64,000 bases of DNA from Polyangiales bacterium (GTDB lineage Bacteria > Myxococcota_A > Polyangia > Polyangiales > Ga0077539): NCBI GenBank assembly GCA_044229975.1, contig JBGARZ010000008.1:32001-96000 (forward strand), given 5' to 3'. The position numbers and the translations under genes are program-made. Below the pieces are notes generated by a model. The model saw only the letters and a list, made by a program, of their open reading frames with translations. It did not search any database and had not been told where the DNA came from. Shown piece by piece: positions 1 to 64,000 of this stretch; position 1 is the stretch's first letter, and every line of letters starts with the position of its first letter.

Positions 1-178
1 CCCCCGGCTCGGTCAGCGTCTGCACGGTCACATCCCTCGGCGGCAGCGTCGAGTGCAGTCCCGTTGACATCCCGCGACCCTATCACATCACCGACCGCCA
101 GAACGACCCGCGTTTCCAACGTGTCACGTTCGTTGGTAGCGTTCGCGCATCTCGCGGAAGGGATCGGTGGATGCGTTG

Positions 179-3100
179 ATGGCAACCGGGAAACCACGGT
201 GGGTGCGTGCGCTCGTCACTCTCACCACCACGCTCGTCGCCTGCGCGCCGGAGTACGACACCCGACGCGTCCCCGCCCCGCAAGGAACCCTCGGCGAAGA
301 GGTGTTTCAGGTGATGTGCGAGCGCGTTCACTGGGGAGAGACCCCGCGCGACCTCGGGTTCACCTCCGGCCGCCGCCCCTGCACCCGCGGCCTCGGCGCC
401 ACCGAGACCGCGGCGGGCGTCGGGCCGCGCGCCACCGCCCTCGCCCGCATGCGCTCCGACCTCGTCGCCGGGCTCGATCAGTCCATGCCGCGGCCGCTCT
501 ACACCCCGCTCGACCACCTGCTCGTCGACCTCCTGCCCCTCTATGGCCCCGACGGTTCGGGTCGCCGCAGCGGCGATGCCGGCACCTGGGTCATCGACGT
601 CGATGGCGGGACCGCCGTCGCCGAAGACCTGCTCCCTCAGACCACGCGCGCCGTCGCCCAACAGCTCGCCGGCATGGCCACCAACGCCGACGTGCTGCGC
701 GCCCTCGGCCGCATGTCCCAGCGCCAGGGCTACCGTCCCCCCGAGAGCGCCATCGGACTCCTGCGACCCGTCCTCGCGTACGACCAGATCAACGGAGTCC
801 TCGACGCCACGCTCGGGCTCGTCCGCGAGGCCACGCCCACCCAACCGCAGGGCCGCGCGTACCCGCAGTTCAGCCAGGTGCTCTCGGTGATGCGCGGGGA
901 GTTTCTTACCGCGGCACCCAGCGCGCCCACGACCGCGGGCACCACCCTCGACGCGACCACCGACCTCCTGCTTCGCAGCGACGCCTCCCTCGCCCGCGGC
1001 GATCGGCCGACGCTCATCGTGCGCCGCGACACCGCGGGCAACGCCCAGCCCACGGGCTCGTCGGCGGCCGGGCTGCCAACGCCGTTTCCTGTGTATCGCT
1101 CCGCGGCGAGCCCGCGCGACGCGCAGGGCCGCGCGACCACCGCGAGCGGTTATCCGTGGCGCTACGTCGACCTCAACGGGACCGTCCTCGCCGCTCTCAC
1201 GCGGGAGCTCCCGTCGCTGCTGGGTGCACCGACGCACGCGGAGATGCCAGCGCTCCAGCTCGTGTCGGGCATGCGCCCGCTGCTCGGGCCGCGCGCCGCT
1301 GCGACCAAGGATTACGGCGCGGGGGGGAGGCTCGACTACCAGCGCTTCACGGCCGACGCCTCGCCCGTCGTCGACCTCGTGTACGGCGCGGGCGCGCTCT
1401 TCACACACCGCGACGTCGACCCGGTGCTCAACACCGCGCAGGCCCTGATGTCGCCCGAGCGCGAGGCCCTCACCGCGCGGCTGATCGGAGCGATTCTCGC
1501 CATCGACGAGGCGTCCGACCGCGTGCCCGAGGCCCGCATGGATGCGCGCTCGGTGATCTGGGACGACGTGATGGACGTGGTGCGCCGCATCGCCGCGGAG
1601 CCCGGCCTGCTCGAAGACATCCTCGACGCGCTCGCCAACCTCCAGCAGCCGCTCCCGTCGTCGGGGCTCTGGGAGTCGTCGTGCGCGGGCACCCGCCCCG
1701 CGGAAAACCTCGCGCGAGCCTTCGGCGCCTACGCCCACAACCGCGACCGCGTCGAGCCCAACTGGTCGGGCAACTGGAACGCCCACGCTCCGGTCAACCT
1801 CACGCAGCCCGTCGATCGATCGCGCCCCGATACGCTCGACAACCGCTCGGTGCTCCAGCGCCTCTTCCACCTCGTCGACGACCTCAACGGCGCGCACCTC
1901 TGCAACAAGCCCAGCGCGTCCATTCGCCTGTACGCGTCGTTTCTCCCGGGCGGCATCGGCGTCCCGGGCGCGGCCAGCAACATCCCGGCGTGCCAGCTCG
2001 TGGAGGTGCCCGACGCGGCGGCGTTCTATGTGCGCTCCATCGCGGGCAACGGGCGCGCGGTGTTGCCGCTACAGATCCCGGGCATCCTCGGGACCATCAC
2101 CAGCTTCGCCCGCACCGTCGGCATCAACCTCGACGGCACCCTCGACGGACTCGTGCAGTCGCAGTCGGGCATCACCGGCTTCACGTCGCAGCCGTCGCCC
2201 TACGCCGTCGCGCGGCTCGTGTTCAACCCGAACCCCAACGGCTTCCTCCAGAACCTCATGGACCCGCCGACGGTTCGCAACTCGGGCTCCACCGTCCCGG
2301 CGCCCGCGCTCACCGACCCGCGCCTCGTCCGCAACGCCCACCCAGGGACCATCTTCGCGTGGGAGGGCTACTGCTTCTACGACTCCATCCGTCCGCTCGC
2401 GACCGCCTTCGCGCGCCACGATCGCCTCAACGGCCGCCTCGACCCCGCGCTCTCGCCCGGTGCCGACCCCAACACCATGCGGCCCACGTACATCGACACC
2501 ACCAACGGCTCGCGCCTCTTCACCGAACTGCTCGCCGCCTTCCACCGCCACTGGGCCACGAGCGCTGCCGGGACCTACCAGTCGACCGTTCGCTGCGAGT
2601 CGTGCCGCGAGGGCGCCAACTACTCCCTCATGGACGGCGCCGATCGCTACGAGCCCGTCATCAAGGCCGCCCTCGACGGCGGCCTCCTCCCCGCGCTCTC
2701 CGATGTCACCCGTGAGCTCCGCACGCTCGACATCGGCGGCGGTCGCACGGGCCTGCAAGCCGTCGCGTCACTCACCCGCGCGCTCGTCGACACCCGCGCC
2801 CGCGCCATGGACGGCTCGGCCGCCTTCACCACGCCGCTGCGCTACCGCACCGGAACCACCAGCGCGCTCTGGTCCGACGGCGCCACGTCGGTGGGCGGCG
2901 TCAACCTCTTCTATCTCTTCGCTGACGCGTTCAACGCCATGGACCCGCGCTTCGCCGCCGAGCCCGAACGCCACGCCGAGTGGCTCGCCGCGCGCTCGTC
3001 CCTCGTCGATCAGTTTCTCGCCACCGAGGGCAGCGGCGCGACGGCGCGCTTCCGCAACCGGAGCATCCCCGGCGTGACCCGCGTCCTCGTGGCGTGGCTC

Positions 3101-3736
3101 CGCGATCGCATCGCCGCGCACCGCGCCGCGGGCGACCTCGACGCCTGGGCGCTCGGCCTCTCCGCGCGCCTTGAGACCGTCATGCGCGAGCCCGTCTTCG
3201 CCGCAGGGACGGACCTCGGCCTCGCCCTCCGCGACGACCCTGCCGCGCGCGTCGCCGTCGGCCGGCTGCTCACCCACATGACGAGCGACGAGGCCCCCAA
3301 CGCCCGCTCCGCGTCGCCGCAAGCGACCACGCTCAGCGCCATCGCCGAGACCCTCCAGGTGATGCGCGCCGACAGCGATGTCGACCCGTTGCTCCGCAGC
3401 CTCGCGCCTGCGATGACCCCGCGCACCGGGCTCGTCCCGCAGTCGCTGCGCTTCCTCGATCGCGCCCGCGCGCTCGACCGCGACCGCGCGCTCATCAGCG
3501 TGCTCGGCCATGCCGTCGAGCGACCCACCACGGGCGACCCGCTCACGCCGGAGCCGCTGACGGTCATCGCCGACGCCATCGCCGACACCAACCGCGAACG
3601 CCCCGGCGAACACGGCCCCATGTCCGCGCAGGACGTGTTCTACATGTTCCGGGAGGTCATCTCGTTTCTCACCGACAACAGCCGCGGGCTCGAACAGTTC
3701 TACGCCATCGTGCAGCGCCGGAGGCTCCCGCTGTGA
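179..3736 (+). CDS. Large (~1185 aa) hypothetical lipoprotein
   Basis: Long ORF with host-like codon usage; N-terminal basic and hydrophobic stretch ending in lipobox-like LVAC; stop overlaps the next start (GTGA). Alternative GTG start at 167. Confidence 0.75.
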   Translation: MATGKPRWVRALVTLTTTLVACAPEYDTRRVPAPQGTLGEEVFQVMCERVHWGETPRDLGFTSGRRPCTRGLGATETAAGVGPRATALARMRSDLVAGLDQSMPRPLYTPLDHLLVDLLPLYGPDGSGRRSGDAGTWVIDVDGGTAVAEDLLPQTTRAVAQQLAGMATNADVLRALGRMSQRQGYRPPESAIGLLRPVLAYDQINGVLDATLGLVREATPTQPQGRAYPQFSQVLSVMRGEFLTAAPSAPTTAGTTLDATTDLLLRSDASLARGDRPTLIVRRDTAGNAQPTGSSAAGLPTPFPVYRSAASPRDAQGRATTASGYPWRYVDLNGTVLAALTRELPSLLGAPTHAEMPALQLVSGMRPLLGPRAAATKDYGAGGRLDYQRFTADASPVVDLVYGAGALFTHRDVDPVLNTAQALMSPEREALTARLIGAILAIDEASDRVPEARMDARSVIWDDVMDVVRRIAAEPGLLEDILDALANLQQPLPSSGLWESSCAGTRPAENLARAFGAYAHNRDRVEPNWSGNWNAHAPVNLTQPVDRSRPDTLDNRSVLQRLFHLVDDLNGAHLCNKPSASIRLYASFLPGGIGVPGAASNIPACQLVEVPDAAAFYVRSIAGNGRAVLPLQIPGILGTITSFARTVGINLDGTLDGLVQSQSGITGFTSQPSPYAVARLVFNPNPNGFLQNLMDPPTVRNSGSTVPAPALTDPRLVRNAHPGTIFAWEGYCFYDSIRPLATAFARHDRLNGRLDPALSPGADPNTMRPTYIDTTNGSRLFTELLAAFHRHWATSAAGTYQSTVRCESCREGANYSLMDGADRYEPVIKAALDGGLLPALSDVTRELRTLDIGGGRTGLQAVASLTRALVDTRARAMDGSAAFTTPLRYRTGTTSALWSDGATSVGGVNLFYLFADAFNAMDPRFAAEPERHAEWLAARSSLVDQFLATEGSGATARFRNRSIPGVTRVLVAWLRDRIAAHRAAGDLDAWALGLSARLETVMREPVFAAGTDLGLALRDDPAARVAVGRLLTHMTSDEAPNARSASPQATTLSAIAETLQVMRADSDVDPLLRSLAPAMTPRTGLVPQSLRFLDRARALDRDRALISVLGHAVERPTTGDPLTPEPLTVIADAIADTNRERPGEHGPMSAQDVFYMFREVISFLTDNSRGLEQFYAIVQRRRLPL

Positions 3737-5115
3737 AGCGACACCTCCTCGTCTTCACTCTCGTCGCGCTGTGCCCCTCGCTCGCTCAAGCGGGAGGCTT
3801 CTACCTCACCGACCGCGGCGTCCGACCGCTCGGTCGCGGTGGTGCCTTTGTTGCGGGCGCCGATGACCAGCACGCCGTCTGGTACAACCCCGCGGGGCTC
3901 ATCCAGGCGGGCAACGGGCTGCTGCTCGACGCGTCGTTCGTGAACTTCAACAACACGTACACGCGCAGCGCGCTGCCCGATCGCAACATGGCGCCGGTGG
4001 GCTTCGCGCCGGTGCAGGGCGAAGGTGCTGCGCTGCCCATCCCGACGCTCATCGCCACGCACAACTTCGGGCTGCGCAACTTCATGTTCGCCGCGGGCGC
4101 CTACGCCCCGTACGCGGCCATCACCTCGTACGCCGACACGCCCACCGCGCCGCAGCGATACAACCTCGTCACGCTCGACGGGTCGCTCCTCGTCGTCGCG
4201 GGGGTGTGGGCCGCGTGGCGACCGCACCGGATGATCAACATCGGCGTCGGGTTCTCGGCGCTCACCGGATCGTTCGCCGCACGCCATGCGCTGTCGGCCT
4301 GTCCGGCGACGCTCACCTGCGCGCCCGAAGACCCGCAGTGGGACGCCATGGCCGCCATCAACGTCGGCCCGATCTTCGCGCCCACCGGCAACGTCGGGGT
4401 GCAGTTTACACCCCACCGTATGATCGCCATCGGCGCGTCGTACCAGCTCCCGTACGACGTCGACGCGCCCGCGAAGCTCGGCGTGCGGCTCCCGTCGGCG
4501 TCGTTCTACGAAGGAGCGCAGGTGCAGGGCGACACGGCGCGGGTGCAGTTTCGGCTCGCGCCCATCGCGCGCGTCGGGGTGGAATTTCGCCCGCTCCCGA
4601 CGACGCACATCGAGCTCGCCGCGGTGTGGGAAGGGTGGAGCGTTCATCAGCGCATCGACATCCTCCCGGAGAACATCGCGCTCACGGGCGTGCGGGGCGT
4701 GGGCACCTATCAAGTGGGCCCGCTCGCGGAAAACCGGCAGTTTCAGGACTCGTGGTCGATCCGTCTGGGCGGCGAGCACATGACCAACCTGGGTCGAGGC
4801 GTCGGGCTCCAGGCGCGCTTCGGCGTGTCCTACGAGACCAGCGCGACGGCCAACCAGTACACCAACGCGTTGACCCTCGACTCGGACAAGTTCGTCGGCA
4901 GCCTCGGGGCGTCGGTGCACTACGGACGCTTCCGCTTCGATGCCGTGTTCGCGTACATGTTCGCCAGCTCGGTCGTGGTCGACGCGCGCACCGCGGCGCT
5001 CTACCCCGTCGAGCCGTTTCGCTCCAACGGGCAAGGTCCGCGCATCGCCGTCAACGGCGGGACGTACGACTTCTCCGTCAACGTGGTGGGCCTCGGCGCC
5101 CGCTACCAGTTCTAG
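3733..5115 (+). CDS. OmpP1/FadL/TodX-family outer-membrane transporter
   Basis: Signal peptide then GGFY..GRGGAFVA..D..A(V)WYNPAGL, typical of the FadL N-terminus; C-terminal aromatic YQF beta-barrel signal. Confidence 0.85.
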   Translation: MKRHLLVFTLVALCPSLAQAGGFYLTDRGVRPLGRGGAFVAGADDQHAVWYNPAGLIQAGNGLLLDASFVNFNNTYTRSALPDRNMAPVGFAPVQGEGAALPIPTLIATHNFGLRNFMFAAGAYAPYAAITSYADTPTAPQRYNLVTLDGSLLVVAGVWAAWRPHRMINIGVGFSALTGSFAARHALSACPATLTCAPEDPQWDAMAAINVGPIFAPTGNVGVQFTPHRMIAIGASYQLPYDVDAPAKLGVRLPSASFYEGAQVQGDTARVQFRLAPIARVGVEFRPLPTTHIELAAVWEGWSVHQRIDILPENIALTGVRGVGTYQVGPLAENRQFQDSWSIRLGGEHMTNLGRGVGLQARFGVSYETSATANQYTNALTLDSDKFVGSLGASVHYGRFRFDAVFAYMFASSVVVDARTAALYPVEPFRSNGQGPRIAVNGGTYDFSVNVVGLGARYQF

Positions 5116-5130
5116 AAAGAGAGACCCACC

Positions 5131-5454
5131 GTGGCCCTCAACAGCAAGCAGAACCAATACCTCCGCGGCCTCGGCCACCACCTCAGCCCGCTGGTGCAGA
5201 TCGGCAAGCAGGGCCTCACCGAGACGGTCACCGCCGCGGTGCACCAGGCGCTGCTCGACCACGAGCTCATCAAGATCCGCATCCACGCCGAGGCCCCGTC
5301 GGACCGCTACGAGACCGCCGACGCGCTCGCCGCGGAGCTGAAGGCAGAGGTCGCGCAGGTGCTGGGGCGGACGATCCTGCTGTATCGGCCGCACCCGTCG
5401 GAGCCGAAGATGAAGCTGCCCAAGCCGGAGAAGAAGCCCGGGGGATCGACCTGA
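5131..5454 (+). CDS. yhbY: Ribosome-assembly RNA-binding protein YhbY (CRM domain)
   Basis: LRGLGHHLSPLVQIGKQGL..HELIKI..QVLGRTILLYR is the classic YhbY pattern. Confidence 0.93.
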   Translation: MALNSKQNQYLRGLGHHLSPLVQIGKQGLTETVTAAVHQALLDHELIKIRIHAEAPSDRYETADALAAELKAEVAQVLGRTILLYRPHPSEPKMKLPKPEKKPGGST

Positions 5455-5456
5455 GC

Positions 5457-5762
5457 ATGGACTCCGCCGCCGAAACGCAGCTCGCCGCCGCCATCCACGC
5501 CGTCATTGAACCCTTCGCCGCGACCCCGCTCATCAAGCGCCTCCGCGTGCGACTCCGTGACCTCGGCAAGGACCAGCGCGACGAGGTGACGCAGTTTCGT
5601 CAGCTCCAGAAGGCGTGCCGCGAAGACCCGAAGCTCGCGCAAGCCTTCGCCGCCGCGGGCTTCGGCGACGTCACCGTGGTCGACCCGCGCATTCCCGATC
5701 CGAAGACCGGCGCGCTCGTGCAGGCGTTCAACCGCTTCGTCGAGACCAACTGGGAGAAGTAG
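5457..5762 (+). CDS. Hypothetical protein (101 aa)
   Basis: ATG 2 nt after the yhbY stop (MDSAAETQLAAA..ETNWEK); good codon usage; converges on gpsA. Confidence 0.65.
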   Translation: MDSAAETQLAAAIHAVIEPFAATPLIKRLRVRLRDLGKDQRDEVTQFRQLQKACREDPKLAQAFAAAGFGDVTVVDPRIPDPKTGALVQAFNRFVETNWEK

Positions 5763-6764
5763 TCAGTCCCGCTCGTGACCCGCGGCGCGCGTCATCAGGT
5801 CGTGCACCGCGTCGCTGAGCGGCTTCCCGTGATACAGCGCCAGGTAAACCTGCTCCGTGATGGGCATCGACACGCCCTCGCGCTGCGACAGATCCCACGC
5901 GCTCTTCGCGGTGCGAACGCCCTCGGCAACCTGCCGCATCCCGCCCAGGATCTCCGTCAGCGACTTCCCCTGCCCCAACTCGAAGCCCACGTGCCGGTTG
6001 CGCGACAGGTCGCCCGTGCACGTCAGCACGAGGTCGCCCATGCCCGCTAGCCCCGCCAGCGTCAGCGCGTCGCCGCCCATCTTCATCGTCAGCCGCGCGA
6101 TCTCCGCCAGGCCCCGCGTGATGAGCGCCGCGCGCGTGTTGTGCCCATAGCCGAGCCCGTCGCTCGCGCCCGCCGCGATGGCCACGACGTTCTTCAGGGC
6201 GCCGCCGACCTCCACGCCCACCACGTCGTCGCTCAGGTACACGCGGAAGCGATCGTCGGTCCAGAACGCGCCCTGCACCGTGCGCGCGAGCGCGAGGTCG
6301 TGCGCAGCGGCCACCACCACCGTCGGCAGCCCCGCGGCCACCTCGCGCGCAAACGACGGCCCCGACAACGCCACGAAGGTGCGCTTCGACCACGGCACCT
6401 CTGCCGCGATGATCTCGTGCACGAACTCCAGCGAGTCCTGCTCGATGCCCTTGGTCGCGCTCACCACGGGAATACCCTGCGGGATAAAATCAGCGCTCGC
6501 CCGCAGCACCTCGCGCAGCCCGTGCGTCGGAACCGCCACCAGCAACATCTCCGCGGCCGCGAGCGCGTCTTCGAGCGACGACGTCGCCCGCAGCGTGTCG
6601 GCGAAGCGCGCCCCAGGGAGAAACGTCGCGTTCTCCCGCGTCGCCTGGATGGCGTGCGCCAGCTCCGGGCGCCGCCCCCAGAGCGCGACGTCGTGACCGT
6701 TGTCCGCGAGCACCTTCGCGAGGGCGCTGCCCCAGCTTCCCGATCCAAGCACCGCGACCTTCAT
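5763..6764 (-). CDS. gpsA: NAD(P)H-dependent glycerol-3-phosphate dehydrogenase
   Basis: GSGSWG Rossmann motif, SGPSFA, GGALKN, GMGDLVLTCTGDLSRNR. Confidence 0.96.
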   Translation of the reverse strand: MKVAVLGSGSWGSALAKVLADNGHDVALWGRRPELAHAIQATRENATFLPGARFADTLRATSSLEDALAAAEMLLVAVPTHGLREVLRASADFIPQGIPVVSATKGIEQDSLEFVHEIIAAEVPWSKRTFVALSGPSFAREVAAGLPTVVVAAAHDLALARTVQGAFWTDDRFRVYLSDDVVGVEVGGALKNVVAIAAGASDGLGYGHNTRAALITRGLAEIARLTMKMGGDALTLAGLAGMGDLVLTCTGDLSRNRHVGFELGQGKSLTEILGGMRQVAEGVRTAKSAWDLSQREGVSMPITEQVYLALYHGKPLSDAVHDLMTRAAGHERD

Positions 6765-6807
6765 CGTCGCCTCCCGATGGGCGACGGTAGCCCCGCGGGG
6801 CCGCGCG

Positions 6808-9636
6808 TTACAACGGTTCAGTGCCGCCGCGGCGCGCCATCAACCGCAGCCCGTTGCCCGGGTCGGCCACCAGCAACGACCACGGCTCGGACGGCGAGTT
6901 GGGCTGCACGGGAAACACCCGCAGGTTGCCCGCGCCGTCGCCGCTCAGCGTGAGGCGTCCGCCCACCTCGCCGCTGCGCGCGTCGAAGAGGGTGAGCAGC
7001 GTCTGCCGACCGGTGGTGCCGACCACGAGGTCGGGCGTGTCGTTGCCGTTGAGATCGCCCGAGAGCGCGACCGGCCACCCGAAGGCGGTGCCCTGCTCGC
7101 TGGCCGGCGGCGTCACCGTGAGCAACGTGCTGCCGTTGACCCCCGAGAGGATCAACACGGGCGCCGCGTTGTCGTGCTGGTCGGTGCCCACCGCGACATC
7201 ACCGCGGCCGTCGCCGTTGACGTCGGGCCCGAGCGAGAGGCTCTGCGCGCTGCGACCCACGGGGCGACAGAACGGCTCGGACCACACCGGCGCGCCGTTG
7301 GCCCCGGAGTAGAGCTGCACGCAGCGCCTCCGGTCACCACCCGCCGCCGAGTTGCCCATCGGGCCGATGCCCATGACCACGTCCGACACGCCGTCCCCCG
7401 TCGCGTCGGGACCCACCGCGAGGCCGAGCTCCACCGGCTGGCCGATGCGACCGAGGGTGTTGGAGCCGTTGACCGACCAGAGCACCCGCTGCCGCCGCAG
7501 GCTGATGGCCCGCACCTCCGAGGGCTCACCCGGGCCGTTGGGCTCGGTGTAGACCACCGTCACGACATCACCCTCGCTGCCGCGAACGGTGTAGCCGCCG
7601 CCGAGCGCGATGCCCCGCGCGCCCGGAACCGCGATGGTGCGCCACACCCGCAGCGACCGCGCGTCGATGACCACGATGCCCGTCGCGTTGGCCGTGGTGG
7701 CCACCACGTCGTCGGTGCCGTCGTCGGTCACGTCGGGGACCACGCCGAGGTCGAAGCCCGCGCACGCCACGACCCCACGGAAGGACCCCAGCGTCGGCCC
7801 ACCGCTCAACGGGTGGATGACCACCGTCGGGCCCGCCTCGCCGCCCGGCAGGCAGCTCACGGCGATGCGCTGCGCGCCCGACGGACCGCTCACCGCAGCG
7901 TGACGCGCGAAGTCCGACAGCGCGTCGGTGCCCGCGAGCCCAGGGCCCGGATTGAACGTCCGCAACTGCTCCAGGTTGGCCGCAGGGATGGTGCTGGTCC
8001 CGCCTCCATCGGCCCGGTCGTTGGTGGCGCGTCCGGGGCCGGTGGGGGTGGTGGGGGTGGTCGGCCCGGGGCCGCCTTCGCCGACGAGCTTGAAGGCGAC
8101 GGCACCCACCACCGCAAGCGCACCCACCACCGCGAGCACCGTCACCACGGGTGACCGACTGTTGGCCGGTGTCGGCGGCGTCTGGAACGACCGCGGCGCG
8201 GGACGATCGATGGTCACGCGGCCGAAGCCCTCGCCGCTCAAGCGATCGCCGCTGATGCGTTCGCCCGCGATGGACGTCGGCGTGACCGGTGGGAGATCGA
8301 GGTCGAAGCTGGCCGCCGGAGGCAGCGACGGAACGCCCGTCGAAGGCACCGGCGACACGCGTCCCGAGTCGCCCGGGTTGGTCGTCGTCGCCGAGTTGCG
8401 CTCCGACGCGAGGGCCGCCGCGGCGAGCGCCTCGCGTCGAACAGCCCCGGAGCCTCGGCTCACGGGCTCTTCCCGCGAGCGCGTCGCGTCGACCTCCACC
8501 ACACGCACGGCACCAGCGCCTCCGGGGCGCATCACCCCGACGGCCTGACCGAGCGCGGGCGTCGGCCGACGCAGCGACGCCGCCAGGGAGATGGGCTTCT
8601 CCCGACTGTTGCCGCCGCGGAGATTGCCCGGGACGATCTCGGCCTTCGGAACGGGGCCATCGGCCACCACGCGCTCTTCGGCGCTCGCCGAGAGCGTCTC
8701 GGGCGGAGGCCGTCGGGGCGTCGTGACGATCGCGCCGCGCGTGGGCGTCGGAGCCTTGGAGACCCGCGCGGAGTCGGCCTCGTTGCGCGCGTCTTCGAGG
8801 GCCTTCGCCATCTCCTCGGCGCTGTGGAAGCGCGGCTCGATGTCGCGCAGCAACGAACGGTCGATGACCGCGCTGACGGACCTGGGCACCGACGGTTCGA
8901 GCGACGCCACCGACGGCGCCGCGGTGGTGGCGATCTTCACCAGGATGTCGGTGGTGGTCTCGCTCGCGAAGGGCGTCTGCGAGACGAGGCACTCGAAGAG
9001 CACGATGCCCAGCGACCACAGGTCGCTCTCGGGGCCGATGTTGGTGCCGCGGCTCTGCTCCGGGGACATGTACTCGGGCGTGCCGAGGATCATCCCCTGC
9101 TGCGTGAGCTTCTGGCCGCGCTGCGTGACGTGCGCGATGCCGAAGTCGAGCAGCTTCGCCTGGCTGCTGCCGTCCTGCTTGCGGACGATGTAGATGTTCC
9201 CGGGCTTGATGTCGCGGTGGATGATCTTGTTGCGGTGCGCCTCGGCGAGCGCGCCCAGCAGGTCGATGCCGATGGCGACGGTCTCACCCCAGGTCAGCTT
9301 GCGGACGCGCGAGAGCGTGGTCTCGAGCGACTCGCCGTTGAGCAGCTCCAGCGCGATGTACACCGTGCCGTCGGGGTCGGTGCCCGCGTCGAGCACCTGC
9401 ACGATGCCGTCGTGCCGGATGCGCGCCATCGCCCGCGCCTCCATGAGGAAGCGCTCGGTGATTTGTTCGGTCGTGGTGAGGTGCGGGTGCAGCAGCTTGA
9501 GCGCCACCTCGCGGCCCGTGACGTTGTGCACGGCCTCGAACACCGAGCTGAACCCGCCCTCTCCGAGCAGCCTTCGGATTTCATAACGACCCGCAACAGT
9601 CGTTCCGATGCGTTCACTGGGAGATAGGCTGGGCAT
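6808..9636 (-). CDS. Membrane Ser/Thr protein kinase with C-terminal FG-GAP (integrin-alpha-like) repeats
   Basis: GEGGFSSV, VALK, HRDIKPGN, DFG, GTPEYMSPEQ; TM helix VVTVLAVVGALAVVGAVAF; repeats DVTDDGTDDVV, DATGDGVSDVV, DVNGDGRGDVAV, DLNGNDTPDLVV. Confidence 0.9.
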   Translation of the reverse strand: MPSLSPSERIGTTVAGRYEIRRLLGEGGFSSVFEAVHNVTGREVALKLLHPHLTTTEQITERFLMEARAMARIRHDGIVQVLDAGTDPDGTVYIALELLNGESLETTLSRVRKLTWGETVAIGIDLLGALAEAHRNKIIHRDIKPGNIYIVRKQDGSSQAKLLDFGIAHVTQRGQKLTQQGMILGTPEYMSPEQSRGTNIGPESDLWSLGIVLFECLVSQTPFASETTTDILVKIATTAAPSVASLEPSVPRSVSAVIDRSLLRDIEPRFHSAEEMAKALEDARNEADSARVSKAPTPTRGAIVTTPRRPPPETLSASAEERVVADGPVPKAEIVPGNLRGGNSREKPISLAASLRRPTPALGQAVGVMRPGGAGAVRVVEVDATRSREEPVSRGSGAVRREALAAAALASERNSATTTNPGDSGRVSPVPSTGVPSLPPAASFDLDLPPVTPTSIAGERISGDRLSGEGFGRVTIDRPAPRSFQTPPTPANSRSPVVTVLAVVGALAVVGAVAFKLVGEGGPGPTTPTTPTGPGRATNDRADGGGTSTIPAANLEQLRTFNPGPGLAGTDALSDFARHAAVSGPSGAQRIAVSCLPGGEAGPTVVIHPLSGGPTLGSFRGVVACAGFDLGVVPDVTDDGTDDVVATTANATGIVVIDARSLRVWRTIAVPGARGIALGGGYTVRGSEGDVVTVVYTEPNGPGEPSEVRAISLRRQRVLWSVNGSNTLGRIGQPVELGLAVGPDATGDGVSDVVMGIGPMGNSAAGGDRRRCVQLYSGANGAPVWSEPFCRPVGRSAQSLSLGPDVNGDGRGDVAVGTDQHDNAAPVLILSGVNGSTLLTVTPPASEQGTAFGWPVALSGDLNGNDTPDLVVGTTGRQTLLTLFDARSGEVGGRLTLSGDGAGNLRVFPVQPNSPSEPWSLLVADPGNGLRLMARRGGTEPL

Positions 9637-9658
9637 CGCGCGGTCGAGGGCTGCGATG

Positions 9659-11470
9659 CTACTGCAAGGTGACGCGGGCCGTCACCTCTTCTCCCAACTC
9701 TGGCACCCACTGTTTCTCGTACGCCCGGACAAAGTTTGTCTCGTCGTCGTCGAGCAGGGCGCCGTCGATGAGTCGCTTGTCCAGTGGGGCGAAAGTCAGC
9801 GGAACGACCCGGAGGTACCCCGGCGCATCACCGTCTTCGACCACCGTGCAGAGGTTCTCGATGCGCACCCCGCCAACCCCTTCGACGTAGAGCCCCGGCT
9901 CGATGGAGAACACATGCCCCGGCTCCAGCGTCGCGGTGGCGGTCTTCCCGATGGAGGGCGGCGCCTCGTGGACGTTGATGCCCACGCCGTGGCCCGTGCC
10001 GTGGGCGTAGTCCTGGCCCTCGCGCCAGAGGGGTCGCCGGGTGATGCCATCGAGCTGCGCGCCGGAGGCGTTCTTGGGGATTCGCGCGGTCATGCCGGCG
10101 ATGGCGGCCTTGAGGGTAAGGGTATAGAGCCGCTGCTGCGCGGGGGTCGGGGAAGCTTCGGGGCCGCCGACGAAGAAGGTGCGGGTGAGGTCGGTGGCGA
10201 AGCCCTCCTCGAAGTAGCAGCCCGTGTCGAGGAGCATGAGCTCACCCGCGCGGATGACGGCTTCGTCGCTCGGCGGGTGGTGCACCGACGCGCCGTTGAC
10301 CCCGAAGGCCGAGATCACCCTGAACGACAACCCCACCGCGCCGGCCGCGCGAAACAGCCGCTCGACCTGCGCGGCGAAGCCCGTTTCGGTGACGCGCTCG
10401 CCCTGCGCCACGTGATGGTTGAGCCACGTCTGGGCCCGGTCGACGACCTGGTCGGCGCGGCCCAGCGCGCGCTTCATCGCGTCGAGCTCGGGCGGGGTCT
10501 TCTTCGCCTTCGCGGCGACCACGGGCGAGGTCGTCGCCAGCACGTCGAGGCCGAGGGCGTCGACGCGGTCGCGCAGTCCTGACGAGACGCTGGCGGGGTC
10601 GAGCGCCACGCGCGCCTTGCGTCCGTCGCGGGGGAGCGCCGAGAGCAGCGACCACAGCGCCGCGTCGTCGACGAAGCGGATGGAGGGTCGGGCGGCGCGC
10701 ACCGCGTCGGTCACGGGCGCGACGCGCACCGACAGGTAGAGGGCGTCGCGGGTGACGACGCCGAGCGCGCGAAACGTCGCTTGATAGGGCATCTCCTGGC
10801 CGCGCAGGTTGGAGAGCCACGCGAGCTCGTCGAGCTTCGTGACGAGGAGGGCGTCGGCGCTCTTCTTCTTGAGCCACGCGGCGACGAGGTCGACCTTCTC
10901 GTCGACGGTGCGGCCGAGGGACGACTCGTCGACCACGCGGAGCTCCCCGCTGCCAGTGACGGTGGGAGCGACCGGACCACGCGCGCGGACGAGCGGCGAT
11001 GTCTCGGGCACGACCCAACGGATGGCCGCGCCGGCGAGCTCCTGACGGAAGGCGTTGAAGGTGTTGACGGCGTAGTGATGGGGTTCGTACGCGACGGCGA
11101 GGGTGGCGCCCTCGGGGAGCGCAGCGACGAGGTCGGCGAGGGTGTTGGCGCAGGCGGTCTCGTTGGCGAGGCCGAGGGGGTTCTTCACCGGGGTCCAGAG
11201 CGCGAGGTCGAGCTCGAGGTCGGCCTGGACGTGGTAGCGACCGTCGACGAAGAGCCACGCGCGGTCGAGGGTCACGAGCGCGTCGCCGAGGCTGCCGGTG
11301 AAGCCCGACAGCCACACGCGTCCGCTCTCCGCCTCCGGAACATACTCGCTCAGGTAATCGTCGGTGCCCCGCACGATCAGCGCGTCGACCTTCCCATCCG
11401 CCATCGCGGCGCGCACCCGCGCCAACCGCTCCGCCATCTCCGTGGTGCTCATCGCCGCGGACGGTATCAC
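9659..11470 (-). CDS. Aminopeptidase P (M24B) family
   Basis: SGFTGS, DGRY creatinase-like N-domain; LLDTG, TDLTRT, HGTGHGVG..VHE, SIEPGLY, GVRIEN. True start may be 11452. Confidence 0.92.
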   Translation of the reverse strand: MIPSAAMSTTEMAERLARVRAAMADGKVDALIVRGTDDYLSEYVPEAESGRVWLSGFTGSLGDALVTLDRAWLFVDGRYHVQADLELDLALWTPVKNPLGLANETACANTLADLVAALPEGATLAVAYEPHHYAVNTFNAFRQELAGAAIRWVVPETSPLVRARGPVAPTVTGSGELRVVDESSLGRTVDEKVDLVAAWLKKKSADALLVTKLDELAWLSNLRGQEMPYQATFRALGVVTRDALYLSVRVAPVTDAVRAARPSIRFVDDAALWSLLSALPRDGRKARVALDPASVSSGLRDRVDALGLDVLATTSPVVAAKAKKTPPELDAMKRALGRADQVVDRAQTWLNHHVAQGERVTETGFAAQVERLFRAAGAVGLSFRVISAFGVNGASVHHPPSDEAVIRAGELMLLDTGCYFEEGFATDLTRTFFVGGPEASPTPAQQRLYTLTLKAAIAGMTARIPKNASGAQLDGITRRPLWREGQDYAHGTGHGVGINVHEAPPSIGKTATATLEPGHVFSIEPGLYVEGVGGVRIENLCTVVEDGDAPGYLRVVPLTFAPLDKRLIDGALLDDDETNFVRAYEKQWVPELGEEVTARVTLQ

Positions 11471-11548
11471 CGCCCCGACGACCCAGAGGAGTCGGAGAGA
11501 CCGAGCGCGCCCCTCGTGCGTCCATGGCGGGCAGAGAGGAGTTTCCCA

Positions 11549-11809
11549 ATGTTCATGTCCCGCGTGTGTTCATCTCTGCTTGGCGCGATGGTGCTCGTCC
11601 CAACCCTCGCGTCGGCCCAACCACCCCCAGGCCCGACGCCCACGTCGCGCGACCAGACCTTCACCTTCGATGACCAGCTCGTGGAGGGGTCTCTGCTGCG
11701 ACCCGATCAGGCCACGGTGCGAGGGCGCGTCCGTCACAACGGCCCGTCGCTCATCCGCCACCGCGCGCACTTCGTCCCCGAGATGCTCCGCTCTGCCGAG
11801 CGGCTGTAG
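11549..11809 (+). CDS. CglF/GltF-like small secreted gliding-motility protein
   Basis: Signal peptide (..ASAQ) then FTFDDQLVEGSLLRPD..SLIRHRAHFVPEMLRSAERL, resembling the myxobacterial CglF/GltF C-terminal pattern. Confidence 0.7.
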   Translation: MFMSRVCSSLLGAMVLVPTLASAQPPPGPTPTSRDQTFTFDDQLVEGSLLRPDQATVRGRVRHNGPSLIRHRAHFVPEMLRSAERL

Positions 11810-11882
11810 ACAAGCTCCAACGATGGGCAGCGCCCCCCCGCTTCGCTCCGGGTGAGGAGCGTTGAGCGGACGTGGGCGCCGC

Positions 11883-13571
<1,689 letters not shown>

Positions 13572-13775
13572 CGCTCCCTGCGCATGTGACGCGGGAGTGT
13601 ACGACAGCTTGGTCGCCAGCCGGGCAACTCGTGACGTCGCCGCCGCCACCGCCGCCACCGCCGCCACTGGCGGCGGCCCGGATGGCGACCATCCCAACGC
13701 TTGAAAACAAGCATAATTCGTCGCCCCGCGCGCTGGCACGCCTCGTGGTGAATCCCCCTCCCGGAGGAACCACCC

Positions 13776-15287
13776 TTGTTAGCTACCACCCACGCCAGCA
13801 CCCTCATCGGCCTCGACTCGCACCCCGTCCAGGTGGAGGTCGACATCGCCCGCGGCCTGCCCGCCTTCGACCTCGTCGGCCTCGCCGAGGTGGCAGTGCG
13901 CGAGTCCCGCACCCGCGTCCGCGCCGCCATGGAGCAGGCGGGCTACCCCTTCCCCCTGCGCAGGGTGACGGTGAACCTCGCGCCCGCCGACGTGAAGAAG
14001 GCCGGCACGGGCTTCGACCTCGCCATCGCCGTCGCGACGCTCGCGGCCTCGGGCGACTGCCCCGCCGAGGGGCTCGACGGCTGGCTCATGCTCGGGGAGC
14101 TCTCGCTCACCGGCAGCGTGCGCCCGGTGCGAGGAATACTCCCCCAGGTATTGGCCGCCCGCGACCGGGGCATGCGCGGCGCCATCGTCCCCATCGAGAA
14201 CGGCGCCGAGGCCGCGGTGGTGGAGGGGATCGAGGTGCGCGGGGCCGAGACGCTGCGCGGCGTGTGCGAATTTCTGTGCGGGCGCGGTGAGCTCCAGCGC
14301 ATCGACCCGACGCGGGTGGCCGACTTCGCGACCAGCGACGCGGAGGAGCTGCTCGATCTCATCGACGTTCGCGGGCAGTCGCACGCCAAGCGCGCGCTGG
14401 AGATCGCGGCGACGGGCGGGCACAACGTGATGCTCATGGGCCCGCCGGGCGGCGGGAAGACGATGCTCGCGCGGGTGCTGCCGACGCTGCTGCCGCCGCT
14501 CACGTTTCGCGAGGCGATGGAGGTGACGGCGGTGCACTCCGTCGCGGGCTCGCTGCGACCGGGCGTGGCGCTGTTGAAGGACCGACCGTTTCGCGCGCCG
14601 CATCACACGGCGAGCGCGGCGGGGCTGGCGGGCGGTGGGGATCCGCCGCGGCCGGGGGAGATCGCGCTGGCGCACAACGGGGTGCTCTTCCTCGACGAGC
14701 TGCCGGAGTTTCCGCGCGAGAGCCTGGAGGCGCTGCGCGAGCCGTTGGAGGAAGGGCACATCACCATCGTGCGGGCGCGCTCGCGGGCGAGGTACCCGGC
14801 GAGGTTCACGTTGGTGGCGGCGATGAACCCCTGCCCGTGTGGCTACGCGGGCGACCCGTCGGACCGCTGCGACTGCTCCGAGGAGCGCGTGAAGCGCTAC
14901 CGCGGCCGCATCTCCGGTCCGTTGATGGATCGTATCGACCTGTTGGTTCCGCTACCGCCGGTGCGGGCGGCGCAGTTGACGGAGGGGGCGTCGGGGCCGT
15001 CGAGCGGGGAGGTGCGGGCGCGTGTTGCCGCCGGGCGAGCGATGGCCGTGGCGCGAAGCGGGGACTGCAACGCGCGACTCAACGTGCGGCAACTGCGGGA
15101 GGTGGCGGCGCTCGACGCGATGAGCACGCGACTGCTGACGGACGCGAGCGACCGGCTGGGGCTGAGCGCGCGGGCGATTCATCGGGTGATGAAGCTGGCG
15201 AGGACGATCGCCGACCTGGATGGGAGCGGCGCGGTGATGGCGCACCACCTCGCGGAGGCCATCGGGTATCGGGTGACGGAGGCGTAG
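13776..15287 (+). CDS. comM: YifB/ComM Mg-chelatase-like AAA+ ATPase
   Basis: VNLAPADVKKAGTGFDLAIA, GPPGGGKTML, PFRAPHH, GVLFLDELPEF, AAMNPCPCG, SGPLMDRID. Reading frame intact. Confidence 0.93.
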   Translation: MLATTHASTLIGLDSHPVQVEVDIARGLPAFDLVGLAEVAVRESRTRVRAAMEQAGYPFPLRRVTVNLAPADVKKAGTGFDLAIAVATLAASGDCPAEGLDGWLMLGELSLTGSVRPVRGILPQVLAARDRGMRGAIVPIENGAEAAVVEGIEVRGAETLRGVCEFLCGRGELQRIDPTRVADFATSDAEELLDLIDVRGQSHAKRALEIAATGGHNVMLMGPPGGGKTMLARVLPTLLPPLTFREAMEVTAVHSVAGSLRPGVALLKDRPFRAPHHTASAAGLAGGGDPPRPGEIALAHNGVLFLDELPEFPRESLEALREPLEEGHITIVRARSRARYPARFTLVAAMNPCPCGYAGDPSDRCDCSEERVKRYRGRISGPLMDRIDLLVPLPPVRAAQLTEGASGPSSGEVRARVAAGRAMAVARSGDCNARLNVRQLREVAALDAMSTRLLTDASDRLGLSARAIHRVMKLARTIADLDGSGAVMAHHLAEAIGYRVTEA

Positions 15288-15317
15288 GGGATGGACGGCG
15301 TGCGACGGGGCAGTGGC

Positions 15318-15405
15318 CGGAGTTCGCGTGGGCCCATGCGTCGGCGTGCAGTCGCTCACTCCGGGCTATTTCACGCGGTCACCCCGCTGCGCGGGGTTGC
15401 GGGGA
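15318..15405. repeat. Left 88-bp arm of the inverted repeat flanking the Y1 transposase (REP-like)
   Basis: Reverse complement of 15828-15915 with 6 mismatches in 88 nt; internal hairpin ACCCCGC-TGC-GCGGGGT at 15381-15397. Confidence 0.9.
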
Positions 15406-15421
15406 TTGGAGGGTTGAGTCG

Positions 15422-15862
15422 ATGACGACGTCGTACACCCGTCTGTATGTGCACCTGGTCTGGGGGACCTTCGAGCGCGCGCCCGCGCTGGATGCGCCAA
15501 GAGCGCGACGGGTTCATGGACTTCTCGATCGCATCTGCCTGGCGCGCGATTGTCAGGCCTACGCGGTCGGAGGCGTCGAGGATCACGTCCATGTGCTGGT
15601 CGCATTGCATCAGTCGGTGGCAGTCGCCGACCTCGTGCGGGCGCTGAAGGTCGGGACCTCGCAGTTCGTCGCCCGCCGACTGAACGTCCCGGGCTTCTCC
15701 TGGCAGGAGGGATACGGCGCCTACTCGATCCGGGACGAGGACTGCGAGACCGTCCGTCGCTACGTCCGCGAGCAGCCGCTCCACCACGCGCGCCAGACTC
15801 TCATCGACGTGCTGGAGCGCACCGAAGTCCCTGCAACCCCGCGCAGCGGGGTGACCACGTGA
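15422..15862 (+). CDS. tnpA: IS200/IS605-type Y1 (HUH) transposase, REP-associated (RAYT-like)
   Basis: LYVHLVWGT, HUH motif DHVH, WQEGYGAYS, catalytic YxxxQ (YVREQ); no tnpB adjacent; stop codon lies inside the right repeat. Confidence 0.9.
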   Translation: MTTSYTRLYVHLVWGTFERAPALDAPRARRVHGLLDRICLARDCQAYAVGGVEDHVHVLVALHQSVAVADLVRALKVGTSQFVARRLNVPGFSWQEGYGAYSIRDEDCETVRRYVREQPLHHARQTLIDVLERTEVPATPRSGVTT

Positions 15863-15915
15863 AATAGCCCGGAGTGAGCGACTGCACATCGACGCACGGG
15901 ACCACGCGAACTCCG
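15828..15915. repeat. Right 88-bp arm of the inverted repeat flanking the Y1 transposase
   Basis: TCCCTGCAACCCCGCGCAGCGGGGTGACCACGTGAAATAGCCCGGAGTGAGCGACTGCAC..CACGCGAACTCCG, inverted copy of 15318-15405. Confidence 0.9.
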
Positions 15916-15922
15916 CCCTCTC

Positions 15923-16555
15923 CTACCGAGCCGCTCGCACCGCCGCGAGCACCTCGGTCGAGTGCCCGTCCACGCTCACGTCCGGAAACACCCGCGCCAC
16001 GTGACCGTCGCGCCCGATGACCACCGTCGTCCGCGCGGTGAACCCCGCCCGCACTGGAACCCCGAACGCACCCGCCAGACGACCCTCGGTGTCCGCGATG
16101 AGCCCGTAGGGCAGCTGGTGGTTCTGCGCGAAGCCGCGGTGCGAGTCCGCCGCGTCGGTGCTCACGCCGAAGATCTCCGCCCCCGCCTCCGTGTACGCCG
16201 AGTACGCGTCGCGGAACGAGCACGCCTCCCGCGTGCACCCCGGCGTCTCGTCGCGCGGGTAGAAGTACAACACCAGCACCCGCTCGCGGGCGCCGCCGTT
16301 GCTCTCCACCCGGTGGCCATCGTGTGCGGTCGCCACGAAGCTCGGCGCGGCGTCACCCTGCGCGATGAGCGCCTCGCGCGCGGGCGAGGTCACCGTCAGC
16401 GACGCCGCAGCCGTCGGCGCCGCAGGCGCAGCGGTCGGCGCAGGCGTGTTGCTGTGAGCCGTCGCCGTCGTTGGCGTGGCGGCCGCCGGGCTCGGCGCGC
16501 GCGAACACCCCATCACCACCAGACACCCGCCCAGCACCATCGTCGTCGTCTTCAT
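15923..16555 (-). CDS. Peroxiredoxin (BCP/AhpC-TSA), probable lipoprotein
   Basis: YFYPRDETPGCTREACSFRD; N-terminal VVMGC lipobox-like motif and Ala/Pro/Thr linker. Confidence 0.88.
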   Translation of the reverse strand: MKTTTMVLGGCLVVMGCSRAPSPAAATPTTATAHSNTPAPTAAPAAPTAAASLTVTSPAREALIAQGDAAPSFVATAHDGHRVESNGGARERVLVLYFYPRDETPGCTREACSFRDAYSAYTEAGAEIFGVSTDAADSHRGFAQNHQLPYGLIADTEGRLAGAFGVPVRAGFTARTTVVIGRDGHVARVFPDVSVDGHSTEVLAAVRAAR

Positions 16556-16724
16556 GCCCGTCAGATGCAGCCCAGCACCCGCCGGGCGCAAGGCCCCCGC
16601 CGCGGGCAGTCCCCGCTTGACGCCCACCGCCCTCCGCGCGTACCGCCCGAATCGCGGCCACGGTCGGAACCACCGCGCGATGAATGGCATCGCGCCCGAC
16701 CGGCAACCGACCGAAGACCTTCGC

Positions 16725-18713
16725 ATGTGCGGCCTCGCTGGCATCTTCCACTACGCTGACCCCGACCGCCCCGTCGACCGCGCCGCGCTCACCCGCATGA
16801 CGCGCGCTCTCGCGCACCGCGGGCCCGATGGCGAGGGCTTCCACGTCGATGGTCCTCTCGGCCTCGGCCACCGCCGACTCGCCATCGTCGACCTCTCGCC
16901 CACTGGGGCCCAACCCATGCCCATCGATGGCGGCGCCTTCGTCATCGCCTACAACGGCGAGCTCTACAATCACCAGCGCTTCCGCGACTCGCTCGAGGCC
17001 CACGGCGAGACCTTCCGCGGACACTCCGACACCGAGACCCTCCTGCGCTGGGTCGCGCGCCGCGGGCCCGACGTCCTCGCCGATGCCGCAGGCATCTTCG
17101 CGTTCGCCCTCTACGACCGCTCCAATCGTCGGCTCACCCTCGCCCGTGACCCGATGGGCGTGAAGCAGCTCTACCTTCACGACGACGGCAAGCGCGTGGT
17201 CTTCGCCAGCGAGATCAAGGCGCTGCTCGCCTGTCCCGACGTCCCGCGGCGCCTCGACCCCGAGGCCATCAACGAATATCTCCACTTCCACACGCCCCTG
17301 TTCGAGCGGACCTTTCTTTCCGACATCAAGCAGCTCCGCGCCGGGGAGTACGTTCAGTTCGATGGTGGTGGGCGGCGCGCGCGGCGCTACTGGGCCGTCG
17401 ACAACTTCACCCCGCGCGGCGGAGCACCCGAGCACAACGTCGACGAGCTCCGCGCCATCCTTCAGGACGTCGTCGGCGAACAGTTGATGAGCGATGTTCC
17501 GGTGGGGTCGTTCTTCTCGGGGGGCATCGACTCGACGGCGGTGGCGGCGTGCGCGACGCGGGCGGGGGTTCGACCGCGGTGCTTCGGGGTCCACTTCACG
17601 GGCCAAGGGGTCATCGACGAGCGGCCGTATCAAGAGTCCGCCGCGAAGGCACTCGGGCTCGACCTCGACCTCATCACCCTCGACGGCTCCACCTTCCCCG
17701 AAGACATGCCCCGCCTGCTCTTCATGCAGGATCAACCCGTCATCGGACACGCCATGATCCCGATGGACGCCGTCGCGCGGCTCGCGTCGGAGCGGGTCAA
17801 GGTCTGCCTCGGGGGACAGGCCGCCGACGAGGTCTTCGGCGGATACGCACGCTACGCCCTCGCCCACCCGCTGAAGGTCGCGGCGCAGTTCGCGTCACCG
17901 TCGCAGGTGTGGCAGCGCGTCGAGCGACGGCTCCATCGCACGCCCGCGGTGAGCACTCCAGGCGCGGCACCAGCAGTCGGCGGCAACCTCTGGAAGCAGC
18001 TCACCGAGCGGCGCACCCTCGACCGCGTGGCGCGCAATCTCCGCAAGGGCCTCGGGCCGCTGCTCCGCTGGGACGAGCGCTATTTCGACAACTTCTCGAA
18101 GGTGCCGGAAGAGGCGTGGGCGGGGGTGCTGGGTGACCCGCGGGTGCTCTCCCGGTCGCGCGCGCGGCAGGTGTTTCGCGACACGCTCGCGGCCTCACCC
18201 GCCACCGACCCGGCCGACAAGCTGATGCACTGGGATCAGCAGACCTACCTCACGGGGCTCTTCCAGCAAGACGACCGCATGAGCATGGGGCACTCGCTGG
18301 AGTCGCGCGTCCCCATGGCCGACCCGCGCATGGTGCGCTTCGCGTTTCAGTCGGGCTTCGACCTGAAGTTTCGCGAGGGGGCGTCCAAGTGGATGCTGCG
18401 GCGCGCGGTGGCCGATGTGATTCCCGAGGAGGTTCTCACGCGACGCAAGGTGGGCTTCGACACGCCCGCCGAGACGTGGATGAAGGGGAAACATCGGGCG
18501 TTTGTTCGCGACACGCTCACCCGGCAACGCGCCCGCGAGCGGGGGCTCTGGGACGCGCCGGGCATGGAGCGATGGCTCGACCACACGGATGATCCGTTGT
18601 GGTTCGACGTGACGTGGAAGGTCCTCTGCATCGAGCTCTGGGCGACGCTCACCCTGGACGGGGAGTTCACCCGGTACAGCACCGCCGACGCGGGGCCGCC
18701 CCCGGTGGTGTGA
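16725..18713 (+). CDS. asnB: Asparagine synthase (glutamine-hydrolysing)-like amidotransferase, polysaccharide-associated
   Basis: N-terminal MCGLAG, HRGPDG, LGHRRLAIVD, NGELYN, SGGIDS, ADEVFGGY, SLESRVP. Confidence 0.92.
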   Translation: MCGLAGIFHYADPDRPVDRAALTRMTRALAHRGPDGEGFHVDGPLGLGHRRLAIVDLSPTGAQPMPIDGGAFVIAYNGELYNHQRFRDSLEAHGETFRGHSDTETLLRWVARRGPDVLADAAGIFAFALYDRSNRRLTLARDPMGVKQLYLHDDGKRVVFASEIKALLACPDVPRRLDPEAINEYLHFHTPLFERTFLSDIKQLRAGEYVQFDGGGRRARRYWAVDNFTPRGGAPEHNVDELRAILQDVVGEQLMSDVPVGSFFSGGIDSTAVAACATRAGVRPRCFGVHFTGQGVIDERPYQESAAKALGLDLDLITLDGSTFPEDMPRLLFMQDQPVIGHAMIPMDAVARLASERVKVCLGGQAADEVFGGYARYALAHPLKVAAQFASPSQVWQRVERRLHRTPAVSTPGAAPAVGGNLWKQLTERRTLDRVARNLRKGLGPLLRWDERYFDNFSKVPEEAWAGVLGDPRVLSRSRARQVFRDTLAASPATDPADKLMHWDQQTYLTGLFQQDDRMSMGHSLESRVPMADPRMVRFAFQSGFDLKFREGASKWMLRRAVADVIPEEVLTRRKVGFDTPAETWMKGKHRAFVRDTLTRQRARERGLWDAPGMERWLDHTDDPLWFDVTWKVLCIELWATLTLDGEFTRYSTADAGPPPVV

Positions 18714-20812
18714 GCCCAGTGAGCGTTCTTCAGCGACTGCGCGATCAGCTCCAGGAGGTGCGCGAGCTCGGCGCCGCCGGCACCGCCTTCCGCGCCGCCT
18801 GGGAACTCCGCCTGCGCTCCGGCCTCGCCCGCCGCGGCGACCACGTCGTCCACGACCCGCGGCCCGCCGTCACCTGGTTGCCGCGCCTCCCGTGGGCGCA
18901 GCCCGCTGACGTCGCTGCCGCCGTTCGACCACGCTTGTCCGATGAGGCCCTCGTCACCCTGCGCGAGCGAGCCGACGGCGCCATCCGCGGCATCGTCCAC
19001 TGCTTCGGCCGCTGGGATGGCAGCCACGGTCAGCCCTTCGACTGGCACCTCAACCCCACCAATGGCCAGCGCTGGAACCCCTCCGCCCACTGGTCTGATG
19101 CGCTCCGTGACGGCGATCGCGTGGGCGACATCAAGCTCACCTGGGAGGCCGCCCGCTTCCCGCAAGCCTTCCACCTCGCCCGCGCCGCGGCCCTCTTCCC
19201 CGCCGACCGCGACCGCTGCTTCTCGGCCTTCTCGTCGCAGGTGCGCGGCTTCCTGCGCGACAACCCATATCCGCTGGGTGTCCATTGGTTCTCCAATCAA
19301 GAAGCCACCATCCGCCTGCACGCGTGGCTCTTCGCGCTCTCGGTCTTCTCCGGCCTCTCGTGTGACGTCGGCGACCTCGCCGTCGAGGTCTCCCGCTACG
19401 CCGCGCAGGTCGGCCATCACACCGAGCGCGAGCTCCCCTACGCCGAGCGCGCCGTCTACAACAACCACCTCATCGCAGAGGCCGCCGGGCTCTTCCTCGT
19501 CGCCTGGATGCGCCCCGATCTCCCCGACGCCCGCCGCTGGCGCGAGCGCGGACTCGCGCTCCTCGATGAGCAGGCCGACCGACAGGTGTACCCCGACGGC
19601 GGCTACATCAACCTCTCGCACAACTACCACCGCGTCATCGCTCAGGACTACCTGCTCGCGTGGCGCTTTCTCCGCGCGGATGGCGTGCGCGAGATGCCAC
19701 CCTCGTGGCGCCGCGCGCTCACCACCTCATTGGACTTCCTCGTCGCCCACCAGAACCCCGCCGACGGTCGCCTGCCCAACCAGGGCGCCAACGATGGGTC
19801 ACTCCCGCGCGTGCTCTCCACCTGCGACTTCTCGGATTTCCGTCCGACGCTCCAGGCCCTCTCGCTCTGCCTCCGCGGCGAACGCCTCTACCCCGAAGGC
19901 CCCTGGGATGAAGAGGCCGCGTGGCTGCTCGGCGCCGCGGCCCTCGACGCCCCGCTGCGCGAGCCTTCTCGACGGTCGGTGAGCTTCGGCCACACCGGCT
20001 ATCACGTGCTGCGCACGGCCGACGACCCGAGCACCTTCGCGGCCTTCCGCTGCGGAACGGTGCTCGACCGCTTCGGTCAGATCGAGATGCTGCACCTCGA
20101 CGCGTGGTGGCGCGGCGAAAACGTCCTCGTCGACGGCGGAACCTATCTCTACAACGCCGACCATCGCTATCACGACCACTTCCTGCGCACCGAGAGTCAC
20201 AACACGGTCGTGGTCGATGGCCGCGACCAGATGCTCCATTTCCGGCGCTTCAAGTACCTCTACCGAACACCCGCGCGTCTGCTCCGCTTCGAGCCGCGAC
20301 CGGGCCTCACGCTCATGGTCGGTGAGCACTCGGGCTACGCGCGCTTCGACGGCGGCTGCGTCCACCGCCGCGCCGTCACCCTCCTCGACGACGGGACCAT
20401 GCTGGTCGTCGATCGCATCACCGGAACCGGCGAACACTCCGCGCGCCTGCACTGGCTCGGTGGCCCGTATCCCCACACGGCCGACGCCGAGGCTGGCGCC
20501 ATGACGCTGCACACCCCAAAAGGCGACTATGGAGTCGCCGTCTTCGATGAACGCGGGCGCTCCCTCCCAGCGACGATCGTGTCGGGACACGACGACCCGC
20601 CACGCGGCTGGCTGTCGCGCGGTTACGCCGTGAAGGAGGCCGTCCCCTCGCTCGCGGTCGAGCGGCGGGCGGCGACTCCGCTGGAGTTCGTGACGGTGCT
20701 GGGCGAAGGTCCGCTCGCGGTCACCGTCGATGGCGACCAGTGGCGGGTGACCACCGCTCGCACCACGCACCGCCTGCGCTGGCAGGACGGCGCACTGCTC
20801 AAGGCACCATGA
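18710..20812 (+). CDS. Heparinase II/III family protein
   Basis: GDIKLTWEAARF, NNHLIAEA, SHNYHRV, DGGTYLYN, SHNTVVVDG. GTG start at 18710 or 18719. Confidence 0.85.
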   Translation: MSPVSVLQRLRDQLQEVRELGAAGTAFRAAWELRLRSGLARRGDHVVHDPRPAVTWLPRLPWAQPADVAAAVRPRLSDEALVTLRERADGAIRGIVHCFGRWDGSHGQPFDWHLNPTNGQRWNPSAHWSDALRDGDRVGDIKLTWEAARFPQAFHLARAAALFPADRDRCFSAFSSQVRGFLRDNPYPLGVHWFSNQEATIRLHAWLFALSVFSGLSCDVGDLAVEVSRYAAQVGHHTERELPYAERAVYNNHLIAEAAGLFLVAWMRPDLPDARRWRERGLALLDEQADRQVYPDGGYINLSHNYHRVIAQDYLLAWRFLRADGVREMPPSWRRALTTSLDFLVAHQNPADGRLPNQGANDGSLPRVLSTCDFSDFRPTLQALSLCLRGERLYPEGPWDEEAAWLLGAAALDAPLREPSRRSVSFGHTGYHVLRTADDPSTFAAFRCGTVLDRFGQIEMLHLDAWWRGENVLVDGGTYLYNADHRYHDHFLRTESHNTVVVDGRDQMLHFRRFKYLYRTPARLLRFEPRPGLTLMVGEHSGYARFDGGCVHRRAVTLLDDGTMLVVDRITGTGEHSARLHWLGGPYPHTADAEAGAMTLHTPKGDYGVAVFDERGRSLPATIVSGHDDPPRGWLSRGYAVKEAVPSLAVERRAATPLEFVTVLGEGPLAVTVDGDQWRVTTARTTHRLRWQDGALLKAP

Positions 20813-22044
20813 AGATCCTAGTCATCCACCAGTATTACCTGATGCCCGGCTCGCCGGGCGGATCGCGCTTCAACGAGTTCGCCCGCCTGTGGGCGGCGGC
20901 GGGCCACGAGGTCACCGTCGTCGCGGGCAACCTCGACTACGCCACCGGCGACGTCCCCGAGCGCTACCACGGCCGCTGGATCACCCGCGAGATGGACGGC
21001 GACGTCACCGTGCTGCGCTGCCACGTCCCGCGCTCGTACAACAAGTCGTACGCCGGGCGCATGGCGGCGTTTTTTGGCTTCACGCTGTCGTCCATGCAGG
21101 CCGCGATGACCGTGGCGAGGCCCGACGTCGTCATCGCCACCTCGCCGCCGCTCATCACCATGGCGCCAGGCTTCGCGGCCGCGAAGGCCCGCTGGCGGGG
21201 CGTTCCGTGGGTGTTCGAGATTCGCGACCTGTGGCCCGAGAGCGCCATCACCACCGGGGTCTTGAAGGAAGGCGCGGCGCTCACCCGCATGCTCTACGCG
21301 ATGGAGCGCGCGGCCTGCGCGATGGCCGACAAGATCAACGTGCTGACGCCGGCCTTCCGCGACGACCTCATCAAGCGGGGACTCGCGCCCGCCGAGAAGA
21401 TCGTGTTCGTCCCCAACGGCGCCGACGTAGAGCTGTTCACGCCGGGCCCGCGCGACAACGACGCGCGGCGCGAGCTCGGGTGGGGCGACAGGTTCGTGGT
21501 GATGTACGCGGGCGCCCACGGGCGGGCCAACGCGGTGGGGCAATTCCTCGACGCCGCGGAGCTGCTCAAGCACCGGCCCGACATCCTGCTGGCCTGCGTG
21601 GGTGACGGCCCCGAGCGCGCGGCCCTCGAAGCCGAGCGGGCGCGGCGCGGCCTCGACAACGTGCGCTTCCACGGCGCGCAGCCCAAATCGCGGATGCCCG
21701 AGATCGTGCGCGCCTGCGACGTGGGCGCGGCCATCCTTCAGGACAACCCGACCTTCCGCACCGTCTATCCCAACAAGGTCTTCGACTACATGGCGACCGA
21801 GCGCCCGACGCTGCTCGCCATCGACGGCGTGGCCCGCAAGCTGGTCTGCGACGAAGCCCGGGCGGGTCTCTTCGCGAAGCCCGAGAACCCGCGCAGCATC
21901 GCCGACGTCATCCTCGCCATGGCCGACGACCCGGAGGCGCGGGCGGCGATGGGGAAGCGCGGACGCGAGTGGGTGCTCGCCAACGCGACGCGCGACTCGC
22001 TGGCGCAGCGGTATCTCGACATCCTCCAGGGGATGGTGCGGTGA
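20809..22044 (+). CDS. Glycosyltransferase family 4 (WbuB-like)
   Basis: MKILVIHQYY, ATSPPL, FEIRDLWPES, YAGAHGRAN, PNKVFDYMA. Confidence 0.9.
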   Translation: MKILVIHQYYLMPGSPGGSRFNEFARLWAAAGHEVTVVAGNLDYATGDVPERYHGRWITREMDGDVTVLRCHVPRSYNKSYAGRMAAFFGFTLSSMQAAMTVARPDVVIATSPPLITMAPGFAAAKARWRGVPWVFEIRDLWPESAITTGVLKEGAALTRMLYAMERAACAMADKINVLTPAFRDDLIKRGLAPAEKIVFVPNGADVELFTPGPRDNDARRELGWGDRFVVMYAGAHGRANAVGQFLDAAELLKHRPDILLACVGDGPERAALEAERARRGLDNVRFHGAQPKSRMPEIVRACDVGAAILQDNPTFRTVYPNKVFDYMATERPTLLAIDGVARKLVCDEARAGLFAKPENPRSIADVILAMADDPEARAAMGKRGREWVLANATRDSLAQRYLDILQGMVR

Positions 22045-22111
22045 GGCGTACAGCTCTCCTCGCAACTCGGCGCGTCCGGCGGCCGGGTGCCGTGGCTGTC
22101 GAAGGTGCGTC

Positions 22112-22741
22112 GTGACCGCCCAATCGGGGTGGCGGTTTCTGGTGAAGACGGCGGTCGATCGGGCCGCCGCGGCGGTTGGCCTCGTCGCCGTCGCGCCGGT
22201 GCTCGTGGGCGCGGCCGCGGCGGTGCGCGTCACCATGGGCTCGCCGGTGTTCTTCCGTCAGAAGCGACCGGGGCGCGGGGAGCGAACCTTCGAGATCGTG
22301 AAGTTTCGCACCATGCGCGAGGCGACCGATGCCCACGGCAACCCGCTGTCCGACGCCGAGCGGCTCACCGCCGTCGGGCGCTGGCTGCGCGCCACCAGCG
22401 TCGACGAGCTCCCGCAGCTCTGGAACGTCCTGCGCGGTGACCTCTCCCTCGTCGGCCCGCGACCGCTGCTGGTGCGTTACCTCCCCCGGTATTCGCCCGA
22501 GCAGCGGCGGCGCCACGAGGTGATGCCGGGCATCACGGGGTGGGCGCAGATTCACGGGCGCAACGCCATCTCGTGGGAGGAGAAGTTCGCGCTCGACGTC
22601 TGGTACGTCGACCACTGGTCGCTCGCCCTCGACGCGCGCATCGTGCTGGAGACCGTCGGGCGGGTGCTGCGGCGCGACGGCGTGTCAAGCGACGGTCACG
22701 CGACGATGCCGGAGTTCGAGGGAACGCCCGTCGCCACTTGA
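22112..22741 (+). CDS. Undecaprenyl-phosphate sugar phosphotransferase (PglC-like)
   Basis: KFRTM, DELPQLWNVLRGDLSLVGPRP, PGITGWAQIHGRN, LDVWYVDH. Confidence 0.9.
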   Translation: MTAQSGWRFLVKTAVDRAAAAVGLVAVAPVLVGAAAAVRVTMGSPVFFRQKRPGRGERTFEIVKFRTMREATDAHGNPLSDAERLTAVGRWLRATSVDELPQLWNVLRGDLSLVGPRPLLVRYLPRYSPEQRRRHEVMPGITGWAQIHGRNAISWEEKFALDVWYVDHWSLALDARIVLETVGRVLRRDGVSSDGHATMPEFEGTPVAT

Positions 22742-22807
22742 ACGCGGGCCGGGATTGGGACATCCCACCGGCATCCCCGACGGTAACGGCGGCGGTTGGA
22801 GTCGAGA

Positions 22808-23941
22808 GTGAACAAGCGCGTCTATCTGTCGGTGCCCCACATGGGCGAAAACGAGCTCCGCTACGTGCAGGAGGCGTTTACGTCCAACTGGCTCTCCACC
22901 GTCGGGCCCAACCTCGACGCCTTCGAGGCGAGCTTCTCCGAGCGCACCGGACTTCCCTGCGTGGCCCTCGGCAGCGGCACCGCGGGCATGCACCTCGGGC
23001 TGCGGCTGCTCGGCGTGGGCCCTGACGACGAGGTCATCTGTCCGTCGCTCACCTTCATCGCGACCATCAACCCGGCCCTCTACCTCGGCGCGCGCCCCGT
23101 CTTCCTCGACTCCGATCGCGCGAGCTGGAACCTCGACCCCAACGTCCTCGAAGACCTGCTGCGTCGGCGCGCGGCGGTGGGGAAGGTTCCGAAGGCGCTC
23201 GTGGTGGTGCACCTGTACGGGCAGAGCGCGGACATGGACCCGATCATGGCCCTCTGCGAGCGCTACGGCGTGGCCGTGCTCGAAGACGCCGCCGAGGCCG
23301 TGGGGACGACCTACAAGGGCCGCCCCGCGGGCACCATCGCGCCGATCGGCGTGTACTCCTTCAACGGCAACAAGATCATCACCACCACCGGCGGCGGGAT
23401 GCTGCTCGCCCACGACCCCGAGCGGGTGAAGCTCGCGCGCTTCTGGTCGCAGCAGGCGCGCGACCCGGGCGTCGCCTATGAGCACACGCAGGTCGGATAC
23501 AACTACCGCATGTCCAACGTGCTCGCGGGCATCGGGCGCGGACAGCTCGAGGTCCTCGACCAGCGCGTCGCGCGGCGGCGGGCGATCGCGTTCCACTATC
23601 GGGAGGCCTTTGCCGACCTCGGCGGAATGACGCTGATGCCGCAGTGCGAGTACGGCCTGCACACCAACTGGCTCAGCGCCTTCCAGGTCAACGCGAAGGC
23701 CCTCGGCGTCGACCGCGACGGGCTCATCCGCGCGCTCGAAGCCGAGAACATCGAGAGCCGCCCGGTGTGGAAGCCCATGCACCTCCAACCCGTGTTCGCG
23801 GGCGTCGAGTGTGTGGGAGGCGACGTCGCCGCCGACCTCTTCCACCACGGCATCTGTCTACCGAGCTCGACCAACCTCCCCGATGACGACCTGCAGCGGG
23901 TGATCGCCACCGTGCGACGCGCCGCCCGCCGCGACCGCTGA
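22808..23941 (+). CDS. DegT/DnrJ/EryC1/StrS sugar aminotransferase (PglE-like)
   Basis: SGTAGMHL, EDAAEA, SFNGNKIITT.GGG (PLP lysine), YNYRMSN, RPVWKPMHLQP. Confidence 0.92.
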   Translation: MNKRVYLSVPHMGENELRYVQEAFTSNWLSTVGPNLDAFEASFSERTGLPCVALGSGTAGMHLGLRLLGVGPDDEVICPSLTFIATINPALYLGARPVFLDSDRASWNLDPNVLEDLLRRRAAVGKVPKALVVVHLYGQSADMDPIMALCERYGVAVLEDAAEAVGTTYKGRPAGTIAPIGVYSFNGNKIITTTGGGMLLAHDPERVKLARFWSQQARDPGVAYEHTQVGYNYRMSNVLAGIGRGQLEVLDQRVARRRAIAFHYREAFADLGGMTLMPQCEYGLHTNWLSAFQVNAKALGVDRDGLIRALEAENIESRPVWKPMHLQPVFAGVECVGGDVAADLFHHGICLPSSTNLPDDDLQRVIATVRRAARRDR

Positions 23942-23946
23942 AGGCC

Positions 23947-25926
23947 ATGAACCCATCCATTCCGCCTGAGCTGAAGGTCCCGAAGCTGGTGATGAACTAC
24001 CGCCGCCCGGTGGTGGTGCTCGCCCACCTCACGCTGTGGACGATGTCGTTCTACGGGGCGTTCTTCCTGCGCTTCGACGGGCACATCCCGCCCAGCTACC
24101 TGCGGCTCACGCCCTACTGGCTCGTCCCGCTGCTGGCGCTGCGCGCGCTGGTGCACGCCAACCTCGGGCTCTTCCACGGCCTGTGGCGCTACACGGGCAT
24201 GCGCGACCTGCTCACGCTCATCCAGGGCGCGGCCATCTCCAGCGCGCTCTTCGTCCTCTACGCGCTCTTCCTCGGCCCGCAGGGTCTGCCGCGGTCGGTC
24301 TTCGTCCTCGACTGGCTGCTGGCGCTCATGGCTGTCGGCGGCATGCGCCTCGCCATCCGCGCGACGCGCGAGACCATGCGAACCAACGCCGCCGAGTCGT
24401 CCGAAGGCCGGCGGAAGCTCCTGGTCGTGGGGGCCGGCGACGCGGGCGAGATGCTGGTGCGGGAGATCCAGAAGACCCACGCCGCCAGCTACGAGGTGGT
24501 GGGCTTCGTCGACGACAACCCGTCCAAGCTGCGCGAGCGCATCCACGGCGTGCCGGTGCTCGGGCCCATCGCGAAGGTGGCCGACCTGGTGCGGGCGCAC
24601 GCCATCGACGAGGTCGTGGTGGCCATCCCCTCGGCGAAGGGGAAGGACATGCGGCAGATCCTCGATCTCTGCCAGGCGAGCGGCGCAGGCATCCGCACCA
24701 TCCCCGGGATGGGCTCGCTCATCGACGGCAAGGTCACCATCAACCAGGTGCGCCCGGTGAAGATCGAAGACCTGCTCGGTCGCGAGCCCGTCACGCTCGA
24801 CACCGAGGAGATCTCGCGCTGCCTCAACGGCGCGGTGGTGCTCATCACCGGCGCGGGCGGCTCCATCGGCTCCGAGCTCTGCCGGCAGGTGTGTCACTTC
24901 GGCCCCGCGCGGCTGATCCTCGTCGAGCAGGCCGAGACCAGCTTGTTTCACATCCACCGCGAGCTGCGGGAGACCTTCCCCGACGTCATCGTGGTGCCGC
25001 GCATCGCGGACATCTGCGACACGCGTCGCATGACGGCGGTGTTTGGGAAGTACAAGCCCGCGGTGGTCTTCCACGCCGCGGCGCACAAGCACGTCCCGAT
25101 GATGGAGTGGAACGCCGGCGAGTCGATCAAGAACAACGTCTTCGGGACGAAGAAGCTGGCCGACCTGGCGGTGTCGCACGGCGTGCAGCAGTTCGTGATG
25201 ATCTCAACGGACAAGGCGGTGAACCCCACTTCCATCATGGGGGTGTCGAAGCGGGTCGCGGAGATCTATTGCCAGACGCTCTCGCAGCGCACGAACACGA
25301 AGTTCATCACGGTGCGCTTCGGCAACGTGCTGGGGAGCGCCGGGTCGGTGGTTCCGATCTTCCAGGAGCAGATTCTCAAGGGCGGCCCGGTGTCGGTGAC
25401 GCACCCGGAGATGAAGCGGTACTTCATGACCATCCCCGAGGCGTCGCAGCTCGTGATGCAGGCCGGAGCGATGGGGACGGGCGGGGAGATCTTCGTGCTC
25501 GACATGGGCGAGCCGGTGAAGATCGTCGACCTCGCGCGCGACCTCATCCGCCTGTCGGGGTTGAAGCCGGGCGAGGACGTGGAGATTCAGTTCACGGGCA
25601 TCCGGCCGGGCGAGAAGCTCTTCGAAGAGCTCGCGACGGACGAGGAGCACGCCGACAAGACCAAGCACCCGAAGATCTTCGTCGGGCGGTTTCGCCCCAA
25701 CGACTGGGACGAGCTCCAGGCGAAGATGGAGGAGCTCAAGGCGTGCACCGACGGCGGCGACGACGCGACGATCCGGCAGCGCTTCACGGCGCTGGTGCCA
25801 GAGTACAAGCCGACGCTCATCGGGGGCGGGACGATTCCGCCGAGCGCGGGGCTGAAGGCGATTCAGGTGGAGAAGACGGTCGAGGGCGAAGGCACCAAGG
25901 GGAAGGTGCTGGAGTTCAAGCGGTAG
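23947..25926 (+). CDS. Membrane-bound UDP-GlcNAc 4,6-dehydratase (CapD/PglF/WbpM family)
   Basis: N-terminal TM segments; TGAGGSIGSE, FHAAAHKHVP, STDKAVNP, RFGNVLGS, GIRPGEKL. Confidence 0.93.
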   Translation: MNPSIPPELKVPKLVMNYRRPVVVLAHLTLWTMSFYGAFFLRFDGHIPPSYLRLTPYWLVPLLALRALVHANLGLFHGLWRYTGMRDLLTLIQGAAISSALFVLYALFLGPQGLPRSVFVLDWLLALMAVGGMRLAIRATRETMRTNAAESSEGRRKLLVVGAGDAGEMLVREIQKTHAASYEVVGFVDDNPSKLRERIHGVPVLGPIAKVADLVRAHAIDEVVVAIPSAKGKDMRQILDLCQASGAGIRTIPGMGSLIDGKVTINQVRPVKIEDLLGREPVTLDTEEISRCLNGAVVLITGAGGSIGSELCRQVCHFGPARLILVEQAETSLFHIHRELRETFPDVIVVPRIADICDTRRMTAVFGKYKPAVVFHAAAHKHVPMMEWNAGESIKNNVFGTKKLADLAVSHGVQQFVMISTDKAVNPTSIMGVSKRVAEIYCQTLSQRTNTKFITVRFGNVLGSAGSVVPIFQEQILKGGPVSVTHPEMKRYFMTIPEASQLVMQAGAMGTGGEIFVLDMGEPVKIVDLARDLIRLSGLKPGEDVEIQFTGIRPGEKLFEELATDEEHADKTKHPKIFVGRFRPNDWDELQAKMEELKACTDGGDDATIRQRFTALVPEYKPTLIGGGTIPPSAGLKAIQVEKTVEGEGTKGKVLEFKR

Positions 25927-25967
25927 GGGACGGTAGCGGTGGTGCGGTAGCGGTGGTCGGAGGGTCA

Positions 25968-25994
25968 GCCGCAAGGACGCGAGGGTCGCAAGGG
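25968..25994 (+). repeat. Short interspersed intergenic repeat, copy 1
   Basis: GCCGCAAGGACGCGAGGGTCGCAAGGG matches 54649-54675 with 2 mismatches in 27 nt. Confidence 0.6.
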
Positions 25995-26012
25995 GGGGCG
26001 AGGCAGGGAGCC

Positions 26013-28223
26013 TCAACGTACGAAGATGCTGCTCCCTCGCGTGCGGAAGGGAACCTCGATGGACCCGCCGCGCACGGTCACCGACGGACCTCCGAGAGCA
26101 TCACGCAGCGTCGTGCCGTCGGCCACGTCGAGCTCCCCTGGCAGGCGCACCGTCACCGATCGTGACGTGCTCCCGCGGTTGAGCGCCACGATCGCCACAT
26201 CGTCGCCGGTGCCGCGTGCGTAGACGTACCCGTCGCCGTCGGTGTGCAGTGAGCGCCGAGCGCCGCGCTGCAACCCGCGGTGCGTCCCGCGCAGGTGACC
26301 CACCGCGCGGACGTGCTCCAACAGCCGCTGCTCGCGCGCGTTGATGTCGGCGCCGAAGCGCATCATCCGGCGGTTGTCCGGGTCGGCCGCGCCGGGCATT
26401 CCCACTTCGTCACCGTAGTAGATGAGCGGAACACCCCGCTGCGTGAGCGTGAACGTAAATGCCAGCGCCATGCGCTCGTAGGGCTCGTCGTTGTCGGGTC
26501 GCGGCGGGGGGTTGTTGTAGCCGAGCTCGCGGGTGTCTCCCGACAACTGACCGGCGGCTTCGGACAAGAAGCGCTCGATGTCGTGGTTGCCCAGGAAGGG
26601 AGACATCGGAAACTCTCCGTAGGCCCGCTCGCTGCGCTGCACGGCGGCCTCGATGTCGCCCATGCTCCCGTTGTTGCGCGCGAAGGTGGAGCGAATCGCC
26701 CAGTAGAGGGGGAAGTCGAACTGCGCGTGCAGGGCGTTGCGACCGACGTAGCGACGCACGAGATCGTAGCCGTCGCCGCCGGTGAAGGTCTCGCCCACGG
26801 TGTAGACCGCCGCGTTGCCGGTCTCCCAGGCGTTGAGGCGCGCGCGCAGGTTGCTCGTGGCGAGGAAGTTCATGTGCTTGACGGCGTCGACGCGGAAGCC
26901 GTCGGCGTTGGTCTCGTCGAGCCACCACATGGCGTCGTCCATCATCTGGTCGGCCACGCCCATGTTGGTCCAGTTGACGTCGGGCAGGTAGTTGGTGAAC
27001 CAGCAGTCCAGCGGGCGGTCGTCCCACGAGCACATCGCGCCGCCGCACACGCAGCTCCCGTCTCCGTTGAACCAGCCGTCGCGCTGGTGTTCCATGAAGT
27101 ACGGGTGCTCGCGGTGGAGCTGGTTGCTCACGAGGTCATACAGCACGCGGATGCCGTGACGGTGCGCCTCTTCGTTGAGCGCGCGCAGCTCGTCGAGCGA
27201 ACCCCAATGGGAGTCCGTGTTGCGCGGCTGGTTGGGCCAATACCCGTGGTAGCCGCCATAACCGCGGCCGTCGCCGCCGCGGCCGACGTTGTGCGTGTTG
27301 CCGTTGACCGGTGAGAGCCACAGCGCCTTCACCCCGAGCTGGTCGAAGTACCCGTCGCGCAGCGCGGCCGTGACGCCCGCGAAGTCGCCGCCGTTCCAGT
27401 CGGCGATCTCGGCGATGCCGCCGACGCGGCCGTCGTTGAGGGGATTGCCGTTGCGGAAGCGGTCGGTGAACACGAAGTACAGCGGACCATCGCCCCACTG
27501 AAACGGCGTCTCTTCGACCCACATCGGGACGATGAGCTCGGCGGCTCGGCGGCCGTTGACGGTGCTCGCGTTGAAGCGGAGCTGGTAGCGCGTGCGAGCG
27601 AGGCCCGTCGCGCGAACGCGGATGACGCCCGCCGCGCGGTCATAGGTCACGGCCGACGCGGGGAGGGCCGTCGGGGTCATGGTGACGCGAACGCTCGCCG
27701 GGTCGACGCCGCGACCCTCGGCGCCGTCGGTGACGCGGACGTCGACTTCGAGGGTTCCGTCGGCGGTGGCGCTGTTGCGCGCCGACGTGAGCAACGGGAG
27801 GTTGCAGTCGGGGACGATGACGCGGGAGTTTTCGACGCCGCCGACGTACTTGAGCGCGATGTTCTCGGGGTCGGCCATCCACTGGTCGCCGTCGACGACG
27901 AACTTGTAGCCGTAGTCACCCGGAGGGAGATCGACCTCGGCGCGGAAGACGCCCGACGCGCCCGATGGGGCGAGCGGGGTGGCGGTGGTGGAGAAGCGGT
28001 TCCATTCGCCGCCGACGGCGACGGTGCGCGCGGGTCGCCCCAGGTTGAGCGTAAACGTCGTGCGGCAGGTGCGCGTGGTGGGGGCGTCGGTGCCGGGCGC
28101 GGCGTCGAAGGCCAGCGCGGTGTCGACTGCGGCGGAGGCATCGGCGGGTGGGGCGACGGTGGAGTCGTCACAGCCGACGAGCGCGAGACCCAGGAGCGCG
28201 AGCGGTCGGTGCAATCGGCCCAT
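26013..28223 (-). CDS. GH13 alpha-amylase-family lipoprotein with N-terminal CBM48-like domain
   Basis: Lipobox LVGC; GEWNRF..YGYKFVVDGDQW..DPEN; FTDRFRNG, YHGYW, GFRVDAVKH, GE, FLGNHD, LIYYGDEVG. Confidence 0.9.
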   Translation of the reverse strand: MGRLHRPLALLGLALVGCDDSTVAPPADASAAVDTALAFDAAPGTDAPTTRTCRTTFTLNLGRPARTVAVGGEWNRFSTTATPLAPSGASGVFRAEVDLPPGDYGYKFVVDGDQWMADPENIALKYVGGVENSRVIVPDCNLPLLTSARNSATADGTLEVDVRVTDGAEGRGVDPASVRVTMTPTALPASAVTYDRAAGVIRVRATGLARTRYQLRFNASTVNGRRAAELIVPMWVEETPFQWGDGPLYFVFTDRFRNGNPLNDGRVGGIAEIADWNGGDFAGVTAALRDGYFDQLGVKALWLSPVNGNTHNVGRGGDGRGYGGYHGYWPNQPRNTDSHWGSLDELRALNEEAHRHGIRVLYDLVSNQLHREHPYFMEHQRDGWFNGDGSCVCGGAMCSWDDRPLDCWFTNYLPDVNWTNMGVADQMMDDAMWWLDETNADGFRVDAVKHMNFLATSNLRARLNAWETGNAAVYTVGETFTGGDGYDLVRRYVGRNALHAQFDFPLYWAIRSTFARNNGSMGDIEAAVQRSERAYGEFPMSPFLGNHDIERFLSEAAGQLSGDTRELGYNNPPPRPDNDEPYERMALAFTFTLTQRGVPLIYYGDEVGMPGAADPDNRRMMRFGADINAREQRLLEHVRAVGHLRGTHRGLQRGARRSLHTDGDGYVYARGTGDDVAIVALNRGSTSRSVTVRLPGELDVADGTTLRDALGGPSVTVRGGSIEVPFRTRGSSIFVR

Positions 28224-28343
28224 ATGATCCCGGCACTCAACCAGTACGAGTGACACACGGTCAAGCTCGGGCGCGCGCGGCGACAGCCTCACGCGAGGCT
28301 GGACAAGGCTCGTGGATTCGACGACCACTCCGTGCACCCCACG

Positions 28344-29144
28344 ATGGATTGGATCACCGACCCGAAGGCTCTCGTCGGCCTGCTGACCCTGACGCTCCTG
28401 GAGATCGTCCTCGGCATCGACAACATCGTCTTCATCTCGATCGTGGCGGGGAAGCTGCCGCCCGCGCAGCAGCGGCCCGCGTGGCGCTGGGGGCTCATCC
28501 TCGCGCTCATCCCGCGCATGGTGCTGCTGGGCTTCCTGGGCTTCCTGCTCAAGCTCACGCAGCCGATCATCACGCTGCACGGGCACGCCGATGAGCACAA
28601 CCCGCTCGCGCTCTCGGGCAAGGACCTCATCCTCATCGTCGGCGGGCTCTTCCTGGTGTTCAAGGCCACACGGGAGATTCACGGCAAGCTGGAGGGCGAG
28701 AGCGAAGAGGTGAAGGCCCGCGGCGCGGAGAAGTTCGCCGCCGTGCTCGTGCAGATCATGGCCCTCAACCTGATCTTCAGCATCGACTCGGTGGTGACCG
28801 CCATCGGCATGGTCGACAAGATCGGCATCATGGCGGGCGCGGTGATTCTCTCGACGCTGGCGATGATCGTCGTGGCGCAGCCGGTGGGCGACTACGTCGA
28901 GAAGCACCCGACGGTGAAGATGCTGGCGCTGTCGTTTCTCGTGCTCATCGGCGCCAACCTGCTGGCGGAGGGCTTCGGTCAGCACATCCCCAAGGGCTAC
29001 ACCTACTTCGCCATGGCCTTCTCGGTGGGCGTCGAGATGATCAACATCCGCCTCCGCAAGTCGTCGTCGTCGCCGGTGAAGCTCCACGAGCCGCAGGCGC
29101 CGCTGCCGCCGCCCGCCACGAGCCTGACCCCTCCCGCGCACTGA
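28344..29144 (+). CDS. TerC family integral membrane protein
   Basis: LEIVLGIDNIVFI, FSIDSVVTAIG, HPTVKMLALSFL, PKGYTYFAMAFS. Confidence 0.92.
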   Translation: MDWITDPKALVGLLTLTLLEIVLGIDNIVFISIVAGKLPPAQQRPAWRWGLILALIPRMVLLGFLGFLLKLTQPIITLHGHADEHNPLALSGKDLILIVGGLFLVFKATREIHGKLEGESEEVKARGAEKFAAVLVQIMALNLIFSIDSVVTAIGMVDKIGIMAGAVILSTLAMIVVAQPVGDYVEKHPTVKMLALSFLVLIGANLLAEGFGQHIPKGYTYFAMAFSVGVEMINIRLRKSSSSPVKLHEPQAPLPPPATSLTPPAH

Positions 29145-29155
29145 CGACCACCGCC

Positions 29156-29923
29156 ATGCTGCTCGTCATCGACGTCGGAAACACCAACTCGGTCGTCGGG
29201 GTCTACGAGGGCTCTCGGTTGCTCCACCACTTCCGCCTGGAGTCGGCGCGGGGCCGAACCTCCGACGAGTACATGGTCACGGTGCGTTCGCTGCTCGACC
29301 ACCGCGGCATCGACCCGCAGGCCATCTCGGCGAGCGCGCTGGCCAGCGTGGTGCCGTCGCTGTCGGAGGTGTTCGCGCGGATGGTGCGGTCGGCTTTCAA
29401 CCACGAGCCGCTCGTGGTGGGCCCCGGCATCAAGACGGGCATGCCCATCCTCTACGATCAGCCGCGCGAGGTGGGCGCCGACCGCATCGTCAACGCCGTC
29501 GCGGCGTACGAGCGCGAGCGCACCGGACTCATCGTGGTGGACTTCGGGACAGCCACGACCTTCGACGTGGTGAGCCCGAAGGGTGAGTACCTCGGCGGGG
29601 TCATCGCGCCGGGCGTACAGATCTCCGCCGACGCTCTGTTCACGAGGGCGGCGAAGCTCCCGCGCGTTGAGCTCATCATGCCGTCGAAGGTGCTCGGCAA
29701 GAACACCGCGCACGCCATGCAGGCGGGCATTCTCCTGGGCTATGTGGGGCTCGTCGACGGGCTGGTGGAGCGCATCCGCGGGGAGATGGGCTTCCCCTGC
29801 AAGGTCATCGCGACGGGCGGCCTCGCGCGCACCATCGCGCACGAGTCGAAGACCATCCAAGACGTCGACGACTTCCTCACCCTCGACGGGCTGCGCATCC
29901 TGTGGGAACGCAACGCCTCGTAG
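29156..29923 (+). CDS. coaX: Type III pantothenate kinase
   Basis: IDVGNTN, VGADR, VDFGTATT, ATGG. Confidence 0.95.
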   Translation: MLLVIDVGNTNSVVGVYEGSRLLHHFRLESARGRTSDEYMVTVRSLLDHRGIDPQAISASALASVVPSLSEVFARMVRSAFNHEPLVVGPGIKTGMPILYDQPREVGADRIVNAVAAYERERTGLIVVDFGTATTFDVVSPKGEYLGGVIAPGVQISADALFTRAAKLPRVELIMPSKVLGKNTAHAMQAGILLGYVGLVDGLVERIRGEMGFPCKVIATGGLARTIAHESKTIQDVDDFLTLDGLRILWERNAS

Positions 29924-31116
29924 CCCCGCTCCTCGCCGCGCTCCGCGGTGAGGCGCTGCCCGCAGTGGTCGTCGACCTCGACGCCTTCGATCGCAACGTC
30001 CGCTTCGTCGTCGACACGGTGAAGCGCGCGGGCGGAACGGTGACCATTCGACCGGCGACCAAGTCGGTGCGGGTTCCGTCGTTGCTCAAGCGCATCGCGT
30101 CGGCTGACCCGATCTTCCAGGGGTGGATGACCTACTCCGCGCAGGAGACGCGGGCGCTCTGGGCGGAGGGCCTCGACGACTTCCTCGTGGCGTATCCAAC
30201 GGTGCAGGCGAGCGACCTCGCGGCGCTGCGCGAGGTGAGCGAAGGCGGCGGGCGCGTGGCGCTGGTGGTGGACTCCGCCGAGGGCGTGCGGGCCGCGTCG
30301 GCAGCGATGGCGGGGTCGGCGGCGGTGCTGCGCCTGGTGGCCGACGTGGACATGTCCCTGCGAGCGCTGGATGGGCGCGTGCACATCGGCGTGCGACGCA
30401 GTCCGCTGCGGAGCGTGGACGACGTGCGACGGCTCTTCGCGCTGGCGGAAGAGACGCCGGGCGTGAGCATGGTCGGGTGGATGGGCTACGACGCGCAACT
30501 CGCCGGGCTCCAGGACGCCAACCCCTTCCACGAGCTGATGAACGTCGCGGCGCGAGCGGTGCGTGCGTTGTCGCGGACGAGCGTGCGGGCGAAGCGCGAG
30601 GCCATCGCGGCGGCGCTGAAGGCCGATGGACATCGGGTGGAGATCGCCAACGGAGGCGGGTCGGGGTCGATCGATCACGCGCCGTTGGAGCCGTGGCTGA
30701 CGGAGGTGACGGCGGGCTCGGGGTTCATGGGGCCGCACCTGTTCGACTACTTCCGCAACGTGGGCTTCGAGGCGGCGTTTTTCGTGGCGTTGCAGGTGGT
30801 GCGGGCGAGCGATGATGGGTACGTGACGTGTCAGGGTGGCGGGTACGTCGCGTCGGGGAGTCCCGGGTGGGACAAGGTTCCGGTGCCGTGGTGGCCGGAG
30901 GGCGCACGGCTCGTGGGCGCCGAGGGGACGGGCGAGGTGCAGACGCCGCTGCGGGTGCCGAGAGGCGCGGGCGTGGCGGTGGGCGACGCGGTGCTGCTGC
31001 GACACGCGAAGGGCGGCGAGCTGGCCGAGCGGTTTGCGGAGTACCTGTTGGTGCGCGAGGGGAAGGTGGTGGAGCGCGCACCGACGTACCGCGGACGTGG
31101 GTGGTGCTTCGGGTAG
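29902..31116 (+). CDS. Fold-type III PLP enzyme (alanine racemase / D-amino-acid deaminase-aldolase family)
   Basis: VVDLDAFDRN, RPATKSVR (PLP lysine), NGGGSGS, EVTAGSG, GEVQTP, RHAKGGELAERF. Start uncertain (overlaps coaX). Confidence 0.82.
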   Translation: MGTQRLVAPLLAALRGEALPAVVVDLDAFDRNVRFVVDTVKRAGGTVTIRPATKSVRVPSLLKRIASADPIFQGWMTYSAQETRALWAEGLDDFLVAYPTVQASDLAALREVSEGGGRVALVVDSAEGVRAASAAMAGSAAVLRLVADVDMSLRALDGRVHIGVRRSPLRSVDDVRRLFALAEETPGVSMVGWMGYDAQLAGLQDANPFHELMNVAARAVRALSRTSVRAKREAIAAALKADGHRVEIANGGGSGSIDHAPLEPWLTEVTAGSGFMGPHLFDYFRNVGFEAAFFVALQVVRASDDGYVTCQGGGYVASGSPGWDKVPVPWWPEGARLVGAEGTGEVQTPLRVPRGAGVAVGDAVLLRHAKGGELAERFAEYLLVREGKVVERAPTYRGRGWCFG

Positions 31117-31183
31117 CGGGGGGCAGAGCGCATCCCTTGACACTCCAGGGGGTGGCGGGCATAGACCGGCCCCATCACCCGCC

Positions 31184-32101
31184 ATGACCCTCGCGTCACC
31201 ATCGGTCACGGCGTCGTCCGACGGGCCCCTCGCCATGGTTGAGTCGTCTCGCCCAGCGGCCCTTCGCGACCTCGTCGCGCTCACCAAGCCCCGCCTCTCG
31301 TCCATGGTGCTCTTCACCACGGCCGCGGGTGCCTGGGTTGCGGGCGCGTCCATCACCTGGCCCATCACCATCGCGGCGCTGCTCGGCACCACCCTCGCCG
31401 TGGCCGGCGCGCAGTGCCTCAACTGCTACATCGAGCGCGACCTCGACGGGCTCATGCACCGCACCCGCAACCGGCCGCTCCCGGCAGGGCGCGTCGACCC
31501 GCGGCTCGCCCTCTCGCTCGGCGTCGCCTTCGCGGCGCTCTCCATCCCGGTGCTCTCGGTTGGTACCAACCCCCTCACGGCCATGCTCGGGCTGCTCGCC
31601 ATCGTGAGCTATGTGCTGGTCTACACGCCGATGAAGACCCGCAGCGCGTGGGCCGTCGCCGCGGGCGCAGTCCCCGGCGCGCTCCCGCCGCTCATGGGCT
31701 GGACGGCGGTCACCAACCGCATCGACCTGCCGGGGCTGGTGCTCTTCGGGATCATGTTCTTCTGGCAGTTGCCGCACTTCCTGGCGCTGTCCATCACGCT
31801 CAAGGACGACTACGCCCGCGCTGGGATGAAGACCGTCCCCGAGGTGATGGGCGACCGCCACGCGCGCGTGCAGTCCGCCGCCTTCACCGCCCTCCTGGTG
31901 CTGGTCTCGCTCGCGCTCGTCCCGCTGCACGTCGTGGGCACCGGCTACGCCATCGTCGCGAGCGTGCTCGGCGCGGCCTTCCTCGGCTGGAGCCTGCTCG
32001 GCCTCAAGCGCGACCCTGGCCCGAAGTGGGCGCGCGGCTCCTTCCTCCTCTCGCTCATCTATCTCACCGGGCTCTTTGGCGCGCTCAGCCTCCGCGGCTG
32101 A
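31184..32101 (+). CDS. cyoE: Protoheme IX farnesyltransferase (heme o synthase)
   Basis: LTKPR, NCYIERDLDGLMHRTRNRPLP, YTPMK, FFWQLPHF, DDYARAG. Confidence 0.93.
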   Translation: MTLASPSVTASSDGPLAMVESSRPAALRDLVALTKPRLSSMVLFTTAAGAWVAGASITWPITIAALLGTTLAVAGAQCLNCYIERDLDGLMHRTRNRPLPAGRVDPRLALSLGVAFAALSIPVLSVGTNPLTAMLGLLAIVSYVLVYTPMKTRSAWAVAAGAVPGALPPLMGWTAVTNRIDLPGLVLFGIMFFWQLPHFLALSITLKDDYARAGMKTVPEVMGDRHARVQSAAFTALLVLVSLALVPLHVVGTGYAIVASVLGAAFLGWSLLGLKRDPGPKWARGSFLLSLIYLTGLFGALSLRG

Positions 32102-32112
32102 GACCTCAGCGC

Positions 32113-32763
32113 ATGAGCGACGCGCCGCCCAACCGCCTCGTCGCCGCCCTTCGCCGCCGCCCCCTCGCGGCCACGCTCTGGTTCGTCCTTCTCATCGCCG
32201 CGCCGGTGGTGTTCTTCCTGCGACACCGGGCGCCGCCGCCGCCGTTGCCGGTGTTCGCGCAGCTCCCGACGTGGCAGCTCGCCGACCAGACCGGTCATCC
32301 CTACGGCAGCGCGCAGCTCCGCGGTCACGCCTGGGTGGCCAACTTCATGTTCACGTCGTGCCCCACCATCTGCCCGGTGCTCTCTCGGCACATGGCGCTG
32401 GTGCAACAGCGAACGAGCGATCTCGGCGACCGCCTGCACCTCGTGTCCATCTCGGTGGACCCCGTCGTCGACACCCCCGCGCGGCTCAACGAATACGGGC
32501 AACGGTATCGCTTCGACCCGCGGCGCTGGCACTTCGTGACGGGCGAGGCCGCCGAACTCCAGCGCATCGCCGCCGACGGGTTTCGCGTGGCGCTCGGGCA
32601 GACTCCCACGACGGCCGAAGGGCGGCCCGACAACTTCAACATCCTGCACAGCGCGCACATCGCCCTCGTCGACGGCGACGGGCGCATCCGTGGGCTGTAC
32701 CGCGCCGACAACGACGGCCTCGCCGAGCTCGACCGGGAAGCACACGCGCTCGTCGGGCGATGA
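32113..32763 (+). CDS. SCO1/SenC copper chaperone
   Basis: FTSCPTICP (CxxxC), SISVDP..DTP, HS..LVD. Confidence 0.9.
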   Translation: MSDAPPNRLVAALRRRPLAATLWFVLLIAAPVVFFLRHRAPPPPLPVFAQLPTWQLADQTGHPYGSAQLRGHAWVANFMFTSCPTICPVLSRHMALVQQRTSDLGDRLHLVSISVDPVVDTPARLNEYGQRYRFDPRRWHFVTGEAAELQRIAADGFRVALGQTPTTAEGRPDNFNILHSAHIALVDGDGRIRGLYRADNDGLAELDREAHALVGR

Positions 32764-32807
32764 AGATCCGAGGTCGCTGCGCCACGAGCACCACAGGCGA
32801 CTGACCC

Positions 32808-33506
32808 GTGCCTCCCGACCTCTCCGCCGACGGCCACCGCATCGACTCGCTCCTGCGCGTCACCCTCGCGCTCACCGGCGCCATCGGCGTCGCCTTCGTG
32901 CTCGCCCTCGCCGTCGTCGTCTGGCGCGCTCGTCGCCGCACCACGGACACCCCCGTCGGGTCGACTGCTCCCATCGCCCTCGGCCTCGCGCTGCTCGTCT
33001 TCGCCTGCGTCGACCTCACCCTCGCCTCGCGGTCGCGTCGTGACACCGCGGGCCCTCCGCCCGCCGATGCGTTGCGTGTCGAGGTGCTCGCCCAGCAGTG
33101 GGCGTGGCGCTTCCGCTACGCCGGTCCCGACGGCGTCTTCCACACCGATGACGACGTCACCACGCTCAACGACCTGCGGCTCCCGGTCGGGCGCGCCGTG
33201 TCCCTCCAGGTGCGCAGCCTCGACGTCGCCCATGGGCTCTTCCTGCCGACGCTCCGCGCCCGCGTCGACGCGTGGCCCGGCCGCACCGCCCGCGGGTGGT
33301 TTCGCCCCACCCGCGAAGGCGACACCGAGCTCGCCTGCGCCGCCCTCTGCGGAACCAACCACTACCAGATGCGCGCCCGCGTCTCCGTGCTCCCGGTAGA
33401 AGCGTATACCCGCTGGATGGACGGCCTCCTCGACGACCAGCGACGCCTCGACGCCGCCTCCGGCATCCCCCGCGTCGACCGCTGGGGATGGCCCTGGCAG
33501 CCGTAG
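32808..33506 (+). CDS. coxB: Cytochrome c oxidase subunit II (divergent)
   Basis: Two TM helices, QQWAWRFRY, SLDVAH, CuA motif CAALCGTNHYQM. Confidence 0.8.
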   Translation: MPPDLSADGHRIDSLLRVTLALTGAIGVAFVLALAVVVWRARRRTTDTPVGSTAPIALGLALLVFACVDLTLASRSRRDTAGPPPADALRVEVLAQQWAWRFRYAGPDGVFHTDDDVTTLNDLRLPVGRAVSLQVRSLDVAHGLFLPTLRARVDAWPGRTARGWFRPTREGDTELACAALCGTNHYQMRARVSVLPVEAYTRWMDGLLDDQRRLDAASGIPRVDRWGWPWQP

Positions 33507-33513
33507 GTCTTCG

Positions 33514-34983
33514 ATGCACCCCGACGACCGACGAACGGCCCGGTGGACGCTCAGCCTCGCGGCGGTGGGGCTCGCGTTCGGTGGGGTTCTCTCACTCCTC
33601 ATCCGATGGCAGCTCGCGTTTCCGGGGACGGCGGTTCCGTTGTTGGGTGGGGCGCTCTTCGGTGACCACCACGGAGTAGTCACCCCGCATGGCTACCCCG
33701 CGCTCTTCACCCTCCACGGCACGGTGATGATCTTCTTCGCCGTCACCCCCGCCCTCTCCGCCCTCTCCCTCGCCCGCCTGCCTCCCCTCGTTGGCCTCGA
33801 TCGCCCGGTGTTTCCGCGGCTCCAGCGTGTCGCCCTCGCCCTCTTCGCCGTCGGCCTCGTGCTCCTCGTGGCGGGTCTGCACGGCCGCTCGGGCGGCCCC
33901 GGCTTCGGCTGGTCGGCCATCGCGCCATTGAGCACAAGTCGCAGCCCTGGCATGGGCGCAACGCTCTGGCTCATCGCGGTGGCGTGCTCGGCATTGGCCA
34001 CATTGCTGGGCTCATTCGACATCATCGCGACGGTGGTGTCGGCGAGGAAGGTGCGGTGGGCAGAGGTCCCGGTGTCGGCGTGGGGGCACCTCTTCGCGGC
34101 GACCCTCAACGCGCTCTTCCTCCCGGTGCTGCTCGGCGCGCTCGCGCTGCTCTTCTCCGACCGCCACCTCGGAACCGCCCTCTTCACCGCCCCTGCGCGC
34201 CACGGCGGCGACCCCCTCGTCTACCAGCACCTCTTCTGGATCTTCGGACACCCCGAGGTCTACATCCTCATCCTGCCCGTGTGGGGCGCGCTCACCGACG
34301 CGCTCGCTCGCGCCGCCGATCGCCCGCCCGCGCTGCGCCGCGCGGTGATCGTCGCCATGGGCGCGGTCACGCTGCTGAGCGGTCTCGTCTACGGGCACCA
34401 CCTGCTCACGGCGGGGCTGTCGCCGCTGCTGGCGCGCGGGTTCATGACGCTGACGCTGCTCATCTCACTACCATCGACGGCCTTCCTCGCGTCGTGGCTG
34501 GCGACGCTCCACGGCGCGGCGTTGAAGGCCGACGCGGCGGCCTCATACAGCCTCGCGGCGGTGGTGGTCTTCGTGCTCGGCGGGCTCACCGGAATCCCGC
34601 TGGCGCTCTTGAGCACCGACCGCTACCTGCACGACTCGGCCTTCGTGGTGGGGCATTTCCATCTCGTGATGGGCGCCACGTTGTTGCTTGGGTTGTTTGC
34701 GATGCTGCAAGAGGGAGCGGCGCGTCTCGGGATGCGCGCGGTGTCCGTGCGGGTCGCGCGCTGGCACGCGGCGGCGACGGCGCTGGGGGCGCTGGGGGTG
34801 TTTGTTCCGATGCTGCGGTTGGGGATCGGTGGGATGCCGAGGCGGCTGTATGACCCGACGGTGTATCGCTACCTGAGCCCGCTGGGGGACTGGCAGCGCG
34901 CCGCGACGGTCGCCGCGGGAGCGCTCGCGCTGGCGCAGGTGGCGTGGCTGGTGGCGTGGTGGCGTGGTGGCGAGAAGAAGTAG
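33514..34983 (+). CDS. coxA: Heme-copper oxidase subunit I (divergent A-family-like)
   Basis: All six His ligands: TLHGTVMIFF, FGHPEVY, GHH, GHFH; GMPRR retained. Confidence 0.85.
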   Translation: MHPDDRRTARWTLSLAAVGLAFGGVLSLLIRWQLAFPGTAVPLLGGALFGDHHGVVTPHGYPALFTLHGTVMIFFAVTPALSALSLARLPPLVGLDRPVFPRLQRVALALFAVGLVLLVAGLHGRSGGPGFGWSAIAPLSTSRSPGMGATLWLIAVACSALATLLGSFDIIATVVSARKVRWAEVPVSAWGHLFAATLNALFLPVLLGALALLFSDRHLGTALFTAPARHGGDPLVYQHLFWIFGHPEVYILILPVWGALTDALARAADRPPALRRAVIVAMGAVTLLSGLVYGHHLLTAGLSPLLARGFMTLTLLISLPSTAFLASWLATLHGAALKADAAASYSLAAVVVFVLGGLTGIPLALLSTDRYLHDSAFVVGHFHLVMGATLLLGLFAMLQEGAARLGMRAVSVRVARWHAAATALGALGVFVPMLRLGIGGMPRRLYDPTVYRYLSPLGDWQRAATVAAGALALAQVAWLVAWWRGGEKK

Positions 34984-35015
34984 GTGGGCCGTCGTCGCTC
35001 ACGCGTGCCGCGCGT

Positions 35016-35381
35016 TCACAGCGGCGTGAGGTCGATGGTCACGGCCTGTCCCCGCACGTGGCACTCGTCGCCCGTCACCACGATGGTTCGCGGCGCCGAG
35101 GGCTGATACCCCTGCGCCGTCACGGTGAGGATGTACGTTCCCTCCCGCTCGCCCGCCCCCGCGTACGAGCCCGGAACGCCGAAGGTCATCATCGTCTCGC
35201 GGTACGCGCCGTCGACCAGCACCAGCGTCGCGTTGCTGACCGGGGCGCCGGTTCGCGTATCGCGGACGGTGGCGCTCACCCCAAAGGCGTAGTTCGTGGT
35301 GCAGGGCGTCCCGCCAAGACAGGCGGGAAGGGTGAGTGCGCCGACAGTGAGCAGCGCGGCGCAGAGAAGCAGGTGTCGCAT
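35016..35381 (-). CDS. Small lipoprotein with carboxypeptidase-regulatory-like domain
   Basis: LPAC lipobox-like motif; VRDTRTGAPV..GTYILTVTAQGY pattern. Confidence 0.7.
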   Translation of the reverse strand: MRHLLLCAALLTVGALTLPACLGGTPCTTNYAFGVSATVRDTRTGAPVSNATLVLVDGAYRETMMTFGVPGSYAGAGEREGTYILTVTAQGYQPSAPRTIVVTGDECHVRGQAVTIDLTPL

Positions 35382-35425
35382 CGGTGTCTCCTGTCGAGAC
35401 TCTCTGCAGACGGCGTACCGCGTGC

Positions 35426-36751
<1,326 letters not shown>

Positions 36752-36756
36752 GGCGC

Positions 36757-38019
36757 TCAACCCTCCTCCGCGGCGAGGGTGAGGCGCGCACGCGTCCCCT
36801 TCCCCGGTGCGCTCTCGAAGACCAGTGCGCCGCCGTGCTCCTCGGCCACCCGGCGCGCCAGCCTCACGCCGAGGCCCGTTCCGCCTTCGCGCGTCGTGAA
36901 GAACGCCTCGCCCACCCTCGTCGCCACCGCCTCGCTCATGCCGCGACCCGTGTCCTCTACCGTCACTGCCACTGCTCCATCGATGCGCTCCCACGACACG
37001 CGCACCGTGCCTCCGCGCGCGGTCGCTTCGAGGGCGTTGAGCACCAGGTTGAGCACGGCCTCCTTCACGCGACGCGCGTCGACCCGCGCCACCAGCGATG
37101 CACCCGCGAGGTCGAGGCTCACGCCCGCCCGCTCGGCGCGGTGACCCAACAGCCCCTCGAACGATCGCAGCGTATCGGCCACGTCCACCAACTCGCGCGT
37201 GAGCTCGCCCAGCGGTCGCGAGAACGAGAGGTAGTCCTGGAGGATGCGCTCGATGCGCGCGACCTCGCCGCTCATCACCTCCAGCTTCTTGCGGTCGTCG
37301 GGGCGCTCGGCGCTCTCGGCCAGCAGGTCGGAGAGACCCTTGATGGCCGTGAGCGGGTTCTTGATCTCGTGGGCCACCTGCGCGCCCATGGCCTCCATCG
37401 CGTGGTGCCTCGCTTCGGCGCCCGCGAGGAGCTCTTCGCCGGCGCCCGCGAGCGCGTCGCCCGCGTGGGCGTAGGCGTCCGAGAGGCTCGTCACGCCGAC
37501 CCAGAGGAGCGCGAGCGCGGTGAGCGTCGCCACCGCGGACATCGCCCGCGCCGTCGACGAGGCCAGCGGCGGAAAGGGGAAACCCGATGGGACCAACGTC
37601 AACACGACGAGCACGACGACGAGCGCGATGAGCAACGCGCGGCCCGATGGGGCGCGACCGAAGGCGGCGAAGCCCACCACCGTCGGCGCGAAGAGCAGCG
37701 GGAGCAGCGGGCTGGTGAGGCCGCCGGTGCCGAGGGTCCCCATGGTGATGCCGAGGAGGGTGACGAAGAGCGAGAGCAGAAACGCGCGCTCGGTGACCAG
37801 CGAACGACGACCGCGCCACGCCTCCCAGGCGAAGAAGCAGAGCAGCACCGAGAAGCCGGCGAGCACGACGCCGACCTGACGCTGTGGTGCATCGCTCGCC
37901 GAGAGCAGCGCGGACTGGAGGAGGATCGCGGGCGCGACGATCCACGGGCGGCGACGGAGGAAGGCCGTCGCGACGGCGCGGAGCTGCGCGGGCCGGAGCG
38001 GGGTGGACGGCGCAGACAT
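36757..38019 (-). CDS. Membrane sensor histidine kinase
   Basis: Multiple TM helices; H-box AHEIKNPL, N-box NLVLNALEA, DTGRG, FFTTREGGTGLG. Confidence 0.93.
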   Translation of the reverse strand: MSAPSTPLRPAQLRAVATAFLRRRPWIVAPAILLQSALLSASDAPQRQVGVVLAGFSVLLCFFAWEAWRGRRSLVTERAFLLSLFVTLLGITMGTLGTGGLTSPLLPLLFAPTVVGFAAFGRAPSGRALLIALVVVLVVLTLVPSGFPFPPLASSTARAMSAVATLTALALLWVGVTSLSDAYAHAGDALAGAGEELLAGAEARHHAMEAMGAQVAHEIKNPLTAIKGLSDLLAESAERPDDRKKLEVMSGEVARIERILQDYLSFSRPLGELTRELVDVADTLRSFEGLLGHRAERAGVSLDLAGASLVARVDARRVKEAVLNLVLNALEATARGGTVRVSWERIDGAVAVTVEDTGRGMSEAVATRVGEAFFTTREGGTGLGVRLARRVAEEHGGALVFESAPGKGTRARLTLAAEEG

Positions 38020-38103
38020 CGGGCGACTCTATCGCAAGCGACGAGCCGCTCTCGCCAACGCCCCCCAGTGCGTCCTTACCCGGAGGGACGCGTTGGGGTG
38101 GCC

Positions 38104-38205
38104 CTGGATGTCCAGAAGACCGTCAGCGCCTGTAAGGCACTCCGTACAGCGCCGCTCGAATCCTGCTGCCAACCAGGCCGTTCGTGCACATGGCACGCGC
38201 CGTGG
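38104..38205 (+). promoter_or_regulatory. Candidate enhancer palindromes and imperfect sigma-54 promoter
   Basis: CTGGA-TG-TCCAG (38104-38115), CTGTA-N10-TACAG (38130-38149) and TGGCACGCGCCGTGG (38191-38205; -24 element good, -12 GG instead of GC), divergent from a sigma-54 two-component system. Confidence 0.35.
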
Positions 38206-38218
38206 AGACACCGCCGCC

Positions 38219-38866
38219 ATGTCCACCACCATCATCGCCTCGCCATCGCCTGCTCCCCCCTCGCGCCACGTCTGGTCGGCGCTCGCGCTCTGGGCCGCTG
38301 CCGCCGTCTCCTTCGCCGCATCGGGCCTGCTCAGCGTTCTGCCGCGACCGGCCATCCCGCTGCTGATCTGGAGCCCGGTGGTGACCTTCGTGGTGGCCTA
38401 CTGGCAGAGCCCCACGCTCCGTGCCTTCGTGGCCAACGTCGACCTCCGCATCCCGGTGCTCTACCACCTCGTGCGCGTGCTCTTCGGCGCGCTCTTCTTG
38501 ATGGAGATGAACGCCGGCAACCTCCCCGCCGCCTTCGCGAAGATCGCAGGCCCCGGGGACATCGCCGCCGGGCTCCTCGCCCTGCCCGCCGCGCACCTCG
38601 CCACGCGCTCCGACAAGACCTCCCGCACGCTCCTCCTCGCCTGGAACGTCCTCGGCCTGCTCGACATCCTCGCCGTCTTCTTCACCGCTCAGCGGCTGCT
38701 CCTCGTCGTGCGCGACGAGCGCTTCTTCCAGACCTTCCAGCGCATGCCGTACGCCGCGCTCCCGCTGCTCGTGGTGCCGCTCATCCTCGTCACGCACCTC
38801 GTCGTCTTCCTCCGCCTGCGCGCCAACGCTGGTAACCTCCCGCGCCATGAAGAGCGCGAAGTGTGA
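38219..38866 (+). CDS. Hypothetical integral membrane protein
   Basis: About six hydrophobic segments; GDIAAG, WNVLGLLD motifs; GGAG upstream of ATG. Confidence 0.75.
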   Translation: MSTTIIASPSPAPPSRHVWSALALWAAAAVSFAASGLLSVLPRPAIPLLIWSPVVTFVVAYWQSPTLRAFVANVDLRIPVLYHLVRVLFGALFLMEMNAGNLPAAFAKIAGPGDIAAGLLALPAAHLATRSDKTSRTLLLAWNVLGLLDILAVFFTAQRLLLVVRDERFFQTFQRMPYAALPLLVVPLILVTHLVVFLRLRANAGNLPRHEEREV

Positions 38867-39110
38867 GAACTGCGGCGCGGGCGTCTCCCCCGGCGCAGTG
38901 AGCTGCCCCTACTGCGGAACGACCTTCGTGGCGGCGGCGCCCGGCGCGCCGAGCGCCCCGTCGGGCGCCAACCCCGAGGTGGTGCGGCTCATCCGCACGG
39001 GCGACAAGATCGGCGCCATCAAGGTCTATCGCGAAGCGACGAAGTGCGGCCTGCGCGAGGCGAAGGACGCCGTCGAGGCCATCGAGCGCACGCTCAGCGG
39101 CGGACGCTGA
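38847..39110 (+). CDS. Zinc-ribbon plus ribosomal L7/L12 C-terminal-like domain protein
   Basis: CENCG..CPYCG then KIGAIKVYREATKCGLREAKDAVE. Confidence 0.75.
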   Translation: MKSAKCENCGAGVSPGAVSCPYCGTTFVAAAPGAPSAPSGANPEVVRLIRTGDKIGAIKVYREATKCGLREAKDAVEAIERTLSGGR

Positions 39111-39116
39111 CCGACC

Positions 39117-39992
39117 TCACCAGCGCAGCGTGCGTAGCGTCGTCGCAGCGAGCAGCCCGACGCCCCCGAGCACCACGCCCGACGCCGCCATACGGAGCCA
39201 CAGCGCGTTGGTCACCTGGCCTACCTCCAGCGGCGTCGCGGTGATCGCCTGCTCGACCTCGCCCTCCCGGTAGCGGCCCGCGTCCTTCGTCGCGTGCCTC
39301 ACCACGACCACCCCGTCGTTCGACATGCCCGCCAGCCGCAGCCACGACCGCGCGGGGACGGCGCCCGTCCAACGCTCGATAGGCTCGACGCGCGCTCCCT
39401 CTGTGGCGAGCAGCCGGCGCCAGCGCCACAGCCACCGTGCGCTCGACAGCAACGCTGCCAGCGCACCAACCGCAGCGACGGCTGTCAGCGCCAGCATCGT
39501 CGGCCCCAGCACCACGCTCGCGGCCTGCCCGTAGAACCGCCCCGAGGTGCGCGCGTTGTCGACGCGCAGGAGGGTCTCGCACAGCGCCGCGAAGGCCGAC
39601 GCCGCCGCGCCGAGCGTCACCCGATCGCGCGCGTCGTCGGAGTCGTGGGGGACACCTCGGTGCAACGCGAAGGTGAGCGGCGCCAGCAGCGCGGCGTGGA
39701 GCACCGGCTCGATCACGCGGTCGATGCTCACGAAGGTGCGGCCACCCTCATGCGAGAGCCACGCCATGGAGTCCGGTGCCGCGAGATGGCGGACGGCGAC
39801 GAAGCCCACGATGGTCACGACGAAGGCCGCCTCGGCGCGCTCGGCATACGAGGCCGCCGCGACGAGCAACGCCGAGAGCAGCGCCAGCAGCGCCACCCGA
39901 TGGTCGCCGTCGACCTGCCCGGCGAGCACCGGCGCGAACACCACCACCACGGCGACCACCCGCGCGACCCAGCGCAGCGTCGACCCTCTCAC
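39117..39992 (-). CDS. Hypothetical membrane protein
   Basis: Several TM segments; GTG start overlaps the upstream stop. Confidence 0.55.
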   Translation of the reverse strand: MRGSTLRWVARVVAVVVVFAPVLAGQVDGDHRVALLALLSALLVAAASYAERAEAAFVVTIVGFVAVRHLAAPDSMAWLSHEGGRTFVSIDRVIEPVLHAALLAPLTFALHRGVPHDSDDARDRVTLGAAASAFAALCETLLRVDNARTSGRFYGQAASVVLGPTMLALTAVAAVGALAALLSSARWLWRWRRLLATEGARVEPIERWTGAVPARSWLRLAGMSNDGVVVVRHATKDAGRYREGEVEQAITATPLEVGQVTNALWLRMAASGVVLGGVGLLAATTLRTLRW

Positions 39993-40594
39993 GGCGCGAA
40001 CCACCCCGCAGGAACGGTCCCCTGCAAGCAGCTGATGGTGCGCGGCGCCCACGGCGTCGACCACCTCGCGCGGCGCGGGGCGTCGGCCGTCCCTTCGATG
40101 ATCCCCTCGTCGGCGGACCAGTCGGCGCGCACCCCCGGCGCGACGCCGTGCAGCCCGCTCTGGTGGTACGCGACGATGTACGTGTGACCCGCGACGCGCG
40201 CGCCGAGGAAGTCCGAGAGGCGCTCGGCGAAGTCGATGCCGACGCGAGCGCCGACGGTGTGGCAGGTGCGAAACCACACGAGCGCGTCGGGGGCGAGACG
40301 CTCTCGCAGCGCCTCCATCTTCGCGCGCTGACGGTGCCCCGCGGTGAGCGCCGACGCATCCAACGGAACGCCATCGATGAGGGCGCTGCCCCAGGTTCCG
40401 TGTCCCCAGTATTGGATCTCGCGGATGGGCTCTGGCTGTGATGCAAGCCAGGTGAGGGCTTCGTCCCAGCTCTCGGCGCCGAGGGTGGCGTCGATGCGAT
40501 CGAGCGCGCGGTAGAGGCCGCCGCCGACGCGCCACACCGGGGAGAGGCCGCGACCCTTGGTCACGCAGGTTCGGTCGTAGACGAGCACGCGCAT
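39989..40594 (-). CDS. Hypothetical protein, DUF4347-like (GHG..C pattern)
   Basis: MRVLVYD..IQYWGHG..VWFRTC..GARVAGHT. Confidence 0.6.
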   Translation of the reverse strand: MRVLVYDRTCVTKGRGLSPVWRVGGGLYRALDRIDATLGAESWDEALTWLASQPEPIREIQYWGHGTWGSALIDGVPLDASALTAGHRQRAKMEALRERLAPDALVWFRTCHTVGARVGIDFAERLSDFLGARVAGHTYIVAYHQSGLHGVAPGVRADWSADEGIIEGTADAPRRARWSTPWAPRTISCLQGTVPAGWFAP

Positions 40595-40638
40595 GGCACC
40601 GCGATGGTGGGTGGAGCGACGACGCAGGGCAAGCGCCT

Positions 40639-41349
40639 CTACGGCTGGACGGGCAGGCGCGGCAGCGAGCGGTCGATGCTGATGTCGAGCGGAAAGCCGA
40701 CGCCCACGCGGAGATACGGGCCGTGCTGCCCGTAGGCGTACTCCCACCCGGCGTCGACGTTGAACGACAACCCCACCGGGATGACTGCCCGCGCGAAGAC
40801 GCCCGCCGCGGCGCCCCCGCCGAGCTGCAACGGAGAGAGCTCGGACTGCGGACGCCCGCGCGAGTCGAGCCCGTCGGGCACCCAGCGCCCTTCGCCGCCG
40901 ATGATCCCCTCCACCAGCGCCCCCACCGAGAACGCCTCGCGAAACGCCCGCCCGTCGTACTCCCTCACGTGGAAGTGGTTCCCGCAGGGGTCGCGCCGCA
41001 GGTGAGGGTCGTTGGGGTCGAAGGGCCGATCGCTGTTGACCCAGTGGTTGTTGACCTCGAAGACCCGCCACAGGTGCAGCCGTAGCTGCAACGCTCCCTC
41101 GAACCGCCCCTCGTCGTCGCGCCCTCGCATGAGCCGTGGCGACACCGCCGCGGTCACCGACTGTCGCCGCGCACCACCCGGTCCCATCTCCACCGAGGGC
41201 AGTCCCATCTCGACCCAGTGTCCGCCGCCGCGCACCGCCCAGTTCATGCGCGCAGGCTCGATGCGGGTCTGCGCCATGCAGCCCGCGACGCTGGCCAGCG
41301 CGATCGTGAGGAGCAGTGGTGGGGTTGGGGTGGGTCGCCGCCGACGCAT
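40639..41349 (-). CDS. Hypothetical lipoprotein / outer-membrane protein
   Basis: VAGC lipobox-like motif; C-terminal amphipathic beta-like segments. Confidence 0.55.
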   Translation of the reverse strand: MRRRRPTPTPPLLLTIALASVAGCMAQTRIEPARMNWAVRGGGHWVEMGLPSVEMGPGGARRQSVTAAVSPRLMRGRDDEGRFEGALQLRLHLWRVFEVNNHWVNSDRPFDPNDPHLRRDPCGNHFHVREYDGRAFREAFSVGALVEGIIGGEGRWVPDGLDSRGRPQSELSPLQLGGGAAAGVFARAVIPVGLSFNVDAGWEYAYGQHGPYLRVGVGFPLDISIDRSLPRLPVQP

Positions 41350-41442
41350 CACCCTTCGTCTACGCGCGAGCTCGCCCGAACCTTCCCGCGCGACGAAGGC
41401 AATGCTTGAACGCCCGGCGCAGCCACCGTAGACGATGAAGGG

Positions 41443-43722
41443 ATGCACGGAGTCATCACGCGAGAGCGCGTCGCCATCGGCTGTATCTCTCTCGCGGTGG
41501 TGCTCTTCGAGGTGCTCGTCACCCGGGTGCTCAGCGTCACGCTGTCGTATCACTTCGCGTTCCTCGCGGTGTCGCTCGCGATGCTCGGGCTCGGGGCGCC
41601 CGGCGTGTGGTTCTCGCTGTCGCCGCCGGGGCCGCTCGCGCTGCGGCGCGCCCTCTTCGCGAGCGCCGTCGCCCTGCCGCTGTCGATGCTGCTCATCGTC
41701 CACATCGGCGCCCCCTTGCGCGGCGTGACGACCTTCTGGGTGCTCTGCCTCCTCGGCCCGATGCTGTGCCTCGGGGCGGCCGTCTGCCTGCTCCTGCTGC
41801 GGGCGCGCGGTCGCGAGGTGGGCCCCATGTACGCCGCCGACCTCGCGGGCGCCGCGCTCGGTGCGGTGCTCGCCGTTCCGCTGCTGCACGGGCTTCCGAC
41901 GCCGTCGGTCATCGCCTCACTGGCGCTGCTCCCGCTCGTCGCGCTCGCGGCCCTCGACCCCGCGGCAAGACGCGCGGCCCTCGCGCTCGGCCTCGTCGTC
42001 GTGGCGGGCGTGGCGTGGGGCAGGCCGTTTCGTCTGCGGTACACGCGCTACTACCTGGAGACCCGTCCCTCGATGTACGAGCGGTGGACCCCGACGGCGC
42101 GCGTCACCGTCAACGACCGCAGCGCCGTCGGCCAGTTTCTCGGCTGGGGCATGGGGACGCGCTGGCAACGCCACGACGTCGAGCACCTCTGGATCGACCA
42201 GGACGGCAGCGCGGGAACCGAGATCCTGCGCTACCGCCGCGGCGACCCGTACCCCGACCCGCTGCTCTTCGACGTGACCGCCGCGGCCTACCAGATCGGC
42301 ACTCCGCGACGCGCGTGCATCGTGGGTGGCGGCGGCGGGCGCGACATCCTCACGGCGCTCGCGGCGGGGGTTCCGTCGGTCGACGTGGTCGAGCTCAACC
42401 CGTACATCGTCGACGCCGTCTCACGCGCCTTCGGATCGTACTCGGGCGACCCCTACCACCTGCCCGGTGTGACGGCGTACGTCGGCGAGGGGCGCAGCCA
42501 TCTGAGCCGCTCCACCACGCGCTGCGACGTGCTCCAGATCTCCCTCATCGACACCTTCGCGGCCTCCTCCGCGGGCGCCTACGCGCTCACCGAGAACAGC
42601 CTCTACACCGTCGAGGCGATGCGAACCTACTGGTCGCGTCTCGGCCCCGACGGCGTGCTCTCCATCAGCCGCTACTCGCGCGGCGCGGGCTGGGTCGAGT
42701 CGGTGCGCCTGCTCCTGCTGGAGCTCGAAGCGCTGCGCGCCGAAGGAGTCGACAACCCCCATCAGCACATCGTGGTCTTCGACACGGGTGGCGTGGCCAA
42801 CACGATGGTGTTCCGCCGACCCGTCGATGCGGCGCGCATCGCCGAGCTGTCCCGCGTGGCCGCGCTGCGGGGCTTCACGCCGACGTGGCCCGTCGTGTCG
42901 ACGGAGCGCACGGTCGCGCCGATGGTCGCCGCGATGCGCTTCGGCGAGCGGCCCTTCGTGCAGCGGGGCTTCGACGTGTCGCCGCCGACGGACGACCGGC
43001 CGTTCTTCTTCCAGACGCTCGACATCCTGCGCGGGTCGGACAGCACCGCGGCCCGCGGCTCGGCCGAACGCGAGCAGAGCGTGTCGCTCCTCCGCCGCCT
43101 GATGCTGGGCCTCGCGGGTCTCACGATGGCGCTCTTCGTGCTGCCGCTGGTGCTGCGGGGAAGACTGCCGTCGGCGCCGGGCGCGGGGCGGGCGACGGCG
43201 TTCTTCGCGGCGCTGGGCTTCGGGTTCATGTTCGTGGAGATTCCGCTGGTGCAGCGGCTGGCGCTGTACCTGGGGCACCCGAGCTACGCGACGACGGTGG
43301 CGCTGGGCGCGCTGCTGCTGGGCGCGGGCGTCGGGTCGGCGCTGGCGCCGCGGGTGCCGACCGCACGAGCGACGACGGCGCTGCTGGTGGTCCCGGTGGT
43401 GGTGGCGGTGACGACGCAGCTCCTCATCGGGCCGGTGGCGCGGGCGACGGAGCACTGGTCGCTGGGGGCGCGCATCGCGCTGACGGCGGCGGCGGTGTTC
43501 GCGGCGGGCGTGGCGATGGGGGTGCCGTTTCCGCTGGGGATGTCGCGCTTCGATGATCGCGACCGGAGCTGGTACTGGGCGGTCAACGGCGCGGCCGGGG
43601 TGCTGGCGAGCGTGCTGGCATTGGGGCTGTCGCTGATCGCGGGGCTGTCGAGCGTGATGATGATCGCGCTGGCTTGCTACGCGCTGGCGGCGCTGCTGTA
43701 TCCGAAGGTGGAGGAGGGCTGA
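41443..43722 (+). CDS. Membrane-fused spermidine-synthase-like SAM-binding protein
   Basis: N- and C-terminal TM bundles around IVGGGGGRD, VVELNP, GEGRS, ENSLYTVEA, PPTDDRPFFF. Confidence 0.85.
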   Translation: MHGVITRERVAIGCISLAVVLFEVLVTRVLSVTLSYHFAFLAVSLAMLGLGAPGVWFSLSPPGPLALRRALFASAVALPLSMLLIVHIGAPLRGVTTFWVLCLLGPMLCLGAAVCLLLLRARGREVGPMYAADLAGAALGAVLAVPLLHGLPTPSVIASLALLPLVALAALDPAARRAALALGLVVVAGVAWGRPFRLRYTRYYLETRPSMYERWTPTARVTVNDRSAVGQFLGWGMGTRWQRHDVEHLWIDQDGSAGTEILRYRRGDPYPDPLLFDVTAAAYQIGTPRRACIVGGGGGRDILTALAAGVPSVDVVELNPYIVDAVSRAFGSYSGDPYHLPGVTAYVGEGRSHLSRSTTRCDVLQISLIDTFAASSAGAYALTENSLYTVEAMRTYWSRLGPDGVLSISRYSRGAGWVESVRLLLLELEALRAEGVDNPHQHIVVFDTGGVANTMVFRRPVDAARIAELSRVAALRGFTPTWPVVSTERTVAPMVAAMRFGERPFVQRGFDVSPPTDDRPFFFQTLDILRGSDSTAARGSAEREQSVSLLRRLMLGLAGLTMALFVLPLVLRGRLPSAPGAGRATAFFAALGFGFMFVEIPLVQRLALYLGHPSYATTVALGALLLGAGVGSALAPRVPTARATTALLVVPVVVAVTTQLLIGPVARATEHWSLGARIALTAAAVFAAGVAMGVPFPLGMSRFDDRDRSWYWAVNGAAGVLASVLALGLSLIAGLSSVMMIALACYALAALLYPKVEEG

Positions 43723-43733
43723 CGAGGTTGCCC

Positions 43734-43876
43734 GGCCCGGCCGCCGCGGGTTGGAAACCCACGGCAGCCAAGGGAAAGCCCGCGCGGCGGGCTGGTCACT
43801 GTCCTCGCACATGGACAGGCCGCTCAGCGGCCTTTCCCTTGGCTGCCGTGGGTTTTCAACCCGCGGCGGCCGGGCC
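43734..43876. repeat. REPIN-like 143-bp hairpin (two inverted REP-like units)
   Basis: GGCCCGGCCGCCGCGGGTTGGAAACCCACGGCAGCCAAGGGAAAG.. pairs with ..CTTTCCCTTGGCTGCCGTGGGTTTTCAACCCGCGGCGGCCGGGCC; inner CTGTCC/GGACAG stem around loop TCGCACAT. Confidence 0.85.
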
Positions 43877-43936
43877 AGACGACATCAAGAGAGATGTGCC
43901 CCTGACGGGTGGACGGCCGCGCGCTACGGTCGTCGC

Positions 43937-44239
43937 ATGGGATGGGCGGACGGACATATCAGTCGGCTGTTGGGTGGTGAGACGGTGCAGTTTCGGCCGC
44001 GCGGCAACAGCATGGTGGGGAAGATTTCGAGCGGCGACCTGTGCAGGGTGACGCCGCTCGGAGAGACGGTGCTCACGACGGGCGACATCGTGCTGTGCCG
44101 GGTGAGCGGCAGCCAGTACCTGCATCTGGTGAAGGCGATTCAGGGGGAGCGGTTGCAGATCGGCAACAACCGCGGCGGCATCAACGGGTGGGTGACGCGG
44201 CGGCAGATCTTCGGGCGGCTCGTCGCCGTCGAGCCGTAG
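43937..44239 (+). CDS. Small S24/S26 peptidase-like protein
   Basis: PRGNSM (Ser motif), GDIVLC, YLHLVK, IGNN. Confidence 0.65.
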   Translation: MGWADGHISRLLGGETVQFRPRGNSMVGKISSGDLCRVTPLGETVLTTGDIVLCRVSGSQYLHLVKAIQGERLQIGNNRGGINGWVTRRQIFGRLVAVEP

Positions 44240-44246
44240 TCCCCGC

Positions 44247-45179
44247 TCAGGCACCACCGCAGCCACACTCTTCATACCGGCAGTCCATGATGATGTTGTC
44301 GCCGCGCGTCGGGAAGCGCGGCGCCGCGGACCCCTCCGGCGGTGGCGTCGACATCACCAGTCGTTGCCTCTCCAAGCTCCTCTGCTCGCGTCGGATCCAG
44401 GCGCCTGCCCACAGGTTCGTCACGACCGTCAGGCAAACGAGCCCCCGCATCCACGGCCCGACGGCAGTCGTCGTCGGAGCCCCCGACCGCACCGCGACGG
44501 AACGATACGGCAGCGTTCCGACCAACCGCTCGGACGACGCGCGAGCCCGACCGGTGCGCGCGATGAGCGCCAGCGTCAGCAGCGCTGATCCGGCGAGCAC
44601 GCCCCACGCGACCGACGTCGCCCGATCAAGCCGATGGATGAGCGCGAGCCGCGCCGACCGCTGCGGGTACGTCGGCACCCACGCGCGAAACCTCACGGAC
44701 AGTCGCGCCCCCGGCTCTCCCCGACACCGGAACTGCATCAGTCGGTCATCGCTGCTCTGTCGCACCTCGATGGGACCGTGCGTACAAGCGAACCGTCGAC
44801 GCCCCAGGAGCCACACCTCTCCTGCTTCGCCGCGCTCCGACGGCAAGCTCCCGCCCCCCACAAACGACAGGTTGCCGAAGTCCGCCGTCAACTTGGAACG
44901 AGACGGCGTCTCACCAGGGGCGAGCGGCGCGACGGGGCGCCACTCCGGGTTGATCGTATCCCACGCGTCCTCCATGCGCGCGGGGTCGGCGGCGACGGCG
45001 TGGTCGACCGGCTCCCACTCGTGCACGTCGGTGCCGCCCCTCGTGACGCGATCGACGGATGACCTCGCGCGCCCGACGAGACGCGACGTGCTCGCGAGGT
45101 AGGCCCCGAAGAGCGCGAGAAGGACAACCAGCGGAGCCCATCGGCGGAGCGAGCGCGGCGTGACCATGAACACCACCAC
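44247..45179 (-). CDS. Hypothetical membrane protein
   Basis: Open frame with 2-3 hydrophobic segments, downstream of the ECF/anti-sigma pair. Confidence 0.45.
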   Translation of the reverse strand: MVVFMVTPRSLRRWAPLVVLLALFGAYLASTSRLVGRARSSVDRVTRGGTDVHEWEPVDHAVAADPARMEDAWDTINPEWRPVAPLAPGETPSRSKLTADFGNLSFVGGGSLPSERGEAGEVWLLGRRRFACTHGPIEVRQSSDDRLMQFRCRGEPGARLSVRFRAWVPTYPQRSARLALIHRLDRATSVAWGVLAGSALLTLALIARTGRARASSERLVGTLPYRSVAVRSGAPTTTAVGPWMRGLVCLTVVTNLWAGAWIRREQRSLERQRLVMSTPPPEGSAAPRFPTRGDNIIMDCRYEECGCGGA

Positions 45180-45203
45180 GCGCGAGTCGCGAGAATCTTT
45201 GCG

Positions 45204-45566
45204 CTACTCGCACTCGGTGGTGATGACGATCTGTGTGCCCGGGATCTCACCCGCCACGCGCACCTGCACCGCGGGCATCGCCCGTCGCGTCACGGCTTGC
45301 GTCGCTGCTGCGCTCCGTCGATCGAGCCGCCACGCCCACAGCGCGAACACCGCCGCCATCGCCGCCACCGCCGCGAGCACCCAGGGGCGCGCTCGTCGTC
45401 GCGGTCGACGCTCCTCGCGGTACATCGCGGTCAGCAACGTCGCCATGGCCCGCGTGCGCGCGACCTCCTCGCGGGCCTCCGGGTCGCGGCTGAGCGCATC
45501 GACCACCTCGGGTGACGTCGGCTCTCCCAGCGCGAGGGCGGTCCAGCGGTCGTCGTCAGAGTCCAT
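45204..45566 (-). CDS. Putative anti-sigma factor (single TM)
   Basis: Overlaps the ECF sigma stop; helical N-terminus (WTALALGE..EEVARTR) then one TM helix. Confidence 0.55.
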   Translation of the reverse strand: MDSDDDRWTALALGEPTSPEVVDALSRDPEAREEVARTRAMATLLTAMYREERRPRRRARPWVLAAVAAMAAVFALWAWRLDRRSAAATQAVTRRAMPAVQVRVAGEIPGTQIVITTECE

Positions 45567-46053
45567 CGTCGTCCTCCATCTGCTCGCGCAGCGCGCGGAG
45601 CGTGGTGTGCAGCAACCACCCCACGTACGAGACGCTCCACCCGGAGCGCTCGTGGATCTCCTGGTAGCTCAGCCCCTCGTCGAAGCGCATCCGCAGCACA
45701 TCCCGCTGTCGCTCGGGGAGCGCCGCCACCGCCGCCCGCAGCCGCCCGATGCTCTCGGCGAGCAGCAGCGCCTCGTCGGGCGTCGTCGCGGAGTCGGGGG
45801 TCGGCAGGTCGCGGGCGCGCACGCGGTCACGGCGGTGCAGGTCGACGGCGCGGTGGCGGCATACGGTGAAGAGCCACTCGGCCTCGCGGCCTTCGACATC
45901 GCGACGGTCGGCCTCGCAGAGACGGGCGAAGGCGTCCTGCACCATGTCGGCACCGCGGTCGCGGCCAGCGAGACGCGCCGCGAAGCGCACCAGCCGGGGT
46001 GCGGTCTGGGCGATCACGTCGCGCAGCCAGTGCGGCCGCTCGTCAGGGGTCAT
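45556..46053 (-). CDS. ECF (sigma-70 group 4) RNA polymerase sigma factor
   Basis: Region 2 DMVQDAF..WLFTVCRHRAVD; region 4 LPERQRDVL..EGLSYQEI. Confidence 0.88.
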   Translation of the reverse strand: MTPDERPHWLRDVIAQTAPRLVRFAARLAGRDRGADMVQDAFARLCEADRRDVEGREAEWLFTVCRHRAVDLHRRDRVRARDLPTPDSATTPDEALLLAESIGRLRAAVAALPERQRDVLRMRFDEGLSYQEIHERSGWSVSYVGWLLHTTLRALREQMEDDDGL

Positions 46054-46160
46054 GGCGCATCGAAGGGCACACTCGACCGCTACCACGCATGAGCGCGGCG
46101 GATCTTTGTGACAATCGACGAAGGGTGGGGGGTGAGGGCGAAGGGAACGGGCAGATGCGA

Positions 46161-46961
46161 TCAGGCGACGGGCGCGGGTTCGGGCGCGGGCTCTCCGGCG
46201 GGCTCGTCGGAGCCGCGCTTGCTGGACCACAGCGGCGGAACCTTCGCGTCGACGTCGCGGAGGCCGAAGCAGACGACACCGGCGACGCGGAGCTGGTCGT
46301 AGCGCTCTTCGAGGAGGCGCAGGAGGCGGTCGCGGTCGAGGCGTTCGGCCTTGCCCAGCGGCGCCGTCGTGACGAAGCCGTTGGTGGGGGTGATGTGCTG
46401 GACGAGCCAGGTTCCCTTGGTGGCCAGGGTGGCGAGCTGCTCGTCGGTGAAGGGGTGACGGTTGGCGAGGGCCGTGGCGCACTCGCGGAAGAGGGCGACG
46501 ATGGCGACGCAGTCGCGGGCCTCGTCGAGCTTGCCGCTGCCTTCACGAATGGCGCACACGCGACCGGCGGGCACGAGGTTGAGCGCGGCGGCGATCTCCA
46601 GATAGGAGAGCGTGAGAGAGCGTAGCGGGCGGACAATGGCGAGGGCCGCGTCGATCTCGCGGGTGGACGGAGGGGCGACAGGCACGCGGTCGGCCGCATG
46701 GACCACAGCGAGCGCGAGCGTGGGGAGCTCGGCGAGGGCGACGACGTCGACGGCGGGGAGCAGGCGGGCGACGGCGGGGAGGCGCGCGGACATGACGGAC
46801 ATCGCGCGGTCGACGTTGTGCCGGAGGATGGCGACGTCGCGGCGGGGCGCGTAGGCGGCCGGGAGGGCGACGGCCTCCGCCACGACGCGGAAGTGGGTGA
46901 AGGCGCGCGCGGCGTCGGTGGTGACGAAGGCGCTGGAGAGGATGGCGGCGAGGTTCTTCAT
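46161..46961 (-). CDS. Hypothetical alpha-helical protein
   Basis: GGAG RBS before MKNLAA; coherent 266-aa helical protein; no recognisable catalytic motif. Confidence 0.7.
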   Translation of the reverse strand: MKNLAAILSSAFVTTDAARAFTHFRVVAEAVALPAAYAPRRDVAILRHNVDRAMSVMSARLPAVARLLPAVDVVALAELPTLALAVVHAADRVPVAPPSTREIDAALAIVRPLRSLTLSYLEIAAALNLVPAGRVCAIREGSGKLDEARDCVAIVALFRECATALANRHPFTDEQLATLATKGTWLVQHITPTNGFVTTAPLGKAERLDRDRLLRLLEERYDQLRVAGVVCFGLRDVDAKVPPLWSSKRGSDEPAGEPAPEPAPVA

Positions 46962-47184
46962 GGTGGACTCCGATGGCGCTCGGGGGGTTGGAGAGGGGAC
47001 CCGATGCGCGGGGTGTCTTCGGAGCGGTGGGTCGGCGGGGTTTCGTGATCGGAGGAGAAAAGTGATGACGCGGAGGTTTAGGGCGCGAGAGCCATGGAAC
47101 GATGACGCACCGCCCCAGGAGGCAACGGGCGACGGGTCGAGAGGTGATTGGCAGGGTGGGGAGGCTACCGGGCGACCTGGCGGA

Positions 47185-47252
47185 GGGTGATGGGCAGGGT
47201 GCAGAGGCAACGGGGCGATGGGGCGATGGGTGATGGGCAGGGTGCAGAGGCA
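47185..47252 (+). repeat. Perfect 25-bp direct repeat pair
   Basis: GGGTGATGGGCAGGGTGCAGAGGCA at 47185-47209 and 47228-47252. Confidence 0.85.
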
Positions 47253-47354
47253 GCGGGCGACAGCGCGAAGGGGTGATCGGGAGGGTGGGGAGGGTGGGAA
47301 GGATGGATCGGTGGGTTCGTGCGGGTGTGTCGCGCGACGTGATAGATCGCGTTC

Positions 47355-47831
47355 ATGCCCTGGCAGCACGCTCTCTCTCCCAAGCGGACAGCGCTGGTCT
47401 CCGCGGCCCTCCGGCATGTGGATGACGCGACGGCGCTCCTCGCGTCCTCGCCGGTGCAGGCGTTTCACCTCGCGGGATTCGGGCCCGAGTGCGCTCGAAA
47501 GGCTGCGCTGACCGTCCCCGAGGCATCACAGATCGCCCTGGACAAGGCGATCGGCCATGGGTTTCACGATGTCACCGAGCTAGCGCTGGCCATCGCCATT
47601 AACCTCGACCCGCTGGCCTCCCGCTACGAGTTGACGGACTGGCAGACGCGCTTTCCGGCCATGGTGAAGTGGAACGAACAGGCCCGTTACGAAGCGAGTG
47701 ACGGACGATCCCGTCGTGAGGCTGAGGTGGTGCTCCGGGAAGCCGCGGACGCCGTTTCCGACGTTGTCGCCGCACTCTGGGCTGATGGTCGCCTCCCCCC
47801 CTTGAACCATCTCACTCAGGTGCGCCCATGA
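47355..47831 (+). CDS. HEPN-like domain protein
   Basis: AALRHVDDA..AFHLAGFGPECARKA (ExxxK), a central His (GH) and W..ARY, the layout of stand-alone HEPN proteins. Confidence 0.65.
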   Translation: MPWQHALSPKRTALVSAALRHVDDATALLASSPVQAFHLAGFGPECARKAALTVPEASQIALDKAIGHGFHDVTELALAIAINLDPLASRYELTDWQTRFPAMVKWNEQARYEASDGRSRREAEVVLREAADAVSDVVAALWADGRLPPLNHLTQVRP

Positions 47832-49141
47832 CCTTCGATGAGGTTCTTCCGACGCTCCTTCGCGCCGGCGAGGAATGGCCGCACGCGGCGAACCTGAAGC
47901 GGGTCGCGGTCGTGAGAGACCTGCGTGGTCGGGTGCGCGTCGTGGTCGAGCAATTCAAGCGCGACAACGCACAGATCAAGGATCTTACCGCACATCTCAG
48001 GCAAGAGCTGGGTGACTGGTTCGCGGACGACGTGCTCAGTACTTCCGGGGGAACACCCGCGGAGAACAGCGTGGCATCGAAGGTCTTGGACAACGCGAGG
48101 GAACCGGTCACCGTGGGGTATCCGGACGGCGCTGGCGGCATTTCGCCGCTCACGGCGAACAGATGGTGGCTGCTTGAGCGTCGTGTTGGCAAGCAACCCT
48201 GGCTTGAGGGATCTACAACCCCGCCTTGGAGGCTGACGGCAGCCGGACCCTCGACAGTGACTTTCTACTCGTTCAAGGGAGGCGTTGGGCGCACGACGAC
48301 ACTCGCCGCGTGCACGCTGCTTGCCGCGGAGGCTAGCGAGGACGTCGTCGTGATCGATCTCGATCTGGAAGCACCGGGCCTCGCATCTCTATTCGGCATC
48401 ACCTCGAGTCGCGGGGTGTTGGACTTCCTGGTCGATCATGTTGCCACCAGGAGCACAGACATCGGGCAGATCGTTTTCGCACCCACCAACCTCCCTTCGC
48501 GACTCTCAGATCGAATCAAGGTGATTCCAGCCGGCGCGTTGGGGCATGGATATCTGGAGAAGCTCGCTCGCCTCGACTTCGCGAGCAGCACCATCGATCA
48601 GAAAGCTCAGTCGCCCATGCGGGCGGCACTACACGCTCTGCTCCATCAGGTCAGAACGCAGCTCAACCCACGCTGGATCTTCGTCGATGCGCGAGCGGGC
48701 TTGCATGACCTTGCGGGTCTATCGCTGCACGGGCTCGCGCACCTCGATGTGTTGTTCTCGCGAGCCAATCGCCAGGGATATGATGGCCTGGGCATCGTCC
48801 TTCGAGCGTTGTCGCGACAGACGCACAGCAGTGCTGCGCGCGTAGTCTTGGTCCACGCGATGGCCGCAGTGAGCGATGAGGTAGCGGAAACGCAAAACTC
48901 CAGACTCCGCCATGTGGCGTACGAACTCTTCAAGGATCTGGTTTACTCGGCGCGAGGCGTGACGTTTCAGGAAATGGCCCTGGACGGCGACCACTTCCCT
49001 TGGATGATTCGGAGGAACGAGCGCATCGAGCTCAACGACAACCTGAATGATGTGACTGAAGCGCTCGGCAGCCTCGACTATCGGGAGGTCTGGAAGCGGA
49101 TCCGCCTACTGACGACACCGGTAGGGACTGGTGCGCCGTGA
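47828..49141 (+). CDS. ParA/MinD-like ATPase with variant Walker A (KGGVGR) and extra N-terminal domain
   Basis: TFYSFKGGVGRTT, IDLDLEAPG, FVDARAG; about 140 aa N-terminal extension starting VRDLRGRVRV. Confidence 0.85.
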   Translation: MTFDEVLPTLLRAGEEWPHAANLKRVAVVRDLRGRVRVVVEQFKRDNAQIKDLTAHLRQELGDWFADDVLSTSGGTPAENSVASKVLDNAREPVTVGYPDGAGGISPLTANRWWLLERRVGKQPWLEGSTTPPWRLTAAGPSTVTFYSFKGGVGRTTTLAACTLLAAEASEDVVVIDLDLEAPGLASLFGITSSRGVLDFLVDHVATRSTDIGQIVFAPTNLPSRLSDRIKVIPAGALGHGYLEKLARLDFASSTIDQKAQSPMRAALHALLHQVRTQLNPRWIFVDARAGLHDLAGLSLHGLAHLDVLFSRANRQGYDGLGIVLRALSRQTHSSAARVVLVHAMAAVSDEVAETQNSRLRHVAYELFKDLVYSARGVTFQEMALDGDHFPWMIRRNERIELNDNLNDVTEALGSLDYREVWKRIRLLTTPVGTGAP

Positions 49142-50595
49142 ACTCCGCTGAAGTACGATCGTCCCGATTGGAGGCACTTGAGAACCTGGGGGACGCAGCG
49201 AGTGCACGAACGTTCCTTCCGCCAAGGACTGCGAAGCGAATTCTCGATCCGTCCGTGGTCGTGCTGTTGGGTGCCAGGGGCAGCGGGAAGACCGCGTTGG
49301 CGAGGCTCCTGGTTGAAGCGATGCCGGGGGCCCCTGACAACAAGTATGAGTTCGTGCGCGCCATTGGGGCACCGCCCAACTTCTGGTTTGACGCGTTCTC
49401 TCAGGCGTCGGCCCATCATCCCGACGCGAGCGTGCTTGATGATTTTGTGCGACGTGCAAGCGATGAAGATCTACGCAACTTCTGGCTAGTCCGTCTTCTG
49501 CTGCGACTGAGCGACAGCGCAGGTCAGATCCCCGGATTTTCCGAGTCGATCAACGAACCGGAAAAGATGGCGAGGGCGATCGAGTATGACCGCTGGGCAG
49601 ACGGGGAGATCAGGAAGAACCTGAATATCGTGATCAACCTGCCCTCTTCGGAGCGGGCGCGACTGATCGCAATGCTTGATCAAGGGGAAAAGGCGATGAC
49701 GTCCGGGTTTGTGACCGCCGTCTATGACGACCTCGACGCCATCGGCAGCTTCGACCCGACGCTCCGCGCTCGCTTCATCCGTGCGCTGCTCGCGATGTGG
49801 TCGAGTCTCTCCACCCGCTACCGGCACATTCGCGCAAAGATCTTCCTCCCCGCAGACCTCTTCGACACGCGGCAGCTCGACACCGTCGACGGCAGCAAGC
49901 TCCTCGCCCGCGCCGAGCGCATGGAGTGGGACGGCCTCTCCCTCTATCGACTCGTGCTCCGTCACCTTGCCCAACAGGGTGAGGACACGCGCGCCTGGCT
50001 CAGTGAGTTCGGCCTACGCTTCGATGACCTCGGCACCGACCTCGGTTGGATGCCCATCGACGTCACCGAAGAGGCCATCGCTCGTTGGCTCGGCACCACG
50101 TTCCACCCGATCATGGACGTCAACGGCACCCGCGACTACGTCCAACACTGGATCCTCCATCGCCTCCGTGACGGTCGCGATCGCGTGTCGCCTCGCACTC
50201 TGCTTGGCTTCTTTTCCGGCGCCGCAAAGGCCGCGCTCCACCGCCTCCCGACCGCCCATCACGGGCAACTGCTCGATACAGTCGACGCTGTCGACGCCAT
50301 CCAGCAGGCCGGATCCGACCGCGTCGCGGAGATTCGCGGCATCTACGAGTGGGTTGATCGACTTGGTGCGCTGCGCGGGCGCGTTGTCCCGCTTCCCCGC
50401 GCCGAGGTGGAGCGACTGATGGCGACCGACCCTGACAACGCTCCGCGCCCAACGGGTACACGCGACGGGCGCACGGTCACCGAAGAGCTGCTCCGGCTCG
50501 GCATGCTGCGTGACCTCCGCGTTGACGACCTGCTCGATGTCCCCGACGTGTTCATCAAGTACTTCGGAGCACTCCGAACCGCTGCCCCCCCATGA
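49138..50595 (+). CDS. P-loop ATPase (Sll1717-like / STAND-related)
   Basis: Walker A GARGSGKT, Walker B AVYDDLD, KIFL..DLF, SPR; helical C-terminal region. Confidence 0.75.
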   Translation: MNSAEVRSSRLEALENLGDAASARTFLPPRTAKRILDPSVVVLLGARGSGKTALARLLVEAMPGAPDNKYEFVRAIGAPPNFWFDAFSQASAHHPDASVLDDFVRRASDEDLRNFWLVRLLLRLSDSAGQIPGFSESINEPEKMARAIEYDRWADGEIRKNLNIVINLPSSERARLIAMLDQGEKAMTSGFVTAVYDDLDAIGSFDPTLRARFIRALLAMWSSLSTRYRHIRAKIFLPADLFDTRQLDTVDGSKLLARAERMEWDGLSLYRLVLRHLAQQGEDTRAWLSEFGLRFDDLGTDLGWMPIDVTEEAIARWLGTTFHPIMDVNGTRDYVQHWILHRLRDGRDRVSPRTLLGFFSGAAKAALHRLPTAHHGQLLDTVDAVDAIQQAGSDRVAEIRGIYEWVDRLGALRGRVVPLPRAEVERLMATDPDNAPRPTGTRDGRTVTEELLRLGMLRDLRVDDLLDVPDVFIKYFGALRTAAPP

Positions 50596-51455
50596 CCCCC
50601 GCCCGCGCCGCTGCCGCGCTCTCTGTTGCGATGTTCGTCGCCACAGTTGCCGCCGGCTGGGCCGCCTCCGGCCAACCCTTCTCCCTCCGTTGGTCCCCCT
50701 CCTCCGCGCCCGCCTCCCCCACGCGCCCGCTCGTCCTCCCCGATCGCACCATCCCCGTCGCCACCCTTCGCCTCGGCCACGCCAACTACCAGCGCCACTG
50801 CGCCCACTGCCACGGCCCTTCCGGCGACGGCGCTGGACCCTCTGGCCTCTCGCTCTCCCCTCCCCCTCGCGACTTCCGCCGCGCCGTCTTCAAGTTCGCC
50901 GCCGTCCCCAGCGGCTCGCTCCCACGCGACGCCGACCTCGCCCGCACCATCCGCCACGGCCTCTCCGGCACTGCCATGCCCGCGTGGTCCTTCGGCGATC
51001 GCGAGCTCGACGCGCTCATCCAGTATCTCAAGACCTTCTCCCCCCGCTGGCAGCGCGAGTCCCCTCCCTCCCTTGCCGACCCCGCCACCCCCGCTCCCGC
51101 CCCCGACCCCTGGCGCGCCAACCCCTCCGACGCCGTCGCTGAAGGCGAGCGCGTCTATCACCGCGAGGCCCTCTGCGCGACCTGCCACCCCGCCTACGAC
51201 CCCACCGCCCCCGCACCTTCGCGTCCCGACCCGCTACGCCCCGTCGCCCTCTACGAGCCCGCCCACGCCACCTGGGCGCTCGCGCCCGACTTCCGTCGCC
51301 AACCGATGCGCGCGGGCAACTCCGTCGACGACCTCCACCGCGCCATCGCCTTCGGCCTCGGCGGAACCCCGATGCCCACCTGGCAGGGTTCCCTCCCCGA
51401 CCGCTCGCTATGGGCGCTCGCCTACTACGTTCGCTCCCTCACGCCGCGCGAGTGA
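50592..51455 (+). CDS. Di-heme cytochrome c
   Basis: Signal/TM segment; CAHCH and CATCH heme motifs; PRDF, AMPAW and PMPTW axial-Met regions. Confidence 0.88.
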   Translation: MTPARAAAALSVAMFVATVAAGWAASGQPFSLRWSPSSAPASPTRPLVLPDRTIPVATLRLGHANYQRHCAHCHGPSGDGAGPSGLSLSPPPRDFRRAVFKFAAVPSGSLPRDADLARTIRHGLSGTAMPAWSFGDRELDALIQYLKTFSPRWQRESPPSLADPATPAPAPDPWRANPSDAVAEGERVYHREALCATCHPAYDPTAPAPSRPDPLRPVALYEPAHATWALAPDFRRQPMRAGNSVDDLHRAIAFGLGGTPMPTWQGSLPDRSLWALAYYVRSLTPRE

Positions 51456-51735
51456 TCGTCTCGAACTCCCGCTGCAAGAACTCCTCGATCTTCCCCTTGA
51501 ACGCCCGCGCGAAGAACGGCAGCTCCAGCACCACCGCGATGTTCGTCGCGTCGAAGCTGATCTTCCCGTCGGCCCCGCGGTAGCTCCCCTCGGCCGTCGT
51601 CGCCGACGTCCAGCGGTACAGCGAGCCCACGTCGTACTTCGGGTACCGCGCGGTGTAATCCGCCACCCGCGCCTCGATGCGCTGCCGCAGCGTCTCCACC
51701 GACAGCGAGTGACCCCTTCGGAATTCGAGCTTCAT
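51439..51735 (-). CDS. Small protein resembling the polyhydroxyalkanoate-system (PHA_gran_rgn) family
   Basis: HSLS..LELPFFARAFKGKIEE pattern, 98 aa. Confidence 0.6.
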   Translation of the reverse strand: MKLEFRRGHSLSVETLRQRIEARVADYTARYPKYDVGSLYRWTSATTAEGSYRGADGKISFDATNIAVVLELPFFARAFKGKIEEFLQREFETITRAA

Positions 51736-51814
51736 CGCGGCGCAACCTCGTTCACCGCTCCCGGCCCGTCAACCATTGCGACGTCCGCCCCCGACCGGGC
51801 ATCCAATCACCCTG

Positions 51815-53203
51815 ATGCCGCGACCTCTCGTCTGGTTTCGCCGCGACCTCCGCGTCGACGACAACACCGCCCTCCTCGCCGCCGCCGCCCGCGCCGACGA
51901 CGGCCTCCTCGCCCTCTACGTCGTCTCCCCCGCCGAGTGGCGCGCCCACGACGACGCCCCCGTGAAGGTCGACTTCTGGCTCCGCAACCTCACCGCGCTC
52001 TCCGACTCCCTCGCTCACCTCCACGTCGCCCTCCTCATCGAGACCGCCGACCACGCCGCCGATGTCGCCGCCGTGGTGAAGCGCGTCGTCGAGACGCACC
52101 ACTGCACCGAGGTTCACGCCAACCGCGAGTACGAGGTCAACGAGGCACGCCGCGACGTTCGCGTGGGCGAGGCCATCGGCGTCCCGCTGCACCTGCACGA
52201 CGACCGCCTGCTCTTCGCACCAGGGACCGTGCGGACGAAGACCGGCGGTCCGTACACGGTGTTCACGCCGTTTCGGCGCAACTGGGAGTCGCTGCTGAAG
52301 GAGTCGCCGCCGAAGGCTCACTCGAAGCCGATGCCGCTCGCTCCCATCGCGAAGCTGCACCCGTCGAAGGTTCCCGCTGCCATCGATGGCTTCGCGTCGG
52401 AGGTCGACGCGGCGCTGTGGCCCGCGGGTGAGGACGCCGCGAAGAAGCGCCTCAAGCGCTTCACCCACGACGCCATCGCCGACTACCACACGGGCCGCGA
52501 CCGCCCCGCCCTCGACGGAACCAGCCAGCTCTCGCCCTACCTCGCCGCGGGCGTGATCTCGCCGCGTCGTTGCCTGGAGGCTGCCCTCGCGGAGGGCCAC
52601 GGCAAGGGCCCGTCGACGTGGGTGTCGGAGCTGTGCTGGCGCGACTTCTACGCTCACGTGATGGTGGCCTTTCCGCGGGTGAGCATGGGCCGTGCGTTTC
52701 GGACGGAGCGCGACGCGGTGAAGTGGCGCCACGCGCCGAAGCAGCTCGCGCAGTGGGAGGCGGGGGAGACGGGGTTCCCGCTGGTGGACGCGGCGATGCG
52801 ACAGCTCAGGGGCATCGGGTGGATGCACAACCGCCTGCGCATGGTGGTGGCGATGTTTCTGACGAAGGACCTGCTCATCGACTGGCGCGAGGGCGAGCGG
52901 CACTTCATGCGCCACCTCGTCGACGGCGACCTCGCGGCCAACAACGGCGGCTGGCAGTGGTCGTCCTCCACCGGAACCGACGCGCAACCGTACTTCCGCA
53001 TCTTCAACCCGTCCTCGCAGGCGAAGCGCTACGACCCGGACGGGGCCTTCGTCCGCAAGTGGGTGCCGGAGCTGAGGGATGTGCCCGCGAAGGATCTATC
53101 GGCGCTGAGCAGCGCGACGCGGAAGAAGTGCGGATACCCCGCGCCGATGGTCGACCACGCCGACGCGAGGGCGCGCACGCTCGCGGCTTTTCGGGGGGAG
53201 TGA
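51815..53203 (+). CDS. phrB: Deoxyribodipyrimidine photolyase (class I)
   Basis: WFRRDLRVDDN, TSQLSPYL, WRDFY, TGFPLVDAAMRQL, WMHNRLRM, NNGGWQW, PYFRIFNP. Confidence 0.95.
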   Translation: MPRPLVWFRRDLRVDDNTALLAAAARADDGLLALYVVSPAEWRAHDDAPVKVDFWLRNLTALSDSLAHLHVALLIETADHAADVAAVVKRVVETHHCTEVHANREYEVNEARRDVRVGEAIGVPLHLHDDRLLFAPGTVRTKTGGPYTVFTPFRRNWESLLKESPPKAHSKPMPLAPIAKLHPSKVPAAIDGFASEVDAALWPAGEDAAKKRLKRFTHDAIADYHTGRDRPALDGTSQLSPYLAAGVISPRRCLEAALAEGHGKGPSTWVSELCWRDFYAHVMVAFPRVSMGRAFRTERDAVKWRHAPKQLAQWEAGETGFPLVDAAMRQLRGIGWMHNRLRMVVAMFLTKDLLIDWREGERHFMRHLVDGDLAANNGGWQWSSSTGTDAQPYFRIFNPSSQAKRYDPDGAFVRKWVPELRDVPAKDLSALSSATRKKCGYPAPMVDHADARARTLAAFRGE

Positions 53204-53221
53204 TCAGGACATTGCGCCCGG

Positions 53222-53721
53222 CTACCGCCCCACGTCCCTCCCCAACGCGTGCTCCAGTCGTACGCGCGCCACCCGCCCCTCGCTCGCCACCCGCAGCGTC
53301 GTCGCACGCATGGTCGCCTCCGCCGCGCGCTCGCTCTCCCGCGACGCCGAGACCGACTGCGGGATGCGCAGCAGGTAGTCCGTCAGCGGGATCGACAGCG
53401 TCGCCTGCGTCACGAAGGAGTCCGTCAGAAACGGAATCGCCAACGGAACGCTCACGAATTGCGTCCCCTGCGGAATGGGCCCGGCGCTGACGCCCGGCGC
53501 CGCGACGAGCGTCCCGAGGTTGGCCCGGTCGAGCGGTGACAAACGGTTGTAGCGGGCCGCGAGGTTGAGCCGCGGGAGGTACGCGACCCACGCCTGCTCG
53601 ACACCCGCCGCGGCGGCGGAGAGTTCGTCGCGTCGGGCGCGCAGGTCGAAGCTGGTGCGCGCGGCGGCGGCAGCGACGGCGTCGGCGGTGAGGCCACCGG
53701 GCTGCGCGAGCAGCGACGAGA
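53222..53721 (-). pseudogene. TolC-family outer-membrane factor remnant (no signal peptide, internal deletion)
   Basis: GGLTADAVAAAA..AWVAYLPRLNLAARYNRLS..ATLSIPL joined directly to a C-terminal-like RVARVRLEHALGRD. Confidence 0.6.
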
Positions 53722-54270
53722 GGTGCGCGTCGAGGGTGGTGAGCGTGTCCTGCGCGACGGGGTTGTAGACGTCGACGTGGCTGGTGATGTGCTCGACGTG
53801 GAGCTTCGTCTGCGAGTCGATGAGGGTGCCCATCCAGGCGGTTCCGATGGAGCCGCCGACCTCGCGGGTGAGCGCGTAGAGGCCGGTGGCGCCGCCGCGC
53901 TGCGACATCGGCAGGTCGGCGAGGCTCATCACCGTCAGCGGCACGAACACGAAGCCCAGGCCGAAGGCGCGGAGCATCTGCGGGTGGGTGGGGTCCCAGA
54001 AGCTCGCGGTGCCCGTGAGGCTGCCCGACATGAAGAGGCTCGCAGCGACGAGGACGATGCCGAAGCCCACGAGGTAGCGGCCGTCGACCTTTCCCCCCGA
54101 AGCGCCCGATGAGCGGCATGATGAAGATCTGGATGACGCCCGCGGCGAGGAAGATGCGGCCGATCTCCAGCGCCGTGTAGCGCATCACCGCGCCGCAATA
54201 GAGCGAGAAGGCGTAGGCGCCGGAGAAGAGCGCGACGCCGACGAGGAAGTTGATGCCCGTGCCCGCGCCG
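53722..54270 (-). pseudogene. DHA2 (EmrB/QacA) MFS transporter fragment with frameshift
   Basis: GTGINFLVGVALF..MPLIGRFGGK / VDGRYLVGFG..GLGFVFVPL..GGATGLYALTREVGGSIG; +1 shift at the C6 run 54093-54098; 5' half missing. Confidence 0.75.
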
Positions 54271-54599
54271 AGTGGCCCGGCAACGTGCGCGAACTGGAGA
54301 ACACCCTCGCCCGACTGATCGCGCTGGGCGACGGCGGCGAGCTGGGTCTGTCGTCGCTGCCCGTGGTGACAGGCGTTGCGCGCACCCCGACGGTCGCACA
54401 CGACGACGAGCCCGCGGACGAGGTCGCGCGCGCGGCGGGCGATCGGCTGACGCTGCGCGAGCAGGTCGAAGCCTTCGAGCGCGGGATCATCGCCCACACG
54501 CTCCGCACCTGCGGCGGCAACCAGTCCGAGGCGGCGCGGCGGCTGGGGACGAGCCGGGTGACGCTCATCGACAAGATCCACCAATACAAGCTCGGGTGA
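54271..54599 (+). pseudogene. C-terminal fragment of a sigma-54-dependent regulator
   Basis: Begins abruptly at WPGNVRELEN and ends with the HTH GNQSEAARRLG; no receiver or AAA core upstream. Confidence 0.8.
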
Positions 54600-54601
54600 G
54601 G

Positions 54602-54638
54602 CACGCGGCCGACGCAAGCGGTGGGCGTCGGCCGCGTG
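54602..54638. terminator. Perfect 14-bp stem-loop after the regulator fragment
   Basis: CACGCGGCCGACGC / GCGTCGGCCGCGTG with a 9-nt loop; no U-tract on the + strand. Confidence 0.45.
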
Positions 54639-54647
54639 AAAGACAAA

Positions 54648-54801
54648 GGCCGCCAGGGCGCGAGGGTCGCAAGGGACAGAGACATTGATGAGGGCGGATG
54701 GGCCGGCCTGCGATCTTCCACGCCACCCACTTGCCCACACCGCGCGGTCTCGACTTCTCCCGAAACACCATCCTCCTTGCGGTCCTCGCGTCCTGGCGGC
54801 C
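54648..54801. repeat. Inverted pair of the short interspersed repeat (copies 2 and 3)
   Basis: 54648-54674 and 54775-54801 are reverse complements with 3 mismatches in 27 nt. Confidence 0.65.
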
Positions 54802-54886
54802 GTATGTCTTCCACGCCGCCAACACCTGGCCTCAACTCCATGAGCACGACGATCGCCGCCGACATGCGCTATCAACGCGCTCGCTC

Positions 54887-55834
54887 ATGACCAAAGCCCG
54901 CCCCCGCATCGGCGTCGTGCTCAACGCCAACGCCGGACGCACCCGCCGCGACCCCGGCCTCGTCGACCGCCTGCGCGCCCGCCTCACCGCCGACGACATC
55001 ATCGAGGCAACGCGCTCGCCCGATGAGCTCGCGGAGGCGGCGCGGCGCTTTCGCGAGCACGGCATCACCCACCTCGGCGTGGTGGGCGGCGACGGGAGCG
55101 CGAGTGTCACGCTGTCGACCTTCGCGACGTTGTACGGCTCTGACCCGCTGCCGCCCGTCGCCTTCTTGCGCGGCGGGACGATGAACACCGTCGCCAACGG
55201 CTCCGGGCTCCCGCGCGGCAACCCGCTCTCGTTGCTCACCTCGCTCACGTCGCGCCTCCGTAACGGTGGCGCCGTACACACCTCGCAGCGCGCGACGATC
55301 AAGGCGGGCGAGCGCTTCGGTTTCTTGTTTGGGACGGGCGTGGTGGAGGGCTTTCTGCACGCCTACTACGCCAACGGAACGCCCACCCCGCTCAGCGCCG
55401 CGGGCGTGCTGATGCGCGGCGTAGCGTCGGCCATGGTGGGCGGCCCGATGGTGCGTCGCATGGCGGCCCCGTCGCGCGCGTCCGTCGACTTCGACGATGG
55501 GGCGCACTGGCCCTTGCAGGACTACCTCACGCTCGCGGCCGGGACGGTCGACCAGATCGGGCTGGGATTCAGGCCCTTCCTGCGATGCCAGGAGCGGCCG
55601 GGGCACTTCCATCTGCTGGGCATCTACGCGCGGGTGATGGACTTCGCGCTGGAGCTGCCGCGCATCCGGCTCGCGCGCCCGATGCGGCCGGGCCACGCGC
55701 TCGACCGCGTCACCGACCGCGCGACCATCCGCTTCGACGGCGGCGTCGCCCGCTACATGCTCGACGGCGAGCTCTTCGAGACGCCGGGTGAGCTCACGCT
55801 CATCGCCGGTCCGACGATCACACTCGTCCGCTGA
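54887..55834 (+). CDS. Diacylglycerol/sphingosine kinase family lipid kinase
   Basis: VLNANAG, VGGDGS, LRGGTMN, DGE. Confidence 0.88.
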   Translation: MTKARPRIGVVLNANAGRTRRDPGLVDRLRARLTADDIIEATRSPDELAEAARRFREHGITHLGVVGGDGSASVTLSTFATLYGSDPLPPVAFLRGGTMNTVANGSGLPRGNPLSLLTSLTSRLRNGGAVHTSQRATIKAGERFGFLFGTGVVEGFLHAYYANGTPTPLSAAGVLMRGVASAMVGGPMVRRMAAPSRASVDFDDGAHWPLQDYLTLAAGTVDQIGLGFRPFLRCQERPGHFHLLGIYARVMDFALELPRIRLARPMRPGHALDRVTDRATIRFDGGVARYMLDGELFETPGELTLIAGPTITLVR

Positions 55835-55938
55835 CCGCGTTTTCTTCCCAAGGGTTTGGGAACCCCGCGCTCGCGTCGCTGTCACAGAGCCCGTACGCAG
55901 CGCCGCATGGAAACGGCGCCGCGAGAGAGGCTACTGCC

Positions 55939-57660
55939 ATGACGACGCTGCGCACCGTGACGCCCGCCACCTCCGTCGCTGCCCCCGAGACCGACGTGCT
56001 CTACCAGCTCGTAAAGCGCGCCGACATCAACCCGATGGAGGTCGAAGACCTCACCCGCAGCGCCATCGAGGTCACCGTCCTCTGGAACCGCACGGCCCTC
56101 CACGTCGCTCACCTCGACGACGACCGCGGCTTCGCGCTCACCAGCGTCGCCCCGACGCTCCCGTCGCCCGCGAAGCACATGCTCCCGGGCCTCGGCCTCG
56201 GCGGCGCGGCGATGCTCGGCGGCGCGGTCGCAGCGAGCCTCGCGGTGGCCTCGGCGGGCGCCCTCGCCACGGTGGTCGGCGTCGGCCTCGGCGTGCGCCG
56301 CCACCAACAGAACGAAGCCCTCCGTCAGGACGGTGGTCGCTTCGTGGTCGACGCCGAGATGCTCGGCGCGGAGGAGCTCCCGGTGATCGCCCGCGAGGGC
56401 GCCGGGGCGCGCTTCGTCTTCGCTCCGGGCGCCGTCGGCGAGGTGGAGATCGACGGCGAGAAGCGCTCGCTCACCGACCTGACGGCACAGGGCCTCGCTC
56501 GCCCGTCGTCGGTGCTGGAGGGCGCGCTCGAAGTGGCGATGGTTCCGGGCGGCAAGTACCGCATGGAGATCAACGGGCTCACGGTGGTGGCCAAGGCCGT
56601 CCGCGCCGGTCGTCGGGCGCTGGTCTCCGCGGGCCGCGACCGCTCGCTGCGCGGCGCCTCGGTGGGCGCGGCGCTGGCCGTCGCCGCACTGCTGGGCGTG
56701 ATGCGCGTCGCCGCGCCGGACAACAACGGGCTGCTCTCGCAGAACGACCAGGACCAGCGCCTCGCCGAGCTGCGCGACTTCCTCGCGCGCCACACCGAGC
56801 AGCCGGAGCCGCCGGCCCCGCGCGAGGGTTCGGCGACGCCCGACCACGGCGGCCGTGATGGAGCAGCGCACGCAGGCGCGGCGGGCGCAGCGGGCCGACC
56901 GTCGTCGACGCAGTCGAACCGTCACTACGAGATCCGCCGCACCAACGAGCCGGCGCACCTGACCAACCAGACCGCGGCGCAGCAGGTGGCCAACCGTGGG
57001 GTGTTCGCGGCGATGGGGGGCGCGCTCCCGATGAACAGCGTCGCGTCGAGCGGCATGGTGAGCCCCTTCGGGTTGATGACCGAAGCCGGCGACGCCGACG
57101 AGACGCACCAGGGCAACCTCACGGGCGACATGGCGGGCGACGCCTTCGGGATGAACGGCCTCGACGGCGCGGGCCCCGGCGTGGGCGGCGGCGGCCGCAG
57201 CGAGCAAGGCATCGGCGTCGGACGCCTCAACACGATGGGCAACAGCGCTGGCTGCGCGGAGGGTCAGGACTGCCGCTACGGCCACACCGTGGGAGGAATC
57301 CGCGGCGGCAACCGCACCCCGCACGGCCCCATCGTGAGGCCCAACGGCCAGCCGGAGGTGGTGGGCATCTCGCGCGACGTGATCCGCCGCGTGGTGCTGC
57401 GTAACATCGGGCAGGTCAACCACTGCTACGAGCAGGGCCTCTCGACGAGCCCCGGGCTCCAGGGCCGCGTCTCGGTGCGCTTCGTCATCGGCTCGGGCGG
57501 CAACGTCCTCGCATCGAACGTCGACAGCTCGACCCTCGGCGTGCCGTCGGTGTCGCAGTGCATCGCCAACGCGGTCGGTCGGTGGAGCTTCCCGGTCCCG
57601 CCCGACAGCGGCGCGATCTCCGTGGTCTACCCCTTCTCGCTGGTCCCCGCCGACGGCTGA
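55939..57660 (+). CDS. GltG/AgmX-PglI-like protein with TonB-like C-terminal domain
   Basis: TM segment, Gly-rich linker (GDAFGMNGL..GGGG..GIGVG), C-terminal IRRVV..HCYEQGL..LQGRVSVRFVI..CI..WSFP..YPF. Confidence 0.8.
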   Translation: MTTLRTVTPATSVAAPETDVLYQLVKRADINPMEVEDLTRSAIEVTVLWNRTALHVAHLDDDRGFALTSVAPTLPSPAKHMLPGLGLGGAAMLGGAVAASLAVASAGALATVVGVGLGVRRHQQNEALRQDGGRFVVDAEMLGAEELPVIAREGAGARFVFAPGAVGEVEIDGEKRSLTDLTAQGLARPSSVLEGALEVAMVPGGKYRMEINGLTVVAKAVRAGRRALVSAGRDRSLRGASVGAALAVAALLGVMRVAAPDNNGLLSQNDQDQRLAELRDFLARHTEQPEPPAPREGSATPDHGGRDGAAHAGAAGAAGRPSSTQSNRHYEIRRTNEPAHLTNQTAAQQVANRGVFAAMGGALPMNSVASSGMVSPFGLMTEAGDADETHQGNLTGDMAGDAFGMNGLDGAGPGVGGGGRSEQGIGVGRLNTMGNSAGCAEGQDCRYGHTVGGIRGGNRTPHGPIVRPNGQPEVVGISRDVIRRVVLRNIGQVNHCYEQGLSTSPGLQGRVSVRFVIGSGGNVLASNVDSSTLGVPSVSQCIANAVGRWSFPVPPDSGAISVVYPFSLVPADG

Positions 57661-57872
57661 CCGTCGTCCCCTCCCTCTCCAGGCTCGACCCTCTCATCTC
57701 CTGCGCACCACACCCGTCGATGTCGACCATCACGACCCGCCGTGTGTTCGTCACGGTGGGCTCGTGTAGGCCACGGAATTCGCGGCCCGCGTGTTGTCGG
57801 CGCGCGAGTACCGCGTGCTAAGGTCGACGCGCCTCGTGTGTCTGAGACGCATCGACGGGGTTTAGCAACACC

Positions 57873-59870
57873 ATGGCAGAAGATCCCCTAGTCACCCACG
57901 CTCGCACCCGCATCGGCCGCACGCTCCGGGGCAAGTGGACGCTCGACAAGCTGCTCGGGGTAGGCGGCATGGCGGCCGTCTACGAGTGCACGCACCGCAA
58001 TGGCTCCAAGGTGGCCATCAAGATGCTGCACCCGAACCTGATGTTCGAGACCAACTTCGCCCAGCGCCTGGTGCAGGAAGGGTACGTCGCCAACAAGATC
58101 AACCACCCGGCCGCGGTGAAGGTCTACGACGACGACACCGACGACACCGACGGGTCGGTCTTCCTCGTGATGGAGCTTCTGCCCGGCCAGACGCTCTCGC
58201 AGTACCGCCGCCACAAGAAGCGCTTCACCGAGCTCGAGGCGCTGAAGATGCTCGCGCCGGTGCTGGAGTGCCTGGGCAACGCGCACCAGCACAAGATCAT
58301 CCACCGCGACATCAAGCCCGAGAACCTCTTCGTCCAACCCGACGGCCAGGTTCGTGTGCTCGACTTCGGCATCGCGCGCGTCAGCGACAGCTCCAACGTG
58401 ACGGCCACCCGCACCGGCATGGTGGTCGGCTCGCCCGCGTACATGTCCCCCGAGCAGGCCCTCGGGAAGATGAACTCCGTGGGCCCGCAGACCGACGTCT
58501 ACGCGGTCGGCGCCACGATGTTCGCGCTCATCTCGGGCACCACGCCGCACGCCGGCGAGTCGACCCAGGAGATGATCGTCCTCGTCGCCACGCAGCAGGC
58601 CCGCAAGCTCGCGGCGGTGTTTCCCGAGGTGAACCCGCGGGTCGCCGAGGTCATCGACCGCGCGCTGCTCTACAACATCGCCGAGCGCTACCCCGACGCC
58701 TTCGCGATGCTCAACGACGTCCGCGAGGTCGTCGCCGAGCTCGAAGGCACCAAGCCCGCCAAGGTGCTCCCCACCTTCGTCGACGACGAGGAGGAGGGCG
58801 CCACGCAGGTCGCCCCGGCGCTGAAGAAGCCCGGCGCCACCTCGCAGCAGCGACCCGCCGTCGGAGCCGACGCAGCCCCCGGCGCGGGCAACAACCGCGT
58901 GGGCACACCGCCGCCCGCGATGACCGGCGATGTCCCCGGCAGCAAGATGCGCCAGGCCACCATGGCCCCGATGGGTGCGCCCTTCCGCGCGGCCTCGGGC
59001 GCCGCTCCGCTCATCGGCGCACCCCCGTCGCGACCGGCGCAGCCCGCGCTCCCGGCCACGCAGGCGATGGAGGCGTTCCCTGTCAGCGGCACGGGCAACA
59101 CCGGGCAGCACGAGGCGCAGCAGCAGCCGGGCTTCGCGAGCCTGCACGGTCAGCCCCCTCCCGGGTCGACCTCGGGCATGGGTTTCCCCGGCAGCACCAG
59201 CGGCGTCAACGCCTTCCCTGGCACGAGCAGCGGCATCAACTTCCCGCCGCCCGGCGTCGGCACCGCGAGCGGTCAACAGCCCGGGGTCAACACCAACCAG
59301 GCGTGGGCGGGTCAGCCCGTCGCCGACGCTCCGCTCCCCAAGCCGCGCAACAACCGCATGGTCTTCGGTCTGGTGGGTGGCCTGGTGCTGCTCGGTGCGG
59401 TGGGCTTCGGCATCAGCTCGATGTCATCGAGCACCACGACGCCGACCACGGCGGCGATCCACAACCGCCCGGCAGCTCCTCGTCCCGTCACCCCGCCGCC
59501 CGCACCACCCACGCCTGAGGTCGCGCCCACGCCGCCTCCGACGCCTCCGCCCGTGGTGGCAGCGCCCATCCCGACCCCGGTCGTGGTCCCGCCGCCGGCG
59601 GTCGATCCCGCGCCGGTGGTCGCACCGACCGCTCCGACGCCGCCCGCTGCGGTCGAGGCCAACGACGACCACGGTCATCGCCGTCCTCATCGTCGCGATC
59701 ACGACACCACCACGCCCGCGGCCGCGACGCCCCCGGCGACGCCGCACGTCACCACGCCCGCGGCGACCCATCCGAGCACCAACACCAACACCACCACCCC
59801 GCGGTCGCCCCGTCGCCCGCGCGGCGGCACCACGACGCCCGCCGTCGACCCGTCCGGCCTCGGGTACTGA
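57873..59870 (+). CDS. Membrane Ser/Thr protein kinase with Pro/Thr-rich tail
   Basis: GVGGMAAV, VAIK, HRDIKPEN, DFG, GSPAYMSPEQ; TM MVFGLVGGLVLLGAVGFGI. Confidence 0.92.
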   Translation: MAEDPLVTHARTRIGRTLRGKWTLDKLLGVGGMAAVYECTHRNGSKVAIKMLHPNLMFETNFAQRLVQEGYVANKINHPAAVKVYDDDTDDTDGSVFLVMELLPGQTLSQYRRHKKRFTELEALKMLAPVLECLGNAHQHKIIHRDIKPENLFVQPDGQVRVLDFGIARVSDSSNVTATRTGMVVGSPAYMSPEQALGKMNSVGPQTDVYAVGATMFALISGTTPHAGESTQEMIVLVATQQARKLAAVFPEVNPRVAEVIDRALLYNIAERYPDAFAMLNDVREVVAELEGTKPAKVLPTFVDDEEEGATQVAPALKKPGATSQQRPAVGADAAPGAGNNRVGTPPPAMTGDVPGSKMRQATMAPMGAPFRAASGAAPLIGAPPSRPAQPALPATQAMEAFPVSGTGNTGQHEAQQQPGFASLHGQPPPGSTSGMGFPGSTSGVNAFPGTSSGINFPPPGVGTASGQQPGVNTNQAWAGQPVADAPLPKPRNNRMVFGLVGGLVLLGAVGFGISSMSSSTTTPTTAAIHNRPAAPRPVTPPPAPPTPEVAPTPPPTPPPVVAAPIPTPVVVPPPAVDPAPVVAPTAPTPPAAVEANDDHGHRRPHRRDHDTTTPAAATPPATPHVTTPAATHPSTNTNTTTPRSPRRPRGGTTTPAVDPSGLGY

Positions 59871-59903
59871 CCACTCCCCAACTCCTCGGTAACCTCGCGC
59901 CCG

Positions 59904-60302
59904 TCAGTGGGCAGGCGCGGGCGTTCGTTGGTCGGTCGACGCGTGGATCGCCAGATCGACGAGCCACGCGGTGAGTACGCCGACGCCGGTTCCGAGCGCG
60001 TCCCAGGTGAAGTCGCGCCAGGACGGATCACCCGCGCCGGTCGCGTCGTAGAGCTCCTTCGCGATGCCCAGTGAGAGCGCGAAGCCCGCGCCAACGCCCA
60101 CCCGCACGGCAGTGCGCTCGGTGAAGGGCGCGGTCGCCGCGTAGCCCGCTCCCGCGAGCAGCGCACTCACGGAGAAGTGCAGCGCCTTGTCGGGGCCGAA
60201 CCAGTCGTCCATCGACTGAGCACGCGCCGGGGAAGACGCGACCAGGACCACCACCAACGACGTGGTGGCCAGCCGCCTCCGATGCAGCACGTCACACCCC
60301 AT
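59904..60302 (-). CDS. YfiM/DUF2279-like protein
   Basis: DDWFGPDKALHF..KELYD..SWRDFTWDALG. Start uncertain (60290 or 60302). Confidence 0.75.
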   Translation of the reverse strand: MGCDVLHRRRLATTSLVVVLVASSPARAQSMDDWFGPDKALHFSVSALLAGAGYAATAPFTERTAVRVGVGAGFALSLGIAKELYDATGAGDPSWRDFTWDALGTGVGVLTAWLVDLAIHASTDQRTPAPAH

Positions 60303-60801
60303 CGAGCGACCACACCACGCGCACGTCAGCCTGCACCCGCAGCGCACCCAGCATCGCGCGAAACGGCGTGATCCCCCACGTCGGCTGGTGCACCGTCGCC
60401 TCGCAGACGAGTCGCCCCGCCTCGCGCCGCAGCCGCACCACCAGCGGGCGCGTCACCCCGCAAAGCGTCAGCGCGCCCTCCACCACCCGCGGGTCGTCGC
60501 CCTCCCAGCGGCCCTCGAAGCGCACCTCGGCGTAGCGCCCGCAGCGCAGCACTTCGCCCCGTAGCGACGCCTCGATCTTCGCGCGGTCGCCCGTCGACAG
60601 CCTACCGTGGTCGTCGGCGCCGTCACGTCGCGCGCAGATCACTTCGACCGACGGAGACTCCACCCGCGCGGCCACCCGACGCGCGTCGCGGTCGAGCTCC
60701 ACCTGCCAGCGCGTGGCCCGCAGCGCGAGGTCGTGACCCACCGCCGAGAGCGCGCCCTCGCGGAACGTGTACAACCGCAGCTCGCCCGCGGTGACGATCA
60801 C
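60292..60801 (-). CDS. YceI-family protein
   Basis: GHDL, VEGALTLCGVTRPL, WGITPFRAMLGALRV. Confidence 0.75.
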   Translation of the reverse strand: MIVTAGELRLYTFREGALSAVGHDLALRATRWQVELDRDARRVAARVESPSVEVICARRDGADDHGRLSTGDRAKIEASLRGEVLRCGRYAEVRFEGRWEGDDPRVVEGALTLCGVTRPLVVRLRREAGRLVCEATVHQPTWGITPFRAMLGALRVQADVRVVWSLDGV

Positions 60802-60804
60802 CCG

Positions 60805-62013
60805 TCAGCTCTTCAGCACGCCGAGGCGCTTACCAATCGCAGTAAAAGCCGCGACGGCGTGGTCGAGGTCTTCGCGCTCGTGCACCGCCGAGAGCTGCAC
60901 GCGGATGCGCGCCTCGCCCTTGGGCACCACCGGGAAGAAGAACCCGATCACGTAGATGCCCTCGTCCAACAGCGCCGCGGCGAAGTCCTGCGCGAGTCGC
61001 GCGTCACCGAGCATCACCGGCACGATGGGGTGAAACCCCGGCTTCAGCGTGAAGCCCGCGCGGGTCATCGCCTCGCGGAAGTACAGCGCGTTGCCCATCA
61101 CCTTGTCGCGCAGCGCCGTGCTCTGCGAGAGCAGGTCGAGCACCGCGATGGACGCGCCCACGATGGACGGCGCCACCGTGTTGGAGAAGAGGTACGGTCG
61201 CGACCGCTGGCGCAGCAGCTCGACGACCTCCCTGCGCGACGCCGTGAAGCCGCCCGATGCGCCGCCGAGGGCCTTGCCCAGCGTCCCCGTGATGATGTCC
61301 ACCCGGCCCATCACGTTGCAGTGTTCGGCGGTGCCGCGGCCGGTCTTCCCGATGAAGCCCGTGGCGTGGCACTCGTCGATCATCACCAGCGCGTCGTACC
61401 TGTCCGCGAGGTCGCAGATGGCGTCGAGCTTCGCGAGGTAGCCGTCCATCGAGAACGCCCCGTCGGTCGCGATGAGCCGCGTGCGCTTGTCCTGCGTGGC
61501 CTTCAAGAGTTCTTCGAGCGCGGCCATGTCGCCGTTGGGGTAGCGGTGGCGGTCGGCCTTGCAGAGACGGATGCCGTCGATGATCGAGGCGTGGTTGAGC
61601 GCGTCGGAGATGACCGCGTCCTCCTCGCCGAGGATCGTCTCGAACAAGCCTCCGTTGGCGTCGAAGGCCGAGCCGTAGAGGATGGCGTCTTCGGTTCCGA
61701 GGAAGGCGGCGAGCTTGCGTTCGAGGGTCTTGTGGAGATCCTGCGTGCCGCAGATGAAGCGCACCGACGAGAGGCCGAAGCCGTGCGAGTCGATGGCCGC
61801 GTGGGCGGCCGCGATCACCGCGGGGTGGGCGCTCAGTCCGAGGTAGTTGTTGGCGCAGAAGTTCAGCACCTCGAGCTGCTTCGTCTCGCCCGGCGGGACC
61901 ACCCCGATGCGGGCGCCCTGCGGGCTCACGATGACCCGTTCGGTCTTGAAGAGACCGGCGGCGCGAATCTCGTCGAGGGTGCTGGCGAAGCGTTGCTGGG
62001 CGTTGCGGTACAT
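60805..62013 (-). CDS. kbl: 2-amino-3-ketobutyrate CoA ligase (glycine C-acetyltransferase)
   Basis: [51 protein letters not shown]. Confidence 0.95.
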
Positions 62014-62073
62014 CGGTCTTCCTCCGGGCCGTGCGACGGCGACCGGAGGGATATCAGACCGCGGGGACGGGCG

Positions 62074-63054
62074 TCACTGGATGCAGAACATCCCAGGAGC
62101 CGTGCAGATGTTGCGAAGCGGGTTGCAGCACACCATGCCCGCGGCGCAGGTGGTGGTTCCACAGCGCGGGCCCGTGGGGTTGGGCTGGCAGCGAACGCCC
62201 GCCGCGTCGGCGACGCAGGTGGTGCCCGCGGTGCAGCGCACGGTGGCGCAGCGGGTGATGCACGCCGGGCCCGAGTCGCTCTGGTAACACATCTGACCCG
62301 CGGGGCAGCCGGGGTTGCTGTTCTCGCAGGTGCGCGGAACGCAGTGGGCGCCGGTCGCATCGGCGACGCAGGTGGTGGTCGCCGTGCAGCGAACGGTGGC
62401 GCAGGCCGTGATGCACTGCGCGCCATCAGGGGTGTCCTGGCAGATGTTGCCCGGCGCACAGGTGGTGGTCGCGCAGGTGGGGCGCGGCGGCTGGCCGCAG
62501 CGGTAGCGGCAGGCGTTGGCCTCGCACGAGAAGTAGCCCACGCAGCGCGGGGTGATGAGGCCCTGCTCGGCGCACTGGTCAGCGTCGGAGCAGTACGAGG
62601 TGGCCTTGCGAAGGCGCGCGACGATGCGGCCGCCCTGCGCGAGGGTGAGCGTCGTGCCGTTGAGCGTGTACGCGTAGGCCGTCCCATAGAAGGGCGCCGC
62701 CTCGGGCGAGGGGCGGTCGGGGTGACGGAAGGTGAGGTTGCGGGTGCCGGCGGTCACGCGGCCTTCGAGGTGCGCCTGCGAGGGGCACGGCGTGGTGATG
62801 CAGCGGATGCCCGTGTCGACGTCGGCGAAGAAGTGCCGGCCCTGACCCTCAGGAGTGCGGGTGATCACGAGGCCCTGAAACGGACCGCTCACGTTGACCC
62901 AGGCGCCCGCGAGGCGTTCCCAGTCGCGGTTGCTGAGCTCGTCGGCCGTGACGTCGGTCTCGTCGAGGGTGTTGTCACCGCCGCCGATACAGCCGGCCGA
63001 GAGCGCGCCGACCACCAGGAGACCCGCGAAGCCGAAGAACGAAGAGCGCAACAT
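62074..63054 (-). CDS. Cysteine-rich lipoprotein with internal repeats
   Basis: LSAGC lipobox; GIRCITTPCP; duplicated CITxCATVRCTxxTTCVADA; GGAGG RBS upstream. Confidence 0.8.
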   Translation of the reverse strand: MLRSSFFGFAGLLVVGALSAGCIGGGDNTLDETDVTADELSNRDWERLAGAWVNVSGPFQGLVITRTPEGQGRHFFADVDTGIRCITTPCPSQAHLEGRVTAGTRNLTFRHPDRPSPEAAPFYGTAYAYTLNGTTLTLAQGGRIVARLRKATSYCSDADQCAEQGLITPRCVGYFSCEANACRYRCGQPPRPTCATTTCAPGNICQDTPDGAQCITACATVRCTATTTCVADATGAHCVPRTCENSNPGCPAGQMCYQSDSGPACITRCATVRCTAGTTCVADAAGVRCQPNPTGPRCGTTTCAAGMVCCNPLRNICTAPGMFCIQ

Positions 63055-63194
63055 GGATGAAAACCTCCTGAAAACAGGATGAACAGGTTGATGCGGACCC
63101 AAAGCCCGGGCGCTACCTAGCACCACTTGCACCTACATGGAAGTACCCCTTCCTTCATGGAGCAATCCGGGTGGATCGGAAGGGGCGGAGGGGC

Positions 63195-64000
63195 CTATCG
63201 GGTGGGGTCGCGGAAGGCAGGCCCGCGACGTGGTGCCCGACGCTGCACCTCGGCGAGGAGCCCGGTGAGGTTTTCGCAGACGGGCGTCGGCGGCGTCGGG
63301 GTGACGCGGGCGCGCAGGGCCTGGACACGCTCGGCGGCTTGCGTGAGCCGGGCGTGGAAGCCCTCGTCCTCGGCGGCGCGGCGAGCCATCGCGTGGCGGG
63401 CCTCCTCGGCCTGCGTCGGGGAGTGGGCGATGGTGATGAGGTCGTTGCCCGCGGCCATCGCCCGCACGGCGGCCGCAGCGACTCCCCAGGTGTCGCGGAC
63501 GGGAGCCATCTCCAGGTCGTCGGTGACGGCCACACCGCGTACGCCCGCCACGTCGCGCAACAGGTCCGTCACGCAGCGGGCGGAGAGCGACGCGGGGAAG
63601 TCGCGGTCGACGCCCTCGTAGACGACGTGCGCGACCATCACGGCCGCGACGGTCGAGGCCACGGCCTGGAAGGGGATGAGCTCCACGCGGCGCAGCGACT
63701 CCACCGTCGCCGAGACGCGGGGGAGGACGTGGTGGGAGTCCTCGCGCGTTCCGCCGTGACCGGGGAAGTGCTTGGCGCAGGCGAGCACGCCGGTCGCCTG
63801 CATCGCGCGCACGAAGACCTCGCCGTGACGCGCGACCTTCGCCGCGTCGCCACCAAAGACGCGACCCGGGACCACCCCGTTGTTGGGGTCGGTGCACACG
63901 TCGAGGACGGGCGCGAGGTTCATGGAGACGCCCACGTCGAGGAGGCTGCGGCCCAGCGCGGCAGCGACGCGGCCGGTGAGCTCGACGTCGTCGATGGACC
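63195..64000 (-). CDS. nagZ: GH3 beta-N-acetylhexosaminidase (5' end outside the window)
   Basis: NLAPVLDV, KHFPGHG..DSH, VTDDLEM. Confidence 0.88.
   Translation of the reverse strand, partial: SIDDVELTGRVAAALGRSLLDVGVSMNLAPVLDVCTDPNNGVVPGRVFGGDAAKVARHGEVFVRAMQATGVLACAKHFPGHGGTREDSHHVLPRVSATVESLRRVELIPFQAVASTVAAVMVAHVVYEGVDRDFPASLSARCVTDLLRDVAGVRGVAVTDDLEMAPVRDTWGVAAAAVRAMAAGNDLITIAHSPTQAEEARHAMARRAAEDEGFHARLTQAAERVQALRARVTPTPPTPVCENLTGLLAEVQRRAPRRGPAFRDPTR

Follow-up and report, generated by a model that had tools for sequence, protein, structure and literature searches.

A HEPN-ParA-ATPase cassette in a Polyangiales genome that very probably belongs to the HINPO/PDC-M28 family of phage defence candidates

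In a 64,000-nt stretch of Polyangiales DNA (the window), an earlier note had singled out three adjoining genes, for a HEPN-like protein and two P-loop ATPases, as a candidate undescribed defence cassette, presumed to be horizontally acquired. Do these genes form one system, has such a system been described, and what might it do? The features considered are listed in Table 1. The four-nucleotide overlaps said to chain the genes are exact (ATGA at 47828-47831 and GTGA at 49138-49141), and a third ATGA overlap, absent from the earlier note, connects gene 3 with the downstream cytochrome c gene (50592-50595). The noted motifs were located at residues 150-157 of gene 2 (KGGVGRTT) and residues 45-52 and 196-200 of gene 3 (GARGSGKT and YDDLD, respectively). 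All five hand counts of GC content by line (60, 60, 50, 82, and 75%) were reproduced, and the cassette genes have a GC content of 62-66%, versus 71% for the genome. The GC3 values of the three genes (0.72-0.76) are the lowest three among 42 called window genes of at least 140 aa; the next value is 0.82. The reported absence of parB and minC/E stands for the two adjoining genes, a family-less ORF and the cytochrome c gene, and is a statement about those neighbours rather than about the whole window. No promoter-like site was found for the cassette, and terminator-like sites numbered 1, versus 2.4 expected. An upstream ORF (46161-46961) was not counted as part of the system, since nothing in the 54 related loci described below matched it. 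No second copy of the system was found in the source genome (G000).

Table 1. Coordinates, in the window, of the cassette and neighbouring features
Feature	Position	Strand	Description
gene 1	47355-47831	+	158 aa; HEPN protein, HEPN-T/PF05168 type; PDC-M28A; PA-HEPN1 of HINPO
gene 2	47828-49141	+	437 aa; N-terminal MNT-like domain and ParA/MinD-type ATPase; PDC-M28B
gene 2 N-terminal domain	47828-48202	+	residues 1-125; alpha/beta, compatible with minimal nucleotidyltransferase (MNT) fold
gene 3	49138-50595	+	485 aa, GTG start; ORC/CDC6-like (STAND-related, Sll1717-like) P-loop ATPase; PDC-M28C
cytochrome c gene	50592-51455	+	host gene, outside the system; PF13442/PF00034; overlapped by gene 3 stop codon
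context insert	35016-50591	.	ca. 15.6 kb between coxI and cytochrome c gene; cassette is its right end
coxI	33514-34983		left border of insert

A PADLOC search matched genes 1, 2, and 3, in order, to models PDC-M28A, B, and C (E 2.1e-7, 7.5e-61, and 7.2e-35, respectively), over profile positions 5-136 of 138, 4-412 of 438, and 23-465 of 480; the B match spans residues 2-413 of gene 2 and the C match residues 16-473 of gene 3. The PDC-M28 assignment consists of these profile matches of adjacent genes to the three models. The PDC set (Payne et al., bioRxiv 10.1101/2024.01.29.577857) comprises embedding-based predictions put forward for future tests; M28 was not found by name in the main text of that paper. 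The cassette also fits the description of HINPO (Li, Burroughs, and Aravind, bioRxiv 10.64898/2026.10.19.760177; below, the HINPO preprint, cited throughout from its available portion), in which a HEPN gene lies upstream of a ConB2 ParA with a fast-evolving N-terminal Pol-beta-like domain, and an ORC/CDC6-STAND ATPase follows downstream. We conclude that the cassette is very probably a member of the HINPO/PDC-M28 family. The claim of an undescribed system fails on the ground that the earlier note itself had named as refuting it, a match to an already described system: the cassette is real but not new, two groups having already catalogued the family. Its status as a defence candidate is kept; PDC-M28 is a catalogued phage defence candidate. 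No experimental test of the family was found in print; the only relevant literature found on HINPO was the HINPO preprint, and none was found on PDC-M28.

The 54 related loci were gathered via the HEPN gene, a route that would miss any HEPN-less forms. The HEPN-ParA-ATPase order is present in 51, as the proposed co-occurrence of the genes predicts; in the three exceptions (L012, L030, L048), the contig ends no more than 200 bases from where HEPN was matched. Stop and start codons overlap between genes in most loci, and pairs of sequences that are more alike in one of the three genes tend to be so in the others (correlation of pairwise identities, rho 0.65-0.68, 45 sequences), which is not proof of co-evolution because related genomes share ancestry. 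The conserved order, the overlaps, and the correlated identities together argue for the three genes being one unit. Of 41 related genomes, 6 carry the cassette, as do 3 of the 9 from the genus and 9 of the 301 from the phylum. In congener G001, it occupies a different site and is ca. 50% identical, versus 70-95% for shared flanking genes, and cassette GC is below that of the flanks in 43 of 48 loci. This patchy distribution, the other site in G001, and the low GC suggest mobility. In congeners G001, G002, and G004, coxI directly precedes the cytochrome c gene, whose orthologues there are 67-72% identical, and in the genome studied here a 15.6-kb insert with the cassette at its end splits this cytochrome oxidase operon. 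Signs of the horizontal acquisition proposed in the earlier note are patchy presence, the different site in G001, an insert in a gene pair adjacent in congeners, and low GC3.

The HEPN fold predicted for gene 1 was recovered at the level of structure. The all-helical model (pLDDT 94) has HEPN proteins as its six best VIA structure matches (Z 9.9-11.8, rmsd 2.7-3.6, 111-130 aligned residues), the best non-HEPN match reaching Z 7.1; nearest are TT1696 and sacsin (Z 11.8), with HepT at Z 5.3-6.1. HEPN domains also fill most top rows of a Foldseek search, all at E >0.4. No direct match to gene 1 was found in Pfam or NCBIfam, and a profile built from its alignment gave no sequence-level match to solved structures; PF05168 is matched by 23 of 45 distant homologues, 10 of them above the cut-off. 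A weak MaoC match (E 0.06) was rejected, since the model is all-helical. Conserved residues are H21, E45, C46, K49, H68, W106, R111, and Y112. Among distant homologues, collected down to E 1e-14, H21, E45, K49, and R111 are present in 45 of 45 and H68 in 42. The canonical Rx4-6H motif is absent from gene 1, where R111 is followed by YEASD; of 52 sequences, 39 have Gly at position 116 and a single one has His. According to the available portion of PMC3710099 (section 6), the HEPN-T variant has Ex3K, retains the motif Arg, has a proposed alternative His upstream, and is listed as nucleotidyltransferase-associated. Gene 1 has Ex3K (E45-C-x-x-K49), the motif Arg (R111), and an upstream His (H68). 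The near-invariance of H21, E45, K49, H68, and R111, together with the alternative His proposed for HEPN-T, makes these residues a candidate active site. Were the HEPN protein instead a non-catalytic RNA-binding sensor or scaffold, with the ATPases giving the output, the missing Rx4-6H would be accounted for, and so would the proximity to the human sacsin HEPN, described in the same source as lacking that motif; the conservation of two His together with Glu, Lys, and Arg speaks against this, and we consider it very improbable. Separately, an AbiV study ties RNase activity to Rx4-6H, so the alternative HEPN-T site is not validated by that study.

Residues 1-125 of gene 2 were modelled as an alpha/beta domain (pLDDT 89). 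In a structure ranking over 48,161 chains, MNTs took ranks 1-3 (Z 5.4-5.5, rmsd 2.8-3.3, 85-90 aligned residues), a weak lead, with C-terminal domains of adenylating enzymes tying at Z 5.3-5.4. Foldseek placed acyl-CoA ligases first, with no E <0.001, and a MamM domain among its candidates scores 6.0. MamM/CzcD and adenylating-enzyme domains have comparable scores, and gene context was the sole reason for passing over them. An AphA match (E 0.001, partial stretch) was discarded, given that the alpha/beta model ranks no protein of that kind. Profile search found no sequence-level link of the domain to MNTs, and an Atlas search with it yielded no usable match. Classical stand-alone active MNTs carry GS and DxD motifs. 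In the gene 2 domain, R30-D31-x-x-G34-R35-x-R37 is conserved and DxD is absent; strand 2 positions 35 and 37, whose register against the MNT DxD was derived from secondary structure, hold no Asp or Glu in 50 sequences, and mostly Arg. Judged by this loss of the acidic pair, the domain appears to be catalytically inactive as a nucleotidyltransferase. In the HINPO preprint, it is kept distinct from the minimal nucleotidyltransferases and interpreted as sensing nucleotides.

The Walker A motif of gene 2 is SFKGGVGRTT, in which the earlier note had remarked on Arg where ParA/MinD have Lys. This replacement is already in print as a signature shared by an entire ParA branch: according to the HINPO preprint, ConB2 ParAs have Ser opening Walker A, Arg replacing the second Lys, and PG after the DxD sensor-1. 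In 51 sequences of the gene 2 family, S148 is found in 48, R155 and P183 in 51, and G184 in 50, and DLDLEAPG is nearly invariant. By these signatures, gene 2 is assigned to the ConB2 branch. NF047398 matches it at 144.9 bits (cut-off 90) and Pfam CbiA at 25.9 bits, versus 17-22 bits for MinD/ParA models with cut-offs of 180-213. Within the gene 2 family, the ParA C-terminal part has the lowest mean identity (27% versus 51% for the core), as would be the case for an invader-facing surface. Such a surface would suit the published HINPO model, in which ParA is the main effector (10.64898/2026.10.19.760177): foreign DNA is recognised by the ORC/CDC6-like ATPase, which seeds ParA multimers as a direct block on the invader; nucleotide sensing falls to the inactive nucleotidyltransferase domain, and HEPN serves only as a backup. 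R30, R35, and R37, which replace the acidic pair, could bind phosphates. Yet a HEPN gene with retained invariant polar residues precedes gene 2 in every examined locus, in a set gathered via HEPN, and the available portion of the preprint reports neither DNA binding nor polymer formation. We regard this model as unlikely.

Gene 3 scores just under the cut-offs of two families, NF047389 (70.1 bits, E 1.9e-19 over residues 24-401, cut-off 75) and PF24389 (25.8 bits, E 5.7e-6, cut-off 27); 12 of 46 members of the gene 3 family match PF24389 at E 0.01. In the Atlas, its feature neighbours (0.96-0.99) belong to Sll1717, ORC-CDC6-like, and nSTAND1 clusters. On this sequence evidence, gene 3 is classed as an ATPase of the ORC-CDC6/STAND clade. 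Matches of its profile to solved structures are confined to the P-loop surroundings, and a weak DS-41 match (E 0.09, 27 residues), spanning the P-loop only, was discounted. Walker B is variable among family members. In L004 and L009, gene 3 ends in C-terminal TPRs, an arrangement usual for STAND sensors.

Neighbourhoods were surveyed as 165 flanking proteins from 49 loci, ORFs shorter than 90 aa being left out (187 candidates reduced to 165); L012, L013, L030, and L048, which have no complete gene 3, and L045, a near copy of L044, were excluded. Defence-island enrichment, which the earlier note had proposed to survey, is weak: clear defence neighbours are seen in 4 of 49 loci (L027, L052, L040, L049) and not in the remainder, apart from possible ones in L008, L053, L017, and L035, as a raw count with no background rate. 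Generic matches near L003, L011, L037, L041, and L046 were discounted, and neighbour matches at L043 and L051 are split pieces of gene 3. In L027, the cassette is inserted, inverted, between hmaA and hmaB, and in L052 it has a DUF1156-type methylase on one side and a PLD-helicase on the other. These contexts and the gene 3 TPRs argue for a defence role; the small number of clear defence neighbours and the lack of PADLOC matches for the two genes flanking the cassette call for caution. We consider it probable that the cassette acts against phage or mobile elements. A selfish or stress-response module akin to toxin-antitoxin systems, persisting without phage protection, could explain why most copies are solo inserts amid unrelated housekeeping genes and why some are broken (L031, L043, L051), and HEPN-MNT pairs are treated as stress modules in the available portion of PMC3710099. 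It sits poorly with copies inside Hma and beside restriction-modification genes, with two ATPases and TPR extensions that exceed addiction needs, and with only 1 of 72,556 plasmids matching at E 1e-15; we hold it to be improbable.

Of the explanations weighed, we favour, with a little better than even confidence, a suicide-or-dormancy defence in which the gene 2 protein restrains a predicted HEPN RNase and the ATPases release it on sensing an invader. The detailed wiring, which we propose tentatively and at somewhat less than even confidence, would be as follows. The three proteins would be produced together and form one complex. The MNT-like domain, devoid of its acidic catalytic pair, would act as an antitoxin by binding the HEPN dimer rather than by enzymatic action, as a remnant of a HEPN-MNT pair. 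The ORC/CDC6-like ATPase would sense DNA or protein of a phage or plasmid and alter the nucleotide state of ParA. HEPN, freed or activated, would cut tRNA or rRNA with a non-canonical site made up of H68, R111, E45/K49, and perhaps H21; translation would halt and the infection would abort. Descent from a HEPN-MNT pair, with its dead antitoxin joined to a ParA switch, is suggested by gene 1 being of HEPN-T type and by the domain right after it ranking MNT antitoxins first. The fullest version, that HINPO is a rewired HEPN-MNT pair whose MNT has given up AMP transfer and is now a purely steric antitoxin under a two-ATPase relay, from ORC/CDC6-like sensor to ParA switch, that frees a HEPN-T RNase with a non-canonical His/Arg site, is conceivable but rather doubtful. 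If true, it would offer a direct test of catalysis by the alternative HEPN-T site, bearing on the sacsin HEPN domain. The value of this copy is modest: it is intact, compact (3.2 kb), and directly testable at defined candidate residues (HEPN H21/E45/H68/R111, ParA K150/R155, and ATPase K51/D197/D198). With a positive result, a ParA-type ATPase would be shown to gate an RNase toxin, and it would become clear whether HEPN-T domains lacking Rx4-6H act as RNases.

Housekeeping ParA/MinD proteins carry the Walker A motif KGGxGK. Gene 2 shares their SIMIBI P-loop core but differs in its KGGVGR, its extra N-terminal domain, and scores far under their cut-offs; the cassette is also patchy even within its genus, in contrast to the steady presence of housekeeping ParA/MinD among kin. 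As in HEPN-MNT pairs (HepT-MntA 5YEP/7AER; 8XEH; PF05168), a HEPN gene adjoins an MNT-like domain. Here, however, that domain is part of a ParA fusion and, having no DxD, would be unable to AMPylate the toxin, a third gene adds another ATPase, and gene 1 lacks Rx4-6H and is nearer to TT1696/sacsin than to HepT. The dyad of HEPN (MAE_18760) and ParA/Soj also joins a HEPN toxin to a ParA-like ATPase proposed as antitoxin, but, in the available portion of its description (Anantharaman et al. 2013, PMC3710099), its HEPN retains Rx4-6H and the unit has two genes. The PDC-M28 models are matched in order and over most of each gene, with gene 1 being a distant member (29.5 bits). Our account departs from the available portion of the HINPO preprint (10.64898/2026.10.19.760177) in the rewired-pair reading, as opposed to a nucleotide sensor, of the N-terminal domain; that portion says nothing of a HEPN-T type for the HEPN, of an origin of the module in a HEPN-MNT pair, or of Walker B variability in gene 3. 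The gene layout is the same as in HINPO, the present copy being the unfused three-gene form, and 31 of 54 homologue record titles are myxobacterial, in line with the enrichment in multicellular bacteria reported there.

The three open reading frames, two 4-base overlaps, five GC counts, and quoted motifs all reproduce as the earlier note gave them. We conclude that the cassette is real and intact. The GC3 of its genes is 0.72-0.76, the lowest three values among the 42 called window genes of at least 140 aa; the GC content of the host genome is 71%. Searches for gene 2 hit 6 of 41 related genomes (3 of 9 for the genus), and those for gene 1 hit 9 of 301 across the phylum; several of these genomes are incomplete. 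One of 72,556 plasmids carried a match. The cassette has a lower GC content than its flanks at 43 of 48 homologous loci, and flanking genes vary among loci. Given the low GC3 and patchy presence, horizontal acquisition, as had been proposed, is likely.

Features of the window and of homologous loci (prefix L); locations are window positions unless a locus or contig is named
Location	Feature	Remark
33514-34983	coxI	
43734-43881	repeat of about 140 bases	REP- or MITE-like; several genomic copies at 80-87% identity, some in both orientations
46161-47166	266-aa ORF	no Pfam, NCBIfam, or PADLOC match; three paralogues in genome
47355-47831 (+)	gene 1	HEPN protein, 158 aa
47828-49141 (+)	gene 2	N-terminal domain and ParA-type ATPase, 437 aa
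49138-50595 (+)	gene 3	ORC/CDC6-like ATPase, 485 aa
about 49729	gene 3 residue 198	second Walker B position, Asp here
50592-51455	cytochrome c gene	
53222-54599	patchwork of gene fragments	possibly decay or misassembly
L004:9739-12039	gene 3 homologue	C-terminal TPRs
L009:9456-11678	gene 3 homologue	C-terminal TPRs
L023:9769-11580	gene 3 homologue	extended by LD-carboxypeptidase C-terminal piece, perhaps chance read-through
L027:1808-11716	inverted cassette	between hmaA and hmaB of Hma system; Schlafen-domain gene past hmaB
L060 (G015:C784:8816-9481)	gene 2 homologue	inside 866-aa open frame

In three related genomes (G001, G002, and G004), coxI directly precedes the cytochrome c gene; in the window the two are 15.6 kb apart, splitting the cytochrome oxidase operon with a stretch of regulatory and unknown genes that has the cassette at its end. 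An ATGA overlap also joins gene 3 to the cytochrome c gene, which, because its start overlaps the gene 3 stop, may be transcribed with the cassette and perhaps expressed from its transcript. In G001 the cassette lies at another site and is about 50% identical to that of the window, compared with 70-95% identity in the flanking genes that the two genomes share; this suggests that each acquired its cassette separately. The 266-aa ORF had no match in 54 related loci; a paralogue on contig C23 is 76% identical in DNA across a 1-kb stretch that takes in some 200 bases upstream. The fragment patchwork contains a 282-aa ORF in which the C-terminal part of an efflux transporter is joined to a piece resembling an outer-membrane efflux protein (by eye; no Pfam match at E 1e-4), followed by a lone Fis-type HTH fragment.

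Homologous loci were gathered from species-representative genomes with the gene 1 alignment, using search patterns biased to close relatives. Fifty-four loci were found, among which HEPN-less forms could not appear, since gene 1 was the query; record titles name myxobacterial taxa in 31 and planctomycetes in four. All three genes stand in conserved order at 51/54 loci, the remaining three stopping at contig edges. Clear defence neighbours were present at four of 49 loci (165 proteins), one of them L027 with its Hma genes, and possible ones at four more; these are raw counts without a control, from which defence-island enrichment cannot be claimed. That the cassette is a selfish or stress module is considered less likely. 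Genes 2 or 3 are frameshifted or split at L031, L043, and L051, through decay or sequence error.

The gene 1 model (60 sequences; pLDDT 94) is an all-helical bundle. A Foldseek search with it returned nothing at E <0.4, HEPN proteins forming the majority of top rows. Upon re-alignment, HEPN structures ranked first (Z of 11.8 for TT1696, 11.6 for sacsin HEPN, 11.0 for AF0298, 10.7 for 4NQF, 10.0 for ST0689, and 9.9 for TM0613, versus 7.1 for the best non-HEPN row). A profile search gave 521 representatives at E 0.001; in 45 full-length homologues hand-chosen among 150 listed, Pfam HEPN PF05168 matched 23, 10 above cut-off. The HEPN-like assignment thus holds. The Rx4-6H motif is absent from gene 1; H21, E45, C46, K49, W106, R111, and Y112 are present in all 45 distant homologues, and H68 in 42. 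An alternative site with such an upstream His has been proposed for HEPN-T proteins (PMC3710099), and remains a prediction, as an AbiV study ties activity to an Rx4-6H motif (10.1101/2024.05.05.592566). A non-catalytic HEPN protein is considered less likely.

The ParA part of gene 2 carries all three ConB2/PriB2 signatures. Its N-terminal domain (50 sequences; pLDDT 89) is modelled as helix, two strands, helix, strand, helix, strand. Against 48,161 chains, ranks 1-3 were the minimal nucleotidyltransferases (MNTs) 8XEH, 1WOT, and 5YEP (Z 5.4-5.5), but C-terminal domains of adenylating enzymes tied with them; among Foldseek candidates, a MamM domain scored 6.0. MNTs carry a DxD motif. At its inferred register the domain has R35-x-R37, and none of 50 sequences has an acid there. 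Because the structure scores tie with other folds, the MNT-like call rests on the HEPN neighbour and on a preprint naming a system HINPO (10.64898/2026.10.19.760177).

Gene 3 has a full Walker A and lies close to the ORC-CDC6-like, nSTAND, and Sll1717 families. Directly after the Walker B Asp, 25 of 51 sequences have His, nine Asp, and one Glu; Asp-Asp is retained in the window's gene 3 and its nearest kin. Judging by this variation, many members may bind ATP yet hydrolyse it poorly, and hydrolysing and non-hydrolysing subtypes, split at this position, are possible.

We favour abortive defence, in which an ORC/CDC6-like sensor would work through the ParA switch, a dead MNT-like domain would tether HEPN, and HEPN would be the output. 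The anatomy is observed; binding, sensing, RNase activity, and protection are what we infer. The main rival is the model in the preprint, where ParA multimers are the first barrier, the N-terminal domain is a nucleotide sensor, and HEPN is a backup. A bolder, tentative and rather doubtful idea is that a HEPN-MNT pair was rewired so that two ATPases control it, its HEPN-T RNase being non-canonical.

The cassette had been proposed as an undescribed candidate; it belongs instead to a family catalogued twice before. No published experimental test of this family was found in a searched literature thin in subscription journals, and the available preprint text reports no HINPO experiments. PADLOC assigns genes 1, 2, and 3 to phage defence candidate PDC-M28, as M28A (E 2.1e-7), M28B (7.5e-61), and M28C (7.2e-35); the NCBIfam model for KGGVGR-motif ATPases matches gene 2 above cut-off, and the Sll1717-like model matches gene 3 just under its cut-off. 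The 866-aa frame at L060 is perhaps the fused ParA-ATPase form mentioned in the preprint. HINPO, as the preprint describes it, is built around a ConB2 ParA whose Pol-beta-like N-terminal domain is inactive, with genes for HEPN and for an ORC-CDC6/STAND protein on either side, a layout identical to that of the cassette.
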